Shown: positions 1 to 64,000 of the stretch, one piece after another
Layout: every line of letters begins with the position of its first letter
Numbering within the stretch: position 1 is the stretch's first letter
Source: Candidatus Omnitrophota bacterium
Lineage (GTDB): Bacteria; Omnitrophota; Gorgyraeia; 2-01-FULL-45-10
Length of the DNA stretch: 64,000 nucleotides
NCBI GenBank assembly: GCA_028699255.1
Contig: JAQVUX010000002.1
Span: 173,875 to 237,874, forward strand
Direction of reading: 5' to 3'
Notes under the pieces: model-generated
The model's input: only the letters and a program-made list of their open reading frames with translations
What the model was told of the DNA's origin: nothing
The model's database searches: none
Position numbers and translations under genes: made by a program

Positions 1-31
1 ATGTAAAGCTGTATGGGAAGATAACCGCGTG

Positions 32-87
32 AAATAACCGCGTAGGTTATCTAAGGATTGACACGCGGCCAACCTACGCGGTTATTT
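32..87. repeat. 17-bp perfect inverted repeat AAATAACCGCGTAGGTT / AACCTACGCGGTTATTT with a 22-nt spacer, preceded by the partial direct repeat ATAACCGCGTG (21-31). The core AACCGCGTAGGT recurs at 56095-56106.
   Basis: Read directly from the sequence at 32-48 and 71-87; the same 12-mer core and its reverse complement occur at the 3' end of proS. Confidence 0.6.
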
Positions 88-137
88 ACGAATCGCGAAG
101 AATAATTTTAGCCGAGTCGAGAAGGTATATAGCGGAT

Positions 138-743
138 ATGGCAACGATAATCGGCATAACAGGAAGTTTCGGCACCGGCAAGACCTTCGTCGCGTCGGTA
201 TTCGGTTCTTTGGGCGCCTCGGTAATAGACGCCGACAGGATAGCGCACGCGGTCATCCAAAAGAAGAGCCGGGAATATATACGTATAGTCAAGCTATTCG
301 GTAAGGACATATTAAATAGAAAAGGAGAGATAGATAGAAAGCGCCTGGGGGATAAAGTATTTACACACCCCGCGCTTCTGAAAAAATTGAATAAAATAGT
401 TCATCCGCGGATTATAAAAGAAATTAAATGCTCCATCCGCAGAGCGAAGAAGTCAAATCGAAAAGGTGTAGTTGTCATAGACGCGCCGCTTCTCATAGAG
501 GCGGGTCTTGACAGGCTTACCGATAAATTGGTAGTAGTCAAATGTTCAAAAAGGAGACAGGTAGAAAGATGCCGAGAAAAATTCTGCATTCAAAAGAAGG
601 AAATAGCGCGAAGGATATCCAGCCAGATGACGTTAAAGAAAAAACTGAAAATGGCGGATCTGGTGATAGACAACAGCGGGACAAAGTTCCGGACGAGAGA
701 ACAGGTGCGAAGAGTATGGGGGGAGGGAAAGTTATGGAGATAG
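138..743 (+). CDS. coaE: dephospho-CoA kinase
   Basis: 201 aa with an N-terminal P-loop ([12 protein letters not shown]); length and layout are typical of CoaE. Confidence 0.8.
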
Positions 744-1981
744 CCGAGCTTAAGTCGATGAGTATCTCGGAACTTACCAAGTTGGCGAAGGACTTGAATG
801 TCAACGGCATGAGCGGGTTGAAGAAGCAGGATCTTATATTCAAAATCCTGCAGGCGAAGACCGAGAAAGAAGGTCTTATATTCGGCGAAGGTGTTCTTGA
901 GATACTTCCCGACGGGTTCGGTTTCTTGAGGAGCCCGGACTACAATTATCTTCCCGGCCCCGACGATATATACGTATCACCGTCGCAGATAAGGCGTTTT
1001 AATCTGCGCACAGGCGATACCGTTAGCGGCCAGATACGTCCGCCGAAAGAGGGCGAGAGGTATTTCGCTCTACTCAAGGTCGAAGCGGTCAATTTCGGCA
1101 ATCCCGACGAGACGAAAGACAAGACGCTCTTCGATAATCTCACGCCGCTGTATCCCGACGAGAGATTTATCCTCGAGACAAAACCTGATGAGGTATCGAT
1201 GAGGGTTATGGATCTCCTGACCCCGGTCGGCAAAGGCCAGCGCGGGCTTATAGTCGCGCCGCCGTACAGTGGCAAGACGGTGTTATTGCAGAAGTTCGCC
1301 AACGCCGTTACGACGAATTATCCGGAAGCGGTGCTTATCGTGCTTCTCATAGACGAGCGGCCCGAAGAGGTTACGGATATGCAACGTTCGGTAAAGGGCG
1401 AAGTGATAAGCTCGACCTTCGACGAGCCGTCGGAGCGCCACATACAGGTCGCGGAGATAGTTCTCGAGAAGGCGAAACGGTTAGTCGAATCGCGAAAAGA
1501 CGTCGTGATACTTTTGGATTCTATAACGCGCCTTGCGCGCGCGTACAATTCGTGCGTGCCGCACTCCGGGAAGATACTTTCCGGCGGAGTAGACTCGAAC
1601 GCGCTACAGAAGCCCAAGAGGTTTTTCGGCGCGGCGCGTAATATCGAAGAAGGCGGATCGCTTACCATCATCGCGACGGCCTTAGTCGATACGGGGTCGC
1701 GGATGGACGAAGTTATCTTCGAGGAGTTTAAGGGCACCGGCAACATGGAGCTCCAGATGGACCGCAACCTTTTCCAGAAGAGGATATATCCGGCCATCGA
1801 TATCAAACGGTCGAATACGCGTAAAGAGGAACTGCTCGTCCATCCCGACGAGCTTAAGAGGATATGGCTCATGAGGAAAGTTTTAAATGAGCTCAATACG
1901 GACGAGGCGATGCAGCTTCTGATAGAGAAGCTGTCGAAGTCGAAGACGAACGCCGAGTTCTTAATGTCAATGAACCAATAA
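734..1981 (+). CDS. rho: transcription termination factor Rho
   Basis: The ORF 542-1981 contains Rho-like N-terminal RNA-binding and RecA-type ATPase segments ([22 protein letters not shown]). The start is placed at ATG 734 ([14 protein letters not shown]) after a GGGAGGGAAA RBS; the upstream in-frame part overlaps coaE. Confidence 0.85.
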
Positions 1982-1995
1982 CAAGGAGGAGTAGC

Positions 1996-2208
1996 GTGAG
2001 AGATAAAATTCATCCGGAATACAAAGAATCGACGATCGCATGTGTATGCGGCGAAGTGTTTCAGACACGCTCGACAAAACAGAATATCCACGTCGATATC
2101 TGCTCGAAGTGCCATCCGTTCTTTACGGGTAAGCAGAAGCTTCTTGACTCTGCGGGCCGTCTCGAGAAATTTGCCAAGCGCTATGCGGGCAAAGTGAAAT
2201 CGAAATAA
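1996..2208 (+). CDS. rpmE: 50S ribosomal protein L31
   Basis: 70 aa with a CxxG...CSKCHPFFTGKQK zinc-ribbon signature; GTG start after an AAGGAGG RBS. Confidence 0.85.
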   Translation: MRDKIHPEYKESTIACVCGEVFQTRSTKQNIHVDICSKCHPFFTGKQKLLDSAGRLEKFAKRYAGKVKSK

Positions 2209-2212
2209 GACA

Positions 2213-3298
2213 ATGGTTTTCGCGAAGGTAATAGAAGAGAAGCGGAAGCGGTACGATAAGCTGCACGAGCTTTTGGCGGACCCCAAAGTTATCGCAAACG
2301 CGCCGGAATATCAGGCGCTGGCGAAAGAACTCGCCGGGCTTACTCCGATAATAAGCGCGCACAACGATTATCTGAGGGCGTCGAAAGATGTTGCGGATCT
2401 CGAAAAAGTGCTTTCCGACAAAGCTCAGGCACAGGATAAGGAGTTTCTCGTACTCGCCGAAGAAGAACGGCGCAAACTCGAAAAGGATGTGAAAGAAGCT
2501 GAGGGCCGGATAGAAGAGCTTCTGCTCGAGAAGGAGTCGGGTTCCGATCGTGATATTATCGTGGAAATCCGCGCCGGTACCGGCGGGCTTGAAGCTTCGC
2601 TCTTTGCCGGAGACCTACTGCGCATGTACTCGAAATATGCCGTAAAAAAAGGCTGGAGGGTGGAGCTGATAGATTCCAGCACGACCGAAAAAGGCGGCTA
2701 CAAGGAAGTAGTGTTTTCCATCTCAGGCAAGAATGTATACGGCGACATGAAATTCGAGAGCGGGACGCATAGGGTGCAACGCGTTCCCGAGACCGAGGCG
2801 TCGGGGCGGATACATACGTCCGCCGCAACGGTGGCGGTGTTGCCTGAGGCTGAAGAGGTCGAGATCGATATAAAACCCGAAGATCTGAAAGTAGACGTAT
2901 TTCGCTCGGGCGGCGCAGGTGGGCAGGGCGTAAACAGGACCGACTCGGCGGTGCGGTTGACATATTTACCGACGGGGATGGTTGTCACATGCCAGGACGA
3001 ACGCTCTCAGCTTAAGAATAAAGCGAAGGCTATGCGCGTCCTCAGGGCGCGTCTTTTCGACGCAAGGCAGGCCGAGCAGGACAAGAAGATGTCGCAGGCC
3101 CGGCGCGCGCAAGTCGGATCGGGCGACAGGTCGGAGAAGATACGGACATATAATTTTCCGGACAGGCGCATCACAGACCACAGGATAGGATTTACCGCGC
3201 ATAATATGGAGGACGTCCTCGAAGGCGAGATGGGTGAACTGGTCGCCGCCCTGAAAGCGGAAGAAAAGAAGCTTAAAATAAAGGCCGCGGCGGCATGA
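2213..3298 (+). CDS. prfA: peptide chain release factor 1
   Basis: 361 aa with a GGQ motif (SGGAGGQGVNRTDSAVRLTYLPTG) and RF1-type overall layout. Confidence 0.9.
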   Translation: MVFAKVIEEKRKRYDKLHELLADPKVIANAPEYQALAKELAGLTPIISAHNDYLRASKDVADLEKVLSDKAQAQDKEFLVLAEEERRKLEKDVKEAEGRIEELLLEKESGSDRDIIVEIRAGTGGLEASLFAGDLLRMYSKYAVKKGWRVELIDSSTTEKGGYKEVVFSISGKNVYGDMKFESGTHRVQRVPETEASGRIHTSAATVAVLPEAEEVEIDIKPEDLKVDVFRSGGAGGQGVNRTDSAVRLTYLPTGMVVTCQDERSQLKNKAKAMRVLRARLFDARQAEQDKKMSQARRAQVGSGDRSEKIRTYNFPDRRITDHRIGFTAHNMEDVLEGEMGELVAALKAEEKKLKIKAAAA

Positions 3299-4029
3299 AG
3301 ACTATGGAACCCTTTACCCCAATTCAATACATGATCGGCCATACGGAGTTTTGCGGCCTGGATATTATTGTCAATGAAGACGTGCTGATACCGCGTCCGG
3401 AGACCGAGCTTTTAGTCGAGGAAGCGGTAAAGTTAATTTCCGAAAAACATAGCGCTGTGCGGGTACTCGATCTCTGTACCGGATCCGGCAACATAGCGAT
3501 TGGATTGATGGTTCGACTCCGCTCACCATCAATCCCGGGCAAGGCCGCCGAAGGTGGACGCGCTGAGGGATTGACAAAAAGCGTATCCGGTTGTACAATA
3601 GTCGCTTCCGATATTTCCGCCAAGGCGCTTGATGTTGCCCGGATCAATGCCGGGCGGCACGGTGTTTTGCGGGAAATAGAGTTCGTTCAAAGCGATCTAT
3701 TCGATAATATCACCGGAAAATTAGATATCATCGTATCGAATCCGCCTTACATAGCCGGATTCGAATTCGAGACATTGCAGAAAGAGGTTTTGAAAGAGCC
3801 CAGGATAGCTTTAGACGGCGGCGCCGATGGGCTTGATCTTTACCGCAGAATAATTTCCGACGCACCCGGACACATGAACTTGGGCGCGCATATCATTTTT
3901 GAAATAGGTTTCGGCCAGGCCGGCGAAATAAAGAAGATAATAACGTCGGGTGGTTTTGAGGTAATTGAAACGAAAAAAGATTTTAACGATATCGATAGGG
4001 TCATTATCGCCAAATGGATAAGCTCGTAA
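3295..4029 (+). CDS. prmC: release-factor glutamine N5-methyltransferase (HemK/PrmC)
   Basis: SAM motif VLDLCTGSGNIA and NPPY motif; ATGA start/stop overlap with prfA. Contains an ~25-aa insertion (encoded around 3505-3580) relative to canonical PrmC. Confidence 0.8.
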   Translation: MKTMEPFTPIQYMIGHTEFCGLDIIVNEDVLIPRPETELLVEEAVKLISEKHSAVRVLDLCTGSGNIAIGLMVRLRSPSIPGKAAEGGRAEGLTKSVSGCTIVASDISAKALDVARINAGRHGVLREIEFVQSDLFDNITGKLDIIVSNPPYIAGFEFETLQKEVLKEPRIALDGGADGLDLYRRIISDAPGHMNLGAHIIFEIGFGQAGEIKKIITSGGFEVIETKKDFNDIDRVIIAKWISS

Positions 4030-5279
4030 TCGAAGGCGGCAGGCGTCTGGAAGGAGCCGTAACAATAAGCGGCGCCAAAAACGCGTGCCTGCCGATACTC
4101 GCGGCGGCGTTACTCTCCGACGAGAAATCGGTCATACACAATATACCGGCCCTGCGGGATATGTCGACGATGCTGAAGATACTGAAGAACTTCGGCGTCA
4201 GGGTTCAGCAGGATGGTTCGACGGTTATGGTGGAGCCGCACGGTTACAAAAAGTACGCGGCGCCTTATGAGCTCGTCAGCACGATGCGCGCCTCAGTCTG
4301 TGTGTTGGGGCCGCTTCTGGCCAAACAGAGAAGGGCGGAGGTTTCATTTCCCGGCGGGTGCGTTATAGGCCCGAGGCCGATTGACCTGCACATTAAGGGT
4401 TTGAGGGCGCTGGGCGCGGATATAAAAGTCGAACGCGGTTACATAATCGCCGACGGCAAGCGTCTTCGGGGCGGCAACGTTTATTTGGGCGGGCATTTCG
4501 GCTCGAGCGTGCTGGCCACCGCTAACACGATGATGGCGGCCACGCTCGCCAGGGGCGAGACGGTGATAGAGAATGCCGCCTGCGAGCCGGAGGTCGTAGA
4601 CCTTACCAATTTTCTCGTTAATATGGGCGCTAAGATAAAAGGCGTGGGAACGCATACGCTCATTATCGAAGGCGTAAAGAAACTGCACGGCGCGGAGCAT
4701 CATGTTATTTCCGACAGGATCGAGACCGGCACTTACATATTGGCCGCGGCGATAACAAAGGGCGATATTACACTGAAGGGCGCTTCAGCCGATCATATGG
4801 TCGCTTTGATAGATAAACTTACCGAAGCGGGGCTTGAAATAAAAAAGACTGCTTCCGGATTGCGGGTACGTTACACCAAAAGATTGAAGCCGATGGATAT
4901 AACGACACTGCCGTATCCGGGTTTTCCGACGGACATGCAGGCGCAGTTCATGAGTTTGATGACGGTGACCGACGGAATAAGCGTCATAACCGAGAAGATA
5001 TATCCCGAGAGATTTATTCATATAAGCGAATTGAGCAGGATGGGCGCCGAGATATTGTTGGAAGGTGCCAGCGCTATAGTGAAAGGCGTAAAAAATTTGA
5101 GCGGCGCTCCTGTCATGGCATCGGATCTCAGGGCGTCGGCCGCGTTGGTTTTGGCAGGACTTGTGGCCAAGGGCAGGACGGATGTTCACAGGATATACCA
5201 CCTCGATAGAGGATACGAAAATATAGAAGCGAAGCTCCGCTCCCTCGGGGCGAAGGTGTGGAGAGAGAAAGAAAAGTAG
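4014..5279 (+). CDS. murA: UDP-N-acetylglucosamine 1-carboxyvinyltransferase
   Basis: 421 aa; the N-terminus [31 protein letters not shown] is typical of MurA. Confidence 0.9.
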
Positions 5280-5357
5280 AAAGTAAAGTCTCGCCGGGAT
5301 TTGAATTATAGGCGGGACGATTTGACAGAGTGAAACAATAACAAATCGGAGGAGATA

Positions 5358-5603
5358 ATGCCAGCAGTAATAAGATTGACGAGGACAGGGGCACTTAAAA
5401 AGCCGGTCCACCGGATAGTGGTGATAGAAAAAACGAGGGCAAGGGACGGAAAGCCCATAGAGTATCTTGGTTACTATGATCCGAAGACTAATCCCGCTAC
5501 GGTAAAGGTTAAAAAAGAGAGAGCGGAATATTGGCTTGGAGTAGGCGCGCTTCCATCACCGGCAGTGAGGACGCTTCTGAAGAAACAGGGTATAAAAGTA
5601 TAA
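5358..5603 (+). CDS. rpsP: 30S ribosomal protein S16
   Basis: 81 aa, MPAVIRLTRTGALKKPVHRIVV; GGAGG RBS upstream. Confidence 0.9.
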   Translation: MPAVIRLTRTGALKKPVHRIVVIEKTRARDGKPIEYLGYYDPKTNPATVKVKKERAEYWLGVGALPSPAVRTLLKKQGIKV

Positions 5604-5607
5604 CAAG

Positions 5608-6321
5608 ATGTTAATCGATATCCTGACGCTATTCCCGAAAATGTTCGAGAACGTGCTCGGCGAATCGATATTGCACCGCGCGCAGAAGAAGGGTCTTGCC
5701 GGGATAAGGGTGTGGGATTTACGTGATTGGACGTCGGATGCCCATCGCAGTGCGGACGATAAACCGTTCGGCGGCGGGCCCGGAATGGTGATGAAGATAG
5801 AGCCGGTCTGGCGCGCGCTCGAGGAATTGAAAAAAAGCCCGGAAGGCAAAGCTCGCGCGGCAAAGATAGTGCTTTTGACGCCGCAAGGTAAACGGTTCGA
5901 CCAGAAGACCGCGAAACGTTTTGCGAAAGAAAAACGGCTTATCCTGATATGCGGCCACTACGAAGGCGTAGATGAGCGGATAAGGCAGATGGCCGACGAA
6001 GAAGTATCGATCGGCGATTATGTCCTGACGTGCGGTGAGATACCCGCGATGGCGCTTATGGATGCGGTAGTCCGGCTGATACCGGGCGTTTTGGGTGACG
6101 ATGAATCGATAGTGTCGGAATCTTTTGAAAGAGGGCTTTTGGAATATCCGCAATATACGAGGCCCGCGGAATTTAAAGGAAAGAAGGTCCCGCAGGTACT
6201 CTTAAGCGGCGACCATAAAAAGATAGAAGAGTGGCGAATGGCTGAGGCGCTGAAGAGAACAAAAGAGCGCCGGCCGGATTTGTTGATTGGTGTAAAAAGT
6301 AAACATGGAAAGGCGGACTAA
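5608..6321 (+). CDS. trmD: tRNA (guanine37-N1)-methyltransferase
   Basis: 237 aa, MLIDILTLFPKMF... with TrmD-like SPOUT layout, between rpsP and rplS. Confidence 0.9.
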   Translation: MLIDILTLFPKMFENVLGESILHRAQKKGLAGIRVWDLRDWTSDAHRSADDKPFGGGPGMVMKIEPVWRALEELKKSPEGKARAAKIVLLTPQGKRFDQKTAKRFAKEKRLILICGHYEGVDERIRQMADEEVSIGDYVLTCGEIPAMALMDAVVRLIPGVLGDDESIVSESFERGLLEYPQYTRPAEFKGKKVPQVLLSGDHKKIEEWRMAEALKRTKERRPDLLIGVKSKHGKAD

Positions 6322-6323
6322 CA

Positions 6324-6722
6324 ATGGATAACAATATGATCAAACTCGTTGAGGCGAAATTCCTGAAGAAGGAGATCTCACAGTTCAGTATTGGCGATAC
6401 GGTTGACGTTCAGATGAAGATCGTTGAAGAAGGAAAAGCGCGTATCCAGACATTTGAGGGCATAGTCATAGCGCGCGCCGGTTCAGGGCTTACCGAAACA
6501 TTCACTGTGCGCAAGATGTCGTACGGCGAAGGCGTTGAAATGGTATTCCCCATACATTCTCCCTCGATCGACAAGATCAAGATCGTGAAGAAGGGCGATG
6601 TGAATAGGGCTAAACTCTATTACCTGAAGCGAAAAGTAGGGAAAGATACGAAAGTCGATGAGAAGATCACGCACATCGCCGAACAACCGCCGGCTCCTCA
6701 AGATCGAAAGGCGGCTGAGTAA
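6324..6722 (+). CDS. rplS: 50S ribosomal protein L19
   Basis: 132 aa in the conserved rpsP-trmD-rplS order (no rimM in between). Confidence 0.9.
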   Translation: MDNNMIKLVEAKFLKKEISQFSIGDTVDVQMKIVEEGKARIQTFEGIVIARAGSGLTETFTVRKMSYGEGVEMVFPIHSPSIDKIKIVKKGDVNRAKLYYLKRKVGKDTKVDEKITHIAEQPPAPQDRKAAE

Positions 6723-7311
6723 TTCGGGTTGTCTGACAATAGCCGGTGTAGACGAAGCGGGCCGCGGCCCGCTCGCCGGGCCTGTTATTGCCGGCGCTGT
6801 CATACTGAAAAGCCTCGATTTTACCTGCACGATAGACGATTCGAAAAAATTATCGCAAAAAAAACGTGAAAAGGCCTACGATGAGATATTCAAAAAGGCC
6901 TTTGTCGGCGTCGGCATCGTAGATGAAAAAGCGATCGACGAATTGAACATATATCGCGCGACTTTACGCGCGATGGAGATCGCCATTGCAAACCTCGATA
7001 TCCCGCCCGATCACATCATAGTGGACGGTAAAATGAAACTTACCGCGAAGTGTCCGGTTCTATGCGTTGTTCGGGGCGATTCGAAGTCGATGTCCGTGGC
7101 CGCCGCATCCATAGTGGCCAAGGTTACGCGCGACCGGATCATGGTCGATTACCACAAAGAGTACCCTCAGTACGGTTTTGCCCGTCATAAAGGTTATGGC
7201 ACGCGCCTGCATAAAGAGGCCCTAAGCCGCTTTGGGCCGTCCCCGATACATCGATACAGCTACCAACCTGTCAAAGAAGCCGCCATTTCAGTCAAAAAAC
7301 CCTTGATATAA
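6658..7311 (+). CDS. rnhB: ribonuclease HII
   Basis: IAGVDEAGRGPLAGPVIAGAVIL catalytic N-terminal motif. The 5' end is uncertain: the ORF-track start at 6658 overlaps rplS by 65 nt, and there is no canonical start codon between 6723 and the motif. Confidence 0.8.
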   Translation: MRRSRTSPNNRRLLKIERRLSNSGCLTIAGVDEAGRGPLAGPVIAGAVILKSLDFTCTIDDSKKLSQKKREKAYDEIFKKAFVGVGIVDEKAIDELNIYRATLRAMEIAIANLDIPPDHIIVDGKMKLTAKCPVLCVVRGDSKSMSVAAASIVAKVTRDRIMVDYHKEYPQYGFARHKGYGTRLHKEALSRFGPSPIHRYSYQPVKEAAISVKKPLI

Positions 7312-7384
7312 TCCTGACTTAACCTTATAATAATATTTCCTTCAATTAACAATATAATATAATAGCTACGATAGCGGGCTTACG

Positions 7385-9079
7385 ATGAAGAGCGATGTTC
7401 AAATAGCAGCGGAAGCGAAGTTGAAGCCGATATCAGCGATAGCCGGCAGTATCGGCATACCCGGCAGATATATCGAGGCTTATGGAAGCCACAAAGCCAA
7501 AGTCTCCATAGATATTCTCACGTCCTTAAAACCGAAAAAAAAGTCTAAGTACATCGTAGTTACCGGCATAACGCCTACGCATCTGGGCGAGGGGAAGACC
7601 GTTACGACGATCGGTCTTTCGATGGCGCTCAATCGTCTTGGGAAACGGTCTATAGCGTGCCTGAGACAACCGTCCATGGGGCCTTTCTTTGGTGTAAAAG
7701 GCGGCGGGGTCGGGGGTGGTTATTCGCAGGTAGCTCCGGAATATGATATAAATCTGCATCTGACAGGCGATATCCATGCGGTTACGCAGGCGCATAATCT
7801 TGCCGCGTCGTTCCTCGATAACCACCTCTACCGAGGGAATAAACTCAACATAGATATTAACAGGATTTTCTGGCGCCGCGTACTCGATGTCAATGACAGG
7901 GCGCTTAGGAATATCAGGATAGCCATAGGCGGGAAGGAGTCGGGCGTCGAACGCGATACGGGCTTCGACATAACCGCCGCAAGCGAGATCATGGCTATTC
8001 TCGCGCTCGCCGAGTCAATGCCTGACATGAGAAAACGGCTCGGCAGAATAATAGTCGCGCTGAATAAGTCGGGGCGGCCGGTTACATGCGATGACTTAAA
8101 GGTCGCCGGCGCCATGGCCGCGATACTCACGGACGCGATCAACCCGAATCTCGTCCAGACGATAGAGAATACCCCGGTTTTTATACATACCGGCCCGTTT
8201 GCCAATATTACGCACGGCAACAGTTCCATACTTGCCGATAGAGTGGCGCTCGGGCTGTCCGATTACGTCGTAACGGAATCGGGCTTCGGCGCGGATTGCG
8301 GCCTCGAAAAATTCGTCAATATAAAATGCAGGGCGAGCGGGCTTAAACCATCGGCCGCGGTGCTCGTAGCATCGGTCAGGGCGCTGAAAATACATTCCGG
8401 ATTATTCGATATGGTCGTGGGCAGGCCATTAGGTCGCGAACTCTCCGTGGAGAATCTTGACGCTGTTGAGTTGGGCCTGGCAAATCTCGAAAAGCAGATA
8501 GAGAACGTCCGGATATACGGTATCCCTTGTATCGTCGCGATCAACAGGTTTGCCTCCGACACCAACCGCGAAATTGAACTTATTAAAAAGAAGGCGCTTG
8601 AAGCGGGCGCCTTCAGTTGCGTCCAGAGCGAAGTTCACAGGTACGGCTCCCGCGGCGGAGTGGAGTTGGCCAAAGCGGTCGAAGATGCGTGCTCGGCAAA
8701 CGGAAAATTTAATTTTCTATATCCGGATGTTATGCCGATCGAAGAGAAGATAGGCATGATAGCGCGGAAGATATATGGCGCACGCGGCGTACATTTTGAA
8801 AAGACCGCCGCTGAAGATATAAAACTTTACAAGAAACTCGGGTTGGCGAAACTTCCCATCTGCATGGCGAAGACGCACCTGTCGTTGTCGCATGATCCGA
8901 AGATCAAGGGCGCCCCTAAAAATTTCATCCTGCCGGTGCGTGACGTGAAGCCGTCCGCAGGCGCCGGATTTCTCTACGCATTGTGCGCAGACATAATGAC
9001 CATGCCCAGCTTACCGTCAAGGCCGGTGGGGGAGCATGTCGACATAGATGCGAAGGGGAGGCTTAAATATGTACAATAA
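7385..9079 (+). CDS. fhs: formate--tetrahydrofolate ligase
   Basis: 564 aa; TPTHLGEGKTVTTIGL P-loop and overall FTHFS layout. First gene of the methyl branch. Confidence 0.9.
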   Translation: MKSDVQIAAEAKLKPISAIAGSIGIPGRYIEAYGSHKAKVSIDILTSLKPKKKSKYIVVTGITPTHLGEGKTVTTIGLSMALNRLGKRSIACLRQPSMGPFFGVKGGGVGGGYSQVAPEYDINLHLTGDIHAVTQAHNLAASFLDNHLYRGNKLNIDINRIFWRRVLDVNDRALRNIRIAIGGKESGVERDTGFDITAASEIMAILALAESMPDMRKRLGRIIVALNKSGRPVTCDDLKVAGAMAAILTDAINPNLVQTIENTPVFIHTGPFANITHGNSSILADRVALGLSDYVVTESGFGADCGLEKFVNIKCRASGLKPSAAVLVASVRALKIHSGLFDMVVGRPLGRELSVENLDAVELGLANLEKQIENVRIYGIPCIVAINRFASDTNREIELIKKKALEAGAFSCVQSEVHRYGSRGGVELAKAVEDACSANGKFNFLYPDVMPIEEKIGMIARKIYGARGVHFEKTAAEDIKLYKKLGLAKLPICMAKTHLSLSHDPKIKGAPKNFILPVRDVKPSAGAGFLYALCADIMTMPSLPSRPVGEHVDIDAKGRLKYVQ

Positions 9080-9674
9080 AAAGCCGCTACGTGATTATCT
9101 GGATGACCTTGCGGCCAGGCGCCCCGCGCCGGGCGGCGGAAGCGCGGCCGCGCTTTCCGCGGCGATAGGAGCCGCTCTTATTTCTATGGTAGCGAACTAT
9201 ACGGTGGGTAACCCGAAATATAAATCGGATGAGGATAAAGTAGCCGTTATTCTGAAGAAGGCTGAGGCGTATCGTACCCGGCTTCTGGCGCTGGTCGATG
9301 AAGACGTGTCCGCGTATGAAAAATTATGCGACGGAATAAAAAATTCACCCAAAGGTTCTCAGGCCCCGGACGGGCTTTATAAGGATGCGATCACCCCGCC
9401 GCTAGAGATGTGCAGGATATCCGCGGAAGCGCTCGGGATATGTAAGGAAATTGCGGAATGCGGGAACAGGAATTTGATAACAGATACCGCGATAGCCGCG
9501 ATACTTCTCGAAGGAGCATTTTTTTCCGCGAAGTTTAACGTGTACATAAATTTGAAATATATAAAAGACATTGATTTTATCGGCAATATCCACAAAGAGC
9601 TTTCGCCTCTGGAAAAGTCTCTGCCGGAATTAAAAGAAGAGATATTGGAAATGTGTGAGGAAGTTATAAAATAG
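9069..9674 (+). CDS. fchA: methenyltetrahydrofolate cyclohydrolase (cyclodeaminase-domain protein)
   Basis: LRDYLDDLAARRPAPGGGSAAALSAAIGAAL is the FchA/cyclodeaminase signature. Start at ATG 9069 (MYNKKP) overlaps the fhs stop by 11 nt. Confidence 0.75.
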   Translation: MYNKKPLRDYLDDLAARRPAPGGGSAAALSAAIGAALISMVANYTVGNPKYKSDEDKVAVILKKAEAYRTRLLALVDEDVSAYEKLCDGIKNSPKGSQAPDGLYKDAITPPLEMCRISAEALGICKEIAECGNRNLITDTAIAAILLEGAFFSAKFNVYINLKYIKDIDFIGNIHKELSPLEKSLPELKEEILEMCEEVIK

Positions 9675-9694
9675 CGTTTAGCTCAGGGGGAGAA

Positions 9695-10555
9695 ATGGCG
9701 GCAATATTATTAGAGGGTAAGCCGATAGCCGAAAGGTTGGGGGCTAAAATAAAATCCGAAGTCGAGGTTTTGAAGGCAGAGCGGGGGATGGCGCCGAAGC
9801 TTTTGGCGCTCCAGATAGGCGTAAATGCTTCGTCTGCCGTATATGCGAAGGCGCAAAAGAAAGCGGCCGAATCGCTGGGCATAGACTACGAGCTTAGGAC
9901 GGTTGCCGATTTGACGAGCCAGGCGGAGGCGGAAAAATTGATAAAAGATTTAAATAAAGATCCGGGTATTGCCGCCGTCATACTTCAACTCCCGGTGCCG
10001 AAAGGTATCGACGCCAAGCGTCTGGTGAACCTGATATCGCCCGGGAAAGATGCCGAAGGCATGCATCCGCAGAACCTCGGCAGGATATTGCTGGGGCAGT
10101 ACAATATCGGGCCGTGCGCGGCGATGGCGGTCATGGAGCTTTTAGGTTCGATAAAAGCGGATCTCTATGGCAAAGAAGCGGTTATCGTCGGGCATTCCGA
10201 GATAGTCGGTAAGCCCCTGGCGATGATGTTATTGAGTAAGTTCGCGACGACCACGGTATGCCACATAGCTACGAGCAAGCGCGGGGTACTGCCGGAGCAC
10301 ATAAGGCGCGCCGAGATATTGGTGGTCGCGGTCGGGAAGGCGGGAGTAGTCAGGGGCGAATGGATAAAACCCGGAGCGATAGTGATAGACGTCGGCATAA
10401 ATCGAGCGGGCGATAAGATACTCGGCGATGTCGAGTTTGACAGCGCCGCGGATAAAGCCGCGTATATTACGCCGGTTCCCGGGGGGGTAGGGCCGTTGAC
10501 CACCACGATACTCATGCGAAATACCGTAGAATTATTTAAGGGGCAGGTTAAATGA
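9695..10555 (+). CDS. folD: bifunctional methylene-THF dehydrogenase / methenyl-THF cyclohydrolase
   Basis: 286 aa; ILLEGKPIAERL... and GHSEIVGKP / PVPGGVGP motifs. Confidence 0.9.
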   Translation: MAAILLEGKPIAERLGAKIKSEVEVLKAERGMAPKLLALQIGVNASSAVYAKAQKKAAESLGIDYELRTVADLTSQAEAEKLIKDLNKDPGIAAVILQLPVPKGIDAKRLVNLISPGKDAEGMHPQNLGRILLGQYNIGPCAAMAVMELLGSIKADLYGKEAVIVGHSEIVGKPLAMMLLSKFATTTVCHIATSKRGVLPEHIRRAEILVVAVGKAGVVRGEWIKPGAIVIDVGINRAGDKILGDVEFDSAADKAAYITPVPGGVGPLTTTILMRNTVELFKGQVK

Positions 10556-11418
10556 CATTCTGTGAAAAGATAAAACAGGGCAGTTTCGTAATTACCAGCG
10601 AGATAGGACCACCTAAAGGCATCGATTTAAAAGAGATGTTCGAAGACGCGGAGCTCATAAAAAGCCGTGTCGACGCTATGAATGTTACCGATCTGCAGAG
10701 TTCCGTTTTGAGGGTCGGTTCGCTCGCGGTATGTAAACTTTTAAAAGATATGGCCATCGAGCCGATATTGCAGATGACCTGCCGCGACCGGAATCGCCTG
10801 GCGCTCCAGTCGGATCTTTTATCCGCGGGTGCGCTCGGGATAGAGAACGTCCTAATCCTGACGGGCGATTACCCTACGCTCGGCGACCATCCCGAAGCGA
10901 AGCCGGTATTCGACCTCGATAGCGTCGAGCTCATACAGGCCGCTAAAACACTCGAAGGCGGGAAGGATATGAAGGGCAACGCGCTGAAAGGCGCGCCTGA
11001 GTTTTGTATCGGCGCGGTCGTCAATCCAGGCGCCGATCCGCTCGAGCCCGAGATAATAAAGATGGAGAAGAAAGTAGAAGCCGGCGCACAATTTTTTCAG
11101 ACGCAGGCGGTATATGACATCGATCTTTTCAAAAGATTTTTAGACGCCTCGAAACATATAAAAATACCCGTGCTTGCGGGAATCGTGATTTTAAAGTCCG
11201 CGGGCATGGCGAAATACATGAATAAGAACGTTGCCGGGGTATTCGTTCCCGATGCTCTCATAAACGAGATGGAGACGACAAAAGATAAATCGGCGAAGTC
11301 TATCGAGATTGCGGCGCGTCTCATCAGAGATCTCAAGCCCCTCTGCCGGGGCATACATATAATGCCGATCGGATGGGATAAGAAAGTACCGGCGATATTG
11401 GATGCCGCTGGATTGTAG
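10552..11418 (+). CDS. metF: 5,10-methylenetetrahydrofolate reductase
   Basis: 288 aa TIM-barrel MetF-like (VITSEIGPPKG, LQMTCRDRNRLALQSDLL). Overlaps the folD stop. Confidence 0.8.
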   Translation: MTFCEKIKQGSFVITSEIGPPKGIDLKEMFEDAELIKSRVDAMNVTDLQSSVLRVGSLAVCKLLKDMAIEPILQMTCRDRNRLALQSDLLSAGALGIENVLILTGDYPTLGDHPEAKPVFDLDSVELIQAAKTLEGGKDMKGNALKGAPEFCIGAVVNPGADPLEPEIIKMEKKVEAGAQFFQTQAVYDIDLFKRFLDASKHIKIPVLAGIVILKSAGMAKYMNKNVAGVFVPDALINEMETTKDKSAKSIEIAARLIRDLKPLCRGIHIMPIGWDKKVPAILDAAGL

Positions 11419-11442
11419 AATTTCGAAAAACAGGAGAACGCG

Positions 11443-13647
11443 ATGTCGAAAGCATCGGAGATAACTATAAAAACAGTAGCGGGATTGATGGTCTCAGGCG
11501 CGAAAAAGGTCATTGCGCAGGCCGATGCGTTATTGGGCAGGGCAAAAAAAGAAAAAGGCCCCGCGCAGGCGGTCGCATTTCCGGAAACAGCATTCTATCT
11601 CCCGTTGGCTAACGCGCTTCTCGGGCTCGAAACGAAGACGGTAGCCGATGCTGAAAAGATACTGTCTGCGGCTAAGACGCTTGTTATAAAGGACGTGCCT
11701 TCCGAAGACGCATGGGGCACATTCCTTAAAGATTCGCTCAATGCAGGTGTGGCGGCCATACTTTGCGAGGAACTCATCTCGGCTTTGAAATACGTTTACG
11801 GCCAGGAGCCGCAAAAAGACTGCCCGGGGTTCTTCCCGGACACGATACTGCGTTCGCTCGGGATACAATTAGTCGACGGAAGGATATCCGGCATCGCGGT
11901 CATCCTGGGCCGCGCGCCGGACTCGGCGATCGCCGTTAGCATAGTGCGCGACCTGCAGAAACGTAACATACTGACACTCTTGGGCGGTAATGTCGATGGT
12001 GTCAGCATTATAGACCAGTTGAAAGAAGGCGGCCTTCAGATGGGGCTCGACAGTTATGTGGTGCCTTACGGCCGCGACACATTGTCGATCGTCTACGTCC
12101 TCAACTTCGCGATAAGGGCGGCGCTCTCATTCGGCGGCATCAAGGCGGGCAACGCGAAAGCGTGCGTCGATTACGTCAGAGACAGGGTGCCGGCGTTCGT
12201 CATGCTTTTGGGCGGAGTCGATGAGGTGAAGGCGGCGACGGGCGCGGGCGCCATCGCGGCGGGAGTGCCGATCATAACCGATCTCGATCTTCCCGAAGTG
12301 CGTGTTCCGGGAGTGTGCGCTCACGAAGAGTGCCTTGTTAAAGAGAAGGATTATAAAAAAATAGTCCAGAGGGCCGTAGAGGTGCGCGGCATAAAAGTAA
12401 AAGTCGCGCAGATCCCCATACCGGTACCGTTCTCGGCCGCTTTTGAGGGCGAGCGCGTCCGGAAAGAGAATATGTTCGCGCAATTCGGCGCGAAGTATTC
12501 GCCCGCCTTCGAATACCTGCGGATGAAAAAAACCTCCGAGGTCGAAGACGGTAAAGTTACGGTCATAGGCCCCGAGATCGACCGGATGCAGGAAGGTTCA
12601 AATTATCCGCTGGCGCTGGTGATCGACGTTACGGGCAGGAAGATGTCGGTTGATTACGAGCCTATACTCGAACGGCAGATACACAAATTTCTAAATTACG
12701 CCATGGGCGTATTTCATATGGGCCAGCGCGACATGAACTGGATCCGCATATCAAAGGACGCAAAGAAGGCCGGTTTCAAGATGCACCATCTGGGTGATAT
12801 CTTAGTGGCCAAGCTCCACGACGAATACGGTGCCATAGTCGATAAAGCCCAGGTTACGATATATACTGACGAGAAGGAAGTGATGGCGCTTCTGCCGGAG
12901 GCCAGGCGGGCTTTTGTGGCCAGGGACGAACGGCTCGCGGGAATGACGGATGAGTCGGTCGATACATTCTACAGCTGTACGCTTTGCCAGAGTTTCGCGC
13001 CGGATCACGTCTGCGTTGTGAGTCCCGAGCGGCTCGGACTGTGCGGCGCATATTCATGGCTCGACGCGAAGGCCGCCCACGAAATTACGCCGACCGGCGG
13101 CAACCAGCCGATAAAGAAGGGTAATGCGATCGACGCGGCGAAAGGTTTCTGGAAAGGCGTGAATGATTTTGTGTTTACCGCTTCTCATCAGCATACCTCG
13201 CAGATGGCGGCGTATTCGATCATGGATTCGCCCATGACCTCGTGCGGCTGTTTCGAGTGTATCGTGGCGATAGTCCCGGAAGCCAACGGTGTCATGATCG
13301 TAAACAGGGAGTACGCGGGCGAGACGCCGGTGGGGATGAAGTTTACGACGCTTGCCGGGACGGTGGGCGGCGGCAACCAGACCCCGGGGTTCCTGGGTGT
13401 GGGCAGATTATACGTGGCCAGCAGGAAGTTCATCTCGGCCGAGGGCGGGTTAAAACGGGTCGTGTGGATGCCGAAAGAGCTCAAAGAGGTACTTAGCGAT
13501 AAATTGAAGGCGCGCTGTAAAGAACTCGGGTCCCCGGAGCTGTTTGACAAGATCGCTGATGAGACGATCGCGACCGATTCCGCCGCGCTGGTCGAATATC
13601 TGCAGAAAGTCGGTCATCCGGCGCTGGCGATGGATCCGCTGATGTAA
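11443..13647 (+). CDS. acsB: CO-methylating acetyl-CoA synthase subunit (A-cluster subunit, AcsB/CdhC type)
   Basis: 734 aa; the A-cluster ligand motif CGCFEC and cysteines in FYSCTLCQSFAPDHVCVVSPERLGLCGAYSWLDAKAAHEI; size matches bacterial AcsB. Confidence 0.85.
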   Translation: MSKASEITIKTVAGLMVSGAKKVIAQADALLGRAKKEKGPAQAVAFPETAFYLPLANALLGLETKTVADAEKILSAAKTLVIKDVPSEDAWGTFLKDSLNAGVAAILCEELISALKYVYGQEPQKDCPGFFPDTILRSLGIQLVDGRISGIAVILGRAPDSAIAVSIVRDLQKRNILTLLGGNVDGVSIIDQLKEGGLQMGLDSYVVPYGRDTLSIVYVLNFAIRAALSFGGIKAGNAKACVDYVRDRVPAFVMLLGGVDEVKAATGAGAIAAGVPIITDLDLPEVRVPGVCAHEECLVKEKDYKKIVQRAVEVRGIKVKVAQIPIPVPFSAAFEGERVRKENMFAQFGAKYSPAFEYLRMKKTSEVEDGKVTVIGPEIDRMQEGSNYPLALVIDVTGRKMSVDYEPILERQIHKFLNYAMGVFHMGQRDMNWIRISKDAKKAGFKMHHLGDILVAKLHDEYGAIVDKAQVTIYTDEKEVMALLPEARRAFVARDERLAGMTDESVDTFYSCTLCQSFAPDHVCVVSPERLGLCGAYSWLDAKAAHEITPTGGNQPIKKGNAIDAAKGFWKGVNDFVFTASHQHTSQMAAYSIMDSPMTSCGCFECIVAIVPEANGVMIVNREYAGETPVGMKFTTLAGTVGGGNQTPGFLGVGRLYVASRKFISAEGGLKRVVWMPKELKEVLSDKLKARCKELGSPELFDKIADETIATDSAALVEYLQKVGHPALAMDPLM

Positions 13648-13739
13648 AGCGAGATAACCTCGTAGATTGGTCATCTATTTTTCATGAGATAACCTCCGAG
13701 GTCGATGGGCTGATATACATTGGTTCTTAATCTAAATTT

Positions 13740-13900
13740 TTCGTCCTGGAAGGAAGACCCTTTCAGGATTCATGCCTCGCGTGGACGCGAAAATTTTGAC
13801 CATGCAAAATTTTCGCTCGAGAAAAATTGCTCGGACGTTGCCTCGCAATTTTTACGCCCCGCTCGGCACGAATCCCTGCGGGTCTTCCTCCGACAGGAAG
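13740..13900. repeat. structured palindromic repeat, copy A (~160 nt). The same family occurs in inverted orientation at 60826-60990.
   Basis: Terminal IR GGAAGACCC (13753) / GGGTCTTCC (13879); internal hairpin GCGAAAATTTT-gaccatgc-AAAATTTTCGC (13785-13814). About 85-90% identity to the reverse complement of 60826-60990 by manual alignment. Confidence 0.75.
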
Positions 13901-13923
13901 CGAAAAATTTACCGGAGGTAGTG

Positions 13924-14118
13924 ATGAAGAAACTATATTTGTCGGACACGAATAAGAAGATCGGCGGGGTATGCGGAGGGCTCGGAGAATATTTCGATCT
14001 CGACCCGACGCTCATCAGAGTGATCTTTATACTGATCGCCCTTTTGTCGTTCGGCCTCGGCGTTATAGGGTATATCCTCATATGGATGATTATCCCGCGC
14101 AAGCCTAAGGGTGTATAA
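13924..14118 (+). CDS. PspC-domain small membrane protein
   Basis: 64 aa, MKKLYLSDTNKKIGGVCGGLGEYFDLDPTLIRVIF followed by one TM helix, which is the PspC domain pattern. The start is placed at ATG 13924 inside the longer ORF 13720-14118, which otherwise runs through the repeat. Confidence 0.65.
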   Translation: MKKLYLSDTNKKIGGVCGGLGEYFDLDPTLIRVIFILIALLSFGLGVIGYILIWMIIPRKPKGV

Positions 14119-14148
14119 AATTAATTTGAAAAGGAGTAGGCGGTTAAA

Positions 14149-14505
14149 ATGAACAAGGTTATTATTACAACGGCGATGCTGGTTTGCAGTAATATATTTA
14201 TGACGTTTGCGTGGTACGGCCATCTGAAAAATTACAATGATAAACCGTGGATCGTTGCGGCCATTATAAGCTGGGGCATCGCGCTCTTTGAATATCTTTT
14301 ACAGGTTCCGGCGAACAGGATAGGCCATCAGGTGATGAATCTGGGACAGCTGAAGATACTCCAGGAGGTAATAACCCTATCCATCTTTGTACCCTTCTCG
14401 ATACTTTATATGAAAGAAGGGTTTAAAAAAGATTATATATGGGCGGCGATTTTTATCGTCGCGGCTGTGTTTTTTATGTTTCGCGGAATATTAACAAAGA
14501 GCTAA
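14149..14505 (+). CDS. small multi-pass membrane protein (DMT-like / DUF486-type)
   Basis: 118 aa with four predicted TM helices; no catalytic motifs. Confidence 0.5.
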   Translation: MNKVIITTAMLVCSNIFMTFAWYGHLKNYNDKPWIVAAIISWGIALFEYLLQVPANRIGHQVMNLGQLKILQEVITLSIFVPFSILYMKEGFKKDYIWAAIFIVAAVFFMFRGILTKS

Positions 14506-14508
14506 AAA

Positions 14509-15528
14509 ATGAAAACGATAAAAATATTTATGACGGCAATTTTTGCAGGGATTATTATTTCGACGGCCTGTCCGGGTTTTTGCGGTGAGCCGGTAATCTC
14601 GATGCAGATCGATAACGAGATAATGCCGGATACGCGTAACGCGATTCGCGATATAAATAACACTCTCTTTGAAAGCATGAAGAGCAACAAGCCTGCCGTT
14701 ATGATGGAGATGTTCGTCGACGAGGGGAAGGCCGATAAAGCTCTCGAGGAGAACGTAAAAGCGGCATACGATAAGATGGGTGAGCTCGCGAAAGGTACCG
14801 GGTTTGATATGCTGCATGAATACCTCATTGACGTGAAAGGCTCGGGGACGGTTACGGTTACCTTGCCGGGCGCGGACGGCGAAAATTTTCTTATGAATGT
14901 CGACGCCGGCAAAGGGCCTTTGTACATGTCATTCCTTATCTCTAAGAGTAATTTTAAAGATCTTGCGCTCTGTTTCGTTTATATGAAAAAGGCAGACGCG
15001 TGGCGCCTGCACACTTTCCATCTCGGCACGTACCGCGTGGGAGGCAAAACGCCGGTTCAATGGTACGCGGAGGCCAGGGAGATGTATGAGAACGGCTGGG
15101 ATGTGCCGGCGATGCAACGGATGCAGCTTATCGATACGTTTATGCGCCCCGCGCCATTCCTCCAATATGAAAAAGAGCCGCAGATGCGGGATTTTTTCGC
15201 CGCGGGCGCGGCAGAGACATCCCGAAAGTATAAATTTCCTGTGAAGGCGACCTGGGTTAAGGATATGCCCGCTATATACGGCCTGGATATTCAATTTACC
15301 AATGGTAAACTCATACCGGTTGTTATCTACGTGACCCAGCATCCGCTCAATAGGGCCGTGCCGATACAGGACGAAGCGGATGCGATAACGCAAAAGATCG
15401 AAAAGATAATTCCCGGCATTACGCGCGGCACGGAATCCGTAGGATACAGGGTTTTTACCGAGCCGCCTACCGATAGCGCGAAACAGTATAAATATAGAGC
15501 CGTAATCAGCAAAGTTGGGATCGCATAA
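14509..15528 (+). CDS. hypothetical secreted protein / lipoprotein
   Basis: 339 aa; N-terminal signal MKTIKIFMTAIFAGIIISTAC (possible lipobox); no recognisable domain. Confidence 0.5.
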   Translation: MKTIKIFMTAIFAGIIISTACPGFCGEPVISMQIDNEIMPDTRNAIRDINNTLFESMKSNKPAVMMEMFVDEGKADKALEENVKAAYDKMGELAKGTGFDMLHEYLIDVKGSGTVTVTLPGADGENFLMNVDAGKGPLYMSFLISKSNFKDLALCFVYMKKADAWRLHTFHLGTYRVGGKTPVQWYAEAREMYENGWDVPAMQRMQLIDTFMRPAPFLQYEKEPQMRDFFAAGAAETSRKYKFPVKATWVKDMPAIYGLDIQFTNGKLIPVVIYVTQHPLNRAVPIQDEADAITQKIEKIIPGITRGTESVGYRVFTEPPTDSAKQYKYRAVISKVGIA

Positions 15529-15540
15529 GGAGAAGAGCGG

Positions 15541-16875
15541 ATGGCGTTGTCAGGACTGGATATATATAAACTTTTACCAAAAACCAATTGCAAGGATTGT
15601 GGTTTCGCGACATGCCTGGCGTTTGCCATGGCGCTCGCCCAGAAGAAGGCTTCGCTCGCAAAATGCCCGCATGTTACGCAGGACGCGCGCGCGGCTCTCG
15701 AGAGCGCCGCCCAACCGCCGATCAGGCTCGTTACGATAGGCGTTGGCGCGCGAAAGATCGAGATAGGCAACGAGACGGTGATGTACAGGCATGAGCAGAA
15801 GTTTTACCATCCTGCGGCGGTCGGATTTCTTATAGAGGATACGGCCTTACCCGCCGATATCGATAAAAAGATCGAGGAGATAAAAGCTCTCGTATTCGAA
15901 AGGGTCGGCCAGGTAATATCGGCCAATCTAATATGCGTGAGAAACTCCTCGAAAAACAAAGAAACTTTTGCGCTTGTGGTTAAAAAGGTTTCTATGTCCG
16001 GTGGCTTACCCCTGGCTTTGGAGACGTCCGAACCTGCCGCGGCGATAGAGGCGCTCGCCCAGATCAGGGACGCCAGGCCGCTTCTTATCGCGTCCGATGC
16101 GCTTCGTACGGCGGAATTTGCGAAGATTGCCAAAGATAGTCAATGCCCTCTGGCGGTTACATGTACGGGCCTGGATGACGCGGCGCAATTGACGGATATC
16201 GCGCGGAAGGCGGGCGTCGAAGAGATAGTTATTTCTATGAAGAATAGTAGCTTTTCCGGTAAAATACAGGATTTCACTTACGCCCGCAGAGCGGCGCTTA
16301 AGAAGAGTATCCGCGCGCTCGGGTATCCTGTACTTGCGTTTACCGATGAGCCTTCGGCCGAGATGGAGCTGGCCGAGGCGATATCGTACGTTTTGAAGTA
16401 TGCCGGCATCGTTATAATGAAGAATACCGCGAAAGAGTTTGTATTTCCTCTTCTTGTAGCCCGACAGGACGTTTATCAGGATCCGCAGAAGCCGGTGCAG
16501 GTGGAGCCGAAGATATACGAGATAGGCAAGGTCACGAAAGATTCCCCAGTTGTCGTAACGACGAATTTCTCGATAACTTATTTTACCGTTGCGGGGGAGG
16601 TAGAGTCGAGCAAGGTGCCTGCGTACATAATATGCTGTGATTCGGAGGGGATGTCGGTTCTGACCGCGTGGGCGGCGGAGAAGTTCACCGCGGAGAGCAT
16701 TGCCGATGTTCTCAAAAAAAGCGGTATCGAAGGAATAGTCTCGCATAAAAAAGTTATTATACCCGGATACGTCTCGGTATTAAGCGGAAAACTCGAAGAA
16801 GTTTCGGGGTGGAAAGTTTCGGTGGGCCCGAGGGAAGCGTCCGGGATACCGAATTATCTGAGGAACTGGAAATAA
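15541..16875 (+). CDS. acsC: corrinoid iron-sulfur protein large subunit
   Basis: 444 aa; N-terminal 4Fe-4S binding motif CKDCGFATCLAFAMALAQKKASLAKCP followed by a TIM-barrel-like region, as in AcsC/CdhE. Confidence 0.85.
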   Translation: MALSGLDIYKLLPKTNCKDCGFATCLAFAMALAQKKASLAKCPHVTQDARAALESAAQPPIRLVTIGVGARKIEIGNETVMYRHEQKFYHPAAVGFLIEDTALPADIDKKIEEIKALVFERVGQVISANLICVRNSSKNKETFALVVKKVSMSGGLPLALETSEPAAAIEALAQIRDARPLLIASDALRTAEFAKIAKDSQCPLAVTCTGLDDAAQLTDIARKAGVEEIVISMKNSSFSGKIQDFTYARRAALKKSIRALGYPVLAFTDEPSAEMELAEAISYVLKYAGIVIMKNTAKEFVFPLLVARQDVYQDPQKPVQVEPKIYEIGKVTKDSPVVVTTNFSITYFTVAGEVESSKVPAYIICCDSEGMSVLTAWAAEKFTAESIADVLKKSGIEGIVSHKKVIIPGYVSVLSGKLEEVSGWKVSVGPREASGIPNYLRNWK

Positions 16876-18744
16876 GTGAAAGAATTTAACGTAAATTTTA
16901 TTCTCTCCCGCGGTTTTTTTATATTCAAGAAGCCGGTTGCTAAAAGTGTGCGAATAGCGCAGGGAACCGACCTTCTGACCGCGGCAATAAAAGCGGGTGT
17001 ATTTTTAAACGCATCCTGCGGCGGCGAAGGCCTGTGCGGTAAATGTAAAGTCGGGATAAAAGACAAGACGGTGCTCGCGTGCCAGGTGATAGTCGACCGT
17101 GACCTTGTAGTAAATGTTCCCAAGGAATCGCTCGAGGCGCGCGAAAGTGTAAAGACGTCCGCGGAAGAGTTCACCAAAGGCATTATTTTAAAAAGGGAGA
17201 AGGCGTATAAGCATTCTCCGGTAGTCCGCAAGATATACATGAAACTACAGGGCCCGACCGATGACGATAATTTGAGCGACCTGGAGCGCATATCGAAGGA
17301 ACTTGCCTCTAAGATGGACGGGGTGCACATCTCGGCGAAGCTGGCGACCGTCAAATTTCTCGGCGAGTGCCTGCGCGATAGCGATTTCGCGGTGACCGTT
17401 ACCGTAGGCTGTAGAGAGGGGCAGGCCGAGATCCTCTCTGTAGAGCCGGGCGATACCAGCGCCGCAAGCTACGGGTTCGCGTTCGATATCGGCACGACGA
17501 CGGTAGCGGGTCAGCTCATCGACCTTAACACATCCGAGATACTCGGTAGCCGCATAGCTTTCAATAAACAGGCCGCATATGGCAGTGACGTGATAACGCG
17601 GATAATATTGGCGTCGAGCGCTGAGGGGCTCGAGAAGATGCACCAGGCGGTTGTTTCGAACATGAACGAAATCATAGAAGATCTGGCGCGGACGCGCAAT
17701 ATCAATTTCACGGATATCGATGCCATAACGTGCGCGGGCAACATGACGATGATGCACCTTTTTCTAAAAATAGATCCGTCCGGCATCAGGCGGCCGCCGC
17801 ATATCCCGGCTTCTGTCACGTTTCAGTCGATGCATCCGGCGGAAGCGGGTATTGAGGCGAACCCGAAAGGGCTAATGTTATTCATGCCCGGCGTCAGCAC
17901 ATACATAGGCGGCGATATAGTGGCGGGTGTTCTTGCCTGCGGGATACACGATTCCGACGATCTGTCGTTATTGGCGGACATAGGGACTAACGGCGAGATA
18001 GTGCTCGGCAATAAAGAATGGATGATTGGCGCCTCCGCAAGCGCGGGGCCGGCCTTCGAAGGTAGTGGGCTTAGTTGCGGCATGAAGGCGGTTTCCGGCG
18101 CGATCCAGAAGGTGGATATCGACGCCGGCCTGAACGTGCGGTGCGGTACCATAGGCGGCGTCAGGCCGCTCGGGATATGCGGCTCCGGTTATATAGATCT
18201 CTTGTGCCGGATGCTGAAACGCGGCATTATAGACAAGGCCGGCAGGATAAATAAGGTTATGAAGTCGGACAGGATTCGCCAGGGGAAAACAGTTACGGAA
18301 TTTGTCGTTGCTTTTGCGTCGGAGACAGGTACGGGCAAGGACATAATAATAGATAATGACGATATCGAGAATATAAAGCGCTCCAAGGGGGCGATATACA
18401 GCGCCATAATGGCCCTGATGGCTAAAGTGGGTAAGGATATCAAGGATGTGAAGAAGATATTTATTGCAGGCGGATTCGGCAATTATCTTAATATCGAGAA
18501 TGCTATAGCGATAGGGCTCTTACCGGATGTTCCCAGGGATGTTTACGATTTTGTTGGGAATTCGTCTCTGGCCGGGGCGAGGATGTCGCTCGTTTCATCC
18601 TCCGCATTCGCCGAGACGGACAAAATATACAGGAATATAACCTATATCGACCTGAGCGCCGAGCCGTCATACATGGATGAGTATGTCGCGTCGCTCTTTT
18701 TTCCGCACACAGATTTATGGAGGTTTCCATCAATACGGTCATAG
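16876..18744 (+). CDS. acsV: corrinoid activation/regeneration protein (RACo; 2Fe-2S ferredoxin plus ASKHA ATPase)
   Basis: 622 aa; N-terminal plant-type ferredoxin cysteines (SCGGEGLCGKCKV ... C) and a large C-terminal ATPase-like domain; position between acsC and cooC. The GTG start abuts the acsC stop, so the true start may be slightly downstream. Confidence 0.7.
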   Translation: MKEFNVNFILSRGFFIFKKPVAKSVRIAQGTDLLTAAIKAGVFLNASCGGEGLCGKCKVGIKDKTVLACQVIVDRDLVVNVPKESLEARESVKTSAEEFTKGIILKREKAYKHSPVVRKIYMKLQGPTDDDNLSDLERISKELASKMDGVHISAKLATVKFLGECLRDSDFAVTVTVGCREGQAEILSVEPGDTSAASYGFAFDIGTTTVAGQLIDLNTSEILGSRIAFNKQAAYGSDVITRIILASSAEGLEKMHQAVVSNMNEIIEDLARTRNINFTDIDAITCAGNMTMMHLFLKIDPSGIRRPPHIPASVTFQSMHPAEAGIEANPKGLMLFMPGVSTYIGGDIVAGVLACGIHDSDDLSLLADIGTNGEIVLGNKEWMIGASASAGPAFEGSGLSCGMKAVSGAIQKVDIDAGLNVRCGTIGGVRPLGICGSGYIDLLCRMLKRGIIDKAGRINKVMKSDRIRQGKTVTEFVVAFASETGTGKDIIIDNDDIENIKRSKGAIYSAIMALMAKVGKDIKDVKKIFIAGGFGNYLNIENAIAIGLLPDVPRDVYDFVGNSSLAGARMSLVSSSAFAETDKIYRNITYIDLSAEPSYMDEYVASLFFPHTDLWRFPSIRS

Positions 18745-19484
18745 CGGTGAACGGCAAAGGAGGCACGGGCAAATCGACCATAGCGGCGCTTTTAGTTAAG
18801 CATATTGTGGCCGGGCGCCTCGGTTCAGTCCTGGCGATAGACGCGGATCCGAATTCGTGCCTGGCCGATAATCTCGGAATGACCGCGCCGGATACGATAG
18901 TCGGAACATGCGAAACAATATCGAAGAACCTTTTAAAGATACCCGCGGGGATTACGAAAGACAGGTTTATAGAAATGCGCGTCCAGGAGGCGGTCAATGA
19001 AGGTAGCGGGTTTGATCTCCTGGTGATGGGTAGGCCCGAGGGGCCCGGATGTTACTGTTACGTTAATAACCTTTTGCGCGGGATAATAGAAGACATCACA
19101 AAAGGTTACGATTTTGTGATAATAGATAATGCCGCGGGTATGGAACATATTTCCCGCCGGACGACGGCTAAGATGAGCAAACTCCTCATTGTAAGCGATT
19201 ACTCGATACCGGGCATTCGCTCATCCGCGCGCATATATACGCTTGCCAAAGAGCTCGGTATAAAATTCGACGGCGCATATCTCGTGGTCAATAAAGTCTC
19301 CGGGCCGCTCGCGCCGCTCGCCGCTGAGATAGAGAAGACGGGTTTAGACGTCGCGGGCAGTATGCCTTACGACGAGGAGATAGTTGAGTGGAATGTCTCA
19401 AATAAGGCAATATTTGAGTTTAATAGCGCGGCGGTAGAAAGAGAGATCGAAGAGATATTTAACAAATTAATAAAAGAGGCATGA
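18717..19484 (+). CDS. cooC: CODH/ACS nickel-insertion accessory ATPase
   Basis: 255 aa with a deviant Walker A, IAVNGKGGTGKSTIA (MinD/ParA family); overlaps the acsV 3' end. Confidence 0.85.
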   Translation: MEVSINTVIAVNGKGGTGKSTIAALLVKHIVAGRLGSVLAIDADPNSCLADNLGMTAPDTIVGTCETISKNLLKIPAGITKDRFIEMRVQEAVNEGSGFDLLVMGRPEGPGCYCYVNNLLRGIIEDITKGYDFVIIDNAAGMEHISRRTTAKMSKLLIVSDYSIPGIRSSARIYTLAKELGIKFDGAYLVVNKVSGPLAPLAAEIEKTGLDVAGSMPYDEEIVEWNVSNKAIFEFNSAAVEREIEEIFNKLIKEA

Positions 19485-20410
19485 TAATGGACTTCATTAA
19501 AGAAAAGTATTCCAATCCCATCAATACCGTAGTGATAGGCGACGGCGCGAACATTATCAAGATAGGCGGCGAATCGACGATGCCGTTTTTATTCGATGAG
19601 GGTACCATGCCGAACGCGCCGGTAGTGGCGCTGGAGATATGGGATTGCGAACCTGCCGATTGGCCGGACCAGCTTAAAGCCTCATATGGCGATTGCATAA
19701 AAGATCCGGTTAAATGGGCGGAAAAGGCCGTAAAAGATTTTGGCGCTAAGGCGCTTTCTTTGCGTTTGCAGAGCGCCCATCCGGATTGGGGGAAGAAGGA
19801 CGCGGGCCATATCGCTTCTTTGGTAAAAACGATAGCAAAGAAAGCGGCCGTTCCGCTCATAATCACCGGTTGCGGCGACGATGAGATCGATAACGACCTT
19901 TTGCCTAAAGTAAGCCAGGCGGTAAAAGGATTGAACTGCCTATTTGGGATCGCGACGCAGAATAATTACAAAACGCTCGCCGCCACGTGCCTGGCGGACG
20001 GGCATTCGATAATAGCCGAATCGCCAATCGATATAAATATCGCCAAGCAGGTTAATATACTTATAACCGATATGGGATTTGACCCGTCCAGGATCGTGAT
20101 GCATCCGACCACGACATCTTTAGGTTACGGCATGGAATACGTATATTCGATAATGGAGCGCGCCCGCCTTGCCGCTTTTATGGGCGACAGAATGCTGGCA
20201 ATGCCGTTCATACTTTTTGTGGGAAGCGAAGCCTGGAAGACGAAAGAGGCGAAGGAATCGACGGTGGGCCAGGGGATCAACTGGGAGCTGGCTACGGCGG
20301 TTCCGATGCTGCAGGCCGGTGCCGATATGCTGGTGATGCGCCATCCGGACGCCGCTAAGGCTATAGCCGTGTACATAGCGCGCGCCATGAATGAAAGGGG
20401 TCAACCGTGA
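19481..20410 (+). CDS. acsD: corrinoid iron-sulfur protein small subunit
   Basis: 309 aa TIM-barrel protein between cooC and acsE; ATGA overlap with cooC. Confidence 0.75.
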   Translation: MIMDFIKEKYSNPINTVVIGDGANIIKIGGESTMPFLFDEGTMPNAPVVALEIWDCEPADWPDQLKASYGDCIKDPVKWAEKAVKDFGAKALSLRLQSAHPDWGKKDAGHIASLVKTIAKKAAVPLIITGCGDDEIDNDLLPKVSQAVKGLNCLFGIATQNNYKTLAATCLADGHSIIAESPIDINIAKQVNILITDMGFDPSRIVMHPTTTSLGYGMEYVYSIMERARLAAFMGDRMLAMPFILFVGSEAWKTKEAKESTVGQGINWELATAVPMLQAGADMLVMRHPDAAKAIAVYIARAMNERGQP

Positions 20411-21195
20411 TAGTGATAGGTGAGCTCATAAACGGGATGTATAAAGATGTGGGTAAGGCGATAGCTAATAGAGAGACTGATGTTATCCAGCATCTGGCTA
20501 CAGATCAGGTGAACTCCGGCGCTTCTGTGCTTGACGTGAATACAGGCCCGTATTCGAAAAATCCAAAGGACGACATGAAGTGGCTCATCGAGGTCATTCA
20601 GGCTGTTGTCCGGGTACCGCTCGCGCTCGACTCCACGAAGGCGGACGTTATCGAGGAGGGTTTGAAACTTGTCTCGAAACGCGCGATAATAAATTCGACG
20701 AGCGCGGATGAGGCGAAGATGGAATCTATATTCGGCCTCGCGAAAAAATATAATACGCAAGTGATAGGGCTCGCTATGGACAAAACCGGCGTCCCGAATT
20801 CGAAAGATAAGAGGCTGGAGCTTGCGGCGGCGATAGTGGCGAAGGCGATGGAGTTCGGTATTAACACCGAGGACTTATTTCTCGACCCGATAGTCCTGCC
20901 GGTAAACGTTGCGCAGGCGCAGGGCCGCGAAGTCCTTGAGTCAATACGGGAGTTCCGCCTCCTGTGCGATCCGCCGCCGAATACGACGATAGGACTGTCG
21001 AATGTGTCGCAGGGCACGAAGTTCCGTCCGCTCGTCAACCGGACGTTCCTCATTATGGCGATAGCGAACGGGCTTACCTCCGCGATACTCGATCCGCTTG
21101 ATAAGGAATTGATGGATGCAATGATCACGGCTGAACTCGTCCTGAATAAGGCGATATATTGCGATTCGTTTTTGGGCGCATACAGAAAAAAATAG
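20407..21195 (+). CDS. acsE: methyl-THF:corrinoid/iron-sulfur protein methyltransferase (pterin-binding domain)
   Basis: 262 aa pterin-binding (DHPS-like) fold: MIVIGELING..., SVLDVNTGP, INSTSAD, GLSNVSQG. Confidence 0.8.
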   Translation: MIVIGELINGMYKDVGKAIANRETDVIQHLATDQVNSGASVLDVNTGPYSKNPKDDMKWLIEVIQAVVRVPLALDSTKADVIEEGLKLVSKRAIINSTSADEAKMESIFGLAKKYNTQVIGLAMDKTGVPNSKDKRLELAAAIVAKAMEFGINTEDLFLDPIVLPVNVAQAQGREVLESIREFRLLCDPPPNTTIGLSNVSQGTKFRPLVNRTFLIMAIANGLTSAILDPLDKELMDAMITAELVLNKAIYCDSFLGAYRKK

Positions 21196-21213
21196 AAAGA
21201 AAGCGGGTGGGCG

Positions 21214-21804
21214 ATGAGACAATGGATGGGATTGACGATAATTGCGATCGTGGCTGTAGCAATGATGGCTACGCTTGCGGGCACGGCTATAGCGTACGAG
21301 GAGCGCTCGTATGAACAGTTGAGCCCGAACGGTAAATACATATTTGTAATGCTCGCAAAATCGCCGGACAAAGAAGGCAGGGTCGATACGCTTAAAGATA
21401 AATATGATCGCTCCGGCCTGTATAAGGCAGGCGAACCGGCAAAGCGCTTTTGGAGCGTGAACTGGTATTCCCCGACCGTGCATATTTCATCGGATGGCGT
21501 TCATTTAGTAAGAATAGGCAGGAAGAGTGTGGTTGCAATAAACGATAAGCCGGATATGGCACAGCTTGCGGTGGCTTTTTACAGTAAAGGCAAGCTTGTG
21601 AAAAAATATACGATCGGCGACCTATGCGGCGATCCTAAAAAACTGGTTCGCGCGCTCGCAGGTTTTCAGTGGCAGAAGCGGATAGCTTTTGACGATGTTT
21701 CTGGGCGGCTCGCGATCAGTCTTGTAACCGGGCAGGATAAAGTGTTTGCCGTGAGATCGGGAAAAATAGTCAAGGCGGACACGCAAAATACGAGGAGACA
21801 ATAA
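21214..21804 (+). CDS. hypothetical secreted protein
   Basis: 196 aa, signal-like N-terminus LTIIAIVAVAMMATLAGTAIA; no known motif. Confidence 0.45.
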   Translation: MRQWMGLTIIAIVAVAMMATLAGTAIAYEERSYEQLSPNGKYIFVMLAKSPDKEGRVDTLKDKYDRSGLYKAGEPAKRFWSVNWYSPTVHISSDGVHLVRIGRKSVVAINDKPDMAQLAVAFYSKGKLVKKYTIGDLCGDPKKLVRALAGFQWQKRIAFDDVSGRLAISLVTGQDKVFAVRSGKIVKADTQNTRRQ

Positions 21805-22646
21805 TGGAACGCAGGAAGATAATGATAACAGATCTTCAAAATAAAAAAATCGAAGGTAAGAAGATAACGATGTTGACCGCTTACGACTATCCGATGGCGC
21901 GGCTTGTCGATGAGGCGGGTATCGATGTGATACTCGTCGGCGATTCGCTCGGCATGGTCGTGCTGGGGTACGATTCTACCGTACCCGTTACGATGGATGA
22001 GATGATACATCATTCGAAAGCGGTCAGGCGCGGTACGAAATACGCGTTTTTAGTCGGCGATATGCCGTTCATGTCTTATCAGGTCTCGAAGGAGGAGGCG
22101 GTCAGGAACGCGGGCCGTTTTATGAAAGAGGCGCTCTGCGATGCCGTAAAGCTCGAGGGTGGCGATGAAGTGATCGATGCTACTATAGCGATAGTAAATG
22201 CGGGTATCCCGGTGCTGGGGCACATAGGGCTCACGCCGCAGACGATATCGAAACTGGGCGGGTTTAAGATCCAGGGAAAGACAGCCCACGACGCCAAAAA
22301 CCTCGTTGATCAGGCGATTAAACTTGAGAGGGCGGGGTGTTTCGGTATCGTCCTCGAATGCGTGCCGGAACTGGTGGGGAAATTGGTTGCGGAAAAAGTC
22401 AGGATACCGGTTATCGGCATAGGCGCCGGCAAACATTGCGACGGGCAGGTTCTTGTAGTGAACGACATGGTCGGGCTTTTTGACAGATTCGTTCCGAAGT
22501 TCGTAAAACAGTATGTAAAGCTCTCCCACTCGATCCTGGAAGGATTAAAGAAATACAAAGAAGAGGTAGAACGCGGCGCGTTCCCGGCCGCGGAGCACAC
22601 GTTCACCATCAAAGAAGAAGAAATAAAAAAACTGAAAAAAATATAA
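21804..22646 (+). CDS. panB: 3-methyl-2-oxobutanoate hydroxymethyltransferase
   Basis: 280 aa; KITMLTAYDYPMARL and GDSLGMVVLGYDST are PanB signatures. Confidence 0.9.
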   Translation: MERRKIMITDLQNKKIEGKKITMLTAYDYPMARLVDEAGIDVILVGDSLGMVVLGYDSTVPVTMDEMIHHSKAVRRGTKYAFLVGDMPFMSYQVSKEEAVRNAGRFMKEALCDAVKLEGGDEVIDATIAIVNAGIPVLGHIGLTPQTISKLGGFKIQGKTAHDAKNLVDQAIKLERAGCFGIVLECVPELVGKLVAEKVRIPVIGIGAGKHCDGQVLVVNDMVGLFDRFVPKFVKQYVKLSHSILEGLKKYKEEVERGAFPAAEHTFTIKEEEIKKLKKI

Positions 22647-22667
22647 GTAATACCTGAGAGGTGGCGG

Positions 22668-23627
22668 ATGAAGATAGCGATCGTAGGGCCGGGCGCCCTG
22701 GGATGTCTTATAGCCGGTCACGTAAAGAATAAAACTAAAGAAGACGTCTGGTTATGTGATAATTCCAAAGAGCGCGCCATGCGCATAAAGGACAGCGGTA
22801 TTAAAATAGAGGGTTTAAGCGGCAGTCACCAGGTGCGGGTGAATATTACATCCGATCCGAAAGAGATAGGCATATGCGATTTTGTTTTAATATGCGTGAA
22901 GAGTTATTCGACGGAAGACGCCTGCAAGGATATTAAAGAGATGGTCGGTGAGAAGACATTCGTCGTGACCTTGCAGAACGGTATAGGTAATGTCCAGATA
23001 CTAAACGATTATTTCGGGCCCGAGAGAGTGATAGCCGGAATAACCAATCACGGCGCGACCTTAATATCCGACGGACGTGTCAGGCACGCCGGCAAAGGAG
23101 AGACGATCATAGGTAAGGCGGATGGTAAGCTGTCGGGAAGTTTGCGCAGTCTGCAGGAGGTTCTGAATAAGGCAGGTTTTGAGACGAAGATATCGAAAGA
23201 TATCGATTCGGTGATATGGGGCAAGCTTATAATAAACGTAGGGATAAACGCGCTCACCGCGGTAACGCGCTTGAATAACGGCCGGGTGACGGAATATGAA
23301 GAGGCGCGTTCCATCCTGCGCGGCGCTGTGCAGGAAGCGGCGAAGGTCGTAAAGCGCAAGCGGATAAAACTCGCATACGACGATCCGATACAGAAGGTGG
23401 AATCGGTTTGCAAGGCTACGTTCGCTAATTGCTCGAGCATGTTGCAGGATGTATTGAATAAAAAGAGGACGGAGATCGATTTTATAAACGGGGCGGTGGT
23501 CAGACAGGGCAAGGCGCTCGGCATAGCCACTCCGGTAAATGAAGTATTGACGAATTTAGTGAAGACGATAGAGGCCAGTTATGATAAGTCGTTGGCCGGC
23601 GGTGGTACGGGCGGTAAGGTTTTATAA
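22668..23627 (+). CDS. panE: 2-dehydropantoate 2-reductase
   Basis: 319 aa; N-terminal Rossmann MKIAIVGPGALG and ApbA/PanE C-terminal domain. Confidence 0.8.
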   Translation: MKIAIVGPGALGCLIAGHVKNKTKEDVWLCDNSKERAMRIKDSGIKIEGLSGSHQVRVNITSDPKEIGICDFVLICVKSYSTEDACKDIKEMVGEKTFVVTLQNGIGNVQILNDYFGPERVIAGITNHGATLISDGRVRHAGKGETIIGKADGKLSGSLRSLQEVLNKAGFETKISKDIDSVIWGKLIINVGINALTAVTRLNNGRVTEYEEARSILRGAVQEAAKVVKRKRIKLAYDDPIQKVESVCKATFANCSSMLQDVLNKKRTEIDFINGAVVRQGKALGIATPVNEVLTNLVKTIEASYDKSLAGGGTGGKVL

Positions 23628-23641
23628 CGGAGGCATTTTCC

Positions 23642-24442
23642 ATGTTGATGATAATAGGTGAACGTATAAATTCCACGAAAGAAAAAATTAAGGAAGCGAT
23701 AAAAGCCAGGGATGCCGCATTTATCGCTTCCGAAGCGCGCGCGCAGGTCGACGCCGGAGCCGATTATGTCGACGTCAATTGCGCGGTGACTGCCGGCAAC
23801 GAACTGCAGGATATGGACTGGGTTATAAGCGTCGTGCAGAGCGAAGTGCAGGATGCGGGTATCTGCATCGACAGCCCCAACTATCTTGCGATCGAGACGG
23901 CCTTGAAGGCGCATCGGTCAAATGGGCCGGTTATGATCAATTCCATAAGCGGCGACGAGGCGAGGATAAAGTCGATATTACCGCTCGCGATAAAATACGA
24001 TGCCAGGCTCATAGCTCTTACGATGGACGCTAAAGGCATGCCGCATACCGTCCGGGAAAGATATGAGGCGGCCGCGAAGATATATGAACGCGTCAAACGC
24101 GAAGGGTTTAATATCGATAATCTGTATTTCGATCCTCTTATAAGGCCGATAGCCACAGAGCCGGATCAGGCGGTCGAGTTTTTAAGTTCGATACCGCTCA
24201 TAAAAGAGTTGGGCGCGAAGACGATATGCGGGCTGTCGAACGTCTCCTACGGACTGCCGAACAGGCGGCTGGTCAACGCGACGTTCTTATCCATGGCGAT
24301 ATATGCGGGCCTTGATGCCGCGATCCTCGATCCGCTCGATAAACATGTTATATCCGGCATACGCGCATCACAGGCTCTCGCGTGTAAAGACGAGTACTGC
24401 GCCGAATATATCAGGGCCTTCAGGGAAGGTAAACTCATATAA
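23642..24442 (+). CDS. second pterin-binding-domain methyltransferase (AcsE/MtrH-like paralog)
   Basis: 266 aa with the same fold signature as acsE (MIIGERINST, YVDVNCA, INSISGD, GLSNVSYGLP). Confidence 0.7.
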   Translation: MLMIIGERINSTKEKIKEAIKARDAAFIASEARAQVDAGADYVDVNCAVTAGNELQDMDWVISVVQSEVQDAGICIDSPNYLAIETALKAHRSNGPVMINSISGDEARIKSILPLAIKYDARLIALTMDAKGMPHTVRERYEAAAKIYERVKREGFNIDNLYFDPLIRPIATEPDQAVEFLSSIPLIKELGAKTICGLSNVSYGLPNRRLVNATFLSMAIYAGLDAAILDPLDKHVISGIRASQALACKDEYCAEYIRAFREGKLI

Positions 24443-24445
24443 TAG

Positions 24446-26584
24446 ATGAATATTTTACAGATTCTGCCATCACTGGATGTCGGAGGGGTTGAGACGGGAA
24501 CGATCGACCTCGCGAAGTACCTTACTCTTCGCGGCCACAAAGCCGTTACCGTCTCCAGCGGAGGGCGGCTCGTCCGGGAGCTCGACTCTATCGGCGCGCG
24601 CCATTACAGTCTGCCCGTCGATAAAAAATCCCTCATCAGCATTATAATGATGATAAAAGAAGTCCGCGAGATAATCCGCCGGGAAGATATTGAAGTGATC
24701 CATGCCCGTTCGCGTGTCCCGGCGCTCATCGCGTATTTCGCGGCAAAAATGTCCGGGCGTGCTTTTATAACCACCGCCCACGGATATTACAAGAAACATC
24801 TTATGAGCGAGGCTATGGGGTGGGGCAAGTACGTTATAGTCGCTTCAAACATAATGGCAAAACACATGGCGGGTAATTTTAACGTGCCGCACGACCGCAT
24901 TCGGCTTATACCGCGCGGGGTGGACCTGGAAAAATTCCGCTTCAGGGATCCATCTACGCATAGTCGGGAATGGTTTGTAGTAGGGATGGTCTCGAGGATA
25001 ACGCCCCTTAAAGGCCACTCGGATTTTATAAAAGCCATATCCATATTGAGCCGTCAAATACCACGACTTAAGGTGGTGATAGTGGGCGCCGCGCCGAAAG
25101 AGAAATATAAAGAAGACTTAGAGCTTCTCATCCGCCGCCTCGGCCTTGTCAATACGATACAGTTTTTACCGGCAACGCAGGATGTGCCGGGTATAATGAA
25201 GAGCCTGGATGTGCTCGTCTCCGCGACGATAACCCCGGAAGCTTTCGGACGGGTTATTATAGAAGCCCAGGCTGTCGGTGTGCCGGTGGTAGCTACGAGG
25301 GTGGGTGGTGTGGTCGATATAATTGAGGATAGGGTCAACGGACTTCTTTCGACGCCCCAGGACCCTAAAGACATGGCCGAGAAGATACAGGAACTTTACA
25401 AAGACATTAATTTACGTTCGCGCCTTGCGATCGAAGCGCGTAAACGCGTGGAAGAGCAATTTAATCTGCCGAAGATGATGGAGAGGACTCTTGCCGTATA
25501 TGAAGAGGCTGTCGAAAGTCTGAATATCCTTGTCATAAAAATGAGCGCGATAGGGGACGTTATTTTAAGTGTCCCATCCCTGAAGGCTATACGCGCAAAA
25601 TATCCGAAGGCCAATATAAAAGTTCTCGTCGGACTGCAATCGAGGGAGGTTCTCGACAGGTGTCCGTATATCAACGATAGGATCGTGTGTGATCTTAGGG
25701 GAAGGCACCGCGGCCTTGTCGGATTGTGGCGTCTCGGTAAAGAATTGCGCAGGTCGTGTTTCGATATCGCGATAGACCTGCAGAATAACAAAGTGAGTCA
25801 TATTCTGGCCGCCCTGAGTTTTGCGCCACTGCGCTATGGTTATGACAATAAAAAATTCTCGTTCTTTTTGAACAGGCGTATTAAAGACGACGCGCCGCAC
25901 CTCGATCCTATAGAACATCAATTCAGAACCCTCAAGCTTGCCGGAATGAAGCCGCAGGATAAGTGTCTCGAGCTTTGGCCGTCAGAGGAGGATGAGAAGT
26001 GTGTCGAGCGACTGCTTGCCGATAGCTGGATAAAACCCTCGATGGGACTTGTGGGGATAAATGTCAGGGCGTCCGAACGCTGGGTTACCAAGAATTGGCC
26101 GATTGCCAATATCGCGCTCTTATGCGATCGCTTGGCCAAAGAATACAATATGCGCTGTGTCCTTACCGGTACTGAGGGAGATGCTGATTTTGCGCAGGCG
26201 ATAGCGAAGGCCTCGAAATCGAAGCCGCTCGTCGCCGCGGGCAAGACCACTATACTCGAGCTCGCCGCGCTTATCAGGCGTTTCAAAGTATATCTGACGC
26301 CCGACTCCGCGCCGCTACATATAGCGTCGTGCGTCGGCACGCCCTGCGTTGCGCTTTTCGGGCCGACGGATCCCCTCCGGCATATGGTACCATCGGGATT
26401 ATGTATTGCCGTAACTAAGAAAAACGAACTTAGATGTAGTCCGTGTTATAAGCCGAGTTGCGTAAAAGATTTTGCCTGCATGAAGATGATAACGGTGGAT
26501 GATGTTCTCGCGGCCATGCGGCCGTATCTTGGCCAGGCGCCTTCCGGTGAAATGGCCAGCGCCGAGGGAGAAGGTGCCGGATGA
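24446..26584 (+). CDS. bifunctional glycosyltransferase: N-terminal GT4 fused to C-terminal GT9 (heptosyltransferase-like)
   Basis: 712 aa; residues 1-340 are GT4-like; residues ~350-700 (ILVIKMSAIGDVILSVPSLKAIRAKYP ... LTPDSAPLHIA) are GT9-like. Confidence 0.75.
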   Translation: MNILQILPSLDVGGVETGTIDLAKYLTLRGHKAVTVSSGGRLVRELDSIGARHYSLPVDKKSLISIIMMIKEVREIIRREDIEVIHARSRVPALIAYFAAKMSGRAFITTAHGYYKKHLMSEAMGWGKYVIVASNIMAKHMAGNFNVPHDRIRLIPRGVDLEKFRFRDPSTHSREWFVVGMVSRITPLKGHSDFIKAISILSRQIPRLKVVIVGAAPKEKYKEDLELLIRRLGLVNTIQFLPATQDVPGIMKSLDVLVSATITPEAFGRVIIEAQAVGVPVVATRVGGVVDIIEDRVNGLLSTPQDPKDMAEKIQELYKDINLRSRLAIEARKRVEEQFNLPKMMERTLAVYEEAVESLNILVIKMSAIGDVILSVPSLKAIRAKYPKANIKVLVGLQSREVLDRCPYINDRIVCDLRGRHRGLVGLWRLGKELRRSCFDIAIDLQNNKVSHILAALSFAPLRYGYDNKKFSFFLNRRIKDDAPHLDPIEHQFRTLKLAGMKPQDKCLELWPSEEDEKCVERLLADSWIKPSMGLVGINVRASERWVTKNWPIANIALLCDRLAKEYNMRCVLTGTEGDADFAQAIAKASKSKPLVAAGKTTILELAALIRRFKVYLTPDSAPLHIASCVGTPCVALFGPTDPLRHMVPSGLCIAVTKKNELRCSPCYKPSCVKDFACMKMITVDDVLAAMRPYLGQAPSGEMASAEGEGAG

Positions 26585-27678
26585 AAGTTCTGCAGGTAAC
26601 CACGCACATCAATATAGGCGGGATAACCAACTACATCCTTATTCTGTCACAGACACTTAAGGCTAAAGGCGTGGATGCGGTCATTGTCTCGAGCGGCGGC
26701 GGCATGAAAGATGAATTTTGCGCGTCGGGCATACGGCATATTCCGCTCGACATAAAAACAAAGTTTGAATTCGGGCCAAAGGTGATCGGCGCCGCATTCT
26801 GTCTGGCGAATATAATCCGGCGGGAGAAGGTCGATATTGTTCATGCCCATACCAGGGTTTCTCAGGTCGCCTCGGCGCTGGCGTCACGGATGACGGGGGT
26901 GCCGTATATAACGACCTGTCACGGATATTTTAAACTTCGTTCCCGGAAAATATTCGATACCTGGGGATCTAAGGTTATAGCTATAAGCGAAGCCGTAGAG
27001 AAACATCTAAGGAATGACCTGGGAGTTGAGGCGGACAGGGTAGAACTTATTTACAGCGGGGTTGATGCCCGAAGGTTTGGCCGAACGTTTCCTGAAGCGG
27101 AAAAGATCGCCTTAAGGAAGGCTTTGGGCCTTAAGGATGGCCCTGTTATCGGTTCGATCGGGAGGCTTTCTCCCGTGAAGGGGCACAGGTATCTCATCGA
27201 GGCGATGGCCGGAATCCTGGCTTCGCGGTCTAACGCGCAATGCATTATAGTGGGTGACGGTCCCGAGGAAAATTCGCTTAAATCGCTGGCCGAGGGCCTG
27301 GGCCTGGGCGAGGATGTGCATTTCATTCCATCCTGTTCCGACACGGCGAAGTTATTGTCTATAATGGATGTATTCGTGTTCCCGTCCGTGAAAGAGGGGC
27401 TGGGTATAGCGCTATTGGAGGCGATGGCCGCCGGATGTGCCTGCGTGGCATCCGAAGCGGGAGGGATAATCGATATTATCGGGGATCCTTCTGCCGGTAC
27501 ACTTACGCCCGTTGGCAACGCGGGCGCTATAAGCAAAGCCGTAATAACGCTCATTGACAACGAACGGTTGCGTAAAGATATGGGTACGGCGGCGAGAAAG
27601 CTTGTATCGGAAAAATTTTCGCTTGACGTTATGGGCGATAAAGTTATACAGTCGTACAAAAAGGTATTAGGATGCTGA
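26581..27678 (+). CDS. GT4 family glycosyltransferase
   Basis: 365 aa GT-B/GT4 pattern (EGLGIALLEAMAAGCACVAS). Confidence 0.8.
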   Translation: MKVLQVTTHINIGGITNYILILSQTLKAKGVDAVIVSSGGGMKDEFCASGIRHIPLDIKTKFEFGPKVIGAAFCLANIIRREKVDIVHAHTRVSQVASALASRMTGVPYITTCHGYFKLRSRKIFDTWGSKVIAISEAVEKHLRNDLGVEADRVELIYSGVDARRFGRTFPEAEKIALRKALGLKDGPVIGSIGRLSPVKGHRYLIEAMAGILASRSNAQCIIVGDGPEENSLKSLAEGLGLGEDVHFIPSCSDTAKLLSIMDVFVFPSVKEGLGIALLEAMAAGCACVASEAGGIIDIIGDPSAGTLTPVGNAGAISKAVITLIDNERLRKDMGTAARKLVSEKFSLDVMGDKVIQSYKKVLGC

Positions 27679-28451
27679 AGAATAGAAAAAAAATAATAAT
27701 TATTTTGTCCGCCATAGCCGTTATTTTGGCGGGCATAGTGGTATTTATTGTAAACGAAACAACCTACATCGTCCCTGTGCTCATGTATCATTCTATCGAT
27801 TATGATGACGAGACAAGCAAGCTCTCCGTCTCTCCAAAAGAATTTGCCAGGCAAATGGAGTTTTTAAGGAAAAACAATTATAATATCGTTCCGGTTGAAA
27901 AGGCCGCTTACTATATATCGAAGAAAGCGAAGCCGCCATCAAAGACGATAGCCGTAACTTTCGACGACGGTTTTGAGAATAATTATCTTTATGCCTATCC
28001 TGTTCTTAAGAAGTATGATATTCCGGCGACGATATATGTAATAATCAATAGGGTGGGCGCTCCGGATTTCTTGAACTGGACGGAAATAAAGGAGATGTCC
28101 GATTCCGGGATTGTAACCATAGGTAGCCATACAAAATCGCACATCTGGCTTTTAGAGTCGGATGAGCAATTCCTTAAAGATGAATTGGACGGATCGCGTA
28201 AGACGCTGGAAGAAAAACTTGGTAAGAAGGCGGGGCTTTTTTGTTATCCTATGGGTGCCTTCGATGCGGTTTCCAAGAAAGCGGTTGAGAAGGCCGGATA
28301 CACCTGCGCGGTAGCGACGAACCCAAAAGGTGTATTGCCGGAAGATGTGTATGCTATAAAACGTATCAAGATATCCCGCTCGTCCTATAATCTATTTATA
28401 TTTTGGGGGGAAACTACCAGGATTTATACCTGGTTTAAGCGGGTCAGATAA
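27672..28451 (+). CDS. polysaccharide deacetylase (NodB family), membrane-anchored
   Basis: 259 aa; N-terminal TM; TFDDGFENNY and H-x-x-SH motifs. Confidence 0.75.
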   Translation: MLKNRKKIIIILSAIAVILAGIVVFIVNETTYIVPVLMYHSIDYDDETSKLSVSPKEFARQMEFLRKNNYNIVPVEKAAYYISKKAKPPSKTIAVTFDDGFENNYLYAYPVLKKYDIPATIYVIINRVGAPDFLNWTEIKEMSDSGIVTIGSHTKSHIWLLESDEQFLKDELDGSRKTLEEKLGKKAGLFCYPMGAFDAVSKKAVEKAGYTCAVATNPKGVLPEDVYAIKRIKISRSSYNLFIFWGETTRIYTWFKRVR

Positions 28452-28478
28452 GGTAAGTGGCTAAAGAGCGCTACTAAT

Positions 28479-29495
28479 ATGAAAAAAATACTCATAGTAA
28501 ATGTCAACTGGATAGGCGACACACTTTTTGCTACGCCTTTTTTGCGCGCGGTAAGAGATGCTCACCCTGACAGTTATATCGCATGTCTTACTCATCCCAG
28601 ATGTGTCGAAATGCTTGACCTGAATCCGTGCCTTAACGAAATCATAATATACGACGAAGAGGGCGTTCACCGCACATTGGCCGGGAAGCTTAAGCTTATA
28701 ACGGGATTGCGGAAGAAACATTTCGATACGGCCTTTCTCCTTCACAGGTCTTTTACCAAAGCGCTGATAGTTTTTTTGGCCGACATAAAAGAGCGCATAG
28801 GTTATCCGACAAAAAGGCGCGGCGCGCTCCTTACGAAAACGGTTGAAGAGCCGTCCGAAGAGATGCATAAAGTGGAGTATTTTCTCGACATAGCCAGGGC
28901 CTGCGGTCTGGCTGTTAATAGCATGGCGTATGAATTCTTCGTGGACGATTCGCACAGAAAGTTTATCGACGGGTTTTTGCGCCAGGCCGGCGTTCGGGAT
29001 ACCGACAGGATAGCGGTTTTGTGCCCTGGCGGAAACTGGGCTCCGAAGCGTTGGTCATGTAAGAGTTTTGCGAGGGTAGCGGACGCTTTAGTCAGTCGAT
29101 ACGCCTGCCGCATAATTATATCAGGCGCGGCGAAAGACGCGAGACTGGCCGCCGATATAAAAGGTATGATGACCTCCGAGGCGATCGTCATTGCCGGAAA
29201 GACCACGCTAAAACAGCTCGGCGCCCTGTTCGCGCGCTCAAGCCTCGTCGTGGCCAATGATACCGGCACCATGCATATGGCGGTTGCCATGAACGCGCCG
29301 ACCATCGCGCTTTTCGGTCCGACTTCTCCCGCTTTAACCGGGCCGTACGGCACCGGCAGGTATAAGGTAATTTTTAAGAACGAAACTTGCGATATACCAT
29401 GTTACGATTTTACATGCACTGATAACCGTTGCATGGCGGCAATAAAAGTAGAAGATGTTTTAAAAGAGGCCGAGTCGATACTGGCTCAAAAGTAA
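28479..29495 (+). CDS. GT9 glycosyltransferase (LPS heptosyltransferase family)
   Basis: 338 aa; ILIVNVNWIGDTLFATP N-terminus and NDTGTMHMAVAMNAPTIALFGPT C-terminal motif. Confidence 0.8.
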   Translation: MKKILIVNVNWIGDTLFATPFLRAVRDAHPDSYIACLTHPRCVEMLDLNPCLNEIIIYDEEGVHRTLAGKLKLITGLRKKHFDTAFLLHRSFTKALIVFLADIKERIGYPTKRRGALLTKTVEEPSEEMHKVEYFLDIARACGLAVNSMAYEFFVDDSHRKFIDGFLRQAGVRDTDRIAVLCPGGNWAPKRWSCKSFARVADALVSRYACRIIISGAAKDARLAADIKGMMTSEAIVIAGKTTLKQLGALFARSSLVVANDTGTMHMAVAMNAPTIALFGPTSPALTGPYGTGRYKVIFKNETCDIPCYDFTCTDNRCMAAIKVEDVLKEAESILAQK

Positions 29496-29501
29496 AATTT
29501 T

Positions 29502-30479
29502 ATGACGATAGATAAGACACAGGTTAAGCGTATCCTGGTCATTACCCTCAGCAATGTCGGCGATATCATTCTTACTACGCCCGTCGTGGAAGCGCTCGCG
29601 AAGGAGTTTCCCGGTTGCAGGATAGACGTTATGGTTGGCCCGCAGGGTAAGGAGATTTTCGCCAAAGACCCCCGCGTATTCAAAGTAATAATATACGACA
29701 AGCACCTGCCGATAATGCAGAAGAGGCGTCTGCAGTTAAAACTCAAGAAATTGCGTTACGACCTGGTTGTCGATATCCGGAATACGGTATTCCCGCTTCT
29801 TATCGGCCCGAAATACAGAACCGCGACGATACAGCGTTTCCCGCGGCATATATTGCACAGCAGAAAACGCCATCTGTACCGCCTCCAGTCTATCGGCATC
29901 GACAGGATGGAGGAGCTTCCTTATATACATATTACTAAAGAAGACGAAGGTCACGTGGTCGGGATGCTGAAGGCTAAAGGTATTGTCGATCCCATAGTGG
30001 TTATAAATGCCGGAGCGAAGAGTCATCTCAAGCGATGGACTGCCGCGGGTTTTGCCGAAGTAGCCGACAATATTATATCGCGGTGCGCGGCGAGCGTCGT
30101 CTTTGTCGGGTTAAAAGAGGACGAGGTAATAGTCGGCGAGATCATTTCAAAGATGAAAAATAAGCCTTATAATCTCGTGGGGCATACGAATATCAGACAG
30201 CTCGCCGGACTTCTGAAGCACTCAAAGCTCCTCATAACCAATGACAGCGCGCCCCTCCATCTGGCCTGCGCGGTCGGAGTAAAGGTGGTGGCGCTCTTCG
30301 GGCCGACCGATCCGCGCAGATACGGCCCGACGGGCGAGTTCGATGTTGTCGTGAAGGAGAGGCTCTCCTGCGCGCCGTGCGAGAGCGCCGAGTGCGTCCG
30401 TAATTACGAATGCATGAAATTGATAACTCCGGATGCGGTTTTTGACGCCGCGAAGATGCTGTTGGAGGGGTATGAGTAG
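29502..30479 (+). CDS. GT9 glycosyltransferase (LPS heptosyltransferase family)
   Basis: 325 aa; ILVITLSNVGDIILTTP and NDSAPLHLACAVGVKVVALFGPTDP. Confidence 0.8.
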   Translation: MTIDKTQVKRILVITLSNVGDIILTTPVVEALAKEFPGCRIDVMVGPQGKEIFAKDPRVFKVIIYDKHLPIMQKRRLQLKLKKLRYDLVVDIRNTVFPLLIGPKYRTATIQRFPRHILHSRKRHLYRLQSIGIDRMEELPYIHITKEDEGHVVGMLKAKGIVDPIVVINAGAKSHLKRWTAAGFAEVADNIISRCAASVVFVGLKEDEVIVGEIISKMKNKPYNLVGHTNIRQLAGLLKHSKLLITNDSAPLHLACAVGVKVVALFGPTDPRRYGPTGEFDVVVKERLSCAPCESAECVRNYECMKLITPDAVFDAAKMLLEGYE

Positions 30480-31548
30480 AGATAAAAGAGAAAAGATAAA
30501 AGAGGAAAGCAAAAAGCCCGAGACCAAGAGAGTGCTTATCGTGCGGCTCGATAGGATAGGCGACGTTCTTCTCTCGACACCCGTTATAAAAGCGGTGCGC
30601 GGTATATGCCCGAATGCTCACATCGCGTTCATGGCCAGGCGCCACGCGATAGATATTCTCAAAGGTAATCCTTATCTTGACGAGGTCATAGTATACGAAA
30701 AATCAGGGCGGGAGAAGGGGTTTCTGCGTAATATGCGGTTTATACGCAAGCTCCGGCGGAAAAAATTCGACATAGCGTTGATACTGCATCCTACAAAAAG
30801 AACGCATCTTATCGTTTCGATGGCAGGTATTCCTGAGAGAGTCGGGTATAACAGGAAGTGGGGCTTTCTTTTGACTACTCGCATACCGCATACCAAGCAG
30901 TACGGGTTGAAACACGAGATCGATTATGCGTTGGATCTTCTGCGCTATACGGGGCTCGACGCTAAAGAGAGGACGATGTATATGCCCATCGATGCCGTCG
31001 CTGAGCGTCATGTAGATGAGATGCTTGAAGATAGCGGCATAAAAAAAGGCGACGTATGCATTGCCATAAATCCGGCCGCCAGCTGTGTTTCGAAGATATG
31101 GGGCGCGGATAAATTTGCCGGGGCCGCGGATATATTGAATGAAAAATATGGAGCGAAGATAGTGGTGGTCGCCGGATGTGCGGACAAGGCGCGGGGTGAT
31201 AAGGTGGCCGCGCTTATGAAAAGCGGTTGCGTGAACCTTTCGGGTAAAACGAGCATTGCGGAACTCGCGAGCCTCCTGCGAAGAGTGAAGTTATTTATCT
31301 CCAATGACTCCGGGCCGGTGCATATAGCGTGTGCCGTAGGCACGCCGGTTGTGGCGGTATTCGGCAGGAGCGACAGGGGGCTATCTCCGCGGCGCTGGGG
31401 GCCGACGGGCGTACGCGATATCGTGTTGCATAAGGATGTGGGTTGCGATGAGTGCCTGGCGCACAATTGCAAGCTCGGTTTTAAATGCCTCGAAGCGGTA
31501 ACCGTCGATGAAGTACTCGCGGCGGCGGCTAAGATACTGGGGAGGTAA
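30472..31548 (+). CDS. GT9 glycosyltransferase (LPS heptosyltransferase family)
   Basis: Start at ATG 30472 (ATGAGTAG overlap with the upstream stop); VLIVRLDRIGDVLLSTP and NDSGPVHIACAVGTPVVAVFG. Confidence 0.8.
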   Translation: MSRDKREKIKEESKKPETKRVLIVRLDRIGDVLLSTPVIKAVRGICPNAHIAFMARRHAIDILKGNPYLDEVIVYEKSGREKGFLRNMRFIRKLRRKKFDIALILHPTKRTHLIVSMAGIPERVGYNRKWGFLLTTRIPHTKQYGLKHEIDYALDLLRYTGLDAKERTMYMPIDAVAERHVDEMLEDSGIKKGDVCIAINPAASCVSKIWGADKFAGAADILNEKYGAKIVVVAGCADKARGDKVAALMKSGCVNLSGKTSIAELASLLRRVKLFISNDSGPVHIACAVGTPVVAVFGRSDRGLSPRRWGPTGVRDIVLHKDVGCDECLAHNCKLGFKCLEAVTVDEVLAAAAKILGR

Positions 31549-31577
31549 AAATTGCGTATGGATGGAGGCATATAAAC

Positions 31578-31608
31578 AAAAAAGACTCGCTCTTTGCGGG
31601 TCTTTTTC
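31578..31608 (+). terminator. intrinsic terminator-like hairpin (AAAAAGACTCGC-tcttt-GCGGGTCTTTTT), potentially bidirectional
   Basis: An 11-12 bp stem with one mismatch, an A-tract 5' and a T-tract 3'; lies directly after the glycosyltransferase operon and before a 213-nt gap. Confidence 0.5.
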
Positions 31609-31761
31609 GGAGGTGATAGGCCTCAATGGCTTTCGCTATCGTTCCCTCTCGTGTTACAATTATAGTATAACACATAAAATATAAAAAAGCAAGCTCATCC
31701 CCAAATTTTCTAACCCGGGGAGGAATCCTCGGCACAATCGAGGCTCTACGACAGGAAAAAT

Positions 31762-32835
31762 ATGAAACTAGGATTGATAGGATTACCGCAGACAGGCAAG
31801 AAGACGCTTTTCGAACTGCTCACAAATCACAAACCATCCGAGAAAGAGATCATTTCGGCCAAGCCTATCAAAGGCATAGCCGAGATAAAGGATCCGCGTT
31901 TCGATAATCTCGTAACGATATACAAGCCGAAGAAAGACGTCAGGGCAAGGATCGACATAGAGACTCTTCCCAAAATAGAGAAGGATACGATCGCCAAGGG
32001 TGAGATATTCGCGGACATAAATGAACTTGATGCCGTCTGTCATATAGTGCGCGCATTTCAGGACGACACCGTGTACCACGTCGACGGATCCGTCGATCCA
32101 AAGCGCGATATCGATTTCGTCAATTCCGAGCTGATACTTCATGACCTCATATTTATCGAAAAACGCCTCGAACGGCTCGACCAGAAAATAAAGCAAACCA
32201 AAGAAGAGGCGTCGATAAAAGAGAAAGAGGTGCTTGTAAAATTAAAAACCCACCTCGACAAGACACTGCCTTTGCGTCTTTTGGACTTGAGCGCGGATGA
32301 GAAAAAGCTAATATCGAGCTATCCTTTTGTAACGCTTAAAGAGATGATAATCGTATTGAATGTTTCGGAGGATGGTTTAAAAGATACGGACGTTGTAAAG
32401 AAGTTTGCCGTCGAGCTTGCGCCGCTAAAGATCGACGTGATGCAGGTTTCGGCTAAGGTGGAAAAAGAAATAGCGGCGTTTGAGTCGGACGATGAGAAGA
32501 AGGAATTCATGGGCGCCCTCGGTATAAACGAGAGCGCTGTAAGCGTTCTCACGCGTGTCTGCATAAAAGCGCTGAGCCTTATATCTTTCTTCACGGTCGG
32601 AACCGATGAGGTGCGGCAGTGGCTTGTGAAGAAAGGCTCGTCGGCGCCTGAGGCCGCGGGGGCGATACATTCCGACCTTCAGAAAGGTTTCATACGGGCG
32701 GAATGCATGAAATACGCGGACCTTGTCGCGCTCGGCGGCGAAGACAAGGTGAAAGAGGCCGGCAAGTATTACCTTAAAGGCAAGGATTATACCGTCGAAG
32801 ACGGAGATATTATAAACATACGGTTTAATGTATAA
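31762..32835 (+). CDS. ychF: ribosome-binding ATPase YchF (Obg-like)
   Basis: 357 aa; GLIGLPQTGKKTLF G1 motif and C-terminal TGS domain. Confidence 0.85.
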   Translation: MKLGLIGLPQTGKKTLFELLTNHKPSEKEIISAKPIKGIAEIKDPRFDNLVTIYKPKKDVRARIDIETLPKIEKDTIAKGEIFADINELDAVCHIVRAFQDDTVYHVDGSVDPKRDIDFVNSELILHDLIFIEKRLERLDQKIKQTKEEASIKEKEVLVKLKTHLDKTLPLRLLDLSADEKKLISSYPFVTLKEMIIVLNVSEDGLKDTDVVKKFAVELAPLKIDVMQVSAKVEKEIAAFESDDEKKEFMGALGINESAVSVLTRVCIKALSLISFFTVGTDEVRQWLVKKGSSAPEAAGAIHSDLQKGFIRAECMKYADLVALGGEDKVKEAGKYYLKGKDYTVEDGDIINIRFNV

Positions 32836-32849
32836 GGAGAAGATGGTAT

Positions 32850-33314
32850 ATGTTGTCAAAAGAACTATTGAACCTTTTCGATAAACGGGAGTTCATTGGT
32901 GTGGCGACGTGCGATTTTAAAGGACATCCAACCGCGGCGCCTAAATTCATTCTCAAAGTAGAGAGTGGCCGCATCTATCTGGTCGATTATACGATAAGCA
33001 AAACCTGGGAAAATCTTAAGACGAACCCAAGGATATCGATGTCGCTTATCGATCCCATGACATTAAAAGGTTATCAGGTTAACGGTAACGTGAAGATATT
33101 GTCAAAAGGTAAGCTTTATAAGAAACTGTGTGAAGAGATGACCGATAAAGAAGTGCGACTTACCGCCCAGCATATCATCGATGAAGTCAGGGGCAATCCC
33201 GCGCATGAGACGTTCGAGATACTGATGAACGAGAGGTTCGTTATATTTGAAGTTACGGTGGGTGAAGTTGTTGAGCTGGATATACAAGGTAAGATCAAGC
33301 GCAGTAAAAAATAG
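32850..33314 (+). CDS. pyridoxamine-5'-phosphate-oxidase-like FMN-binding split-barrel protein
   Basis: 154 aa; weak family-level resemblance only. Confidence 0.4.
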   Translation: MLSKELLNLFDKREFIGVATCDFKGHPTAAPKFILKVESGRIYLVDYTISKTWENLKTNPRISMSLIDPMTLKGYQVNGNVKILSKGKLYKKLCEEMTDKEVRLTAQHIIDEVRGNPAHETFEILMNERFVIFEVTVGEVVELDIQGKIKRSKK

Positions 33315-33364
33315 TGGCGTATAAGTAACATTCATGATAAAATTATAGTTTTGAGGGAAAATAT

Positions 33365-34303
33365 ATGACCAGACAAAGGGTGGACCTTACAAAGATAAAG
33401 ACGATACCGCTTAACGCCAGGAAATGCAAGGTGTCCACAAAGGAATTTGCAAAAATTGGCCGTAAGGGCGCATCTTTTAAAGATTTTTATGATTCCATGC
33501 CCGATGTGCTTGCGAGCCGGAATCTTCACGCGCTCGTCGACAGGATAGTCGGCGCATACCGGAAAAAGAAGATGATTATACTCATGATGGGCGCGCACGT
33601 CATAAAGTGCGGCCTTTCGCCGCTTGTTATCGACCTGATGAAGCGCGGCGTGATAAAAGCCGTCGCTCTCAACGGTGCCGGCATGATTCACGATACTGAA
33701 ATAGCGATGATAGGCAGGACGAGCGAAGACGTCGGCGAGGGTATACTCGACGGTTCTTTCGGCATGGCGAAAGAGACGGCCGGTTTTATTAATGGCGCGA
33801 TAAACGACGGTTTCCAGGAAGGCATCGGCATAGGTGAAGCCCTGGGAGAGCATGTAACAAAAGCGCGTCTGCCATATCGTAATTTCAGCATACTCGCTAC
33901 GGGCTACCAACTGAATATCCCCGTTACCGTGCACGTGGCCATCGGCACAGACATCGTGCATCAGCATCCGTCCGCGAACGGCGAGGCAATCGGCGAGGGA
34001 TCGCTTCTCGATTTCCGGAACTTCATCTACAGTGTCGGCTCACTCGAGGGCGGAGTCGCGATCAATTTTGGCTCCGCGGTAATATTGCCCGAAGTTTTTT
34101 TGAAGGCGCTTACCGTAGCGCGCAATCTTGACTATAAGCCGAACATATTTACTGCGGCTAATTTCGATATGATAAATCAGTACAGGCCCCACCAGAATAT
34201 ACTCTCGAGGCCGACCTCGATGGGCGGCAAAGGTTACAATATTATCGGTCATCATGAAATAATGTTCCCGTTCCTGTACCATTCTATAATAGGAAAGATA
34301 TAA
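33365..34303 (+). CDS. deoxyhypusine-synthase-like protein
   Basis: 312 aa; MMGAHVIKCGLSPLVIDLMKRGVIKAVALNGAGMIHDTE resembles the DHS nucleotide-binding core; assignment is tentative. Confidence 0.35.
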   Translation: MTRQRVDLTKIKTIPLNARKCKVSTKEFAKIGRKGASFKDFYDSMPDVLASRNLHALVDRIVGAYRKKKMIILMMGAHVIKCGLSPLVIDLMKRGVIKAVALNGAGMIHDTEIAMIGRTSEDVGEGILDGSFGMAKETAGFINGAINDGFQEGIGIGEALGEHVTKARLPYRNFSILATGYQLNIPVTVHVAIGTDIVHQHPSANGEAIGEGSLLDFRNFIYSVGSLEGGVAINFGSAVILPEVFLKALTVARNLDYKPNIFTAANFDMINQYRPHQNILSRPTSMGGKGYNIIGHHEIMFPFLYHSIIGKI

Positions 34304-34305
34304 AA

Positions 34306-35307
34306 ATGCAGAAGATGGGTTTTGGCGGAATAAAGAACACGATAAAGAATTTTAAGAACGCCAGGGTGCTCGTAGTCGGCGATCTCATATTGGACGAATT
34401 TTTATGGGGGGACGTTTCCAGGATATCGCCGGAAGCGCCCGTTCCGGTCGTCTGGGTAAAGAAGGAGAGCTTCATGCCCGGCGGCGCGTCGAATGTCGCC
34501 AACAACTTAAGTTCGCTGGGCGCGGAAGTGTACCTGGCGGGTGTCGTCGGGGACGACGAACGCGGTTCGATACTCAGGGGGGAACTTGAGCAAAAAGGCG
34601 TAAATACGGCAGGCATCATCACAGATAGTTCGCGTCCTACGATACTAAAGACGCGCGTTGTCGCTCAGCATCAGCAGGTTGTAAGGATCGACAAAGAAAG
34701 AATCGACCCGCTGGGCGCCAATATCGTAGCGTCGCTGATTCGCTATATCGAAGGTGTGATAAAGGATATCGACGCGATAATAATCGAAGACTACGGCAAG
34801 GGCGTCATAACGCCGGCATTATTGAGCCGGATAGTGCCGTTGGCGAAAAAACATAAAAAGATAATTTCCGTAGATCCGAAAGAAGAGCATTTCAAATATT
34901 ATAGGGGCATAAGTGTCATTACCCCGAACAACCATGAAGCTTCAAAAGCCGTAGGATTTAAGATAAAAGATGAGGCGACTCTTGTTAAGGCGGGGCACGC
35001 TCTTTTAACGAAGATCGGATGCAGGATAGCGCTTATAACGCTTGGGGAGCACGGTATGGCCGTATTCCAAAAGGCCAAACCGATGAAACATATACCGACG
35101 GTGGCCCAGGAGGTATTCGACGTATCCGGAGCCGGCGATACCGTTATAGCAAGCTACACGCTTTCCCTTGCCGCGGGGGCGGACCCGATAATGGCGGCGC
35201 ACATAGCGAATTGCGCGGGCGGGATCGTTGTGGGCAAGGTCGGTATTGCCGTGGTAACGCCGGACGAACTTTTAGCGAGAATAAAAATAGAATTGAATAA
35301 AAAATAA
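34306..35307 (+). CDS. D-glycero-beta-D-manno-heptose-7-phosphate kinase (PfkB family, HldE domain I / HldA type)
   Basis: 333 aa; VLVVGDLILDEF.WGDVSRISPEAPVPVV ... GGASNVANNL and a C-terminal DVSGAGDT anion hole. Confidence 0.75.
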   Translation: MQKMGFGGIKNTIKNFKNARVLVVGDLILDEFLWGDVSRISPEAPVPVVWVKKESFMPGGASNVANNLSSLGAEVYLAGVVGDDERGSILRGELEQKGVNTAGIITDSSRPTILKTRVVAQHQQVVRIDKERIDPLGANIVASLIRYIEGVIKDIDAIIIEDYGKGVITPALLSRIVPLAKKHKKIISVDPKEEHFKYYRGISVITPNNHEASKAVGFKIKDEATLVKAGHALLTKIGCRIALITLGEHGMAVFQKAKPMKHIPTVAQEVFDVSGAGDTVIASYTLSLAAGADPIMAAHIANCAGGIVVGKVGIAVVTPDELLARIKIELNKK

Positions 35308-35320
35308 AGGAGTAGCGATA

Positions 35321-36091
35321 GTGAAAGTAATAGGAGTGATACCGGCCCGCTGGGGCGCGACGAGATTCGAAGGTAAAGTGCTTGCCAACCTTCTGGGTAA
35401 ACCCGTAATACAACATGTCTGGGAGAACGCCAGGCGCGCCAAGACGCTCGACGAACTGATAGTCGCTTGCGACGACGAACGCATAATGAAGGTAGTGGAG
35501 GGCTTTGGAGGCAAAGCGGTATACACATCCCCCGATCAGCCGTCCGGCACCGACCGCTTGGCCGAGGTCGTCAATCCGATGGATGTCGACATCGCCGTCA
35601 ATATACAGGGCGACGAGCCGCTCATAAAGCCGATAATCATCGATAGTCTCGTCATCGCGCTCCAGGACGAGAAGGTGGCCCAGATGGCTACGGTCATAAA
35701 GAAGATAGAGGATACCGCTGAGCTTACCAACTCAAACGTGGTCAAGGTAGTGATAGATAAGAACGGTTACGCCATATATTTTTCGCGTTACGCTATTCCA
35801 TATAACAGGACAGGCGAGGTCGATGAGGCGAAGCGGCCCGTCTACTACAAACATATCGGGCTATACGCGTTTACCAAGGATTTTCTTTTCACGTTCCGGA
35901 ATCTGCCGAATTCCTCGCTCGAAAATGCCGAAAAACTCGAGCAATTGAGAGTTATTGAGAATGGTTACAAGATAAAAGTAGTAGAAACGAAGCTGGACAC
36001 TATAGGCATAGACCGTTCCGAAGACCTGAAGAGAGCCGAGCAGGCTCTTCTCAAAGACCGGGAGACAGAGAAGACGAATGAAAGAAGTTAG
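35321..36091 (+). CDS. kdsB: 3-deoxy-manno-octulosonate cytidylyltransferase
   Basis: 256 aa; [18 protein letters not shown] and DRLAE motifs; GTG start after AAGGAG. Confidence 0.9.
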
Positions 36092-36893
36092 CGTCGGTAA
36101 TATCAGAATAGGCGGGCATAATCCATTTGTCTTGATAGCCGGGCCTTGCGTTATTGAGTCGGAGGCCGGAGCTATGCGTCATGCCAGGGCTCTTCGTTCC
36201 CTGACAGGGCGGATGGGCATACCGTTTATATATAAATCGAGTTACGATAAGGCAAACAGAACTTCCGCAGATTCATTTCGCGGCCCGGGTTTCAAAAAAG
36301 GGCTCGCGATACTCAGGAAAGTCAAAGATGAGCTGGGAGTGGCCGTACTCGCGGACGTGCATTGCAAGTCTGAAGTGAAAGAGGCCGCGAAGGTGCTTGA
36401 CATAATACAGATACCGGCGTTTCTTTCGCGCCAGACGGATCTTTTAAAGATGGCCGCGGAGACCGGCAAGGTAGTAAATATAAAGAAGGGGCAATTTCTT
36501 GCGCCCTGGGACATGAAGAACGTTATTAAAAAAATAGAGTCCGCCGGCAATAAGAATATCCTTCTTACCGAGCGCGGCGTAAGTTTCGGTTACAATAATC
36601 TGGTTAGCGATTTCCGCTCGATATTGATAATGAAAGGTTTCGGCTATCCTGTTATTTACGACGCGACGCATTCGGTACAGATGCCCGGCGGCCTGGGCGA
36701 CAAGTCCGGCGGAGAGAGGGCGTACGTGCCATATCTTTCGTCGGCGGCGATAGCGTGCGGGGCGGATGGTATATTCATGGAGGTTCACGAAGATCCGGAC
36801 AATGCGCCAAGCGACGGGCCGAATATGGTAAGGCTCGACGAGCTTGAAGATATTTTAATGAAATTGAAAAGAATAGCGAAAGCGGTTAAATAG
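36078..36893 (+). CDS. kdsA: 2-dehydro-3-deoxyphosphooctonate aldolase (Kdo8P synthase)
   Basis: 271 aa; [12 protein letters not shown] and DATHSVQ motifs. Confidence 0.9.
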
Positions 36894-36900
36894 GCGGGAT

Positions 36901-37860
36901 ATGTCGAAAAATATAGCTAAAGACGTTTTAAAAATAGAACGCGACGCCCTGACGGTTTTGATCGGCAGGATAGGCCCGGATTTTGACAGGATAATAAACG
37001 CGATATGCAAAACCAGGGGGCGGATAATAGTTACCGGTATGGGCAAACCCGGTTTTATCGCCCAGAAGATATCCGCCACCATGTCTTCTACGGGTACGCC
37101 GTCTTTGTATCTTCATCCGGCGGAGGCGCTACATGGCGACCTCGGGCGCGTTACTAAAGAAGACATGATAATCGCGCTTTCCAATAGCGGAGAGACCGAA
37201 GAAATAGTGAAGCTTTTACCGATCATAAAAAAGATCGGCGCGAAGCTGATAGCGGTAACCGGCAATGTCCGCTCTACCCTCGGCAGGTTTGCCGACCACT
37301 CGATAGATGTTTCCGTGAAGAGAGAGGCGTGCTCTCTGGGTCTGGCGCCGACGACATCCACGACCGCGATGCTGGCGATGGGTGATGCCATAGCGGTAGC
37401 GCTTTTGGAGAAGAAGGGTTTTAAGGAAAAGGACTTCGCGCTATTCCATCCGGGCGGGATACTCGGTAAGCGGCTCATATTGACCGTGTCGGATATCATG
37501 AGAAAAGCCAACGCCAATCCTGTCGTCGGAGAAAATACGCCGGTCAAGCGGGTGCTCGTCGCAATAACAAATGCGCGCGCCGGGTCCGCAAGCGTAGTCG
37601 ACGCTAAGGGCAAGCTTGTCGGGATATTCACGGACGGGGATTTGAGGCGGCATGTGGAGCGTGACGAACGGCTCATCGACAGAAAAGTTAAAGATGTGAT
37701 GACGAAAAATCCCACAACCATAACCAAAGACAGGCTGGCCGCGGAAGCATTTGATATCTTGCGGTCGAAAAGGATAGATGAGCTTCCGGTCGTTGATGAG
37801 TTTAATCGGCCCATAGGCCTGCTCGACGTCCAGGATCTTTTAAAGGCCGGGCTCGTATGA
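36901..37860 (+). CDS. kdsD: arabinose-5-phosphate isomerase (SIS plus tandem CBS)
   Basis: 319 aa; SIS domain (GRIIVTGMGKPG, SNSGETEE) followed by CBS pairs. Confidence 0.85.
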   Translation: MSKNIAKDVLKIERDALTVLIGRIGPDFDRIINAICKTRGRIIVTGMGKPGFIAQKISATMSSTGTPSLYLHPAEALHGDLGRVTKEDMIIALSNSGETEEIVKLLPIIKKIGAKLIAVTGNVRSTLGRFADHSIDVSVKREACSLGLAPTTSTTAMLAMGDAIAVALLEKKGFKEKDFALFHPGGILGKRLILTVSDIMRKANANPVVGENTPVKRVLVAITNARAGSASVVDAKGKLVGIFTDGDLRRHVERDERLIDRKVKDVMTKNPTTITKDRLAAEAFDILRSKRIDELPVVDEFNRPIGLLDVQDLLKAGLV

Positions 37861-38387
37861 TACCAAACGATATTTTAAAAAAGGCCGCACGCGTTAAAGT
37901 TCTGGTAGTCGATATCGACGGTGTCATGACGGACGGCCGTATCGTGTACAGCGGTTACGGCGAGGAGCTTAAATTTTTTGACGTGCAGGACGGTTTTGGC
38001 ATAACGCTTTTGCGCAGAGCGGGTATCGGGACGGTGATAATCACCGCGAAGAAGTCGAAGATCGTCAAGCACCGTGCGCGTGATCTTAAAGTCGCCAGGG
38101 CGTACCAGGGTTTTATCGATAAACTCATCCCGTTTAATCAGATGCTGAAACAGCTCGCGGTCTCTCCTGAGGAGGTATGTTTTATCGGTGACGACCTTAT
38201 CGACATTCCTGTCTTGAAACGTGTCGGGTTTGCCGTCGCGGTTCCAAACGCGATGGAAGAAGTCAAAGTCGTCGCGCATCATGTTACCTCGAAGGTCGGC
38301 GGCCGCGGAGCAGTCCGCGAGATCTGCGATCTCATCCTCAAGTCCCAGGACAAGTGGGACCTTGCCACATCCAAATATTTTTTATGA
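37857..38387 (+). CDS. kdsC: Kdo-8-phosphate phosphatase (HAD-IIIA)
   Basis: 176 aa; VLVVDIDGVMTDG and GDDLIDIPV HAD motifs. Confidence 0.8.
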   Translation: MIPNDILKKAARVKVLVVDIDGVMTDGRIVYSGYGEELKFFDVQDGFGITLLRRAGIGTVIITAKKSKIVKHRARDLKVARAYQGFIDKLIPFNQMLKQLAVSPEEVCFIGDDLIDIPVLKRVGFAVAVPNAMEEVKVVAHHVTSKVGGRGAVREICDLILKSQDKWDLATSKYFL

Positions 38388-39274
38388 AGTTTAAATTACG
38401 CAGATACTTTTTGTACTACATCGGCCGGGCGATCGCGTTTATTTTTACCGTCATCCCGCTTAAGGCCGGACTATCCATTGCGTCGGGGCTGGGCGCGTTC
38501 GCATTTTATATCCTCCCGCGATACAGGCGCCTGACGATAGATAACCTGAGATACGCGTTCGGCAGTGAAAAATCCGAAGCGGAGCTTGAGGCGATAGCCA
38601 GGCGCGTATTCCAGAACCTGGGCAAGAACTCCCTCGAGCTGGTAAACCTTCCGAAGTTTAACAAGAAGCGGATGGATAAGTTCGTCGGGTTCAGGAACCG
38701 CGAGCGGCTCGATAAGGCATACGAAAAAGGCAAAGGCGTAATAGTCCTGACGGCGCATTTCGGAAGCTGGGAGTTGATGGCCGCGGCGCTACGTGAAAAT
38801 AATTATCCCGGCGTTACGATAGGCCGGCGGATATATTTCAAAAAATACGATGATTTTTTGAACCAACTGCGCCGTTCGCGCGACGTCGAGGTCATATATC
38901 GCGATGAATCGCCGCGCAAGATGCTCAAGACTTTAAAGAAGAACTGGATCGTGGGGATCGTCGCGGATCAGGACGTGGATTCCGTGGAAGGCGTTTTCGT
39001 CAACTTCTTCGGCCGTCCAGCATATACGCCCGCAGGCCCTGTCGCGCTGGCGAGAGCAAGCGGCGCCGTTTTATTGCCCGTATTCATAATCCGCGAAGGC
39101 AATGGCCATACAATAGCGATCGATGAACCGGTCGAATTACGCGATACGGGCGACAGGGAAGCGGACCTAATTTATAATACCCAGAAATGGTCCGATGTGG
39201 TAGAATCTTACATACGGAAATATCCTGACCAGTGGGTGTGGATGCATCGCAGATGGAAGACCAGGAAGGCATAA
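38384..39274 (+). CDS. lipid A late acyltransferase (LpxL/HtrB family)
   Basis: Start at ATG 38384 (ATGA overlap with kdsC); N-terminal TM; HFGSWE acyltransferase motif and ADQD motif. Confidence 0.7.
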   Translation: MKFKLRRYFLYYIGRAIAFIFTVIPLKAGLSIASGLGAFAFYILPRYRRLTIDNLRYAFGSEKSEAELEAIARRVFQNLGKNSLELVNLPKFNKKRMDKFVGFRNRERLDKAYEKGKGVIVLTAHFGSWELMAAALRENNYPGVTIGRRIYFKKYDDFLNQLRRSRDVEVIYRDESPRKMLKTLKKNWIVGIVADQDVDSVEGVFVNFFGRPAYTPAGPVALARASGAVLLPVFIIREGNGHTIAIDEPVELRDTGDREADLIYNTQKWSDVVESYIRKYPDQWVWMHRRWKTRKA

Positions 39275-39279
39275 AGTTC

Positions 39280-40101
39280 ATGAAGAAGATATTGGCGCTG
39301 ATAGCTATAATAATGATGTGTGCCGTGTCGGCGTGCGCGCGTAAAGAGTCTCTCGCGCAGGCGGCGGAGACGTCGACGCCGGTGGTTTCCGGCACTAAAG
39401 AGACTGCCGCTCCTTCTCAGGAAGGCGACCAGATAAAGCACAAGGTAATGGCGTTCGATCTCGAAGGTTTAGGCGACGACGGTTCCAAGAAATGGGATGT
39501 TAAAGGCCAGTCCGCGGAAGCCGTCACCGAAAACCAGGTAAAACTCAATAATATAACCGCTTCGAGTTACGGTAAAGATGCCCAGGCGACCATAACCGCT
39601 GACACCGGGATGTATGACAAAGCGAAAAACAACGTCCGGCTTGAGCAGAATGTTAAGGCCGTAATCGAAAATAACGGTAACGGCGCGGAAAGCTTTATAG
39701 ACTTACAGCCGCAAAACAAAACAAACTCGTCCTCGACGCCGCCTGCTCATGGATCCGATAAGCTAAAGAAAGCGAAGACGACGATCACATGTGACGCAGA
39801 GGTGGAGTTCAGTTACGAAAAAAATGAGGGATATTTTAATAAGAACGTCCATGTAGTGAATGACGATGGCACGATAGATGCGGACAGAATTACCATATAC
39901 CTGGATCCTGCCACGAAGACGGTAAAGACCATAGTTGCCGAGGGAAATGTGAAGATCATGCGCGGTGAAAATATTACTTACAGTGACAGGGCGACATATA
40001 TGGCTCTGGAGAAGAAGATAGTGCTCTCGGGCCAGCCCAAGCTTGTCATATATCAAGAAGGCGACGATCAGATGGACTTTCTCGGCGCGTCCAAAAAGTG
40101 A
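39280..40101 (+). CDS. OstA-like LPS transport periplasmic protein (LptC/LptA family) with a lipoprotein-type signal
   Basis: Start at ATG 39280 (MKKILALIAIIMMCAVSAC); C-terminal OstA-like repeats (ITIYLDPATKTVKTIVAEGNVKIMRGE ... LSGQPKLV); immediately upstream of lptB. Confidence 0.6.
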   Translation: MKKILALIAIIMMCAVSACARKESLAQAAETSTPVVSGTKETAAPSQEGDQIKHKVMAFDLEGLGDDGSKKWDVKGQSAEAVTENQVKLNNITASSYGKDAQATITADTGMYDKAKNNVRLEQNVKAVIENNGNGAESFIDLQPQNKTNSSSTPPAHGSDKLKKAKTTITCDAEVEFSYEKNEGYFNKNVHVVNDDGTIDADRITIYLDPATKTVKTIVAEGNVKIMRGENITYSDRATYMALEKKIVLSGQPKLVIYQEGDDQMDFLGASKK

Positions 40102-40112
40102 GGTAAATAAAA

Positions 40113-40835
40113 GTGCATCTTCTGGAAACGACAGGACTTGTAAAGAGCTACGGGGCCAGGCGCGTTGTTAATTCCGTGGATATAAACGTGAAGCGCGGTG
40201 AGATAGTCGGCCTGCTCGGACCTAACGGCGCCGGCAAGACTACCACGTTTTACATGATTACCGGTATAGTTAAGCCCGATACAGGCACGATAGTGTTCGA
40301 TAAGCGCGACATCACCGATATGCCGCTTCATGCCAGGGCCCGTTGCGGCATAGGGTACCTTTCGCAGGAGCCATCCATATTTCGCAAACTCACCGTGGAG
40401 GAGAATATCATGGCGGTGCTTGAGACGCTGGGCTTCTGTCCGCGTGAACGTAAACGAAGATGCGACGAGCTTTTAAATGAGCTCAAGATAGCTCATCTAA
40501 GGCGTCACAAAGCGTACACCCTGTCGGGCGGCGAAAAAAGGCGCGTCGAGATAACGCGCGCGCTCGTTACGAATCCAATGTTCATTTTACTCGACGAACC
40601 TTTCAGCGGTATCGATCCGATAGCGGTTGCCGAATGCCAGGAGATAATAAAAGATTTACGAAATAAAGGTTTGGGCGTGCTCCTGACCGACCATAACGTT
40701 AGGGAGACTTTGACGATAACAGACCGATCGTACATTATGGCCGACGGCAAGATATTGATATCAGGGCCGAAGGAAGACCTTATATCCAGCCCCAAAGCGC
40801 GCGAGATATATCTGGGTGAAAAATTCACGATGTAA
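40113..40835 (+). CDS. lptB: LPS export ABC transporter ATP-binding protein
   Basis: 240 aa; Walker A GPNGAGKTT, signature LSGGEKRR, Walker B ILLDEP. Confidence 0.85.
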   Translation: MHLLETTGLVKSYGARRVVNSVDINVKRGEIVGLLGPNGAGKTTTFYMITGIVKPDTGTIVFDKRDITDMPLHARARCGIGYLSQEPSIFRKLTVEENIMAVLETLGFCPRERKRRCDELLNELKIAHLRRHKAYTLSGGEKRRVEITRALVTNPMFILLDEPFSGIDPIAVAECQEIIKDLRNKGLGVLLTDHNVRETLTITDRSYIMADGKILISGPKEDLISSPKAREIYLGEKFTM

Positions 40836-40841
40836 TTTTTT

Positions 40842-40859
40842 TTGCATTTGTGATATAAT
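40842..40859 (+). promoter_or_regulatory. putative sigma-70 promoter for tig with an extended -10 (TGATATAAT) and a TTGCAT -35-like hexamer
   Basis: TGnTATAAT at 40851-40859, ~40 nt upstream of the tig GTG; the -35/-10 spacing is short (6 nt), so the call rests on the extended -10. Confidence 0.35.
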
Positions 40860-40899
40860 CCCTCTTTTGAAACTTTAATTAAATCAATAAGGAGAAGAA

Positions 40900-42174
40900 G
40901 TGAAAGCAAAGATAAAGTCCATTGAAGAATGCGCGTCATTACTCGAAATAGATGTGTCTAAAGAAGATATCGCGAAGGCATTCGATGAGGTCTATGCCGA
41001 GATAACGAAGTATGCCGTCATCCCCGGATTCAGGGCAGGAAAGGCGCCGAAAGAGCTCGTCAAACAGCATTATGCCAAGAGCGCGCGCGAAGAGGTTTTA
41101 AAACACCTGATCCCGGATGCATACCGTGATGCCGTAATAGAACATAAGCTGTCTCCTATAGGCATGCCGGATATAAGCGACGTCAATTTCGAAGGCGAAA
41201 CTTCGCTTTCGTTTAAAGCCCGCGTCGATACCAGGCCGAATTTTAAATTAAAAAATTATAAAGGCATAAAAGTCGATAAGAAAAAGGTGAGCGTATCCGA
41301 CGAAGATATAGACAGGATGATCTCCAATTTAAGAGATGTCAACGCAACGTATGTTAATGTCGAAGACAGGCCCTCCGCCATGGGTGATTATATAGTGAGC
41401 GATCTCGATTGCTCCGTGGACGGGAAGAGCGTTCACAAGACCAGGGAGAACCTGTGGTTATTCCTCGACAAGGACGCGCTGGTTCCCGGCCTTACCGAGA
41501 AGATGACTGGGATGAAAAAAGGCGAGGAACGCGACATTGAGGCGCCGTTCCCGGAGAAGTATCCGGATAAGAATGTTGCGGGGAAGATGGCGAAGTATCA
41601 TGTAAAAGCCAAAGAGATAAAGAAACGCCAACTGCCGGAATTGAACGACGAATTCGCGAAGATATTCGGCAAGGCGAATATGGCCGAGCTGAAAGCGGAG
41701 ATATCGAAGGAGCTGGCCGCGCGCGCGGCGGCGGATGCCGAGATCGACGTCGAGAACCAGATGCTGAATAAGCTGATCGATGCCAACGCATTCGCGGTGC
41801 CATCGAGTTTTGCCGCCCGTCAGCTCGACTTCATGGTCGAGGACGCGAAACATCATCTTATGTCCAAGGGTTTTAAGAAAGAGGATCTCGATAAAAAGAA
41901 CGATGAACTTAAGGGCAAGTTCAAGGACGAGTCGGTACGGAAAGTACGGCTTCTGTTCATTCTCGACGACATAGCGAATCAGGAGAAGATCGCGGTTTCC
42001 GACGAAGATCTCAATGACGCGTATAAGGCTATATCCGCGCAATCCGGCAAGAGTGAAAACGAGATCCGCGCGCATTATGAAAAAGAGGATATCGTTGACA
42101 ATTTGAAAGATAAGATACGAGAAGGGAAAGTCGTTCAGTTCTTGATCAAGAACGCCGAGATAGCGGAAAAGTAA
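40900..42174 (+). CDS. tig: trigger factor
   Basis: 424 aa; N-terminal ribosome-binding signature (GFRAGKAP) and FKBP-type middle domain. Confidence 0.9.
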
Positions 42175-42191
42175 AAAGCCACAAGGAGGGC

Positions 42192-42791
42192 GTGATGAGC
42201 GTATTGGTTCCCATGGTAATAGAAACGAGCGGAAGGTCCGAGAGGGCATATGATATATATTCGCGTCTTTTGAAGGACAGGATCATATTCATTGGAACGC
42301 CGATCGACGACGTTGTCTCTAATCTCATTATAGCTCAGCTTTTATTTCTTCAGATGGAAGACCCGGGCAAAGATATTGAGGTATATATCAATACGCCCGG
42401 AGGATCGGTCACGAGCGGGCTGGCGATATACGACACGATGCAGTTCGTTAAGCCGGACGTCAATACCTACTGCGTCGGGCAGGCGAGCAGTATGGGCGCT
42501 GTGCTTCTGGCCGCAGGCAGGCCGGGTAAGCGTTACGCGCTTCCGCACGCGCGTATAATGATCCACCAACCGTGGGGCGGTTTTCAAGGGCAGGCCACTG
42601 ATATAAGCATACAGGCGCAGGAGATACTGCGGTTGCGTTCCAAGATCGAGGAGATCCTCGCAAAGCATACGAAACAACCGCTTGAGAAGATAAAGAAGGA
42701 TACAGAAAGGGACTATTTTATGTCGGCGGAGGAAGCCAAGACGTACGGGATAGTCGATGAGGTTATTGCGAACGTAACGCGGAAGAAATAA
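42192..42791 (+). CDS. clpP: ATP-dependent Clp protease proteolytic subunit
   Basis: 199 aa; catalytic Ser/His contexts ([14 protein letters not shown]). Confidence 0.95.
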
Positions 42792-42805
42792 GATAGGAGA
42801 TTAAA

Positions 42806-43939
42806 GTGAAGAAACATTATTTGATGACCCCGGGCCCGACCCCGGTGCCGCAGGAAATAAGAGATGAGATGGCCAGGCCGATGATACATCATCGTACGAA
42901 GGAGTACCAGGCCATATTTAAGGATGCTACCGAGGGCCTGAAGAAGATATTCAAAACTTCGGGAGACCTCTTTACTTTTACCTCGAGCGGTACCGGCGCC
43001 ATGGAGGCGTCCATCGTCAATGTGATGTCGCCGGGCGATAAGATAATCGTAGTGCGCGGAGGCAAATTCGGCGAAAGATTTGCTGACATTGCGAAGGCGT
43101 ATGGCGTGGAAGTCGTCATAATAGATGTCGAGTGGGGCGATGCGCCTAAGCCGGAAGTCATCAGGGAAGCTCTTAAGAGTAACCCGGAGGTAAAGGGCGT
43201 ATATACGACTCTTTGTGAAACGTCCACTGCCACCGTCTATGACATAAAGGCGATAGGAGAGGTTGTACGAAAAACGAACGCGCTTTTCATCGTCGACTGT
43301 ATAAGCGGACTTGGCGCGGACAGGTTCGAGAACGACGCGTGGGGAGTTGACATAGCCATCTGTGGTTCGCAGAAGGGGCTCATGATACCTCCGGGGCTCG
43401 CGTTCTGTTCTGTAAGCGAGAAGGCATGGAAGTCGGTCGAAGAATCGAAATTGCCGAAGTTTTATTTTAATTTTAAAAAATACAAGAAAGCATATCTCAA
43501 CACGGATACGCCGTTTACCTCTGCCATAACGCTCGTCATAGGCCTCAAGAAGGCTGTCGAGACGATCAATAAAATAGGCGTGGATAATGTGATAGCCGAA
43601 CATGAGAACATGGCCAAGGCATTTCGCGAGGCATGTAAGGCTATGGGACTGACGATATTCTCCAGGCATCCCTCGTCGGCAGTTACGGGTGTGAATGCGC
43701 CCGCGGGCATAAATGCCGATGATATAATCAAATTACTTAAGACGGAATATGGCGTTACATTTGCCGGAGGCCAGGACGCTCTCAAGGGTAAGATCTTCAG
43801 GGGCGCTCACATGGGCGGTATAGATAAGGAACATACCGTAGAATCGATAAAGGCGCTGGAGTCTGCGCTTACAAAGCTGGGATATAAATTCAAAGCTGGT
43901 AGCGGGATAGACGCCGCGGCCGGGATATTAGGAAGGTAG
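42806..43939 (+). CDS. class V (AGXT/SerC-like) aminotransferase, likely phosphoserine aminotransferase
   Basis: 377 aa PLP fold-type I class V pattern (PGPTPVP, SGTGAMEA, GSQKGLMIPPG); located directly upstream of serA. Confidence 0.65.
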   Translation: MKKHYLMTPGPTPVPQEIRDEMARPMIHHRTKEYQAIFKDATEGLKKIFKTSGDLFTFTSSGTGAMEASIVNVMSPGDKIIVVRGGKFGERFADIAKAYGVEVVIIDVEWGDAPKPEVIREALKSNPEVKGVYTTLCETSTATVYDIKAIGEVVRKTNALFIVDCISGLGADRFENDAWGVDIAICGSQKGLMIPPGLAFCSVSEKAWKSVEESKLPKFYFNFKKYKKAYLNTDTPFTSAITLVIGLKKAVETINKIGVDNVIAEHENMAKAFREACKAMGLTIFSRHPSSAVTGVNAPAGINADDIIKLLKTEYGVTFAGGQDALKGKIFRGAHMGGIDKEHTVESIKALESALTKLGYKFKAGSGIDAAAGILGR

Positions 43940-43946
43940 GTCAAAG

Positions 43947-45533
43947 ATGTCATTTAGAGTTCTGATAAGCGACTCTCTTTCGAAAGAGGCGGTCGAGATA
44001 CTTCAAAAAGAAAAAGAGTTCAAGGTCGATGTCAATACGAAGATGACGCCGGAGGAGCTTAAAGCGGCGATAAAGGATTACGACGCTCTTCTTGTGCGTA
44101 GCGCGACGAAAGTAACCAAGGATGTGATCGAGGCCGCTTCAAAACTCAAGATAATCGGCAGGGCCGGAGTTGGATTGGATAACGTTGATGTAGAGGCCGC
44201 TTCGAAAAAAGGCATTATAGTCGTAAATACGCCCGCCGGTAACACTATATCGACCGCCGAGCACGCATTCTCCATGATGATGGCGTTGTCGCGGAATATC
44301 CCGCAGGCGGATATGTCGGTGAAGAAGGGTGAGTGGGAGAGAAAGAAATTTATGGGCGTGGAGCTTTACGGCAAAACGCTCGGTATAGTGGGTTTAGGCA
44401 GGATAGGCACCGAGGTAGCCAGGCGCGCTCTTGTTTTTGGGATGAAGGTCATGGCGTACGACCCGTTCCTGTCCGTGGAAAAGGCCAAAGAACTCGGCAT
44501 AGAACTTGTCGATATCATGACGATATACAAGAATGCCGATTACATAACGGTGCATACTCCTCTTACGGATGAGACGCGGCATATGATCTCGGATAAAGAA
44601 TTTGCGGTGATGAAGAAGAGCATTCGTCTTATCAATTGCGCCAGGGGCGGAATAATTGACGAAGAGGCGCTCGTGAGAGCCATCGAGGCCGGTAAAGTGG
44701 CGGGTGCCGCGTTCGACGTGTTCGAGGAAGAGCCGCCGAAGAACTCGAAGCTCGCGAAGCTCGACAAGGTAGTGCTGACGCCGCATCTGGGCGCATCTAC
44801 AGAAGAGGCGCAGATGAATGTCGCCATCGATGTTGCCAACACTGTACGCGACGCGCTTTTAGGCCGCGGGGTGAAGAATGCGGTCAATGTTCCGTGCGTC
44901 GATCCCGAAGTTTATAAAGTCCTCGAGCCGTACCTGAAACTCGCCGAGAATATCGGCTGTATGCAGACACAGCTTGTCGACGGGCACATAAAGAAAGTAA
45001 AGATCAGGTATGTGGGCGATCTTCTGAAATATGATCTGACCCCGTTTACCGCGACCATTATGAAGGGCTTGCTAAAGCCCATAATGCAGGATACCGTCAA
45101 TTTCGTCAATTCGCTCGTCATGGCCAAGGAGCGCGGGATAACCATCGTTGAGTCGAAGACCGACCGGATACAGGATTTCGCCAGCTTGATATGGGTGGAG
45201 GTCGAGACGGACAGGATGACGAGCTCCATATGCGGCACGCTTTTTACTAAGGTTGATCCGAGGATAGTGAAGGTAAATGATTTTTACGTCGATTTCGTAC
45301 CCGAGGGAACTCTCCTGATGGTATTTAATAAGGACGTGCCCGGGATAATAGGCCACATAGGCACTATATTCGGGAAGAATAAGATAAACGTCGCGAGCGT
45401 GTCGTTCGGCAGGGAAGCGAAAGGCGGCCGCGCGGTAAGCGTGTGGAATGTCGATAGTGAAGTGTCGAAGAAGGTGCTCGACGAGATAAAGAGTTCAGGG
45501 GATGTTTACGAGCTGAAACTTGTTAAATTGTAG
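43947..45533 (+). CDS. serA: D-3-phosphoglycerate dehydrogenase with C-terminal ACT domain
   Basis: 528 aa; NAD motif GIVGLGRIGTEVA, catalytic region, and ACT domain at the C-terminus. Confidence 0.9.
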   Translation: MSFRVLISDSLSKEAVEILQKEKEFKVDVNTKMTPEELKAAIKDYDALLVRSATKVTKDVIEAASKLKIIGRAGVGLDNVDVEAASKKGIIVVNTPAGNTISTAEHAFSMMMALSRNIPQADMSVKKGEWERKKFMGVELYGKTLGIVGLGRIGTEVARRALVFGMKVMAYDPFLSVEKAKELGIELVDIMTIYKNADYITVHTPLTDETRHMISDKEFAVMKKSIRLINCARGGIIDEEALVRAIEAGKVAGAAFDVFEEEPPKNSKLAKLDKVVLTPHLGASTEEAQMNVAIDVANTVRDALLGRGVKNAVNVPCVDPEVYKVLEPYLKLAENIGCMQTQLVDGHIKKVKIRYVGDLLKYDLTPFTATIMKGLLKPIMQDTVNFVNSLVMAKERGITIVESKTDRIQDFASLIWVEVETDRMTSSICGTLFTKVDPRIVKVNDFYVDFVPEGTLLMVFNKDVPGIIGHIGTIFGKNKINVASVSFGREAKGGRAVSVWNVDSEVSKKVLDEIKSSGDVYELKLVKL

Positions 45534-45558
45534 GTAAATAAAAGGCGAGGTCTACAAC

Positions 45559-46800
45559 ATGGCGAAGCAGAATAAGATATACATAGTTGATGTTACTAAT
45601 AGGGATGGCGTTCAGACCTCTCGGCTGGGTCTTGCCAAACTCCAGAAGACGATGATCAACCTTTACCTTAATGATATGGGTGTGACGCAGTCGGAGTTCG
45701 GTTTTCCTGTTACGCGCCATGAGACGAATTATTTAAACGCCAATCTTGAGCTCGCTAAATTAGGGGTGCTCAAGCCTATCGTGCTGAGCGGTTGGATCAG
45801 GGCCATAAAAAGCGATGTCGAGAAGGCGTGCAAAATGACGAAAGTGGAAAACTTAAATCTTTCGATATCGACGTCCGAGCAGATGATAAACGGCAAATTT
45901 CAGGGCAAGTTTACAAAGGAAGATGTTATAAAAGAGATGGTCGAAGCGGTGCGTACAGCGAAAAAATTTGGCATAAAATACGTAGGCGTGAACGCGGAAG
46001 ACGCGTCAAGAACTCATATCGATTATCTCATAAAATTCTCGCGAGCCGCCAAGAAGGCAGGCGCCGAAAGGATAAGATATTGTGACACGCTCGGTTACGA
46101 CGATCCTTTTACGATATATGAGAGAGTTAAAGTATTAGCGTCCGAAATAAAATTACCCATAGAACTTCATTGCCACAACGATCTCGGCATGGTTGTGGCG
46201 TGCTCGGTCGCGGGCGCAAAGGCGGCGATAGACGCAGGCGTAGATGCCTATATCAATACCACTGTTAATGGCATGGGTGAGCGCGCCGGTAACGCGGATC
46301 TTGTCAGCGTTATTCTGGCGGTAAAATATTCGAGCGGTTTTCAGGGTAAGAAATATATTCTTGATGAGAGGGTTAAGCTATCTTCCGCCTGGAAGCTGGC
46401 CAAATACGCCTCGTACGCGTTCGATGTGCCGATACCTATAAATCAACCGGGCGTGGGCGCCAATGCGTTCGCGCATGAGTCCGGCATACATGCCGACGGC
46501 GCGCTTAAAGACAGGCGTAACTACGAACTCTACGACTTTGAAGAGCTCGGCCGCGGCGAGCCCGAAATAATAGATACCGGCAGACAGATAACTGCGGGAG
46601 AATACAGTGGTATTAAAGGTTTTAGGAATGTTTACGACAAGCTAGAAGTGAAGTTCAAGGACGAGAAAGAAGCGACGAAGATATTGGAGCTTGTAAGGTA
46701 TGCCAATGTCCATACTCAACAGCCGCTTACCGAAGACGAGCTTTTATTTATCGCGCGGCATCCGGAAATAGCGCGTAAAATATTTACAATGACGCCGTAA
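45559..46800 (+). CDS. LeuA/NifV/CimA-family alpha-ketoacid-acetyl-CoA condensing enzyme (HMGL-like)
   Basis: 413 aa; VDVTNRDGVQ and HCHNDLGM motifs. Confidence 0.7.
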   Translation: MAKQNKIYIVDVTNRDGVQTSRLGLAKLQKTMINLYLNDMGVTQSEFGFPVTRHETNYLNANLELAKLGVLKPIVLSGWIRAIKSDVEKACKMTKVENLNLSISTSEQMINGKFQGKFTKEDVIKEMVEAVRTAKKFGIKYVGVNAEDASRTHIDYLIKFSRAAKKAGAERIRYCDTLGYDDPFTIYERVKVLASEIKLPIELHCHNDLGMVVACSVAGAKAAIDAGVDAYINTTVNGMGERAGNADLVSVILAVKYSSGFQGKKYILDERVKLSSAWKLAKYASYAFDVPIPINQPGVGANAFAHESGIHADGALKDRRNYELYDFEELGRGEPEIIDTGRQITAGEYSGIKGFRNVYDKLEVKFKDEKEATKILELVRYANVHTQQPLTEDELLFIARHPEIARKIFTMTP

Positions 46801-46803
46801 TAT

Positions 46804-47460
46804 ATGGGGTGGGGCATGAAGGATCTTAAGGTGCTGGCGCTTGGTTTTGTTGTGAGTTGCTTTATGAGCGCTCCAATAAGCGCGTTCGGTGCAGACACCG
46901 CGAAGCAAGAAACAGCAACTGCGTCCGTTACCGCTGAGCCGGTTACCGGGAAGATCGTTGCCGCCGGTGTTGCCTCCGGCTCCGGGAAGACCGCCGCTGG
47001 GGCCACTACCGGTATCGCGGCTACTTCCGACGCTACCGCCCCCGTGACGGCCGAAGCGCCGCAGAAAGAGCTGACGAAAGCGGAGAAACTCGATCGGGTC
47101 AATGAGAGCTTGAATAATTTTGCGGAGATAATGAATTTTATTCCAGACTTGAAAAAGGAAGTGGATTCTAACGGTAAGGCATCTTATACATTTCAGGGCA
47201 AGAAGCTGGAGAATCTCGACGATGAGACGCTGGGGAAATTGTTCGGCAGGGTAAGGAACGAGGCCTCGCGCATAAGGACGGAGAGAGTTAATAAGCAGTT
47301 GAATTTTATACGCAAAATGGAACAATTTAACAGGCAGAGAAGGGCGATCGCTACGACGTCGGCCAAAACCAACTACAATATTCCAAAGGCTACCGCCACA
47401 ATATCGACTCCAAAAATACCAAAGATACCGAAGATCCCAAAGACTACGTCTTATAAATAA
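46804..47460 (+). CDS. hypothetical secreted protein with a C-terminal PKIPKIPKIPK repeat
   Basis: 218 aa; signal-like N-terminus; Ala/Thr/Gly-rich linker; tandem 9-nt repeats encoding (PKI)n at 47404-47440. The start may be ATG 46816. Confidence 0.45.
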   Translation: MGWGMKDLKVLALGFVVSCFMSAPISAFGADTAKQETATASVTAEPVTGKIVAAGVASGSGKTAAGATTGIAATSDATAPVTAEAPQKELTKAEKLDRVNESLNNFAEIMNFIPDLKKEVDSNGKASYTFQGKKLENLDDETLGKLFGRVRNEASRIRTERVNKQLNFIRKMEQFNRQRRAIATTSAKTNYNIPKATATISTPKIPKIPKIPKTTSYK

Positions 47461-47463
47461 TAA

Positions 47464-48747
<1,284 letters not shown>

Positions 48748-48757
48748 CGGTTTTGCC

Positions 48758-48786
48758 TTGACTTTAAAAGTGTGCGGTGCTAACAT
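48758..48786 (+). promoter_or_regulatory. putative sigma-70 promoter (TTGACT-17-TAACAT) upstream of the OmpA-family gene
   Basis: Hexamers with 17-nt spacing in the 81-nt intergenic region, ~45 nt upstream of the start codon. Confidence 0.3.
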
Positions 48787-48828
48787 TTTAAACATTAGTG
48801 GTTTCGAACATTAAACAGGAGGAGCAAG

Positions 48829-49509
48829 ATGAGGAAGGTCGCTGTACTGGCTTTAGCGTTAATTTTCACAGTTTCATTGACGGGTTGCGCGCTCAATTTC
48901 TACAAAGGTAAACCGGAGCAGGAACGCAAGATAAAACAGTTGACCAGTCAGCTTGAGGATCTTGAGCAGGCTAAGCGTACCCTCGAGGAGCGGCTCGCCA
49001 AAGAGATAGCGGACAATCAGATACTTTTAGAGCAGACTCAGAGGGGCCTTATCATAACCATGGCGAACGACATCCTCTTCGATTCCGGCAAGGCGAAGCT
49101 GAAGAAGAATGCTTATCCCGCCCTCGATAAGGTCGCGGTAGTTTTGAACGAAACGGTCCCGGATAGAGATATAGGCGTGGAAGGTCATACCGATTCCGCT
49201 CCGATAAAGCGTTCCGGATGGAAATCAAACTGGGAGTTGTCCTCGGCGCGCGCTACCAACGTGCTCCATTATCTTATAGGCAAAGATGTCAGTCCCCGCC
49301 GTCTCTCGGCGATAGGATACGGTGAATTCAGGCCGGTTGACGCGAATGATACTAAAGAAGGCCGATCGAGGAACCGCCGCGTCGAGATAATTATCCTTCC
49401 CAAAGAGATGAGCAAGAAGTCATACGAAGAGATACAGGGCAAGATATCGGAAGAAGCTAAGGCGGCTGAAGAGTCAAAGGCCCCCGAAGCGCAGGAGTCG
49501 GTAAAATAG
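48829..49509 (+). CDS. OmpA-family peptidoglycan-binding lipoprotein (Pal/MotB-like)
   Basis: 226 aa; lipobox LTGC; coiled-coil segment; C-terminal OmpA motif (TDSAP...NWELSSARATNV...NRRVEI). Confidence 0.8.
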   Translation: MRKVAVLALALIFTVSLTGCALNFYKGKPEQERKIKQLTSQLEDLEQAKRTLEERLAKEIADNQILLEQTQRGLIITMANDILFDSGKAKLKKNAYPALDKVAVVLNETVPDRDIGVEGHTDSAPIKRSGWKSNWELSSARATNVLHYLIGKDVSPRRLSAIGYGEFRPVDANDTKEGRSRNRRVEIIILPKEMSKKSYEEIQGKISEEAKAAEESKAPEAQESVK

Positions 49510-49547
49510 GACAGGTAAGCGGTTGTCATTAAATATGGATCATAAAC

Positions 49548-49581
49548 CAGCAATGGGGGATTTTTACATCCCCCATTGCTG
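49548..49581. terminator. perfect 13-bp stem hairpin (CAGCAATGGGGGA-tttttaca-TCCCCCATTGCTG) between the ompA-like gene and uppS
   Basis: Read directly from the sequence; there is no flanking U-tract on either strand, so terminator function is uncertain. Confidence 0.4.
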
Positions 49582-49606
49582 TTACTGAGCAATATACGTA
49601 AAATAT

Positions 49607-50311
49607 ATGAGCCCCGAAAAGATACCTCAGCACGTTGCGATCATAATGGACGGTAACGGCAGATGGGCAAGAGCGCATCATCTACCGAGGATAGCCGGCC
49701 ATCGCGCCGGCGCGTCAAGCGTCCGTCAGGTGATAGAGGCCGCCAGGGAATGCGGAGTAAAGGTGCTGACGCTGTATACTTTTTCGACGGAGAACTGGAA
49801 GAGGCCGAAGGACGAGGTCGATAAGCTTTTCGGGCTTCTCGAAGAATATCTCGACAAGGAAGAAAAATCTTTAAATAAAAATAACATACGATTTTCGACC
49901 ATAGGTGATATCGACGCTATGCCGGAATCCGTCCGCGCAAAGATCCGGAAAGTGACGGCATCCACCGCCGGGAATACGGGCCTTGTGCTGAACCTGGCTT
50001 TGAATTACGGCGCCCGGCACGAGATATTGAACGCCTGCCGCGGTATTGCCAAAGCGGCAGTGGCCGGGAGGCTCGATCCGGAAGCGATAGACGAGGCCGG
50101 TTTCGCCGATTATTTATATACCAAAGATCTGCCGGACCCGGATCTTATGATACGTACTTCGGGCGAATGCCGCCTATCCAATTTTCTGCTTTGGCAGATC
50201 GCCTATTCAGAGCTTTACATAACTAAAAAGTTCTGGCCTGATTTCAAAAAGCCGGATTTTAAAAAAGCATTAAAGGAATACGAAAGGAGGGAGAGGAGAT
50301 TTGGCGGATAA
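49607..50311 (+). CDS. uppS: undecaprenyl diphosphate synthase
   Basis: 234 aa; HVAIIMDGNGRWA and cis-prenyltransferase fold signatures. Confidence 0.9.
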   Translation: MSPEKIPQHVAIIMDGNGRWARAHHLPRIAGHRAGASSVRQVIEAARECGVKVLTLYTFSTENWKRPKDEVDKLFGLLEEYLDKEEKSLNKNNIRFSTIGDIDAMPESVRAKIRKVTASTAGNTGLVLNLALNYGARHEILNACRGIAKAAVAGRLDPEAIDEAGFADYLYTKDLPDPDLMIRTSGECRLSNFLLWQIAYSELYITKKFWPDFKKPDFKKALKEYERRERRFGG

Positions 50312-51128
50312 TTTAAGCGTTACAAAGAGGATGATTACGAGCATCATAATAGTGACGCTTGTAACTCTCGTCATATTCTTTTTCCCGAATTGGGTCTTCG
50401 CGCTTCTTGCTTCTGTAATGATAGGCCTGGCGCTTATCGAGTTCTTCGCTCTCGTCGAGCGTAAGAATATATTTGTGTATAAATATCTCGGCGTGATAAT
50501 AGGTATGTGCGTGCCTATCATGCTCTATTTTCAGATGGGGGGAGAAGGGTATTTTACACTCGAACCGTTCTTCATAGTCATAGCGTGCCTGTTTATATTC
50601 GTACTGCAGTTTACAAGGCGGGACAGCTCTCAGGCGCTTGTGAGTATTGCCGTAACGCTCTTCGGGCTTCTTTACATCGCATGGTTCTTCTCTTATTTTC
50701 TTAAGCTGAAATTCCTGCATAACGGCGCGTATCTGGTGGCATTCTTAGTCCTCGTAACGAAGATGGGCGACGTGGGGGCATATCTTGTCGGCAACGCGGC
50801 CGGCAAGCACGCGCTTATCCCGCGGATAAGCCCGCACAAGACGATCGAGGGGACGATAGGCGGGCTTTTATTCAGCGTCATGAGCGCTGTGGCAAGCAGG
50901 AGCTATCTTCCCGATTTTTCCTACGCGCATCTTGTGGTGCTGGGTATTTTGCTCGGGATACTGGCTCAGGTAGGGGATCTGGCCGAGTCGCTTTTAAAGA
51001 GAGATTCGGGTGTTAAGGATTCCGGCGCGGTCTTTTCCGGATTCGGCGGGATGTTGGATCTCATAGATAGCCTATTATTCACAGCCCCCATATTTTATTT
51101 TTATGTCGCGGTATTAATGAAAAAATGA
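50301..51128 (+). CDS. cdsA: phosphatidate cytidylyltransferase
   Basis: 275 aa multi-TM; CTP-transferase signature KRDSGVKDSGAVFSGFGGMLDLIDS. Confidence 0.8.
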   Translation: MADNLSVTKRMITSIIIVTLVTLVIFFFPNWVFALLASVMIGLALIEFFALVERKNIFVYKYLGVIIGMCVPIMLYFQMGGEGYFTLEPFFIVIACLFIFVLQFTRRDSSQALVSIAVTLFGLLYIAWFFSYFLKLKFLHNGAYLVAFLVLVTKMGDVGAYLVGNAAGKHALIPRISPHKTIEGTIGGLLFSVMSAVASRSYLPDFSYAHLVVLGILLGILAQVGDLAESLLKRDSGVKDSGAVFSGFGGMLDLIDSLLFTAPIFYFYVAVLMKK

Positions 51129-52279
51129 GAAAAAAAATCGCAATCCTCGGGTCGACCGGATCGATAGGAACGAGCGCGCTCGATGTCGTAGCGCGCTCCG
51201 GCGGAGCGTTTGAGGTTGTCGCGCTATCCGCAGGTTCCAATGTAAAGCTTCTCGCGGCCCAGGCGCGCGCCTTCAGGCCACGGGTCGTTTCGATAGCCGA
51301 TGAGCGTCTCGCGCGGCAGTTAAAAGCGCTCCTGCCGGGCGCGACTAAGATATTATGCGGCGCCGATGCCCCGAGCGAAATATTGTCGCGAGGCGGGATC
51401 GATATTGTGCTTATGGCGATCTCCGGCACCGAATGCATCATGCCGCTCGTCGAGAGCGTAAAGAAGAAGCGCCGCGTAGCTCTCGCGAACAAAGAGGCTC
51501 TTATAAGCGCGGGTCAGATCGTGATGGAGCTTGCCGCGAAGTCCGGCGCCGAGATCATACCGGTTGATAGCGAGCATAGCGCGATATTCCAGTGCGTTGA
51601 CGGCAGGCGCGAATACCTTTCTAAGATATACCTTACAGGTAGCGGCGGGCCGCTTTTAAACGTCCCGGCCCGAAGGTTCGATTCTCTCCGACGAGGAGAT
51701 GTCCTGAACCATCCCAGGTGGAAGATGGGCAGAAAAATAACCGTTGATTCCGCTACCATGATGAATAAGGGGCTCGAGGTTATCGAGGCCCAGTATCTTT
51801 TCGGCGTCGATGCCGCCCGGATAGAGGTACTCATCCACCCCGAAGCGGTTATACACTCGATGGTGGAGTTCGCCGACGGCGCTATATTGGCGCAACTCGG
51901 TGCGCCGGACATGCGTCTGCCGATCCAATATGCGCTTACGTATCCGCGCCGCGCCGACGGCTTAGCCAAACACGTGGATTTTGCTAAAATAGGGCGTCTT
52001 ACGTTCAAACAGCCGGATTACAAAAAGTTTCCATGTCTTGAACTCGCGGCCCGGGCGGCTGCGTTCGGCGGAACCGCTCCGGCGGCCCTGTGCGCGGCAG
52101 ACGAAGAAACTGTCGCCTCCTATCTCGACGGCCGGATAAAGTTTTCGGATATACCAAAAGTGATATCGCGGGTCCTTTCCGCGCATAAAAATATAAACGA
52201 TACAAAGCCGTCTCTTGGCGACATATTAGAAGCCGTGGGGCGTTCAAAAGAGGAAGCGAGGGTAATCTGTTGTCAGTAA
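51125..52279 (+). CDS. dxr: 1-deoxy-D-xylulose 5-phosphate reductoisomerase
   Basis: 384 aa; ILGSTGSIGTSAL NADPH motif and LANKEALI. Confidence 0.9.
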   Translation: MRKKIAILGSTGSIGTSALDVVARSGGAFEVVALSAGSNVKLLAAQARAFRPRVVSIADERLARQLKALLPGATKILCGADAPSEILSRGGIDIVLMAISGTECIMPLVESVKKKRRVALANKEALISAGQIVMELAAKSGAEIIPVDSEHSAIFQCVDGRREYLSKIYLTGSGGPLLNVPARRFDSLRRGDVLNHPRWKMGRKITVDSATMMNKGLEVIEAQYLFGVDAARIEVLIHPEAVIHSMVEFADGAILAQLGAPDMRLPIQYALTYPRRADGLAKHVDFAKIGRLTFKQPDYKKFPCLELAARAAAFGGTAPAALCAADEETVASYLDGRIKFSDIPKVISRVLSAHKNINDTKPSLGDILEAVGRSKEEARVICCQ

Positions 52280-53352
52280 TAATTTTTTTAGTGGTTCTTG
52301 GGATCCTTGTTATAGTTCATGAGTTCGGCCATTTTTTCGCGGCGAAATCGCTCGGCGTGCGTGTCGAGAAATTCTCGATAGGTTTCGGCCCGAAGGTGGC
52401 GTCTATAAAAAGAGACGATACCGAATATCTCATTTCAGCGATTCCTCTCGGCGGATATGTCAAGATGGGCGGCGACGAGCCGGGGGAGAAGATAACAGGC
52501 CAAAAGTGGGAATTTCTTTCGAGGCCCATATTCGACAGGTTTCGGATAATACTTGCGGGTCCGCTATTGAATTATGTATTCGCTTTTATACTGCTATCCG
52601 TCGTATTTATGGTCGGCACGCCCGTAACGACTACCGAAGTGGGTATAGTTATGGACGGGTATCCGGCTAAAAGCGCAGGCCTTCTCTCGGGCGATAAGAT
52701 AGTGGCCGTAGACGGCAAAGCCATAAGTTACGGGGATGCGCTTGTCGCGGTTATCAATAAGCACACCAAAGGCCCGATCTCGTTGACCGTAGAGCGACGG
52801 GGTAAGGTATTTGTTCAGGAAATTACGCCCGTCGTGGAAAAGCATAGAGTCGGTTTAGGCGGCAAAGAGGTGGAGATCGCGCGCATCGGGATACAGCCGG
52901 CCCAGAAGATAGTTAAGGGCGGGTATGGATTTTTCGGTTCCATGTATATGGGCGCGCAGTCGCTCTGGCAGATAACGGCGCTGACGTACAAGGCGCTATG
53001 GGGTATGTTGATAGGAAAGCTGTCCGTTAAGGAGATGAGCGGGCCCGTCGGTATATTTGTTATTACCGCCCAGGCCGCGAAGATGGGCGGTATATATCTT
53101 CTAAATCTCATGGCTATATTAAGCGCGTCATTGGCTATATTCAATCTTCTACCGCTCCCGATCTTAGACGGCGGGCATTTGCTGTTCCTGGCGATCGAAA
53201 AGGCGCGCGGGAAGCCGTTATCGATGAAGGCGCAGGAGATGATCGCGAATGTCGGGGTGGCGCTACTGATACTCTTCACCATATTTGTTTTTTACAACGA
53301 CATTATTAAATTTGGGATCGCGGATAAGATAGCGAAACTATTCGGAAAATGA
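52270..53352 (+). CDS. rseP: RIP zinc metalloprotease (site-2 protease) with PDZ
   Basis: 360 aa; HEFGHF zinc motif in TM1, PDZ domain, and C-terminal LPLPILDGG. Confidence 0.85.
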   Translation: MSVIIFLVVLGILVIVHEFGHFFAAKSLGVRVEKFSIGFGPKVASIKRDDTEYLISAIPLGGYVKMGGDEPGEKITGQKWEFLSRPIFDRFRIILAGPLLNYVFAFILLSVVFMVGTPVTTTEVGIVMDGYPAKSAGLLSGDKIVAVDGKAISYGDALVAVINKHTKGPISLTVERRGKVFVQEITPVVEKHRVGLGGKEVEIARIGIQPAQKIVKGGYGFFGSMYMGAQSLWQITALTYKALWGMLIGKLSVKEMSGPVGIFVITAQAAKMGGIYLLNLMAILSASLAIFNLLPLPILDGGHLLFLAIEKARGKPLSMKAQEMIANVGVALLILFTIFVFYNDIIKFGIADKIAKLFGK

Positions 53353-54386
53353 TAAAGCGTAAGAAGACCAGGCAGGTTATTGTCGGAGGCGTTAAGATAG
53401 GCGGCGGCGCGCCGGTGTCGATACAATCGATGGCCAAGGTCGCCACTTCCGACGTGCGTCGCGTGGTATCTCAGATAAAAGAGCTCGAGCGCGCCGGCTG
53501 TGAGATCATAAGGATTGCCGTAAAGGATATGGACGACGCCCGCGCGGTAAGAAAGATAAAAGAGAAGATACATATACCGCTCGTCTGCGACATCCATTTC
53601 AACTACCGCCTGGCGCTCGAGGCGATAAAAAACGGTGCGGATAAAATACGTTTGAATCCCGGGAATATAAGAAAGCGCGGTGAGATAGCTCAGGTCGTAA
53701 TGGCCGCGAAGGGGGCGGGGATACCGATCAGGATAGGGGTAAACTCCGGTTCGGTGGTTAAAGGGCGCGGGACAGTGACGAGTTCCCTCGTAAAATCCGC
53801 GCTCGACTACGTGAAATTATTTGAGCAAATGGACTTTCGTGATATAATCATATCACTGAAGGCCTCGGATGTGGCCACGACCGTAGCCGCTTACAGGGAA
53901 ATATCGCAGAGATGCGATTACCCTCTGCATTTGGGGGTTACCGCTTCCGGTTCGCATGATCAGGGTATCGTAAAGTCTGCGATAGGCATAGGCGCGCTTC
54001 TTCTCGACGGCATAGGCGATACAATACGGGTTTCATTGACGGCCGATCCGGTCGAAGAAGTTTTAGCCGCCAAACGCATATTAAGTTCCGTAGGTATGCG
54101 GCGCGACGGCGCGGAAGTTATAGCGTGCCCGACGTGCGGACGGTGCCAGGTGGACTTAGGCGCGATAGTCGGACAACTTGAGAAGAAGGTTCTGGAGCAA
54201 GCCGCAGGATACGGAAATATCAGGATAGCCGTGATGGGCTGTGAAGTGAATGGGCCCGGCGAGGCACGCGAGGCGGATATAGGCATCGCGTTCGGCAAAG
54301 ACTCGGGAATGTTATTTAAAAAAGGTAAGATGATTAAAAAAGTAAAAGCAAAAGACGCGATTAAAGAATTATTGAGACAAATATGA
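53349..54386 (+). CDS. ispG: 4-hydroxy-3-methylbut-2-enyl diphosphate synthase
   Basis: 345 aa; GcpE signature and the C-terminal CPTCGRC 4Fe-4S motif. Confidence 0.9.
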   Translation: MIKRKKTRQVIVGGVKIGGGAPVSIQSMAKVATSDVRRVVSQIKELERAGCEIIRIAVKDMDDARAVRKIKEKIHIPLVCDIHFNYRLALEAIKNGADKIRLNPGNIRKRGEIAQVVMAAKGAGIPIRIGVNSGSVVKGRGTVTSSLVKSALDYVKLFEQMDFRDIIISLKASDVATTVAAYREISQRCDYPLHLGVTASGSHDQGIVKSAIGIGALLLDGIGDTIRVSLTADPVEEVLAAKRILSSVGMRRDGAEVIACPTCGRCQVDLGAIVGQLEKKVLEQAAGYGNIRIAVMGCEVNGPGEAREADIGIAFGKDSGMLFKKGKMIKKVKAKDAIKELLRQI

Positions 54387-56104
54387 AATGGACCGAAGCG
54401 TTAATCCCGACACTTAAAGAAGATCCGCAGGACGCGGAAGTTATAAGCCATAAGCTTATGATACGCGGAGGGTTTATCCGCAAACTCAGCGCCGGCGCGT
54501 ATTCGTATCTTCCGCTTGGCGTGAAGACTCTCCATAAGATCGAGGCGATAATAAGAGAAGAGCTGGATAGTGTTGGTTGTCAGGAGGTGCTCCTGCCGGC
54601 CATCCATCCGCCTGAAATATGGAAGAAGACCGGCCGTTACGATGTGCTGGGGCCGGTGCTTATAAAATTCAAAGACCGCCACGGCAAGGAGTGCGTTCTC
54701 GGGCCGACCCACGAGGAGATAATAACAGACCTTGTAGCCAATAATCTCAAATCATATAAAGAACTTCCGTTCACACTCTATCAGATACAGACGAAGTTTC
54801 GCGATGAGCCCAGGCCGCGCTTCGGCATTATGCGCACCTCCGAGTTTATAATGAAGGACGCCTATAGCTTTGATTGCGATAGCGATGGGCTCGAGAAGAG
54901 TTACAGGAAGATGTACGATGCCTACTGCCGGATATTCGAGCGTTGCGGATTGCCGTATGTGGCGGTAGAGGCCGACCCCGGCATAATGGGCGGCAACGAT
55001 TCGAATGAATTCATGGTGCCGACCCCGGCGGGTGAGGACAGGATCGTCGTTTGCACTAAATGCAAATACTCCGCGAGCACAGAAGTTGCCAAGTGCGAAG
55101 GGGGTCCGGCGTTCGGTAAGGCCCAGGCGGCTAAAGAGAAGAAACTGCCGATAGCCGAAGTGGAGACGCCGGGGATAACGACGATCGAGGGGGTTTCCGA
55201 ACTTTTAAAGACAGAGCCGACGCGGTTGGTCAAGACGCTGATATATAAATGCGACGACAAAATAGTTGCGGTTCTTTTGCGCGGTGATTTCGAGGCCAAC
55301 GAAGCGAAGATAAAAAATTACCTGAAATGCGTCTCGCTTGAACTCGCCGATGCCAAAACGATAGAAGATGTAACGCTCGCGCCCGTCGGGTTTTCCGGCC
55401 CGGTGAAATTGCGCCTCGCGCGCATAATTGCCGATAACAGCGTCAAGGGCATGGTTAATTCTATTACCGGCGCCAATAAGAAGGACGCGCATCTTATAAA
55501 CGTAAACATAGACCGTGATTTTGAGACGAAAGAGTTTGCAGATTTACGGATGATAACGGCTGTAGACGGATGTCCGGCGTGCGGCAAGCCGATAGAGATA
55601 AAGCAGGCTATAGAGATAGGCCACACGTTCAAGCTCGGCACTAAATATTCGGAAGCGCTCCAGGCGAAGTTCCTCGATAAGGACGGTAAAGAGAATATCG
55701 CCATAATGGGCTGTTACGGCATAGGTGTGAACAGGATAATGGCCAGTCTTATTGAAACCTCGAACGATAAGGACGGGATAATATGGCCGGAGTCCATCGC
55801 TCCGTACAAAATTATAATTCTCGCGCTGAATATGGAAGATAAAAAGGTGAAAGAGCTGGCGGATGAATCCTATAAGGCGCTTATAAAATCAGGATTTGAT
55901 GTTTTATACGATGATAGGAATGAATCCGCTGGAGTAAAATTCAAAGACGCTGATCTCATAGGCATACCGATAAAGGTAATAATCGGATCGAAAAACGCCA
56001 AAAATAATATAGTTGAAGTCAAATCCCGCAAGACTGGCAAGATAGATCAGATCCCGCAGAAGGATCTCGTAGCTTTCCTCAAAACCTCTGAATCAACCGC
56101 GTAG
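54383..56104 (+). CDS. proS: proline--tRNA ligase (bacterial type with editing domain)
   Basis: 573 aa with class II aaRS motifs and an INS editing insertion; the stop codon is embedded in the palindrome at 56091-56123. Confidence 0.9.
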   Translation: MKWTEALIPTLKEDPQDAEVISHKLMIRGGFIRKLSAGAYSYLPLGVKTLHKIEAIIREELDSVGCQEVLLPAIHPPEIWKKTGRYDVLGPVLIKFKDRHGKECVLGPTHEEIITDLVANNLKSYKELPFTLYQIQTKFRDEPRPRFGIMRTSEFIMKDAYSFDCDSDGLEKSYRKMYDAYCRIFERCGLPYVAVEADPGIMGGNDSNEFMVPTPAGEDRIVVCTKCKYSASTEVAKCEGGPAFGKAQAAKEKKLPIAEVETPGITTIEGVSELLKTEPTRLVKTLIYKCDDKIVAVLLRGDFEANEAKIKNYLKCVSLELADAKTIEDVTLAPVGFSGPVKLRLARIIADNSVKGMVNSITGANKKDAHLINVNIDRDFETKEFADLRMITAVDGCPACGKPIEIKQAIEIGHTFKLGTKYSEALQAKFLDKDGKENIAIMGCYGIGVNRIMASLIETSNDKDGIIWPESIAPYKIIILALNMEDKKVKELADESYKALIKSGFDVLYDDRNESAGVKFKDADLIGIPIKVIIGSKNAKNNIVEVKSRKTGKIDQIPQKDLVAFLKTSESTA

Positions 56105-56123
56105 GTAACCTACGCGGTTGATT
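56091..56123. repeat. 16-bp perfect inverted repeat AATCAACCGCGTAGGT-a-ACCTACGCGGTTGATT overlapping the proS stop; shares the AACCGCGTAGGT core with the palindrome at 32-87
   Basis: Read directly from the sequence; may act as a terminator/stabiliser hairpin and/or a repeated extragenic palindrome. Confidence 0.6.
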
Positions 56124-56242
56124 GCGCGGTCGAACCTCCGGGTTAAATTAAGGTATAAAAAAGTTATATTTTCCGCTTTGATTTCTTTGGAATATATGTT
56201 ATCGTTTTAACAATATTAAGCGATAAAAAATCCGGAGAATTA

Positions 56243-59200
56243 ATGCATAATATTGGTATTAAGATTATATCGGCAGTTCTTGCCATAGCCTGCCTTCTGA
56301 CGTTTTCCGATGTAGCGCTGTGCTATGATTTTATTCCGGTTAAGGCGCATGATACGTTGGCGCTTGACTCGCAAATTCGCACCGCTGAGTTTTCAGCAAT
56401 ATTCAGTGAATTATACATAGGCCATGCCATTGCCGATGCCTGTAGATTGAACATAACAAGCGAAAACGGCGTAAAAGATCTTATAACTGCTCACCGCTCC
56501 CGCCTTGTCGGCCCAGCCGTTTCTAACCGTATCGGCTCCTTCGACCTTAAAAATCTCCAGGTTCGCCGTGAAGGCGATTCGTACTATTTGACCTACACAA
56601 ACGCATTAGACGGAAATAGAATATCCTGCCGTTATTTCGTACTACCTTCCAACGATTCCGCTTCTAACGCTATCCGCATATGCGACTTCGAATCCTCCTG
56701 CGTGAAGCGGACGGTGTGGATGGAGGTCGCTGGCGCTACTTCGGTCCCGGTAAAAGCAGGGCCTCTCGCCGCGGCTGAGTCGTCCGTTATGGACGCGAAG
56801 ACGCTTAAAGGCGCCGGAGTGATGTTAAAAGATGAAGCGCCGAAACCTAAACCCGCAGGTGCTCGATTGCTGGAATTTGCGAAAAAGCTTGAATCAATAC
56901 ATGCGGAAGTTAAAAAAAGAAGGCGTTTGCGCAAAGGTGAGCATTTCTGGTTAATTAGGGCGCCAAAAATATTGCGCCGGGCCAAACTTATACTTGATAA
57001 AGACGGCCCGGAAGAGGCGTTTGCGCAATTAGTGTATATGTGGAAAGGTTTGAACTCCTTCGCTGAAAAATATAAGGAATATGGACGGTTAACCGGTATC
57101 GAGTTTAATCCGAATGAATATGAAGAGTTTCTTGTGTGGTGGGCAAAAGAGATATACCCGACGAAGCCGGGACTTGCGCTTGCCGTGCATCTACAGCTTG
57201 CAAAATTTTCGCTCGATGCTATACCGCTTGTTCTTTCAATATCAGGTCGGGATAGTGAAATGGATATCGGGATGTGCGCTCTTATAGATAAATATAAAGT
57301 ATTGCTGGAAGAATTTTACGAAGATTCCCTCAGCTTGTCGGAAAGCATAAATGATTCTACCGGTGCGCCGAACCGAATAGCGGATTGGCGCCTTTATCTT
57401 TTAGCAATTCACAAGATCGATAAGATCATTTATAACCTGGGTGAGGTACGGCAAAATATTTTAGATACACCGGAAATACCCAAAAAAGTATCGCAATATT
57501 TTTTGAATGATGACAGCCCTCTATACCGGGCGCAACAACACCTGGTTCATGTTCAACACTATGCCAAAATGCTACAAGCGTCTTCCGGAGAAAATGGCCC
57601 ACAGCCCGACCAGACACGAACGCAGGAGGGTGAGCCGCCGCTACTCGGAGGCGGAACAGGGATTTATGTTATCGAACAGTCGATAGTAAAGGATGCACCT
57701 GAGGTTACGGCAACATTAATACGCGGGAATATCGTGGGCGGGACGATGACGAAGGATGAGGCGGTGCGCCTGCTCGTGAAGATGGCTATTACGGGAAACA
57801 AAGACAAGTGCGCCCGGATAGTTGCAGGTCTTAGTGAATTGGGATACGATATTGTATTCGCATACGAGGAAGCACTTGAGATAGCCATATTATGGCTGGA
57901 TTTTGGAACCGCGGTTGATAAGATGATAAGCTATCTTCGCTTTTACGTAAAAGAAGATGTCCATCCGGAACTTGATAAGCACCGAATGCAGTTGGCGGCG
58001 GGATTTTATGAAGTGCTTGACTTATTTGCCGGACAAAGCAAGGGTGGTATCGGGGAATTTGCGAATTTTTACAAAGTGGCTTCCCCGATACGGGATAGAT
58101 GGATGGCCTATCATAAAACGATCGTTGATTTAGCAGGCTTGCAACTAAGATCTGAAGAAAATGCGAGTCGTTTCCACGACCACTGTTATGAGATCGCCGG
58201 CGCTATATTATCGCCGGATGAAGTGCGTGGAACGTTGGATAGTGTTTTGCAAGACGCCGAATCCCTGATGTCGGTGTATGCCCCGATAATTAGCAACGCA
58301 ATATTAAACGATCATGTTATTCCAGAGGACGGGATAGGAGAAATAAGCGCTTTTATCTGTGATGCGCAAGATTTGATTTACACGACGCGGCAGAGGATCT
58401 CGGTAAGTCTGGCAGGATGCGGCGATTTGGTTATGGATATCGCTGACATGATCTCCGGGTTAAACAATATATATGCGGACAGCATGAATTATTATTTAAA
58501 AAAAATGGGAACGGAGTATCTGGCTTCCCTTGAGGCGGTCCAAAGAAGCGTGATTAAAGAAAAGCTCGTGCGTCTGGGTATTGCCGATATTCCTGGAGAG
58601 CAAGATAATCGCGCCCCCGGTAACGGGCAAACGCCTATCCACCCGCAGACGAAGCGTCCGCCATTCGGGCCGTATCATCATACGCCGGACCCGGGCGACG
58701 ACGATCCTTCGGTCGAAAACCCGTTACCGATTCCGAAACCTGCCGCAAGCTATGCCGGAATAAATGAGGCGCGCGAGGCCACGGCGGCACGGAGATTTGC
58801 CGAAAGTTATCTTGATGGCAGGCAGGTGCCTGTAGATTTTCCGCTAACAGATGATATCGTATCGCCAGGCCTTGGTGAGAGAGTGAAAAAAATAAGAAAA
58901 GCGTTTGGCGTATCGAAAATAGATTTTGCAGTAATGTTTGGTGTAACGCAAGGAGCAATAGATAGATGGGGGAAAGGCGGTACGCTTCCCAAATCATATA
59001 ATATGATAGCCGCCTTTGCTGAAAAATATGGGATACCGATGAAGTATCTTCTTAAAGGTGAGGGCGAAGAAGAGGCATTGGAGTCGGCTAATAAGCATAA
59101 AGAAGAGTTTCGCCGCGGGGTACTACCGCAAGCACCTGCAAAAAAGCTACCGCGGGTTGACATGGCAAAACAGGAAAAGGCGGCGCAACGCTTTGCGGCT

Positions 59201-60751
59201 ATTAGAGCGAACGAAGCGGCAGTCTTCGCGATTTTGAGCGAGGTGCCGGTAGATGTTATGGAGTGGGCGTTACCGCGGGCTAATATAGTCTCGTGCGCGT
59301 TTGCCAGGCGGTATAAAGAAAATGATAGATTGGTATATTGGTCGTATGCAATAGAAGGTTTTGCGCGAGCGTATCGTGCTTATGTCCTTAAAGGATGCGA
59401 TGGTGGGAAACTGGATCCCCGTAGCGCGCGTTTTAAGAAAATAGCCGATGCCGCGATGAGAAACGCTATTGCTGATTCTGCAAGATGTAAGACTGGTCGA
59501 GGCCGATTCTTGAAGAGCGGAGTCTTTCTGTTTTCAGAAGCGTTTACCGGCAAGGATGCTTATGATGATAAAAGTTTTCGATCGGAAAATATCCTGGGCA
59601 AATCGGAATTGCCCGCGGATAAGTTTGATGAATCCGGCGTGCCTGAAGAGATACTCAGCATGCTACGCCGGGATGGTTTACCGGCGCTTATCCAGTCCGT
59701 TGATACGCTTACGTCGGGTGAGAGATTTGTCCTGGCAAGATTTATTAAAAACGATGAAGCAACATTAGAAAAAATTGCGCGGGAGATGAAGTGTGGCAAA
59801 TCGTCAGTATTCAGAATATATAAAAGCGCTATCAATAAAATACAGGATTATGTTATGAAGAAGAACGCGCAAGCGCACTCAAAGATTGCCGCGCAACGCA
59901 AGGCTGTGGCGGAAGGCGTGGGCAAAGGCGACGCCGCCCCTCGACAGGCTCGGGACGGCGTCCTGAGTACGACAAAGAACGCCGTGGCGGCAATCCCGCC
60001 AAGCGGAATCAGCGAAGCTGAGGGGAAGGATGAAAAAGGGGTAGGGGGGAGAGAAAAGGGGGCAACTGTGGAAATAAAAGAGCGGGTTCTTTCCGATGAG
60101 CGGAACGCAACGAATGACGAAAGACGAAAGACGAACGACGAAATCACGATCGCCGTAGCCGATCTAATCGATACCGTCAAGGTCAGCGCTTACGGTATGA
60201 AGATGGGGGGGAGGGTGCAGAATGAGTGCCAGAATATAATGATCGCGCTGGAAGTCCCGGATGACGCGAAAGAGAACCCGATGCTCTTCGGTTCAGCCTT
60301 GCGGCAGGTTACGGACCGGCTAGAGCGGCAAGGCATCTTAGGCAACGGCAAGACCGTCAAAGTTAAGGTTGTCTGGGCGAAGTCGAGCGAATTATGTTCT
60401 ACCATTTTAAGTGAGAATTCCGATTTTGGCGCTCCGGTATCAAATATAGTCGTATTGGGCAAGGAAGCGACATTCAACGGAGAAGAGTTTGCGCCTCTTA
60501 AAGGCAAGGCATTCTTTGCCTGCATCGATTTCACGGGCCGGCCGGATTATGCCAGAATATTGACGCTTGCGATGAAGCTTGCCTTCAACCTCGATTCTAC
60601 TGGTAATCCTATCGTAAACTATGGCGATATCGAGATCCTCTGGATAGCTGATAAGGTCGCGAGATTACTGCCGAAGTCAGGAGCGATAGAGACAGGCAAG
60701 AAGGACGATCGGTTTAGGTTAGAGGTGCGCGAGCTCAAGCGTCAGGCGTAA
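56243..60751 (+). CDS. large orphan protein (1502 aa) with an N-terminal signal-peptide/anchor-like segment, an XRE-type HTH (about aa 877-940) and a sigma-70 region-4-like HTH (about aa 1156-1205)
   Basis: A single uninterrupted ORF with a GGAGA RBS 5 nt upstream of the ATG and AT-rich upstream DNA. HTH_XRE-like: SKIDFAVMFGVTQGAIDRWGKGGTLPKSYNMIAAFAEKYGIPMKYLLKGEG. Region-4-like: LTSGERFVLARFIKNDEATLEKIAREMKCGKSSVFRIYKSAINKI. No enzymatic motifs recognised. Confidence 0.6.
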   Translation: MHNIGIKIISAVLAIACLLTFSDVALCYDFIPVKAHDTLALDSQIRTAEFSAIFSELYIGHAIADACRLNITSENGVKDLITAHRSRLVGPAVSNRIGSFDLKNLQVRREGDSYYLTYTNALDGNRISCRYFVLPSNDSASNAIRICDFESSCVKRTVWMEVAGATSVPVKAGPLAAAESSVMDAKTLKGAGVMLKDEAPKPKPAGARLLEFAKKLESIHAEVKKRRRLRKGEHFWLIRAPKILRRAKLILDKDGPEEAFAQLVYMWKGLNSFAEKYKEYGRLTGIEFNPNEYEEFLVWWAKEIYPTKPGLALAVHLQLAKFSLDAIPLVLSISGRDSEMDIGMCALIDKYKVLLEEFYEDSLSLSESINDSTGAPNRIADWRLYLLAIHKIDKIIYNLGEVRQNILDTPEIPKKVSQYFLNDDSPLYRAQQHLVHVQHYAKMLQASSGENGPQPDQTRTQEGEPPLLGGGTGIYVIEQSIVKDAPEVTATLIRGNIVGGTMTKDEAVRLLVKMAITGNKDKCARIVAGLSELGYDIVFAYEEALEIAILWLDFGTAVDKMISYLRFYVKEDVHPELDKHRMQLAAGFYEVLDLFAGQSKGGIGEFANFYKVASPIRDRWMAYHKTIVDLAGLQLRSEENASRFHDHCYEIAGAILSPDEVRGTLDSVLQDAESLMSVYAPIISNAILNDHVIPEDGIGEISAFICDAQDLIYTTRQRISVSLAGCGDLVMDIADMISGLNNIYADSMNYYLKKMGTEYLASLEAVQRSVIKEKLVRLGIADIPGEQDNRAPGNGQTPIHPQTKRPPFGPYHHTPDPGDDDPSVENPLPIPKPAASYAGINEAREATAARRFAESYLDGRQVPVDFPLTDDIVSPGLGERVKKIRKAFGVSKIDFAVMFGVTQGAIDRWGKGGTLPKSYNMIAAFAEKYGIPMKYLLKGEGEEEALESANKHKEEFRRGVLPQAPAKKLPRVDMAKQEKAAQRFAAIRANEAAVFAILSEVPVDVMEWALPRANIVSCAFARRYKENDRLVYWSYAIEGFARAYRAYVLKGCDGGKLDPRSARFKKIADAAMRNAIADSARCKTGRGRFLKSGVFLFSEAFTGKDAYDDKSFRSENILGKSELPADKFDESGVPEEILSMLRRDGLPALIQSVDTLTSGERFVLARFIKNDEATLEKIAREMKCGKSSVFRIYKSAINKIQDYVMKKNAQAHSKIAAQRKAVAEGVGKGDAAPRQARDGVLSTTKNAVAAIPPSGISEAEGKDEKGVGGREKGATVEIKERVLSDERNATNDERRKTNDEITIAVADLIDTVKVSAYGMKMGGRVQNECQNIMIALEVPDDAKENPMLFGSALRQVTDRLERQGILGNGKTVKVKVVWAKSSELCSTILSENSDFGAPVSNIVVLGKEATFNGEEFAPLKGKAFFACIDFTGRPDYARILTLAMKLAFNLDSTGNPIVNYGDIEILWIADKVARLLPKSGAIETGKKDDRFRLEVRELKRQA

Positions 60752-60825
60752 TTCCACCCCCTGGGGTGAAAACAGTAGAAATTTATCATATATTTTACCT
60801 GCTGAGTGAGGAAGTTTTTCATTTT

Positions 60826-60990
60826 CCTCATGAGGAAGGCCCGCAGGGATTCGTGCCGAGCGGGGCGTAAAAGTTCGAGCAGATGCGAGAACTTTTCTCG
60901 CAGTGAAATTTTACATGGCTAAAATTTCGCGTCCCGTGAGGCACAATCCCGAAAGGGCCTTCCTCTCGGGCATGAAAAATTTCCGAACGA
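60826..60990. repeat. structured palindromic repeat, copy B (inverted relative to copy A at 13740-13900)
   Basis: Terminal IR GAGGAAGGCCC (60833) / GGGCCTTCCTC (60957); the reverse complement aligns with 13740-13900 at about 85-90% identity, including the GCGAAA(A)TTTT...AAAATTT(T)CGC internal hairpin. Confidence 0.75.
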
Positions 60991-60998
60991 AAATTCCC

Positions 60999-61027
60999 TT
61001 GACATAGCGGCCTTAGTATAGTATAAA
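60999..61027 (+). promoter_or_regulatory. near-consensus sigma-70 promoter TTGACA-17 nt-TATAAA upstream of rimP-nusA-infB
   Basis: TTGACA at 60999-61004, a 17-nt spacer, and TATAAA at 61022-61027. Confidence 0.55.
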
Positions 61028-61055
61028 TATTTATACTTTCTTTTAAGGAGGGAAA

Positions 61056-61086
61056 GTGGGTTTATTGAATTGAACCCGCTTTTTTT
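61056..61086 (+). terminator. intrinsic terminator/attenuator hairpin in the rimP leader (GUGGGUU-uauugaauug-AACCCGC followed by U7)
   Basis: A 7-bp GC-rich stem (one G-U pair) followed by TTTTTTT, ~30 nt downstream of the predicted -10 and 35 nt upstream of the rimP ATG. Confidence 0.5.
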
Positions 61087-61120
61087 ATTGTCTTTTTAAG
61101 CACACATACTATGGATATAT

Positions 61121-61573
61121 ATGGAAATAGTCGATCGCGTTAACTCATTGATTAAAGGTTATTTAGAAGAAAACGGCATCGAACTTGTCGAGACGACATA
61201 TCGTCGCGAGCAAGGCGGGATGGTTTTACGCCTATTAGTCGATACGCCGGAGGGCATAACGATAGACGAATGCGAGCGGTTAAATAACTATTTAAGCGAA
61301 CTTATTGATAAAGAAGGAGTAATCGACGAACATTTTCTCCTGGAGGTCGCTTCTCCCGGACTCGACAGGGCGCTCGTTACCGATAGGGATTTTGCGTGGG
61401 TTATGGGCAAGGCGCTTGAGGTAAGCATGTATGAACCGGTGGATGGCAAGAGGGAGCACGAGGGTAAGCTTATGGGCATGGACAAGGATAGTATTGTTGT
61501 AGAAAATGACGGAATTAGCGTAGTGATTCCGAGAGCTAAGATAGCTAAAGCGAAACTGAAGATAGATTTTTAG
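61121..61573 (+). CDS. rimP: ribosome maturation factor RimP
   Basis: 150 aa; LEVASPGLDRAL motif; located upstream of nusA. Confidence 0.85.
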   Translation: MEIVDRVNSLIKGYLEENGIELVETTYRREQGGMVLRLLVDTPEGITIDECERLNNYLSELIDKEGVIDEHFLLEVASPGLDRALVTDRDFAWVMGKALEVSMYEPVDGKREHEGKLMGMDKDSIVVENDGISVVIPRAKIAKAKLKIDF

Positions 61574-61593
61574 CACACAGGAAGGTGGATACG

Positions 61594-62823
61594 ATGAACG
61601 AAGAACTACTGACGGTATTGGAGCACATAGAGCGCGAGAAGGGGATCGAGAAAGAGTTTCTCTTCAAGGCGATAGAGTCTGCCCTTACGAGCGCGGCAAG
61701 GAAGATAATCGGCAATAAAGAGGCGGAAGTTGTCGCGACGATCGACAGGGCGACCGGAGCGATAAAGATATTGAGCGAAGGTAAGGAGATAAACTCCGAC
61801 GAATTCGGCCGTATCGCCGCCCAGACCGCGAAGCAGGTAATAATACAGAAGATACGCGAGGCGGAGCGCGACATAGTATTCGAAGATTACACCAAGAGGG
61901 TTGGCACCATCACGAGCGGATCTGTGCACAGGTTTGAAAAGGGCGATATTATTATCGATCTTGGCAAGACGGAAGGTATCCTGTCGAAGTCACAGCAATG
62001 CCCGAAAGATCGCTACAAACAGGGCGACAGGGTAAGGGTGCTCATCCAGGAGGTTACGAAGACTTCCCATGGTCCGCAGATCATCCTTTCCAGGGCGGAT
62101 CCTATGTTTGTAAAGAAACTCTTTGAAATAGAAGTTCCGGAAATAACCGAAAGCATAGTAGAGGTCAAGGCTATATCCAGGGAGCCGGGCGAGAGGACCA
62201 AGATAGCCGTATGGTCGAAGGATGATAAAGTTGATGCCGTCGGCGCATGTGTCGGTATGAGGGGCTCGCGCGTTAAGGATATCGTCCGCGAACTGCAGGG
62301 CGAGCGTGTCGATATAGTCCGATGGAGCGATGACCTTAAAGAATATATAAAGGCGTCCATGAGCCCAACCGAGATATCGGAGATAAAGATAGACAAGACG
62401 ACGAAGAAGATAGAGATAGTCGTACCCGACGATCAGCTCTCCATAGGTATCGGTAAGCACGGGCAGAATATACGGCTCGCGTCCCGTCTTGTGGGATGGG
62501 AGATGGATATAAGGGGCAAGGAAGAAAAGAAGAAAGAGGTTGAAGAAGTTAAGGCGAAAGTTCTCGCCGAAAAAGAAGCCGCCGGAGAAGCCGCGATGGA
62601 AGAAGTGATTACTGCGGAAGAAGCCGCGCCGGTATCGGCGGAGAGCGAAAAAAAGCTTACGGAACTGGAGGGCGTGGGCCCGAAAGTCGAGAAACTGTTA
62701 AGGGCCGCCGGTTATGATACGGTCGACAAAGTCAAAATGCTAACAGCTGAGGATTTAACGAAGCTGGAAGGCATAGGTCTTAAGACGGCGGAAAAAATAC
62801 TGAGGTCCGCGAAAGAGAGATAG
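61594..62823 (+). CDS. nusA: transcription termination/antitermination factor NusA
   Basis: S1 and KH domains ([18 protein letters not shown]) and C-terminal acidic repeats. ATG 61594 is preferred over GTG 61585 on RBS spacing (GGAAGGTGG). Confidence 0.9.
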
Positions 62824-62834
62824 AGCCCAAGCTT

Positions 62835-64000
62835 ATGATAAAAAAACCTAAGACGAAGAGCGTTAAACCGAAGAAGGATATCGCGAAGTCCGCAGTTTCC
62901 GAAAAAGCTAAGGCGAAGAAGCCGGCCGCGAAGACTGTTTCCTCAAAGAAGAAGCCGGTCGTTAAAAAGAGTGTTGTGCCTGTCGAAAAACCGATCGATC
63001 CGATCATTGTGAAGAAGGCCGAACCGGCGGCGGTGAAACCTGTTGTGACGGCGAAACCCGTTGCGGCGGCGAAGCCTATTCTGTCGCCAAAACCCGTTGT
63101 GCCTGTGAAGCCGGCGGCAGTAGTAAAGCCCGTCGAGACGGTGAAGCCGGCTGTGTCGGTAAAGCCGGCCGTTAAGATCGAGGAGAAAATTGCGCAACCA
63201 GTCGCTAAAGTTCCTGAGATCAAAAAACCGGATGAGAAAATAGAAGCCGTAATAGCGAAAACCGCAGAACCTGTAAAACTTCCCGAAGAACCCAAGAAGC
63301 GAATTTTAGAGATAGAGCCCCCGATATCATTAAAAGATCTTGCCGCGAAGATAGGCGTCAAGCCTAATGAATTGATCGTGAATCTCATGGCTAAAAATAT
63401 ATTCGCCACCATAAATCAATCCCTTGGCGAAGAGATGCTAAAGGATGTGTTGCGGGGATACGATATTGAATTAAAAAGGCCGGCGAAGTTAGAAGACCAG
63501 GTTGTAAAAGAGCACAGGGAGCTCGAGGAGAAACAGGATATCAAACATCTCGCGTTGCGCTCCCCGGTAGTTACTTTTATGGGGCATGTCGACCATGGAA
63601 AGACGTCGCTTCTCGATTTTATACGAAAAACGCATGTCGCCGATAAAGAAAAAGGCGGCATAACACAGCATATAGGCGCTTACGAAGTAAAGGTTAAAAA
63701 TGGGTCGGTTACATTTCTGGATACGCCGGGTCACGAGGCTTTTACCGCGATGCGCGCCAGGGGCGCAAACGCGACCGATATAGTGGTGCTCGTAGTCGCA
63801 GCGGACGACGGTGTCATGCCCCAGACAAAGGAGGCTCTGGATCATGCCAGGGCCGCTGGCGTACAGATAGTCGTAGCCATTAATAAGTGCGATCTTCCCG
63901 GCGCTAATGTCGAAAAAATAAAAGGACAGCTCGCCCAACTCGGACTTACCCCTGAAGACTGGGGCGGCAAAACGATAACGATGCCGGTTTCGGCGAAAAC
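62835..64000 (+). CDS. infB: translation initiation factor IF-2 (5' partial; continues beyond the window)
   Basis: Lys/Pro/Val-rich N-terminal low-complexity region, then the G-domain ([24 protein letters not shown]); no stop codon before the window end. Confidence 0.9.

Follow-up and report, generated by a model that had tools for sequence, protein, structure and literature searches.

The acs gene cluster and its surroundings

Ten co-directional genes, fhs, fchA, folD, metF, acsB, acsC, RACo, a cooC-family ATPase gene, acsD and acsE, occupy positions 7385-21195 of the window, the whole 64-kb stretch of DNA that was analysed. The first-pass annotation had named this set, and Pfam and NCBIfam searches bear it out. 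The features of the locus are as follows.

7303-7331, + strand: candidate operon promoter, sigma-70-like TTGATA-17-TATAAT, best match of the region, 54 nt upstream of fhs
7385-9079, + strand: fhs, formate-tetrahydrofolate ligase (Pfam FTHFS, 811 bits, full length)
9048-9674, + strand: fchA, methenyl-THF cyclohydrolase (Pfam FTCD_C, 168.7 bits)
9695-10555, + strand: folD, methylene-THF dehydrogenase/cyclohydrolase (Pfam THF_DHG_CYH and THF_DHG_CYH_C)
10552-11418, + strand: metF, methylene-THF reductase, 288 aa (Pfam MTHFR, 132 bits)
11419-11442, no strand: metF-acsB spacer, 24 bp, with an AGGAG ribosome-binding site (from the sequence)
11443-13647, + strand: acsB, bacterial-type acetyl-CoA synthase (ACS), 734 aa (Pfam CODH_A_N, CdhC and ACS_CODH_B_C; NCBIfam NF040764, 1013 bits)
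13924-14118, + strand: small PspC-domain membrane protein (Pfam PspC, 82 bits)
14149-14505, + strand: DUF486/DMT_6 membrane protein (Pfam DMT_6, 153 bits)
14509-15528, + strand: 339-aa protein with a lipoprotein-type signal peptide, N-terminus MKTIKIFMTAIFAGIIISTAC (from the translation)
15541-16875, + strand: acsC, corrinoid iron-sulfur protein large subunit (Pfam CdhD and FeS; NCBIfam PRK04165, 541 bits)
16876-18744, + strand: RACo (acsV/orf7-type), corrinoid protein reductive activator (Pfam Fer2, RACo_linker, Raco_middle and RACo_C_ter)
18717-19484, + strand: AcsF-like CooC-family P-loop ATPase (identity and bit-score comparison with relatives' paralogues)
19481-20410, + strand: acsD, corrinoid iron-sulfur protein small subunit (Pfam CdhD; NCBIfam PRK04452.1-2, 382 bits)
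20407-21195, + strand: acsE, methyl-THF:corrinoid/Fe-S protein methyltransferase (Pfam Pterin_bind; NCBIfam PRK07535, 316 bits)
21214-21804, + strand: 196-aa signal-peptide protein (from the translation; homologue in locus L006)
21804-23627, + strand: panB and panE, ketopantoate hydroxymethyltransferase and ketopantoate reductase (Pfam)
23642-24442, + strand: second AcsE-family methyl-THF:corrinoid methyltransferase, 266 aa (Pfam Pterin_bind; NCBIfam PRK07535, 307.6 bits)

The sigma-70-like site matches the consensus at 11 of 12 positions and on that match is a possible operon promoter. The fchA reading frame overlaps fhs and its real start is probably just past the fhs stop, whilst the metF product scores 257 bits against the MTHFR half of PRK08645 (NCBIfam). 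The cluster is co-directional as first described but it is not uninterrupted, as genes for a PspC protein, a DUF486 protein and a 339-aa lipoprotein-type envelope protein lie between acsB and acsC. The first of these, listed as an ORF from 13720 with a likely start at the Met at 13924 of the translation, has no homologue in any relative locus examined and is a lineage-specific insert. The DUF486/DMT_6 gene is likewise a lineage-specific insert, found at the same position only in L002, and the 339-aa protein matches neither a Pfam nor an NCBIfam family and has homologues at the same position in L002 and L006. The 196-aa protein downstream of acsE also matches no Pfam or NCBIfam family. Conserved synteny extends beyond acsE through panB-panE and ends at 24442, with the second AcsE-family gene kept after panE in the clade. 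The panB enzyme uses methylene-THF, and panB-panE are syntenic with the acs genes clade-wide.

The source lineage is Candidatus Omnitrophota, class Gorgyraia/Koll11 (GTDB Koll11, FEN-1320/FEN-1322-like). The best matches to the window AcsB among Omnitrophota MAGs are fen_1322 (85% identity), STD1_87 (84%), fen_1320 (80%) and CAIMPC01 (74-75%), the taxonomy of the fen_1322, fen_1320 and CAIMPC01 MAGs being that of the tables of Seymour et al. 2023 (PMC10066038). Gene order is common to the window and the relatives' contigs from rho to the second acsE-family gene, and on this synteny and the AcsB identity of 74-85% the window belongs to the Gorgyraia FEN-1320/CAIMPC01 group. With an AcsB that has no exact match on record and reaches just 74-85% identity with those of the sampled genomes, the window represents another species or genus.

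Absence of CODH and the metF-acsB junction

The acs operon of Moorella thermoacetica reads cooC-acsA-acsB-acsC-orf7/RACo-acsF-acsD-acsE. The window shares the order acsB-acsC-RACo-acsF-acsD-acsE, with acsC, acsD, RACo and acsE all recognised by Pfam and NCBIfam, but it lacks cooC and acsA: no acsA/cooS is encoded with acsB, metF and acsB being 24 bp apart, and the single CooC-family gene is a distant paralogue at the acsF position. This ATPase shares 35-74% identity (mostly at least 40%) with the relatives' ATPase between RACo and acsD, but no more than 26-36% with the cooC that precedes their cooS. Moreover, it scores 75.7 bits against Carboxydothermus hydrogenoformans CooC1 (3KJE), whereas the upstream copy of L027 reaches 157.5 bits. 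The earlier label cooC was thus right as to family but imprecise, since by these comparisons the gene is an AcsF-like paralogue and not the CODH-maturation CooC; its product is a putative ACS nickel-insertion factor. Among CooC-family ATPases, the clade keeps only the AcsF-like one and the CODH-maturation cooC is gone.

A CODH catalytic subunit had been reported missing from the 64 kb, and both a Pfam ORF scan and a six-frame tblastn agree. Prismane (PF03063) had no matches among the 59 + strand ORFs tiling 138-62823. With two bona fide Omnitrophota CooS proteins, CooF and FNOR as queries, no tblastn match in the 64-kb window was better than E=0.01, and the match at E=0.01 was a weak similarity to the AcsB N-domain itself. 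The first-pass annotation had allowed for a cooS beside the cluster or for a divergent CODH among the hypothetical ORFs. Neither is there. The 7.4 kb upstream of fhs carry coaE, rho, prfA, prmC, an EPSP-synthase-family gene (murA-like), trmD, rplS and rnhB, and this housekeeping flank also holds no cooS in the clade relatives with visible upstream sequence (L003, L007, L008, L009 and L010). The hypothetical ORFs encode small signal-peptide proteins and are ruled out as divergent CODHs.

We compared 80 loci, of which 65 were informative Omnitrophota-like acsB loci. CODH-bearing relatives have the gene order metF-(cooC)-cooS-cooF-FNOR-acsB, and their cooC-cooS-cooF-FNOR module of ~3.6 kb (as in L027 and L012) sits at the position of the window's 24-bp spacer. 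By Pfam the module comprises Prismane (583 and 567 bits), a 4Fe-4S dicluster protein and Pyr_redox_2 with Rubredoxin_C. Thirty-four loci have cooS, 33 upstream of acsB and one downstream. An acs operon without an adjacent CODH, which the first-pass annotation had considered atypical, is not so in this phylum, given that 31 of the 65 informative loci have no cooS beside acsB. In 13 clade members and the window metF directly adjoins acsB and the whole four-gene module is absent; the window junction is clean, with a ribosome-binding site in its 24 bp. A further 18 loci are in reduced states (metF-cooF-fnor-acsB, metF-fnor-acsB or metF-acsB).

AcsB and its N-terminal domain

AcsB has the three-domain architecture of the bacterial type, N-terminal domain included, and exceeds the NF040764 cut-off of 800 bits. 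Archaeal CdhC lacks the N-terminal domain of bacterial AcsB, and the archaeal structure 9C0S aligns to residues 326-729 only, whereas residues 17-734 align to PDB 6YTT, 1OAO and 1RU3 (~710 bits). The A-cluster calls for CxxC...C...C at the [4Fe-4S] cluster and Cys-Gly-Cys at the Ni-Ni site; the window enzyme has C512-x2-C515...C524...C534 and C601-G-C603, in register with the PDB enzymes. Its motifs CTLCQSFAPDHVCVVSPERLGLCG and SCGCFEC are intact, the A-cluster motifs being identical to those of solved CODH/ACS complexes (1OAO, 7ZKJ and 6YTT), which it matches over all three domains. Within the clade dN/dS is ~0.04-0.07 in both the N-domain and A2+A3, with dS saturated. AcsB thus looks functional: it is full length and appears to be under purifying selection.

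The N-terminal (CODH-docking) domain is of a distinct type that co-varies with the absence of cooS. Of 27 N-domain positions with at least 93% conservation among cooS-linked AcsB, 0-2 match in the window clade and 3-10 in a second cooS-less group; the N-domain groups have NJ bootstraps of 100, 100 and 88%. All cooS-linked forms, like both aligned reference enzymes, have a Pro after the gating helix, where the window AcsB has Ser (residue 149) and the other cooS-less group has Ser or Ala. A relative-rate test, which depends on the A2+A3 topology, counted, as lineage-specific changes, 71 versus 19 for the N-domain and 41 versus 43 for A2+A3. In the N-domain tree the window clade lies outside a type-1 clade, a placement that either acceleration or old divergence would yield. 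The gating-helix sequence before residue 146 is similar to that in the class 2 enzyme of C. autoethanogenum, and several diagnostic N-domain positions also resemble this enzyme, which docks a CODH. The N-domain type alone is no proof of partner loss.

A probable stand-alone ACS and its alternatives

The locus combines AcsB-E and the formate-to-methyl branch with the absence of AcsA, CooS and CooF, and is as such a partial Wood-Ljungdahl pathway (WLP). It is real, but not new in kind, because a partial pathway has already been published for this Omnitrophota lineage. Seymour et al. 2023 (Nat Microbiol; PMC10066038) described FEN-1320 and CAIMPC01 genomes without AcsA and CooS/F, with the completeness columns of their supplement giving 100 and 92.64 for the fen_1320 MAG. 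The window is closest to this Velamenicoccus archaeovorus type of partial WLP, sharing its phylum and clade as well as a gene set that has AcsB-E and the methyl branch but neither AcsA nor CooS/F, and for these genomes CO was proposed as the carbonyl substrate; formate dehydrogenase is also reported absent from relatives, along with AcsA, CooS and CooF (PMC10066038). That work gives gene presence and absence only. What is new here is the junction left by the deletion, the retention of the AcsF-like gene where cooC is lost, and the N-domain types.

We consider it reasonably probable that the operon is a working stand-alone ACS/corrinoid-protein module exchanging free CO, most likely joining formate-derived methyl groups and CO into acetyl-CoA. 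From the published MAG annotations of relatives, we infer that CODH is absent from the genome and not relocated; the ACS would therefore stand alone and take CO from, or give CO to, solution, with no CODH tunnel. The parts of a working ACS are all retained and conserved: a three-domain AcsB whose A-cluster site is intact, AcsC/AcsD, RACo, AcsE, the AcsF-like ATPase and every step from formate to methyl-THF. A functional precedent is the three-domain bacterial ACS of C. hydrogenoformans (PDB 1RU3), a monomeric enzyme that Svetlitchnyi et al. reportedly found in 2004 to be active without bound CODH, with CO from solution. However, C. hydrogenoformans encodes several CODHs and also forms a CODH-ACS complex, whereas here the locus lacks the partner gene and, to judge by what is published on relatives, so does the genome. 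Moreover, bacterial ACS binds dissolved CO with sub-micromolar affinity (Kd 0.74 uM), also with the tunnel blocked (PMC12289521).

The chemistry is reversible, and so the direction of flux is the least certain step. The operon could run in the cleavage direction as in Dehalococcoides, splitting acetyl-CoA (from acetate or sugars), passing the methyl group to the folate pool via AcsE and releasing CO as a by-product consumed by neighbours or a host. We hold this to be possible but rather unlikely. For D. mccartyi, experiments support cleavage by CODH-less AcsB/AcsCD (Zhuang et al. 2014, as covered in PMC6113397 and PMC7005905); the window gene set is reversible, and panB, a methylene-THF consumer, and a second AcsE-family gene are linked to the operon. 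D. mccartyi likewise keeps AcsB and AcsC/AcsD without CODH (here at the level of the locus and window), has Fhs and FolD and exchanges CO with its environment (Zhuang et al. 2014 PNAS; Deobald et al. 2020, PMC7005905). However, it lacks metF and acsE and obtains methyl groups from acetyl-CoA cleavage (PMC7005905), whereas the window has metF (10552-11418) and two AcsE-family genes (20407-21195 and 23642-24442), and so the rationale for cleavage is not transferable. With fhs, fchA, folD and metF all present, methyl-THF can come from formate at no cost in acetyl-CoA, and CO released by cleavage would be toxic without a sink.

Less still speaks for a complete, CO2-fixing pathway with cooS/acsA elsewhere in the genome, which we judge improbable. 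Our view is of 64 kb, acsA and acsB are not adjacent in Clostridium WL clusters, and L033, L041, L060 and L078 have a type 1 (cooS-type) N-domain yet no adjacent cooS, so gene separation may occur. Against this, the four-gene module is missing in its entirety, dedicated cooC included, from all 13 clade loci and from the window, the clade AcsB N-domain lies outside the cooS-linked type, and the survey found no AcsA or CooS/F in FEN-1320 and CAIMPC01, near-complete MAGs included (PMC10066038). Of the options in the first-pass annotation, exogenous CO or cleavage is favoured over a distant cooS because of this genome-wide survey, the loss of the CODH-maturation cooC and the distinct N-domain type. 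Lastly, a decaying remnant with no catalytic role since CODH loss is strongly disfavoured: Omnitrophota genomes are reduced (PMC10066038), other lineages have partly eroded intermediate modules and RACo is split in L008, but all ten genes of the window are intact with full-length profile matches, synteny is held across the clade despite AcsB divergence of up to 25%, and the low dN/dS and conserved A-cluster ligands argue against decay.

Under the stand-alone ACS that we favour, formate would be converted to a methyl group via Fhs, FchA/FolD, MetF, AcsE and the corrinoid protein, and this methyl group, free CO and CoA would most likely be joined into acetyl-CoA. The pathway may thus serve these Omnitrophota as an assimilatory route or an electron sink, fed by the formate and CO of the community or a host.

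Gene content of the window

All ten of the co-oriented Wood-Ljungdahl and acs genes proposed in the first-pass annotation were found on the + strand by Pfam and NCBIfam searches. The cluster is nevertheless interrupted, with three envelope genes separating acsB from acsC.

Genes of the cluster, its insert and the second acsE-like gene (the ten cluster genes assigned by Pfam/NCBIfam)
7385-9079, + strand: fhs
9048-9674, + strand: fchA
9695-10555, + strand: folD
10552-11418, + strand: metF
11443-13647, + strand: acsB
13720-15528, + strand: acsB-acsC insert (small PspC-domain protein, DUF486/DMT_6 membrane protein, 339-aa lipoprotein-type signal-peptide protein)
15541-16875, + strand: acsC
16876-18744, + strand: RACo (corrinoid-protein activator)
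18717-19484, + strand: CooC-family ATPase
19481-20410, + strand: acsD
20407-21195, + strand: acsE
23642-24442, + strand: second AcsE-family methyl-THF:corrinoid methyltransferase (PRK07535, 307.6 bits), directly after panB-panE

Parts of the insert are common only to the closest relatives, the DUF486 and 339-aa genes being found in locus L002 and the 339-aa gene alone in L006; L068 carries another, different 2-kb insert between acsB and acsC. A 196-aa signal-peptide protein directly follows acsE, and the position of the second AcsE-family gene after panB-panE is kept across the whole clade. The region's top sigma-70-like match is found 54 nt before fhs and, as a sequence match, is suggestive only. 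Regulation of the operon by a riboswitch, tRNA or other RNA was rejected, as the 64 kb contain no Rfam family at gathering threshold and no tRNA.

The flanking genes are housekeeping (coaE, rho, prfA, prmC, a murA-like gene of the EPSP-synthase family, trmD, rplS and rnhB), and a Pfam scan showed the rest of the window to consist of housekeeping, LPS/Kdo and isoprenoid genes (panB, panE, glycosyltransferases, Kdo/LPS genes, tig, clpP, serA, purA, dxr, rseP, ispG, proS, rimP and nusA). Positions 24446-40835 hold a long LPS-core/Kdo run that includes a fused GT4+GT9 protein (712 aa), three more GT9 heptosyltransferase-like genes, kdsB/kdsA/kdsD-like genes, a lipid A acyltransferase, LptC/LptA-like genes and an ABC ATPase. 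A 1502-aa ORF at 56243-60751 has a single, weak family match, to a helix-turn-helix in its central part (HTH_19, E=4.5e-5). The rho ORF (542-1981) is listed at 479 aa, overlaps coaE by ~200 nt and has its Rho domains from residue 69; the real start is probably downstream of the listed one. Between 138 and 62823 the + strand carries all substantial genes, and every 2-kb window has a positive GC skew, indicating extreme co-orientation over >60 kb.

The absence of a CODH catalytic subunit from the 64 kb, also claimed previously, was upheld. None of the 59 + strand ORFs tiling 138-62823 matched the Prismane/CODH family in Pfam. Moreover, all six frames were searched by tblastn with two bona fide Omnitrophota CooS and their CooF and FNOR neighbours, and the best CooS match (E=0.01) fell inside acsB, where it reflects the distant similarity of CODH to the ACS N-domain. 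Therefore, the window carries no gene or pseudogene for CODH and no remnant that can be recognised as one. Two ORFs (339 and 196 aa), considered in case a hypothetical ORF was a divergent CODH, were rejected: both are too small and have signal peptides, and neither shows cysteine motifs or a family match. Hydrogenase, formate dehydrogenase and Rnf genes were likewise not found within the 64-kb window by the ORF family scan.

Gene order around acsB in relatives

The window AcsB was scanned against one genome per species and the window proteins were then mapped onto 80 acsB-bearing loci (L001-L080). Matches came almost only from Candidatus Omnitrophota MAGs, as did all of the top ones, the closest being fen_1322 (85% identity), STD1_87 (84%), fen_1320 (80%) and CAIMPC01 (74-75%). 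An origin in Dehalococcoidia was considered and rejected on account of these top matches and of the presence of metF and acsE. The window and 13 loci whose AcsB is at least ~75% identical form a clade with the order rho-prfA-prmC-murA-trmD-rplS-rnhB-fhs-fchA-folD-metF-acsB-acsC-RACo-ATPase-acsD-acsE-panB-panE-second acsE-like gene. The genes metF and acsB are immediate neighbours in every member; in the window they are separated by 24 bp that include an AGGAG ribosome-binding site.

In more distant Omnitrophota (AcsB ~55-64% identical) ~3.6 kb separates metF from acsB. In L027 and L012 this interval contains, by Pfam, four genes: a CooC ATPase, CooS (637 aa, Prismane family, 583 and 567 bits), a CooF-like 2x[4Fe-4S] protein and an FAD/NAD oxidoreductase (Pyr_redox_2 + Rubredoxin_C). 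Across the 80 loci, cooS is present in 34, upstream of acsB in 33 and downstream in one. The module is missing between metF and acsB in 13, which are the window's clade, and a further 18 are otherwise reduced, to metF-cooF-fnor-acsB (L033 and L041), metF-fnor-acsB (six) and metF-acsB or folD-acsB (ten); the remaining 15 were too short for a cooS call. Given the arrangement of the whole clade and the many reduced loci, the absence of acsA beside acsB is not peculiar to the window but is fixed in its clade and frequent across the phylum. The first-pass annotation had regarded acsB without adjacent acsA as atypical, and this does not hold for Omnitrophota (13 clade and 18 other loci of 80).

Intermediate module states, with cooF-fnor or fnor but no cooS, were seen in L033, L041, L059, L060, L062, L064, L067 and L070. 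Three of these (L033, L041 and L060) retain the cooS-linked type of AcsB N-domain although cooS is not at the locus, and may have lost cooS recently or encode it elsewhere. Gene blocks come in a different order in different clades (window 138-7311 against L019, L027, L029 and others): cooS-bearing relatives run trmD...metF-cooC-cooS-cooF-fnor-acsB-TPR-polA-glgA-coaE-rho...murA, with acsC-E elsewhere in many, whereas the window's clade runs coaE-rho...murA-trmD...metF-acsB-acsC...acsE.

The AcsB N-domain and the CODH module

In ACS, CODH normally docks onto the N-terminal domain, which also forms the CO tunnel. The window AcsB is full-length and, on the question of bacterial or archaeal type, bacterial, matching 6YTT, 1OAO and 1RU3 at ~710 bits over residues 17-734. 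Its ligand motifs for the [4Fe-4S] cluster and the Ni-Ni site are both intact (C512xxC515...C524...C534 and C601-G-C603).

We aligned 77 AcsB and took columns in which cooS-linked sequences show at least 93% conservation. In the window's clade 29/147 of these are replaced in the N-domain, against 3/50 in A2 and 2/115 in A3. A diagnostic set of 27 N-domain positions was scored by matches to the cooS-linked consensus. AcsB with cooS upstream score 22-27 and L077, with cooS downstream, 19; the window's clade scores 0-2. A second cooS-less group of 15 AcsB (13 confirmed cooS-less at the locus, 2 too short upstream to call) scores 3-10. Both cooS-less groups have the same replacement at ~12 positions: M148I, P149S/A, F151I, A153V, F179L, W202L, W222F, F250P, G253V, I271L, A279T and T281L. 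Residues 148-153, placed by alignment from C. hydrogenoformans numbering, come immediately after the helix that gates the tunnel in the C. hydrogenoformans complex (PMC12289521). All cooS-linked forms, and both aligned reference enzymes, have proline at the residue equivalent to window position 149.

Neighbour-joining of the N-domain supported the window's clade (100% bootstrap), the second cooS-less group (100%) and the cooS-linked type (88%). In the A2+A3 tree the second group is a clade in 0/100 bootstraps and is interleaved with cooS-linked lineages. This conflict (for example L063 vs L024 and L074 vs L014; homologous window domain 11443-12400) points either to recombinant, mosaic acsB genes or to strong long-branch effects, and it is possible that the cooS-less allele in this group spread by recombination. 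As dS is saturated in nearly all pairs, it gave no separation of recombination from acceleration. On the A2+A3 topology, lineage-specific substitutions number 71 in the N-domain of the window's clade vs 19 in cooS-linked sister lineages, and 41 vs 43 in A2+A3. However, 71 vs 19 cannot be read straightforwardly as a difference in rate: the N-domain and A2+A3 trees disagree, and several "replacement" states are those of C. autoethanogenum ACS, so that "replacement" carries no fixed polarity. These Tajima-type counts are therefore kept solely as evidence of co-variation, and relaxed N-domain constraint was rejected as proof of CODH loss, since the trees differ and the domain is under purifying selection within the clade. 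The robust conclusion is that the type of N-domain is a predictor of whether the CODH module is encoded alongside, with no matching difference in the catalytic domains. That CODH-less Omnitrophota carry a distinct, selectively maintained ACS subtype, its N-domain remodelled for stand-alone exchange of free CO, e.g. with a methanogen or bacterial host, is a speculative proposal that we consider rather doubtful.

Operation of the pathway without CODH

The substrates that ACS needs are CO, CoA and a methyl group delivered by the corrinoid protein; without CODH it has no route from CO2 to CO. The monomeric ACS of C. hydrogenoformans is reportedly active. Bacterial ACS binds solution CO tightly (Kd 0.74 µM) and beats haemoglobin for CO even with the tunnel blocked (PMC12289521). 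[quoted passage not shown] Since the methyl branch is coupled to AcsCD/AcsB, synthesis from formate and free CO is the best-supported model, in agreement with Seymour et al. 2023 (PMC10066038), who suggested CO as the carbonyl-branch substrate. We consider a stand-alone ACS the probable overall arrangement, and give its form with CO uptake a nearly even chance. The earlier annotation had left open whether cooS lay elsewhere or ACS used external CO or ran in the cleaving direction; the latter alternative is preferred and the former disfavoured.

Cleavage of acetyl-CoA for C1 units with release of CO, the mode of Dehalococcoides, is chemically possible but seems unlikely. Cleavage in D. mccartyi is accounted for by missing metF and acsE (PMC7005905), and is less compelling here because the window has metF and two copies of acsE.

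It is improbable that cooS is merely elsewhere in the genome. The window also lacks cooC, the dedicated CODH maturation factor. Its only CooC-family gene is 35-74% (mostly at least 40%) identical to the copy between RACo and acsD in relatives, against only 26-36% to cooC upstream of cooS; with C. hydrogenoformans CooC1 (3KJE) it reaches 75.7 bits, where the upstream copy of L027 reaches 157.5. Its position is that of acsF in the Moorella operon. Moreover, the AcsB N-domain differs from the cooS-linked type, and a relocated cooS would give no reason for the co-variation of N-domain and CODH module, which counts against relocation. Among 421 Omnitrophota genomes, Seymour et al. 2023 (PMC10066038) reported FEN-1320 and CAIMPC01, our loci L003 and L010, to be without AcsA and CooS/F; their supplement records the same absence, with completeness columns of 100 and 92.64 for the fen_1320 MAG. 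The literature on relatives, the loss of cooC and the N-domain type argue for CODH being truly absent rather than relocated.

Lastly, a remnant operon is scarcely credible: all ten genes span their profiles end to end and clade acsB dN/dS is ~0.04-0.07 in N-domain and A2+A3 alike (rough ratios, dS being saturated), far below 1. The operon is kept by selection and not decaying.

The CODH-less phenomenon itself is already in the literature, and the window, whose AcsB shares no more than 85% identity with any sampled species, belongs to the published Omnitrophota group with a partial pathway (Seymour et al. 2023, PMC10066038). In its working it would resemble the CODH-less ACS of D. mccartyi and the monomeric enzyme of C. 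hydrogenoformans. It is neither Dehalococcoides-type, as metF and acsE are present, nor a complete Moorella-type cluster, as acsA and cooC are missing. Possible and modest novelties are the persistence of the AcsF-like gene in the absence of cooC, the exact metF|acsB deletion junction, the phylum-wide gene-order series of progressively reduced modules, and the N-domain signature predicting a CODH partner, with its possible recombinational spread in the second cooS-less group; the junction, series and signature are useful additions. The signature could classify fragmentary metagenomic acsB genes and singles out candidate residues for CO uptake by ACS without the CODH tunnel. These data confirm the published pattern that many ultra-small, probably host-dependent Omnitrophota retain ACS without a means of making CO from CO2, and therefore must rely on community formate and CO, or shed CO.

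Follow-up and report, generated by a model that had tools for sequence, protein, structure and literature searches.

A low-copy family of palindromic intergenic repeats from one clade of Candidatus Omnitrophota

The stretch of DNA analysed here, referred to below as the window, comprises 64 kb of a Candidatus Omnitrophota genome. All 59 of its long open reading frames (ORFs) are encoded on the + strand and separated by very short spacers, and nearly all of its genes could be assigned to housekeeping families, directly or via syntenic loci. The genes present include those of the Wood-Ljungdahl pathway, of LPS core and Kdo synthesis and of Lpt, together with trigger factor, ClpP, proS and rimP-nusA. 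Pfam labels and syntenic loci reveal no transposase among the window genes, and the earlier remark that none lies nearby thus holds across the genes of the whole 64 kb.

Long spacers are few in the window, and two of them are filled by related palindromic elements, copy A and copy B (Table 1). A preliminary description of this DNA had placed each of them 3' of a long gene end and 5' of the next transcription unit. Copy A follows acsB, 85 nt past its stop codon, and ends 12 nt before the ATG of a pspC-domain gene, while copy B follows a 1502-aa ORF, 58 nt past its stop codon, and stops 14 nt short of the rimP promoter's -35 box. This promoter is conserved in relatives both with and without the element, whose A/T-rich end lies just upstream of it; a simple scan leaves it unflagged because its second hexamer ends in A. 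The surroundings of both copies vary among relatives, whose loci are numbered L001 and upwards. The pspC gene and the next two genes (to 15528) form a block that is missing between acsB and acsC in L023 and L024, and the 1502-aa ORF is missing between proS and rimP in L018, L019 and L021 and measures 2166 aa in the sister strain L015.

Table 1. Coordinates of the two element copies, their structural parts and the neighbouring features in the window.
Feature	Position	Strand	Remarks
acsB, acetyl-CoA synthase beta subunit	11443..13647	+	Pfam ACS_CODH_B_C, CdhC, CODH_A_N; upstream of copy A
Copy A, whole element, 179 nt, "forward"	13733..13911	+	Subtype common to L010; alignment with six other copies
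P0, outer AT-rich arm TAAATTTTTCGT	13733..13744	+	Pairs with 13900-13911 (GCGAAAAATTTA); terminal-inverted-repeat-like
P1, 5' arm AGGAAGACCC	13751..13760	+	Pairs with 13880-13889 (GGGTCTTCCT)
P2-P3, 5' arms CAGGATTCATGCC..GCGTGG	13764..13784	+	Pair with 13857-13878
P4, tip hairpin GCGAAAATTTTG-ACCATG-CAAAATTTTCGC	13787..13816	+	Conserved CCATG loop
P5, tip hairpin AAAAATTGC...GCAATTTTT	13822..13853	+	
29-nt block ACGCCCCGCTCGGCACGAATCCCTGCGGG, identical in A and B	13854..13882	+	3' arms of P3-P2, start of P1
pspC-domain gene	13924..14118	+	Pfam PspC; downstream of copy A
1502-aa ORF, weak HTH match	56243..60751	+	Precedes copy B
Copy B, whole element, 175 nt	60810..60984	-	Reverse relative to flanking + strand genes
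Invariant 29-nt block in copy B	60840..60868	-	Exact match to the block of copy A
rimP-nusA-infB promoter TTGACA-17-TATAAA	60999..61027	+	Read from sequence

Alignment of copy A with the reverse complement of copy B establishes that two related stretches in opposite orientation are indeed present. Over the limits first proposed for them, a global alignment yields 132 matches, 17 mismatches and 28 gap columns, with a longest common exact run of 33 nt (TTTTACGCCCCGCTCGGCACGAATCCCTGCGGG). Identity accordingly amounts to 88.6% over aligned bases but 74.6% when all columns are counted, and the originally reported 85-90% is right only when indels are ignored. A repeat finder returned the two copies as the longest inverted pair in the 64-kb window, and a 29-mer core occurs exactly twice in the window where none is expected from 100 shuffles. 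The terminal inverted repeats quoted at the outset (GGAAGACCC/GGGTCTTCC and GGAAGGCCC/GGGCCTTCC) were located in the sequence; beyond them, an outer inverted repeat, (T/G)AAATTTTTCG...CGAAAAATTT(A), is present in both copies and widens the element to the limits listed in Table 1. Covariance-model matches score 153 bits for copy A and 192.6 bits for copy B, the latter belonging to a subtype common to L001, L003 and L016.

The proposal that each copy folds into a long imperfect stem-loop is well supported, with all four strands being far more stable than shuffled sequences. Predicted RNA folds of the four strands range from -74 to -89.6 kcal/mol (z -6.9 to -10.4), with copy A at -74 to -79.8 kcal/mol and its reverse strand at -89.6, and the corresponding DNA folds reach -50.2 kcal/mol for copy A and -48.6 kcal/mol for copy B (z -8.7 and -8.3). 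Every copy takes the same Y shape, consisting of the outer stem P0, a variable linker, the stems P1-P2-P3, a three-way junction and the hairpins P4 and P5, with ..CCATG carried in the P4 loop; of the internal AT-rich hairpin noted earlier there are two per copy rather than one.

Base pairing of the element is conserved by covariation. Standard pairs fill 93.7% of the cells in the covariance-model alignment, and 19 of 61 pairs are double-changed as against 7.8±1.8 in shuffles, none of which reaches 19 in 500 trials. A caveat is that the covariance model had fitted this alignment to the structure; it was checked to have stayed in register. Registers shifted by 1-3 columns give 1-5 double-changed pairs. 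At the level of individual stems, P0 (helix 1) has 11 pairs, 5 of them with double changes and 89.6% of cells paired, and its ends are kept even in the arm-swapped variant L023. In P1 (helix 2), both sides have changed in 6 of 11 pairs, the sequence differing among copies while pairing is maintained, and P4 (helix 4), which likewise has double changes in 6 of 11 pairs, is present in all variants including L023 and L024. P5 (helix 6) is 100% paired, alternating between TTGC/GCAA, GTTC/GAAC and TTTC/GAAA, with 2 pairs double-changed. In P2-P3 (helix 3), 13 of 16 pairs are invariant, a near-invariance that is partly an artefact, since six copies were found using patterns drawn from the P2/P3 arms.

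Strong and statistically unusual folds, together with compensated pairs in P0, P1, P4 and P5, speak for a structured non-coding RNA, either a cis-acting mRNA element or a small RNA gene, whose three-way junction would be functional, copied and selected. Furthermore, the reverse strand folds somewhat better (-89.6 versus -74 for copy A) and contains 11 G.U-type pairs as opposed to 5 on the forward strand. However, the G.U/A.C imbalance is small and its counts are non-independent, so that a functional strand cannot be named, and at most loci the strand that folds better is the antisense one with respect to the neighbouring genes. An RNA gene is also disfavoured by the lack of a promoter, a terminator and an Rfam family for the element; evidence from the genomic setting and from orthologous sites bears on the same question and is given below.

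The preliminary description had reckoned with the case that only these two copies might exist, with no covariation. Pattern scans together with HMM and covariance-model searches instead revealed further copies in relatives, at syntenic loci and on related contigs, along with the compensatory changes already described, and seven more copies or variants are now recognized in related Omnitrophota genomes (L001, L003, L005, L010, L016, L023 and L024). Scanning genomes with a 20-mer taken out of the invariant block gave three copies on three contigs of the MAG STD1_87 (L001, L003, L005), and a two-block pattern scan of metagenomes gave L010 in metagenome Ga0172381. Syntenic loci collected via NusA, AcsB and Mfd homologues and searched with an HMM and the covariance model added L016, L023 and L024, L023 being found independently of the P2/P3-arm patterns; the same searches returned a remnant of copy B in L015 and a distant cousin of the element beside the L005 copy. 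The orthologue of copy A in the sister strain (L022) lies on a contig that stops inside the hairpin. Short-read assemblies break within the hairpin, and the Logan contig of the window's organism breaks in the P4 loop of copy B; the Logan assembly of SRR22315503 contains the window sequence, and the NusA and AcsB encoded in the window are identical to NCBI proteins from a 252-kb contig.

Across the family, element length is 172-186 nt and G+C content 0.48-0.53, equal to that of the genome. Identity over the P2-P5 core is 92% between A and L010, 94% between B and L016, 92% between B and L001 and 74% between A and B; subtypes do not follow genomes, and the same subtype occurs in different genomes. 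In about 270 kb of clade DNA not selected for the element, the covariance model detected four copies and one remnant, from which at most a few tens per genome would be extrapolated; the density in surveyed DNA is about one copy per 30-70 kb. This falls short of the tens to hundreds per genome typical of REPINs, and low copy number counts against a reading as a REP or REPIN.

Searches elsewhere delimit the family. With filters off, the covariance model found no third copy in the window, its best other match (31561-31628, E 0.0097) being an ordinary terminator hairpin; a weak nhmmer match at 36540-36588 lies within coding sequence. No further copies were detected by the covariance model in 97 kb from relatives, including 22 kb of the window's own genome. 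Four genome-scan matches in Nocardia, Mycobacterium, Frankiaceae and Thermoanaerobaculia and the metagenome loci L008, L009, L011 and L012 were rejected as chance, as they match the short pattern only and lie in coding-like GC-rich DNA. Rfam returned 0 matches in the window at gathering thresholds, and a relaxed Rfam search of the element gave only two chance-level snoRNA matches with E above 1. Phage and plasmid collections gave no match (blastn, distant mode). Among viral contigs, the core 18-mer had a single match judged to be chance, the P5 pattern had none, and the loose P4 pattern gave 105 stretches, none of which resembled the family by nhmmer. A literature search on Omnitrophota and inverted repeats yielded only irrelevant papers and none on the element. 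The element represents a low-copy family of non-coding, palindromic repeats that lie between genes and are specific to one clade of Candidatus Omnitrophota; with no Rfam family or paper found, it appears to be previously undescribed and the first repeat family reported for Omnitrophota.

The genes flanking the copies share no functional theme: the pairs are acsB/pspC, HTH-ORF/rimP, ftsW/radical SAM, mfd/small ORF, mfd/rimP, argG/argH, PvlArgDC/hypF-like and pterin-binding/DRTGG. At independent loci the element is forward in five cases and reverse in two; at five of seven it is oriented as the upstream gene, and at four of them it begins 0-7 nt from the stop codon, so that it would be co-transcribed there, as an RNA function would have it. 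The RNA explanation is weakened, in turn, by the occurrence of both orientations relative to co-directional neighbours, with A and B opposed within one window, and by the very lack of a common theme among the flanking genes.

The setting also brings in a different kind of explanation, namely that a nucleoid-associated or regulatory protein, or a site-specific recombinase, binds the element as a double-stranded DNA site, with the palindrome reflecting dimeric binding and the A/T tracts serving in bending or as an UP-element. Consistent with such a site, the 29-33-nt block is invariant beyond the needs of pairing, GCGAAAATTT-like motifs recur at the ends and in P4/P5, a TTGACA/TTGAAC -35 box directly follows the end of the element at B, L003 and L016, and gene-order breakpoints coincide with the element (mfd/element/rimP in L016 versus proS/rimP and mfd/element/other gene in STD1_87). 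Yet P1, P4 and P5 change sequence while staying complementary, which a fixed recognition sequence would not do, and L023 replaces the "invariant" arms completely. Moreover, block invariance is inflated by the search patterns used to find the copies, copy A has no adjoining promoter and just 12 nt to the pspC start, and no candidate protein was found. A protein-binding DNA site is accordingly considered quite improbable as the explanation of the family.

The position downstream of gene ends, often abutting the stop codon, and the very stable hairpin formed on both strands could alternatively point to a primary role as a bidirectional transcription terminator or as a 3'-end stabiliser after long genes. 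This role is very improbable. No T-run follows the stem on either strand at A or B, and the terminator scan is empty at the element, whereas canonical GC-stem-plus-T-run terminators occur in the same window at about 31580-31610 and 61049-61086. In addition, the L010 copy sits within argG-argH and copy A just before pspC, where termination would silence the next gene, and relatives have the same junctions without the element. A scan likewise found nothing resembling a promoter within or beside either copy; the TTGACC of the P4 loop was considered as a promoter and rejected, having no acceptable -10 box when read by eye, with the scan also empty. Coding capacity is improbable as well, given that 1-nt indels between subtypes would break every reading frame and point to the absence of a conserved ORF; the 49-codon ORF at 13772-13921 does not survive the indels of other copies. 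The element neither reaches an Rfam gathering threshold nor shows the GC-rich hairpin plus T-run of an intrinsic terminator. Of the two possibilities raised in the preliminary description, the one invoking a small structured RNA or bidirectional terminator was consequently not supported, with no T-run, promoter, Rfam match or clear strand preference, and with copy B largely deleted in L015.

Comparison of orthologous sites demonstrates that occupancy by the element is polymorphic between relatives, with four orthologous sites lacking it. Upstream of rimP, the window has the large ORF and the reverse copy B, L016 has mfd and a forward copy, and in L018, L019 and L021 the proS stop codon abuts the conserved promoter with no element between them; in the sister strain L015, whose NusA is 98% identical, only the last ~40-65 nt of copy B are left. 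After acsB, the window has copy A and three extra genes, while in L023 and L024 acsC follows 10 nt on. After the pterin-binding gene and before DRTGG, L023 and L024 carry a copy and L025 has a 2-nt gap. After mfd, forward copies occur in L003 and L016, and the stop codon of mfd is provided by the first bases of each copy; in L132, from the window's own genome, the next gene (mfd/rotamase) abuts mfd and the site is hence empty. The covariance model detected no copy in the short spacers after mfd in L134 and L136; L133, whose contig ends ~100 nt past mfd, has no copy in the short visible stretch.

The copies themselves have been reshaped. In L023 the arms are wholly different yet complementary, with P0, P4 and P5 the same; L024 is a chimera with a left arm like that of the A/B family and the right arm of L023, in which P1-P3 cannot form; and L016 contains a nested 75-nt inverted-repeat insertion in P2, flanked by a TTGTG duplication. 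For a functional RNA, absence from four orthologous sites, truncation of copy B in a 98% identical sister strain and arms that are swapped wholesale (L023) or mismatched without P1-P3 (L024) are difficult to accommodate. An RNA gene or cis-acting RNA element, although favoured by the conservation of the orthologous copies after mfd far above the neutral level, is in consequence regarded as unlikely.

This conservation deserves attention of its own. The after-mfd copies of L003 and L016 are 86% identical, as compared with 52.5% identity at the fourfold-degenerate sites of the adjacent mfd (n=240) in two species whose Mfd proteins are 85-86% identical, and their P1 stems differ by compensated changes. 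The pattern looks like purifying selection or concerted evolution, beyond what simple selfish-DNA decay predicts; possible causes are purifying selection, gene conversion among copies, or independent recent insertion at the same stop codon. On these two observations, the excess identity and the compensated stem differences, rests a further reading in which the host retains a ~140-nt three-way junction, as RNA or single-stranded DNA, with its invariant arm under purifying selection in Omnitrophota species at large, either as a new cis-acting RNA or protein platform or as a REPIN-like vertical "symbiont" with a cognate enzyme. Host retention of this kind is an improbable account; the "symbiont", if true, would be found in a phylum with no such system described so far.

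Taken together, the element is probably a palindromic repeat of the MITE/REPIN/ERIC type, non-autonomous and mobile either now or in the past. Dispersal, two orientations, four empty junctions, truncation, arm exchange, a nested insertion and inverted-repeat ends fit this type better than they fit an RNA gene, a terminator or a fixed protein-binding site, and the REP/MITE-like extragenic element of the preliminary description is to that extent borne out by dispersed copies in both orientations beside unrelated neighbours, empty sites, a remnant, a chimera and a nested insertion. Features of MITEs found in the element are a size below 500 bp, no coding capacity, terminal inverted repeats, dispersed copies and insertion polymorphism. 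On the other hand, no consistent flanking direct repeat attributable to target-site duplication was found across nine copies; TA may hide in the palindromic TAAA...TTTA ends, though the left ends of B, L001 and L005 lack it. Likewise, the 64-kb window yielded neither a full-length element nor a transposase whose ends match.

The architecture comprises AT-rich inverted-repeat ends (AAAATTTTTCG / CGAAAAATTTT) around a long imperfect palindrome predicted to adopt the Y fold as single-stranded DNA or RNA. Under a mobile-element origin, spread would depend on a trans-acting enzyme encoded elsewhere, which would copy or move the element, probably recognising its ends or the folded hairpin. Descendants may have been left only by hairpin-competent lineages, which would explain both the double changes that preserve pairing and the subtypes common to several species. 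Inserted copies undergo deletion, arm exchange between subtypes and secondary insertions, all of which are displayed by the copies at hand. As side effects, read-through from the upstream gene would give a transcript containing a hairpin of -75 to -90 kcal/mol, with mRNA stabilisation as a possible consequence of co-transcription, and at three loci the outward-facing A/T tracts may lie where an UP-element of the adjacent promoter would be expected.

Several known repeat families provide a frame for comparison. The ERIC or IRU elements of enterobacteria, like the Correia elements (CREE) of Neisseria, are imperfect palindromes of 100-160 bp that lie between or just after genes in either orientation and are co-transcribed as hairpins, and the BIMEs of Escherichia coli have a modular mosaic build. 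CREE have ends that can form promoters with flanking DNA, and are further characterized by a TA duplication, an IHF site and RNase III processing (PMC2649163). The Omnitrophota element resembles ERIC and CREE as an imperfect palindrome situated between or after genes in either orientation, and CREE in that its A/T-rich ends immediately precede -35 boxes at B, L003 and L016; in contrast, none of the three additional CREE features is established for it. No sequence relationship to ERIC or CREE is seen, and none is expected in a different phylum. With BOX elements of pneumococcus (PMC3049150) it shares a mosaic construction, in which conserved modules (the ends, P4 and P5) are combined with interchangeable arms (L023, L024). 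Unlike the element, which is one long palindrome, BOX forms tandem modular arrays, and the modules of BOX and BIMEs are different and unrelated in sequence.

Prokaryotic MITEs are shorter than 500 bp, have terminal inverted repeats of 4-30 bp, lie between genes and give stable stem-loop transcripts, with flanking direct repeats that fade with age (PMC10969869). As reviewed in PMC10969869 and PMC2229807, they are matched by the element in its shortness, its lack of coding function, its 10-13 bp inverted-repeat ends, its dispersed intergenic location, its presence or absence between relatives and the stable stem-loop formed by its transcript or single strand. Compared with the same accounts, the element differs in having no demonstrable target-site duplication, known parent insertion sequence or transposase, in a G+C content that is not AT-rich, and in an interior that forms a conserved three-way junction rather than a degraded transposase remnant.

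REPINs are inverted REP doublets mobilised by RAYT tyrosine transposases, and REPIN-RAYT systems are described as showing vertical, long-lived inheritance (PMC3116915, PMC3337134, bioRxiv 10.1101/2021.07.10.451892). Like REPINs, the element is an extragenic long hairpin in single-stranded DNA or mRNA with maintained arm pairing, its copies may persist at orthologous sites and its subtypes span species. REPINs are the closest analogue of a hairpin unit with maintained pairing and vertical persistence (PMC3116915). The element differs from REPINs in several respects: it is about twice the usual length, has a branched tip, has arms that are not the recognisable short REP palindromes of 20-40 nt and is present in far fewer copies at the density given above. 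Neither the window nor ~380 kb of Pfam-labelled related loci contains a RAYT (Y1 transposase) gene, which in REP-RAYT systems is usually flanked by REPs, and the ends of the element, judged by eye, show no consistent GTAG or CGTC tag (PMC3733652).

As matters stand, the element is of an ordinary kind, and it is the host that is unusual. Members of the Omnitrophota have not been cultured, and hardly any of their non-coding DNA has been explored; in this setting the family accounts for contig breaks in short-read assemblies, marks gene-order breakpoints such as the shifting neighbours of rimP and mfd, and could serve as a strain-level marker. It may also influence its neighbours, through a stable hairpin in read-through transcripts and through A/T tracts upstream of promoters. 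If its cross-species conservation reflects selection rather than recent spread, the family would offer a tractable long-lived replicator or exapted structured element in a reduced genome.

Both copies of the palindromic intergenic repeat family in the window lie next to coding sequence that some relatives lack at the corresponding junction. Downstream of acsB, a block of five components, among them copy A, interrupts the acsB-acsC junction, which is intact in the relatives' loci L023 and L024; at the same site in another relative (L025), two different ORFs of 233 and 335 aa are found. The 339-aa ORF of the block gave no Pfam match, and the 85-nt spacer preceding copy A contains the direct repeat GAGATAACCTC. 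Compared with the proS-rimP junctions lacking the element (L018, L019, L021), the giant ORF upstream of copy B represents an insertion, its sole domain match being a weak HTH_19. It encodes 1502 aa in the window versus 2166 aa in the sister strain (L015), and since NusA is 98% identical between the two, its length varies between close strains. Across the whole window (1-64000), the + strand carries all 59 long ORFs, and the GC skew stays positive; two apparent - strand ORFs overlap the expected infB region and are probably not genes.

Features in the window and in related loci.
Feature	Sequence	Position	Remarks
AACCGCGTAGGT / ACCTACGCGGTT repeat	window	21-87	left window edge; inverted-repeat pairs I2-I4
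AACCGCGTAGGT / ACCTACGCGGTT repeat	window	56084-56130	spans proS 3' end; inverted-repeat pairs I2-I4
Block after acsB	window	13648-15540	post-acsB spacer, copy A, pspC-domain gene, DUF486/DMT_6 gene, 339-aa ORF
Giant ORF	window	56243-60751	
Giant ORF	L015	2832-9332	
rimP leader	window	61028-61120	hairpin 61049-61086
rimP leader	L016	9440-9500	
rimP leader	L018	9450-9510	
rimP leader	L021	9450-9510	
Apparent - strand ORFs	window	~62.8-63.9 kb	
75-nt element	L016	9199-9273	
Cousin palindrome	L005	3704-3901 (-)	ends GAGAAAATTTTCAC/GTGAAAATTTTCTC; inner stem GGGTGGTGCC/GGCACCACCC
Unrelated palindrome	L024	21648-21787	GAGGCCACGGGGGTC...GACCCCCTGGCCTC
Palindrome 3' of mfd	L133	11870-11895	GGATAGTAAAAT|ATTTTACTATCC
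Contig end	L014	1	
Contig end	L022	12108	

Between the rimP promoter and start codon lies a further hairpin followed by a T-run, conserved in three related loci and preceded by AAGGAGG and a tiny ORF with a GTG start. This structure has the appearance of a terminator or attenuator in the leader of the rimP-nusA-infB operon and may serve NusA autoregulation, which is known in other bacteria.

The family palindrome evidently breaks assemblies, as Logan short-read contigs terminate within the tip hairpins P4/P5 of copy B in the window's organism (L014) and of copy A in the sister strain (L022). In another relative (L133), a perfect palindrome immediately follows the mfd stop codon. Its middle part is similar to the two element ends placed together (TAAAAT...ATTTTA). 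This palindrome may be an unoccupied target site or a footprint, or the likeness may be coincidental.

Separately, the window holds a second palindromic repeat, built on AACCGCGTAGGT / ACCTACGCGGTT and unrelated to the family of copies A and B. Among the relatives, stem P2 of the L016 family copy harbors an element of 75 nt whose inverted ends span ~22 bp (CCAAAATTTGACAGAGCAAA...) and which is flanked by a 5-bp TTGTG duplication. It represents a second family in these genomes, MITE-like and with a clear target duplication. In addition, more long intergenic palindromes adjoin family copies, namely a cousin in the MAG STD1_87 (L005) and an unrelated one in L024. Several hairpin-repeat families seem to be present in these Omnitrophota genomes.

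Follow-up and report, generated by a model that had tools for sequence, protein, structure and literature searches.

The window analysed here, a 64,000-nucleotide stretch from Candidatus Omnitrophota, carries a large gene, X, in the order uppS-cdsA-dxr-rseP-ispG-proS-X-rimP-nusA, the order given in a preliminary description of the sequence, with ispG between rseP and proS. X comprises 1502 stop-free codons on the plus strand (56243-60751); a run of this length would be expected by chance with a probability of about 1e-31, taking 3 stop codons in 64. A ribosome-binding site (GGAG, 56234-56237) precedes the ATG, which follows 5 nt further on. The product is NCBI MDD3905449.1, annotated solely as "helix-turn-helix domain-containing protein", Candidatus Omnitrophota. 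Its one full-length relative among about 15 billion proteins is a 2166-aa syntenic allele in L001, a second strain from another sample. The features are as follows.

56095..56119, no strand: perfect 12+12 palindrome, overlapping the stop codon of proS; not present in the second strain
56148..56242, +: AT-rich region 5' of X, including GGAG at 56234-56237; common to both strains
56243..60751, +: gene X, 1502-aa ORF; intact syntenic 2166-aa allele in L001; dN/dS below 1
56243..56323, +: signal-peptide-like leader, aa 1-27; n/h/c layout, A-x-C at -3/-1
56324..56842, +: N-terminal orphan alpha+beta domain, aa 28-200; 3 helices and a 5-strand sheet in a low-confidence model
56843..57601, +: helical domain, aa 201-453; dN/dS 0.70
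57602..57646, +: linker 1, aa 454-468; Gln/Pro/Gly-rich; duplicated in the longer allele
57647..58627, +: M module, aa 469-795; acidic, all-helical
58628..58852, +: linker 2, aa 796-870; Pro-rich (RPPFGPYHHTPDPGDDDPSVENPLPIPKP...); two copies in the longer allele
58853..59092, +: XRE/Cro-C1 helix-turn-helix (HTH), aa 871-950; subtype-specific N-cap VDFxLxxxxVSPGxGER and tail IPxxYLLKGE
59216..59869, +: basic sigma-70-like region, aa 992-1209; probable region-4-type HTH at aa 1155-1205; low AF2 confidence
59888..60127, +: linker 3, aa 1216-1295; low-complexity, charged
60128..60748, +: C-terminal orphan alpha/beta domain, aa 1296-1502; beta-alpha-beta alternation
59996..60944, +: 3' replacement tract; starts inside linker 3, crosses the stop codon and reaches the downstream repeat; no nucleotide match in the second strain
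60786..60990, +: MITE-like structured repeat, copy B; neighbour of X, outside the gene
60999..61086, +: rimP promoter (TTGACA-17-TATAAA) and leader hairpin with T-run; conserved; right edge of the X insertion slot

X is a genuine protein-coding gene. The uninterrupted reading frame and good ribosome-binding site first described have held up, and the reservation that the ORF might be a frameshift-induced fusion of several genes is answered by two intact alleles from two samples, with dN/dS below 1. The AT-rich region presumably contains X's own promoter; a promoter scan upstream of X returned nothing above chance.

X is also an insertion, placed between proS and the promoter of rimP in a single Omnitrophota lineage, because proS directly abuts rimP, with the slot empty, in four related Omnitrophota MAGs (L006, L007, L009 and L010); the earlier suggestion of an inserted or lineage-specific module is thereby supported. 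GC3 in X is 0.10-0.14 below that of most flanking genes. The palindrome and copy B of the repeat (with copy A at 13734-13890, minus strand) exist as described but do not border the insert, because they are missing or different in the second strain, which has other small elements where they sit.

Module architecture of the X product

The product is a chain of modules (leader, orphan N-domain, M, XRE HTH, sigma-4-type region and C-terminal alpha/beta domain) joined by Pro/Gly-rich or low-complexity linkers. Its N-terminus has the classic signal-like layout noticed at the outset: an n-region MHNIGIK, an h-region of 14 aa and a c-region SDVALC, with A at -3 and C at -1. The only strongly hydrophobic segment is aa 8-26 (Kyte-Doolittle 2.31; all others at most 1.45), and hydropathy across the chain gives no later transmembrane (TM) segment. 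A K before this segment and two acidic residues (D/D) after it bias the topology toward N-in/C-out, so the oddity of DNA-binding modules behind a secretory leader is real. The leader resembles other predicted signal peptides in the window. Together with the next ~30 residues, it also resembles the N-termini of three mosaic proteins, P0008, P0031 and P0006 (hhalign of X aa 3-58 against aa 12-59 of P0008/P0031: 42% identity, E 2.3e-4, probability 44%), whose leaders end AFA before G, AFA before A or AHG before L.

The XRE/Cro-C1 HTH is confirmed at aa 877-950. Pfam HTH_19 and HTH_3 match it under their curated cut-offs, PHROG transcriptional-regulator families match down to 3.6e-11, and the P22 c2 repressor matches by sequence. 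The AF2 model, with a block-mean pLDDT of ~80-90 over most of the domain, superposes on P22 c2 with TM 0.81 and rmsd 1.9 A at 30% identity, and has the five-helix fold of XRE/Cro-C1 repressors (P22 c2; PDB 3jxb, 1adr). The usual G-x-S/T...W..G...P pattern is present. Unlike P22 c2, the domain is part of a 1502-aa chain, with ~850 residues between it and a signal-like leader, and has the N-cap VSPGxGER.

The second HTH is less distinct. Several weak matches fall at one place: Pfam Sigma70_r4 (E 0.0014-0.011, under cut-off), NCBIfam sigma70-ECF, colinear over aa 1037-1203 (E 2e-4, under cut-off), PHROG sigma families (5e-4 to 3e-3) and FliA region 4 from the PDB (E 0.31). A region-4-type HTH at aa 1155-1205 is therefore probable, with the pattern L..ER.V...........IA......S..V......A..K of two-domain (ECF or sigma-28-like) sigma-70 factors, and a region-2-like part may tentatively be placed at aa ~1037-1100. 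The module proposed in the preliminary description thus stands as probable, on co-located matches that all lie under family cut-offs. Pro-sigma-K and pro-sigma-E are membrane-associated precursors in which a short pro-sequence adjoins the sigma module; in X, unlike these, the N-terminal hydrophobic segment is a long way from the sigma-like module, which lies in the last third of the chain.

The other ~1200 aa match no Pfam family even at E 10. AF2 models outside the XRE domain are unreliable (pLDDT 49 and 51), so they give no fold evidence for any function. The only outside relative of aa 201-453 is aa 767-969 of P0087, a 4001-aa metagenome protein, at 26% identity. GC3 reaches 0.60 at the C-terminus (aa 1251-1502) versus 0.45-0.49 in the rest of X.

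Module replacement between two strains

Proteins flanking X are 96-99.6% identical between the two strains, and the flanks are ~97% identical in nucleotides. Across X itself, blocks with 92-93% nucleotide identity are interspersed with others that show no similarity; breakpoints sit at linkers, which are better conserved than the modules they connect. The conserved modules drift fast at the protein level: dN/dS is 0.2-0.7, below 1 in each conserved segment (0.30 for aa 1-200), versus 0.01-0.11 in seven of eight flanking genes and 0.29 in ispG. Synonymous divergence equals that of the flanks in most conserved segments (0.11-0.15 versus 0.07-0.14); the XRE domain and linker 2 have somewhat higher values.

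The M core and the C-terminal domain have been swapped for distantly related versions. The two strains show no similarity in nucleotides across the M core (nt 57785-58650), and similarity resumes at linker 2; the M module is 35% identical to either of the other strain's two M copies, with dS saturated, and M modules are 27-36% identical to one another. Similarity stops again within linker 3, at nt 59995, and the C-terminal domain beyond is a replaced cassette, given 31-34% identity with saturated dS. Repeated linkers are also the sites of module gain or loss: in the longer allele, duplicated Pro/Gly-rich linkers bound an additional M copy and an inserted domain. The 3' tract runs past the stop codon into the spacer, which points to allelic exchange between strains, presumably by homologous recombination.

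Mosaic relatives

The description of X as an orphan survives as near-orphan: it has a single full-length relative, and several of its parts recur elsewhere. The leader, the XRE subtype, the helical part of the N-domain and the domain exclusive to the longer allele are all found in mosaic proteins of 2.3-4 kaa, one annotated as Omnitrophota and the others metagenome sequences. Among 1.84 billion cluster representatives, the best single-domain matches to the XRE HTH are P0005, a free-standing 208-aa protein with a region-4-plus-XRE module and no leader, followed by the giants P0008, P0024 and P0031. Three mosaic proteins occupy an equally variable slot between alr and ilvD, where IlvD is 90-92% identical and the giants share just their ends and the HTH module. 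Behind the same leader, giants carry methyltransferase, GNAT, kinase and AAA modules. Most mosaic proteins with the shared leader and XRE subtype carry a clear sigma module, matching FliA from region 2 to region 4; a profile built from these modules does not detect X, and the C-terminal domains of X and the giants have no profile similarity. An IS3 element adjoins P0024. From these sequence resemblances we infer that X is one of a loose group of mosaic Omnitrophota proteins, all large, with a shared leader and XRE subtype.

The Omnitrophota have been proposed to be predators or parasites and are described as having large, poorly conserved ORFs that mostly bear signal or TM segments (PMC10066038; bioRxiv 10.1101/2023.11.21.568195; 10.64898/2026.06.07.730766). 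X falls in this class. Like the ORFs of these reports, it comes from this phylum, has an N-terminal signal/TM segment and at most a few annotated domains, is poorly conserved, mixes unrelated modules and is proposed to act in interaction with a host or prey (Seymour et al. 2023, PMC10066038; West-Roberts et al. 2023). It differs from the large ORFs described there in lacking a TM array as well as adhesin, dockerin and peptidase domains, and at 1.5 kaa it is short of the giants, defined there as >20 kb or at least 10 kaa. Text searches of 10.1101/2023.11.21.568195 and 10.64898/2026.06.07.730766 gave no mention of HTH or sigma modules, and the large-ORF passages of these two and PMC10066038 describe no strain-level cassette replacement like that of X.

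A possible exported interaction protein or regulator

X looks like a fast-evolving interaction factor, because whole modules differ between near-identical strains. As a possible and tentatively preferred explanation, X may be a Sec-exported, cassette-shuffled interaction protein whose logic is akin to that of MARTX or polymorphic toxins. Sequence heuristics suggest a leader that acts as a cleavable Sec signal peptide; since no other TM segment follows, the whole chain would then lie outside the producer's cytoplasm, in the periplasm, at the surface or secreted. There it may mediate interaction with other cells or with nucleic acids of theirs: the targets of the XRE and sigma-type modules would be extracellular DNA, or a host or prey cell's DNA or RNA polymerase, and not the producer's own chromosome.

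Exported DNA-binding modules have a precedent in ComEA-type receptors, small helix-hairpin-helix proteins of the competence machinery that hold a DNA-binding module outside the cytoplasm behind an N-terminal signal or anchor; X has no homology to them. Polymorphic toxin systems (Rhs, CDI/CdiA) combine a constant N-terminal part with a replaceable C-terminal cassette, vary strongly between strains and have replacement tracts that run beyond the stop codon. X is similar in its replaced C-terminal cassette, its tract past the stop codon and its strain-to-strain variation; it is unlike them in that it lacks Rhs/YD and filamentous haemagglutinin repeats, has no domain recognisable as a toxin and is not followed by an immunity gene, the next gene being rimP. 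MARTX toxins are long secreted chains that keep their ends constant around a series of unrelated modules, whose composition varies by strain via recombination and whose cytoplasm-type enzymes act in another cell (PMC6315884, PMC4453568, PMC5555677). X, by comparison, has a Sec-type leader, has no RTX/glycine-rich repeats, cysteine protease domain, T1SS genes or detectable C-terminal T1SS signal, and none of its modules is a known effector. Nor is X linked to a secretion system, a toxin domain, an immunity gene or an adhesin domain.

The main rival, which we consider rather unlikely, is a membrane-tethered or cytoplasmic transcription regulator, the N-terminal segment being an uncleaved anchor or no targeting signal. 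The producer's own DNA or RNA polymerase would then be the target of the XRE and sigma-4 modules, the orphan domains would have a sensing or scaffolding role, and tethering or proteolytic release might control activity. It counts against export that XRE and sigma-type HTHs are classic cytoplasmic binders of DNA and RNA polymerase, and that the giants' SAM-, ATP- and acetyl-CoA-using domains are likewise typically cytoplasmic and need cofactors found there; leaderless P0005, moreover, has the region-4-plus-XRE module alone. A 2026 preprint, in its passages on long Omnitrophota proteins, reads many as membrane-anchored with their bulk in the cytoplasm (10.64898/2026.06.07.730766). The flanking charges, the short h-region and the A-x-C/A/G ending nevertheless favour N-in/C-out and cleavage, and no second TM segment would return the HTH modules to the inside. 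Whole-domain swaps between such similar strains, and absence from sister genomes, would be unexpected for a regulator of a housekeeping function. A separate cytoplasmic XRE isoform is unsupported because no in-frame ATG, GTG or TTG with a Shine-Dalgarno-like sequence lies just 5' of the domain, and nearby rseP is conserved synteny, found also in genomes without X.

In either topology, X might be a polyprotein cut at its Pro/Gly-rich linkers, for example into a free XRE-sigma regulator and other parts. This seems improbable: the linkers are long, repeated, proline-rich and better conserved than the modules, but their conservation is equally explained as recombination joints, Pfam and NCBIfam detect no protease domain, and the linker motif has no significant sharing beyond the two alleles. 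Autoprocessed modular toxins have a precedent in MARTX (PMC6315884), and West-Roberts et al., in their discussion of giant Omnitrophota proteins, suggest that peptidase domains might cleave them (bioRxiv 10.1101/2023.11.21.568195). A functionless passenger (a decaying or selfish insertion with an ORF that stays open by chance, or a mis-assembled multi-gene fusion) is very improbable. Absence from sister genomes, elevated dN/dS, low GC3, small mobile repeats in both spacers and the IS3 element beside P0024 would suit it. Set against these are stop-free 4.5- and 6.5-kb ORFs from two samples and assemblies independent of each other, dN/dS clearly below 1 in all conserved segments, the start codon, ribosome-binding site and upstream region kept between strains, and replaced modules that keep the reading frame. 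Descent from a known large family (a PolC remnant, a known adhesin or an anti-phage defence protein) is effectively refuted. Firmicutes have polC in the proS-rimP slot, a comparison made in the preliminary description that is inapplicable to an Omnitrophota host with the slot empty in its relatives. The absence of polymerase, PHP and exonuclease motifs noted there is borne out: Pfam, NCBIfam and PHROGs give no such matches, nor adhesin ones. Weak PADLOC matches (RmrA and HTH_VI) are confined to the XRE HTH, and there is no plasmid match.

The most striking fact, absent from the preliminary description, is the module-level hypervariability of X between strains whose flanking proteins are 96-99.6% identical. 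The elevated dN/dS, still below 1, also fits relaxed constraint. On the exported-protein reading, X would work in logic like an effector or surface protein built of modules, shuffled by recombination and subject to diversifying pressure.

A lineage-specific gene between proS and rimP

Gene X separates proS from rimP in the window, downstream of uppS, cdsA, dxr, rseP, and ispG.

Features of the window at and around gene X
54383-56104: proS
56243-60751, plus strand: gene X, 1502 codons (4.5 kb)
60752-60775: short hairpin CACCCC(CT)GGGGTG, right after the stop codon of X
60786-60990, plus strand: MITE-like structured repeat
13734-13890, minus strand: the other copy of this repeat
60999-61086: region of the rimP-nusA-infB promoter (TTGACA-17-TATAAA), upstream of rimP
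61049-61086: hairpin with a T-run, between the promoter and the start of rimP
61121-61573: rimP, neighbored by nusA

The reading frame is uninterrupted and has a good ribosome binding site, as the preliminary description had proposed, with GGAG 5 nt ahead of the ATG. Its product is deposited as NCBI MDD3905449.1 (Candidatus Omnitrophota MAG), and it was found also on a Logan contig from SRR22315503. A RimP scan of GTDB species genomes returned six Omnitrophota-type loci; in four (L006, L007, L009, and L010) proS is followed directly by the conserved promoter and leader of rimP, with spacers of ~140-690 nt, an arrangement that identifies X, on gene order, as an insertion specific to its lineage, on the left side of the rimP promoter. 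The earlier portrayal of an inserted orphan with odd topology was largely right. X is absent from the interval at these four loci, and it has one full-length relative. GC3 is 0.45-0.49 in X and lower than the 0.58-0.62 of most flanking genes, with the C-terminal cassette at 0.60. The parallel drawn with the Firmicutes gene order, where polC fills this slot, proved irrelevant, the slot being empty in related Omnitrophota; a remnant of the DNA polymerase III PolC was rejected, as Pfam and NCBIfam found no PHP, exonuclease, or polymerase core domains in X.

The one other full-length relative is P0002, a longer allele of 2166 aa from SRR8925730, which holds the same proS-X-rimP position (locus L001). 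It emerged from a word-index search of 5.8 billion clusters and was again the sole such relative in an exhaustive HMMER search with X aa 1-1200 against 1.84 billion representatives, whose remaining matches covered the XRE domain only, save P0087 (a mosaic protein) and a marginal P0038. A word-index search with aa 1216-1502 (287 aa) gave no matches and missed X itself, and is uninformative; one with an XRE-subfamily profile returned generic small XRE proteins only and missed the mosaic giants described below. An intact syntenic allele and the codon-level (dN/dS) analysis led us to reject a frameshift-fusion artefact.

A 5' palindrome and a 3' repeat had been taken to bracket the gene. This did not carry over to L001, which has a different structured element, beside its own hairpin, where the window has the proS palindrome, and which retains only the 3' third of the repeat. 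The hairpin after the stop codon of X has a near-identical counterpart upstream of X in L001 (about 9880-9900). The two window copies of the MITE-like repeat are 82% identical over 159 nt; the element folds as a single long hairpin (190 nt at -96 kcal/mol) and belongs to no Rfam family, an Rfam scan of the window giving no matches. By eye, a similar element lies in reverse orientation in the proS-rimP spacer of L009. Spacers on both sides of X seem to collect small hairpin elements. The rimP promoter and its T-run hairpin are conserved in the window, L001, L006, L007, L009, and L010, with a RimP identity of only 65-77% across loci; the hairpin is probably a leader attenuator of the rimP-nusA-infB operon. 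A promoter scan around X gave matches not above shuffled expectation.

Module replacement between two strains

Around X, the window and L001 are closely matched: eight flanking proteins are 95.7-99.6% identical and the flanking DNA 96.4-96.9%. Inside the gene, tracts of high similarity alternate with tracts of none.

Similarity of the window to L001 across gene X
nt 56148-57674: 92.8%
nt 57785-58650 (core of M, an acidic all-helical module): none detectable
nt 58660-59995: 91.9%
nt 59996-60944 (C-terminal domain, stop codon, and first two thirds of the downstream repeat): none detectable

Codon-level comparison of the two strains
Eight flanking genes: dS 0.07-0.14; dN/dS 0.01-0.11 (ispG 0.29)
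Most conserved segments of X (aa 1-500 and 951-1215): dS 0.11-0.15; dN/dS 0.27-0.70
XRE domain, head of linker 3 (low-complexity, charged), and linker 2 of X: dS 0.20-0.35; dN/dS 0.20-0.52
M module and C-terminal domain of X: dS saturated; dN/dS not meaningful

The comparison describes a real gene whose product is a modular chain with fast evolution at the protein level. Saturated dS in M and in the C-terminal domain indicates replacement, not point divergence. The architecture of X is N - L1 - M - L2 - XRE - sigma - C, in which L1 and L2 are Pro/Gly-rich linkers, and that of P0002 is N - L1 - M1 - L2 - extra domain - L1' - M2 - L2' - XRE - sigma - C. The M modules (that of X, and M1 and M2 of P0002) are just 27-36% identical among themselves, and the breakpoints fall at the repeated linkers. 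At the level of aligned alleles, modules have been replaced, gained, and lost at linkers between two strains. That the 3' tract passes the stop codon into the spacer is most economically explained by an exchange of alleles between strains; extra (silent) cassette copies were found in neither the window nor L001.

Predicted DNA-binding modules and leader of X

An XRE/Cro-C1 helix-turn-helix had been placed near nt 58871-59060. Pfam HTH_19 (23.7 bits, cut-off 30.2) and HTH_3 (20.3 bits, cut-off 23) both fall on aa 878-942 under their curated cut-offs, so that the family threshold is missed; PHROG regulator families match at down to 3.6e-11, the best PDB sequence match is the P22 c2 repressor, and the exhaustive HMMER search of 1.84 billion representatives gave >100 XRE matches on aa 874-950. 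Most of the domain has block-mean pLDDT ~80-90 in AF2, and the model shows a five-helix lambda-repressor-like fold with the helix-turn-helix at helices 2-3, for which the top Foldseek matches in PDB are P22 c2, 434 Cro, SinR, and DdrO (TM 0.7-0.8, rmsd ~2 A). With coordinates correct and Pfam, PHROG, PDB, and AF2/Foldseek in agreement, the modeled XRE module is solid, and it is predicted to bind DNA.

The sigma-70 region-4-like module described at nt 59708-59860 is correctly located as well, on several concordant, sub-threshold region-4-type matches that all fall at aa 1148-1209. Pfam Sigma70_r4 reaches 15.7-18.5 bits on aa 1155-1201 (cut-off 24.1), PHROG sigma families match at 5e-4 to 3e-3, and X alone finds FliA region 4 in PDB weakly, at E 0.31. 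The NCBIfam sigma70-ECF model TIGR02937 extends over aa 1037-1203 (E 2e-4, 21 bits, cut-off 42.9), Pfam Sigma70_r2 has no match in X, and AF2 pLDDT in the region is 52-67. With three related giants among its five sequences, a sigma profile matched FliA over regions 2 to 4 at E 8e-9. A full sigma module in X on this ground was dropped after a leave-out test and the search of X alone against PDB: a profile built from the three giants alone does not detect X, and the FliA signal therefore belongs to them. X is downgraded on that account to a probable sigma-70 region 4 and a tentative region 2.

The other ~1200 residues match zero Pfam families, even at E 10, and nothing relevant in NCBIfam, PHROGs, or PADLOC; searches for a defense-system, plasmid, or phage origin of X gave HTH-level matches or none. 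AF2 worked from alignments of 4-6 rows (mean pLDDT 51 for aa 28-862 and 49 for aa 863-1502), and outside the XRE domain its models are usable as secondary-structure outlines only.

Low-confidence AF2 outlines of X outside the XRE domain
aa 45-165: three helices and a five-stranded sheet
aa 205-450: helical bundle
M module: very long helices
C-terminal domain: alternating beta-alpha units

With models of such low confidence, fold matches outside the XRE domain are meaningless, as are the top Foldseek matches of the N and M parts in PDB, which are designed helical repeats at rmsd >20 A. Structure prediction, recommended for three segments in the preliminary description, delivered the XRE fold and, for the other parts, these outlines.

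The N-terminus does have the n/h/c signal-like pattern reported for it. A single strong hydrophobic segment lies at aa 8-26 (Kyte-Doolittle peak 2.31 in a hydropathy scan), and every other segment of the chain stays at <=1.45, so that no second TM candidate was found. The leader reads MHNIGIK, IISAVLAIACLLTF, and SDVALC/Y (the slash marks the putative cleavage point), with one Lys, a 14-residue h-region, and then acidic residues, Ala standing at -3 and Cys at -1. By this heuristic, the Sec (SPase I) pattern of charged n-region, 7-15-aa h-region, polar c-region, and small residues at -3/-1 is present, and leaders of similar look occur in other window ORFs with obvious signal or lipoprotein leaders. 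We infer a Sec signal peptide, which would make the X chain extracytoplasmic.

Mosaic relatives and possible roles

The best single-domain XRE matches to X in the exhaustive search are P0005, a free-standing protein of 208 aa, and the giants P0008 (2993 aa), P0024 (3451 aa), and P0031 (3343 aa; NCBI MFA6321532.1, Candidatus Omnitrophota), all 32-42% identical to X over the XRE region (aa 835-950) and of one subtype with it (N-cap VDFxL....VSPGxGER, tail IP.EY.LKGE). Leaders very like that of X occur in P0008 (ending AILAVAFLFNDIAFA/GDF), P0031 (FLFNDVAFA/ADY), and P0006 (CLFLFNDVAHG/LSP); hhalign of X aa 3-58 with P0008/P0031 aa 12-59 gave 48 columns at 42% identity and E 2.3e-4, with a probability of only 44%. 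P0024 is without a leader and has an IS element upstream. A metagenome scan with the P0008/P0031 N-terminus recovered only these two proteins. Judged by sequence likeness, X has its XRE subtype, and may have its leader, in common with larger mosaic proteins; P0031 at least among them carries an Omnitrophota annotation.

Other parts are shared more sparingly. The helical N-domain of X (aa 246-466) has a 26% identical counterpart in P0087 (4001 aa), and by eye the extra domain inserted in P0002 is present in P0087 as well. The sigma-like module follows the XRE domain in X and precedes it in the giants. A C-terminal domain common to the whole set was rejected by hhalign (X against the giants, probability 0.1%, no detectable relation), and sharing of the linker motif of X with the giants is not significant. 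C-terminal Ala is the sole feature common to the C-termini of all seven proteins (P0001, P0002, P0006, P0008, P0024, P0031, and P0087), where it follows a terminal amphipathic helix (...RQA, ...SMA, ...KYA, ...RAA, ...EFA, ...ISA, ...TKA).

P0006 (2332 aa, from ENA metagenome contigs) opens with a signal-like leader, continues with a sigma module (aa 363-545) and 19 XRE units in tandem, and closes with a C-terminal domain. Such an array of DNA-binding domains downstream of an export-type leader is very unusual. P0005 (L012 10001-10627, GCA_041643055.1), the closest single-domain match to X at 44% identity, combines sigma region 4 with the same XRE subtype and adjoins a DUF4160/DUF2442 gene pair. 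Its N-terminus, IPPKPSEKD, has the look of a linker remnant, and the protein may be what is left of a larger mosaic gene.

P0008 and P0031 are both encoded in a single slot between alr and ilvD (alr-X-ilvD). P0024, from the same sample as P0002 (SRR8925730), likewise has ilvD as its immediate downstream neighbor and is flanked upstream by an IS3 transposase and an AbiEii gene.

ilvD-slot loci
L002 10001-18982
L004 362-10393
L014 3568-13923

IlvD at the three loci is 90-92% identical, and the giants share only ~280 N-terminal residues (54%), region 4 plus XRE (36-38%), or 240 residues at the C-terminus (51%). Modules found in their variable parts are, among others, methyltransferase, GNAT, PRK-type kinase, and AAA. 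By this comparison, related genomes have a second hypervariable site upstream of ilvD. A large ORF (1952 aa, cut by the locus end) with CsrA-like and response-regulator receiver matches, at L002 1-1937 and thus some 8 kb before P0008, is a further odd multi-domain giant in these genomes.

Omnitrophota have been proposed to live as predators or parasites, and their large, poorly conserved ORFs carry signal or TM segments (PMC10066038; bioRxiv 10.1101/2023.11.21.568195; 10.64898/2026.06.07.730766); giant ORFs are there >20 kb (Seymour 2023, PMC10066038) or at least 10 kaa (10.64898/2026.06.07.730766). X is too short for these (4.5 kb, 1502 aa), as are its relatives of 2.2-4 kaa, but resembles them in phylum, signal/TM segment, few annotated domains, and poor conservation; it is a variant within the known, unexplained class of large, poorly conserved Omnitrophota ORFs. 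A text search of the giant-gene preprints turned up neither DNA-binding or sigma modules behind an export-type leader nor cassette exchange between near-identical strains. In MARTX toxins, the internal effector array varies between strains by recombination (PMC6315884, PMC5555677). Unlike them, X has no RTX or glycine-rich repeats and no cysteine protease domain (Pfam, NCBIfam), and its neighbors are housekeeping genes, not T1SS partners. Unlike polymorphic toxins (Rhs/CDI), it has no repeat scaffold, toxin family matches, or immunity gene, rimP lying directly downstream. Both may serve as the closest working analogies, although X carries none of the features by which membership in either was judged.

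An extracytoplasmic chain that diversifies at strain level would point to a function in contacts with other cells, which would fit the lifestyle proposed for the phylum; outside the cell, the targets of the helix-turn-helix modules might be prey DNA or RNA polymerase, reached after delivery, or else extracellular DNA. The main rival is that X stays in the cytoplasm as a tethered regulator, as the nature of its domains and the existence of P0005 as a free-standing protein would favor; the charge bias and cleavage-site pattern of the leader, a chain with no second TM segment, the absence of X from sister genomes, and its module swapping all argue against this. It is also possible that X is a polyprotein, but no protease was found to support cutting, and the gene offers no in-frame start codon with an upstream Shine-Dalgarno-like sequence for a separate XRE-sigma product.

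Taken furthest, the exported reading can be envisioned as a new class of Omnitrophota proteins, Sec-exported mosaics shuffled by recombination around a constant leader and XRE (often plus sigma-type) module. Once brought to host or prey cells, into them, or onto extracellular DNA, these proteins would bind DNA or hijack RNA polymerase. We consider this unlikely; if true, it would amount to a bacterial "exported sigma/repressor" effector, with X as a compact member in a strain-variable hot spot.

ORFs that are large and resist annotation are characteristic of Omnitrophota and of other ultra-small symbionts, and the X locus provides a compact, tractable case of 4.5 kb. Its anatomy is clear, one domain (XRE) is folded confidently in the model, and two strains with near-identical flanks and swapped modules amount to a natural experiment. 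Should export hold, bacterial predators or parasites would have a new effector principle in DNA-binding and sigma-type modules that work outside the producer cytoplasm; otherwise, X would be a membrane-tethered regulator of an unusual kind. In both cases, the exchange of cassettes at linkers reveals how these mosaic proteins are assembled and diversified.
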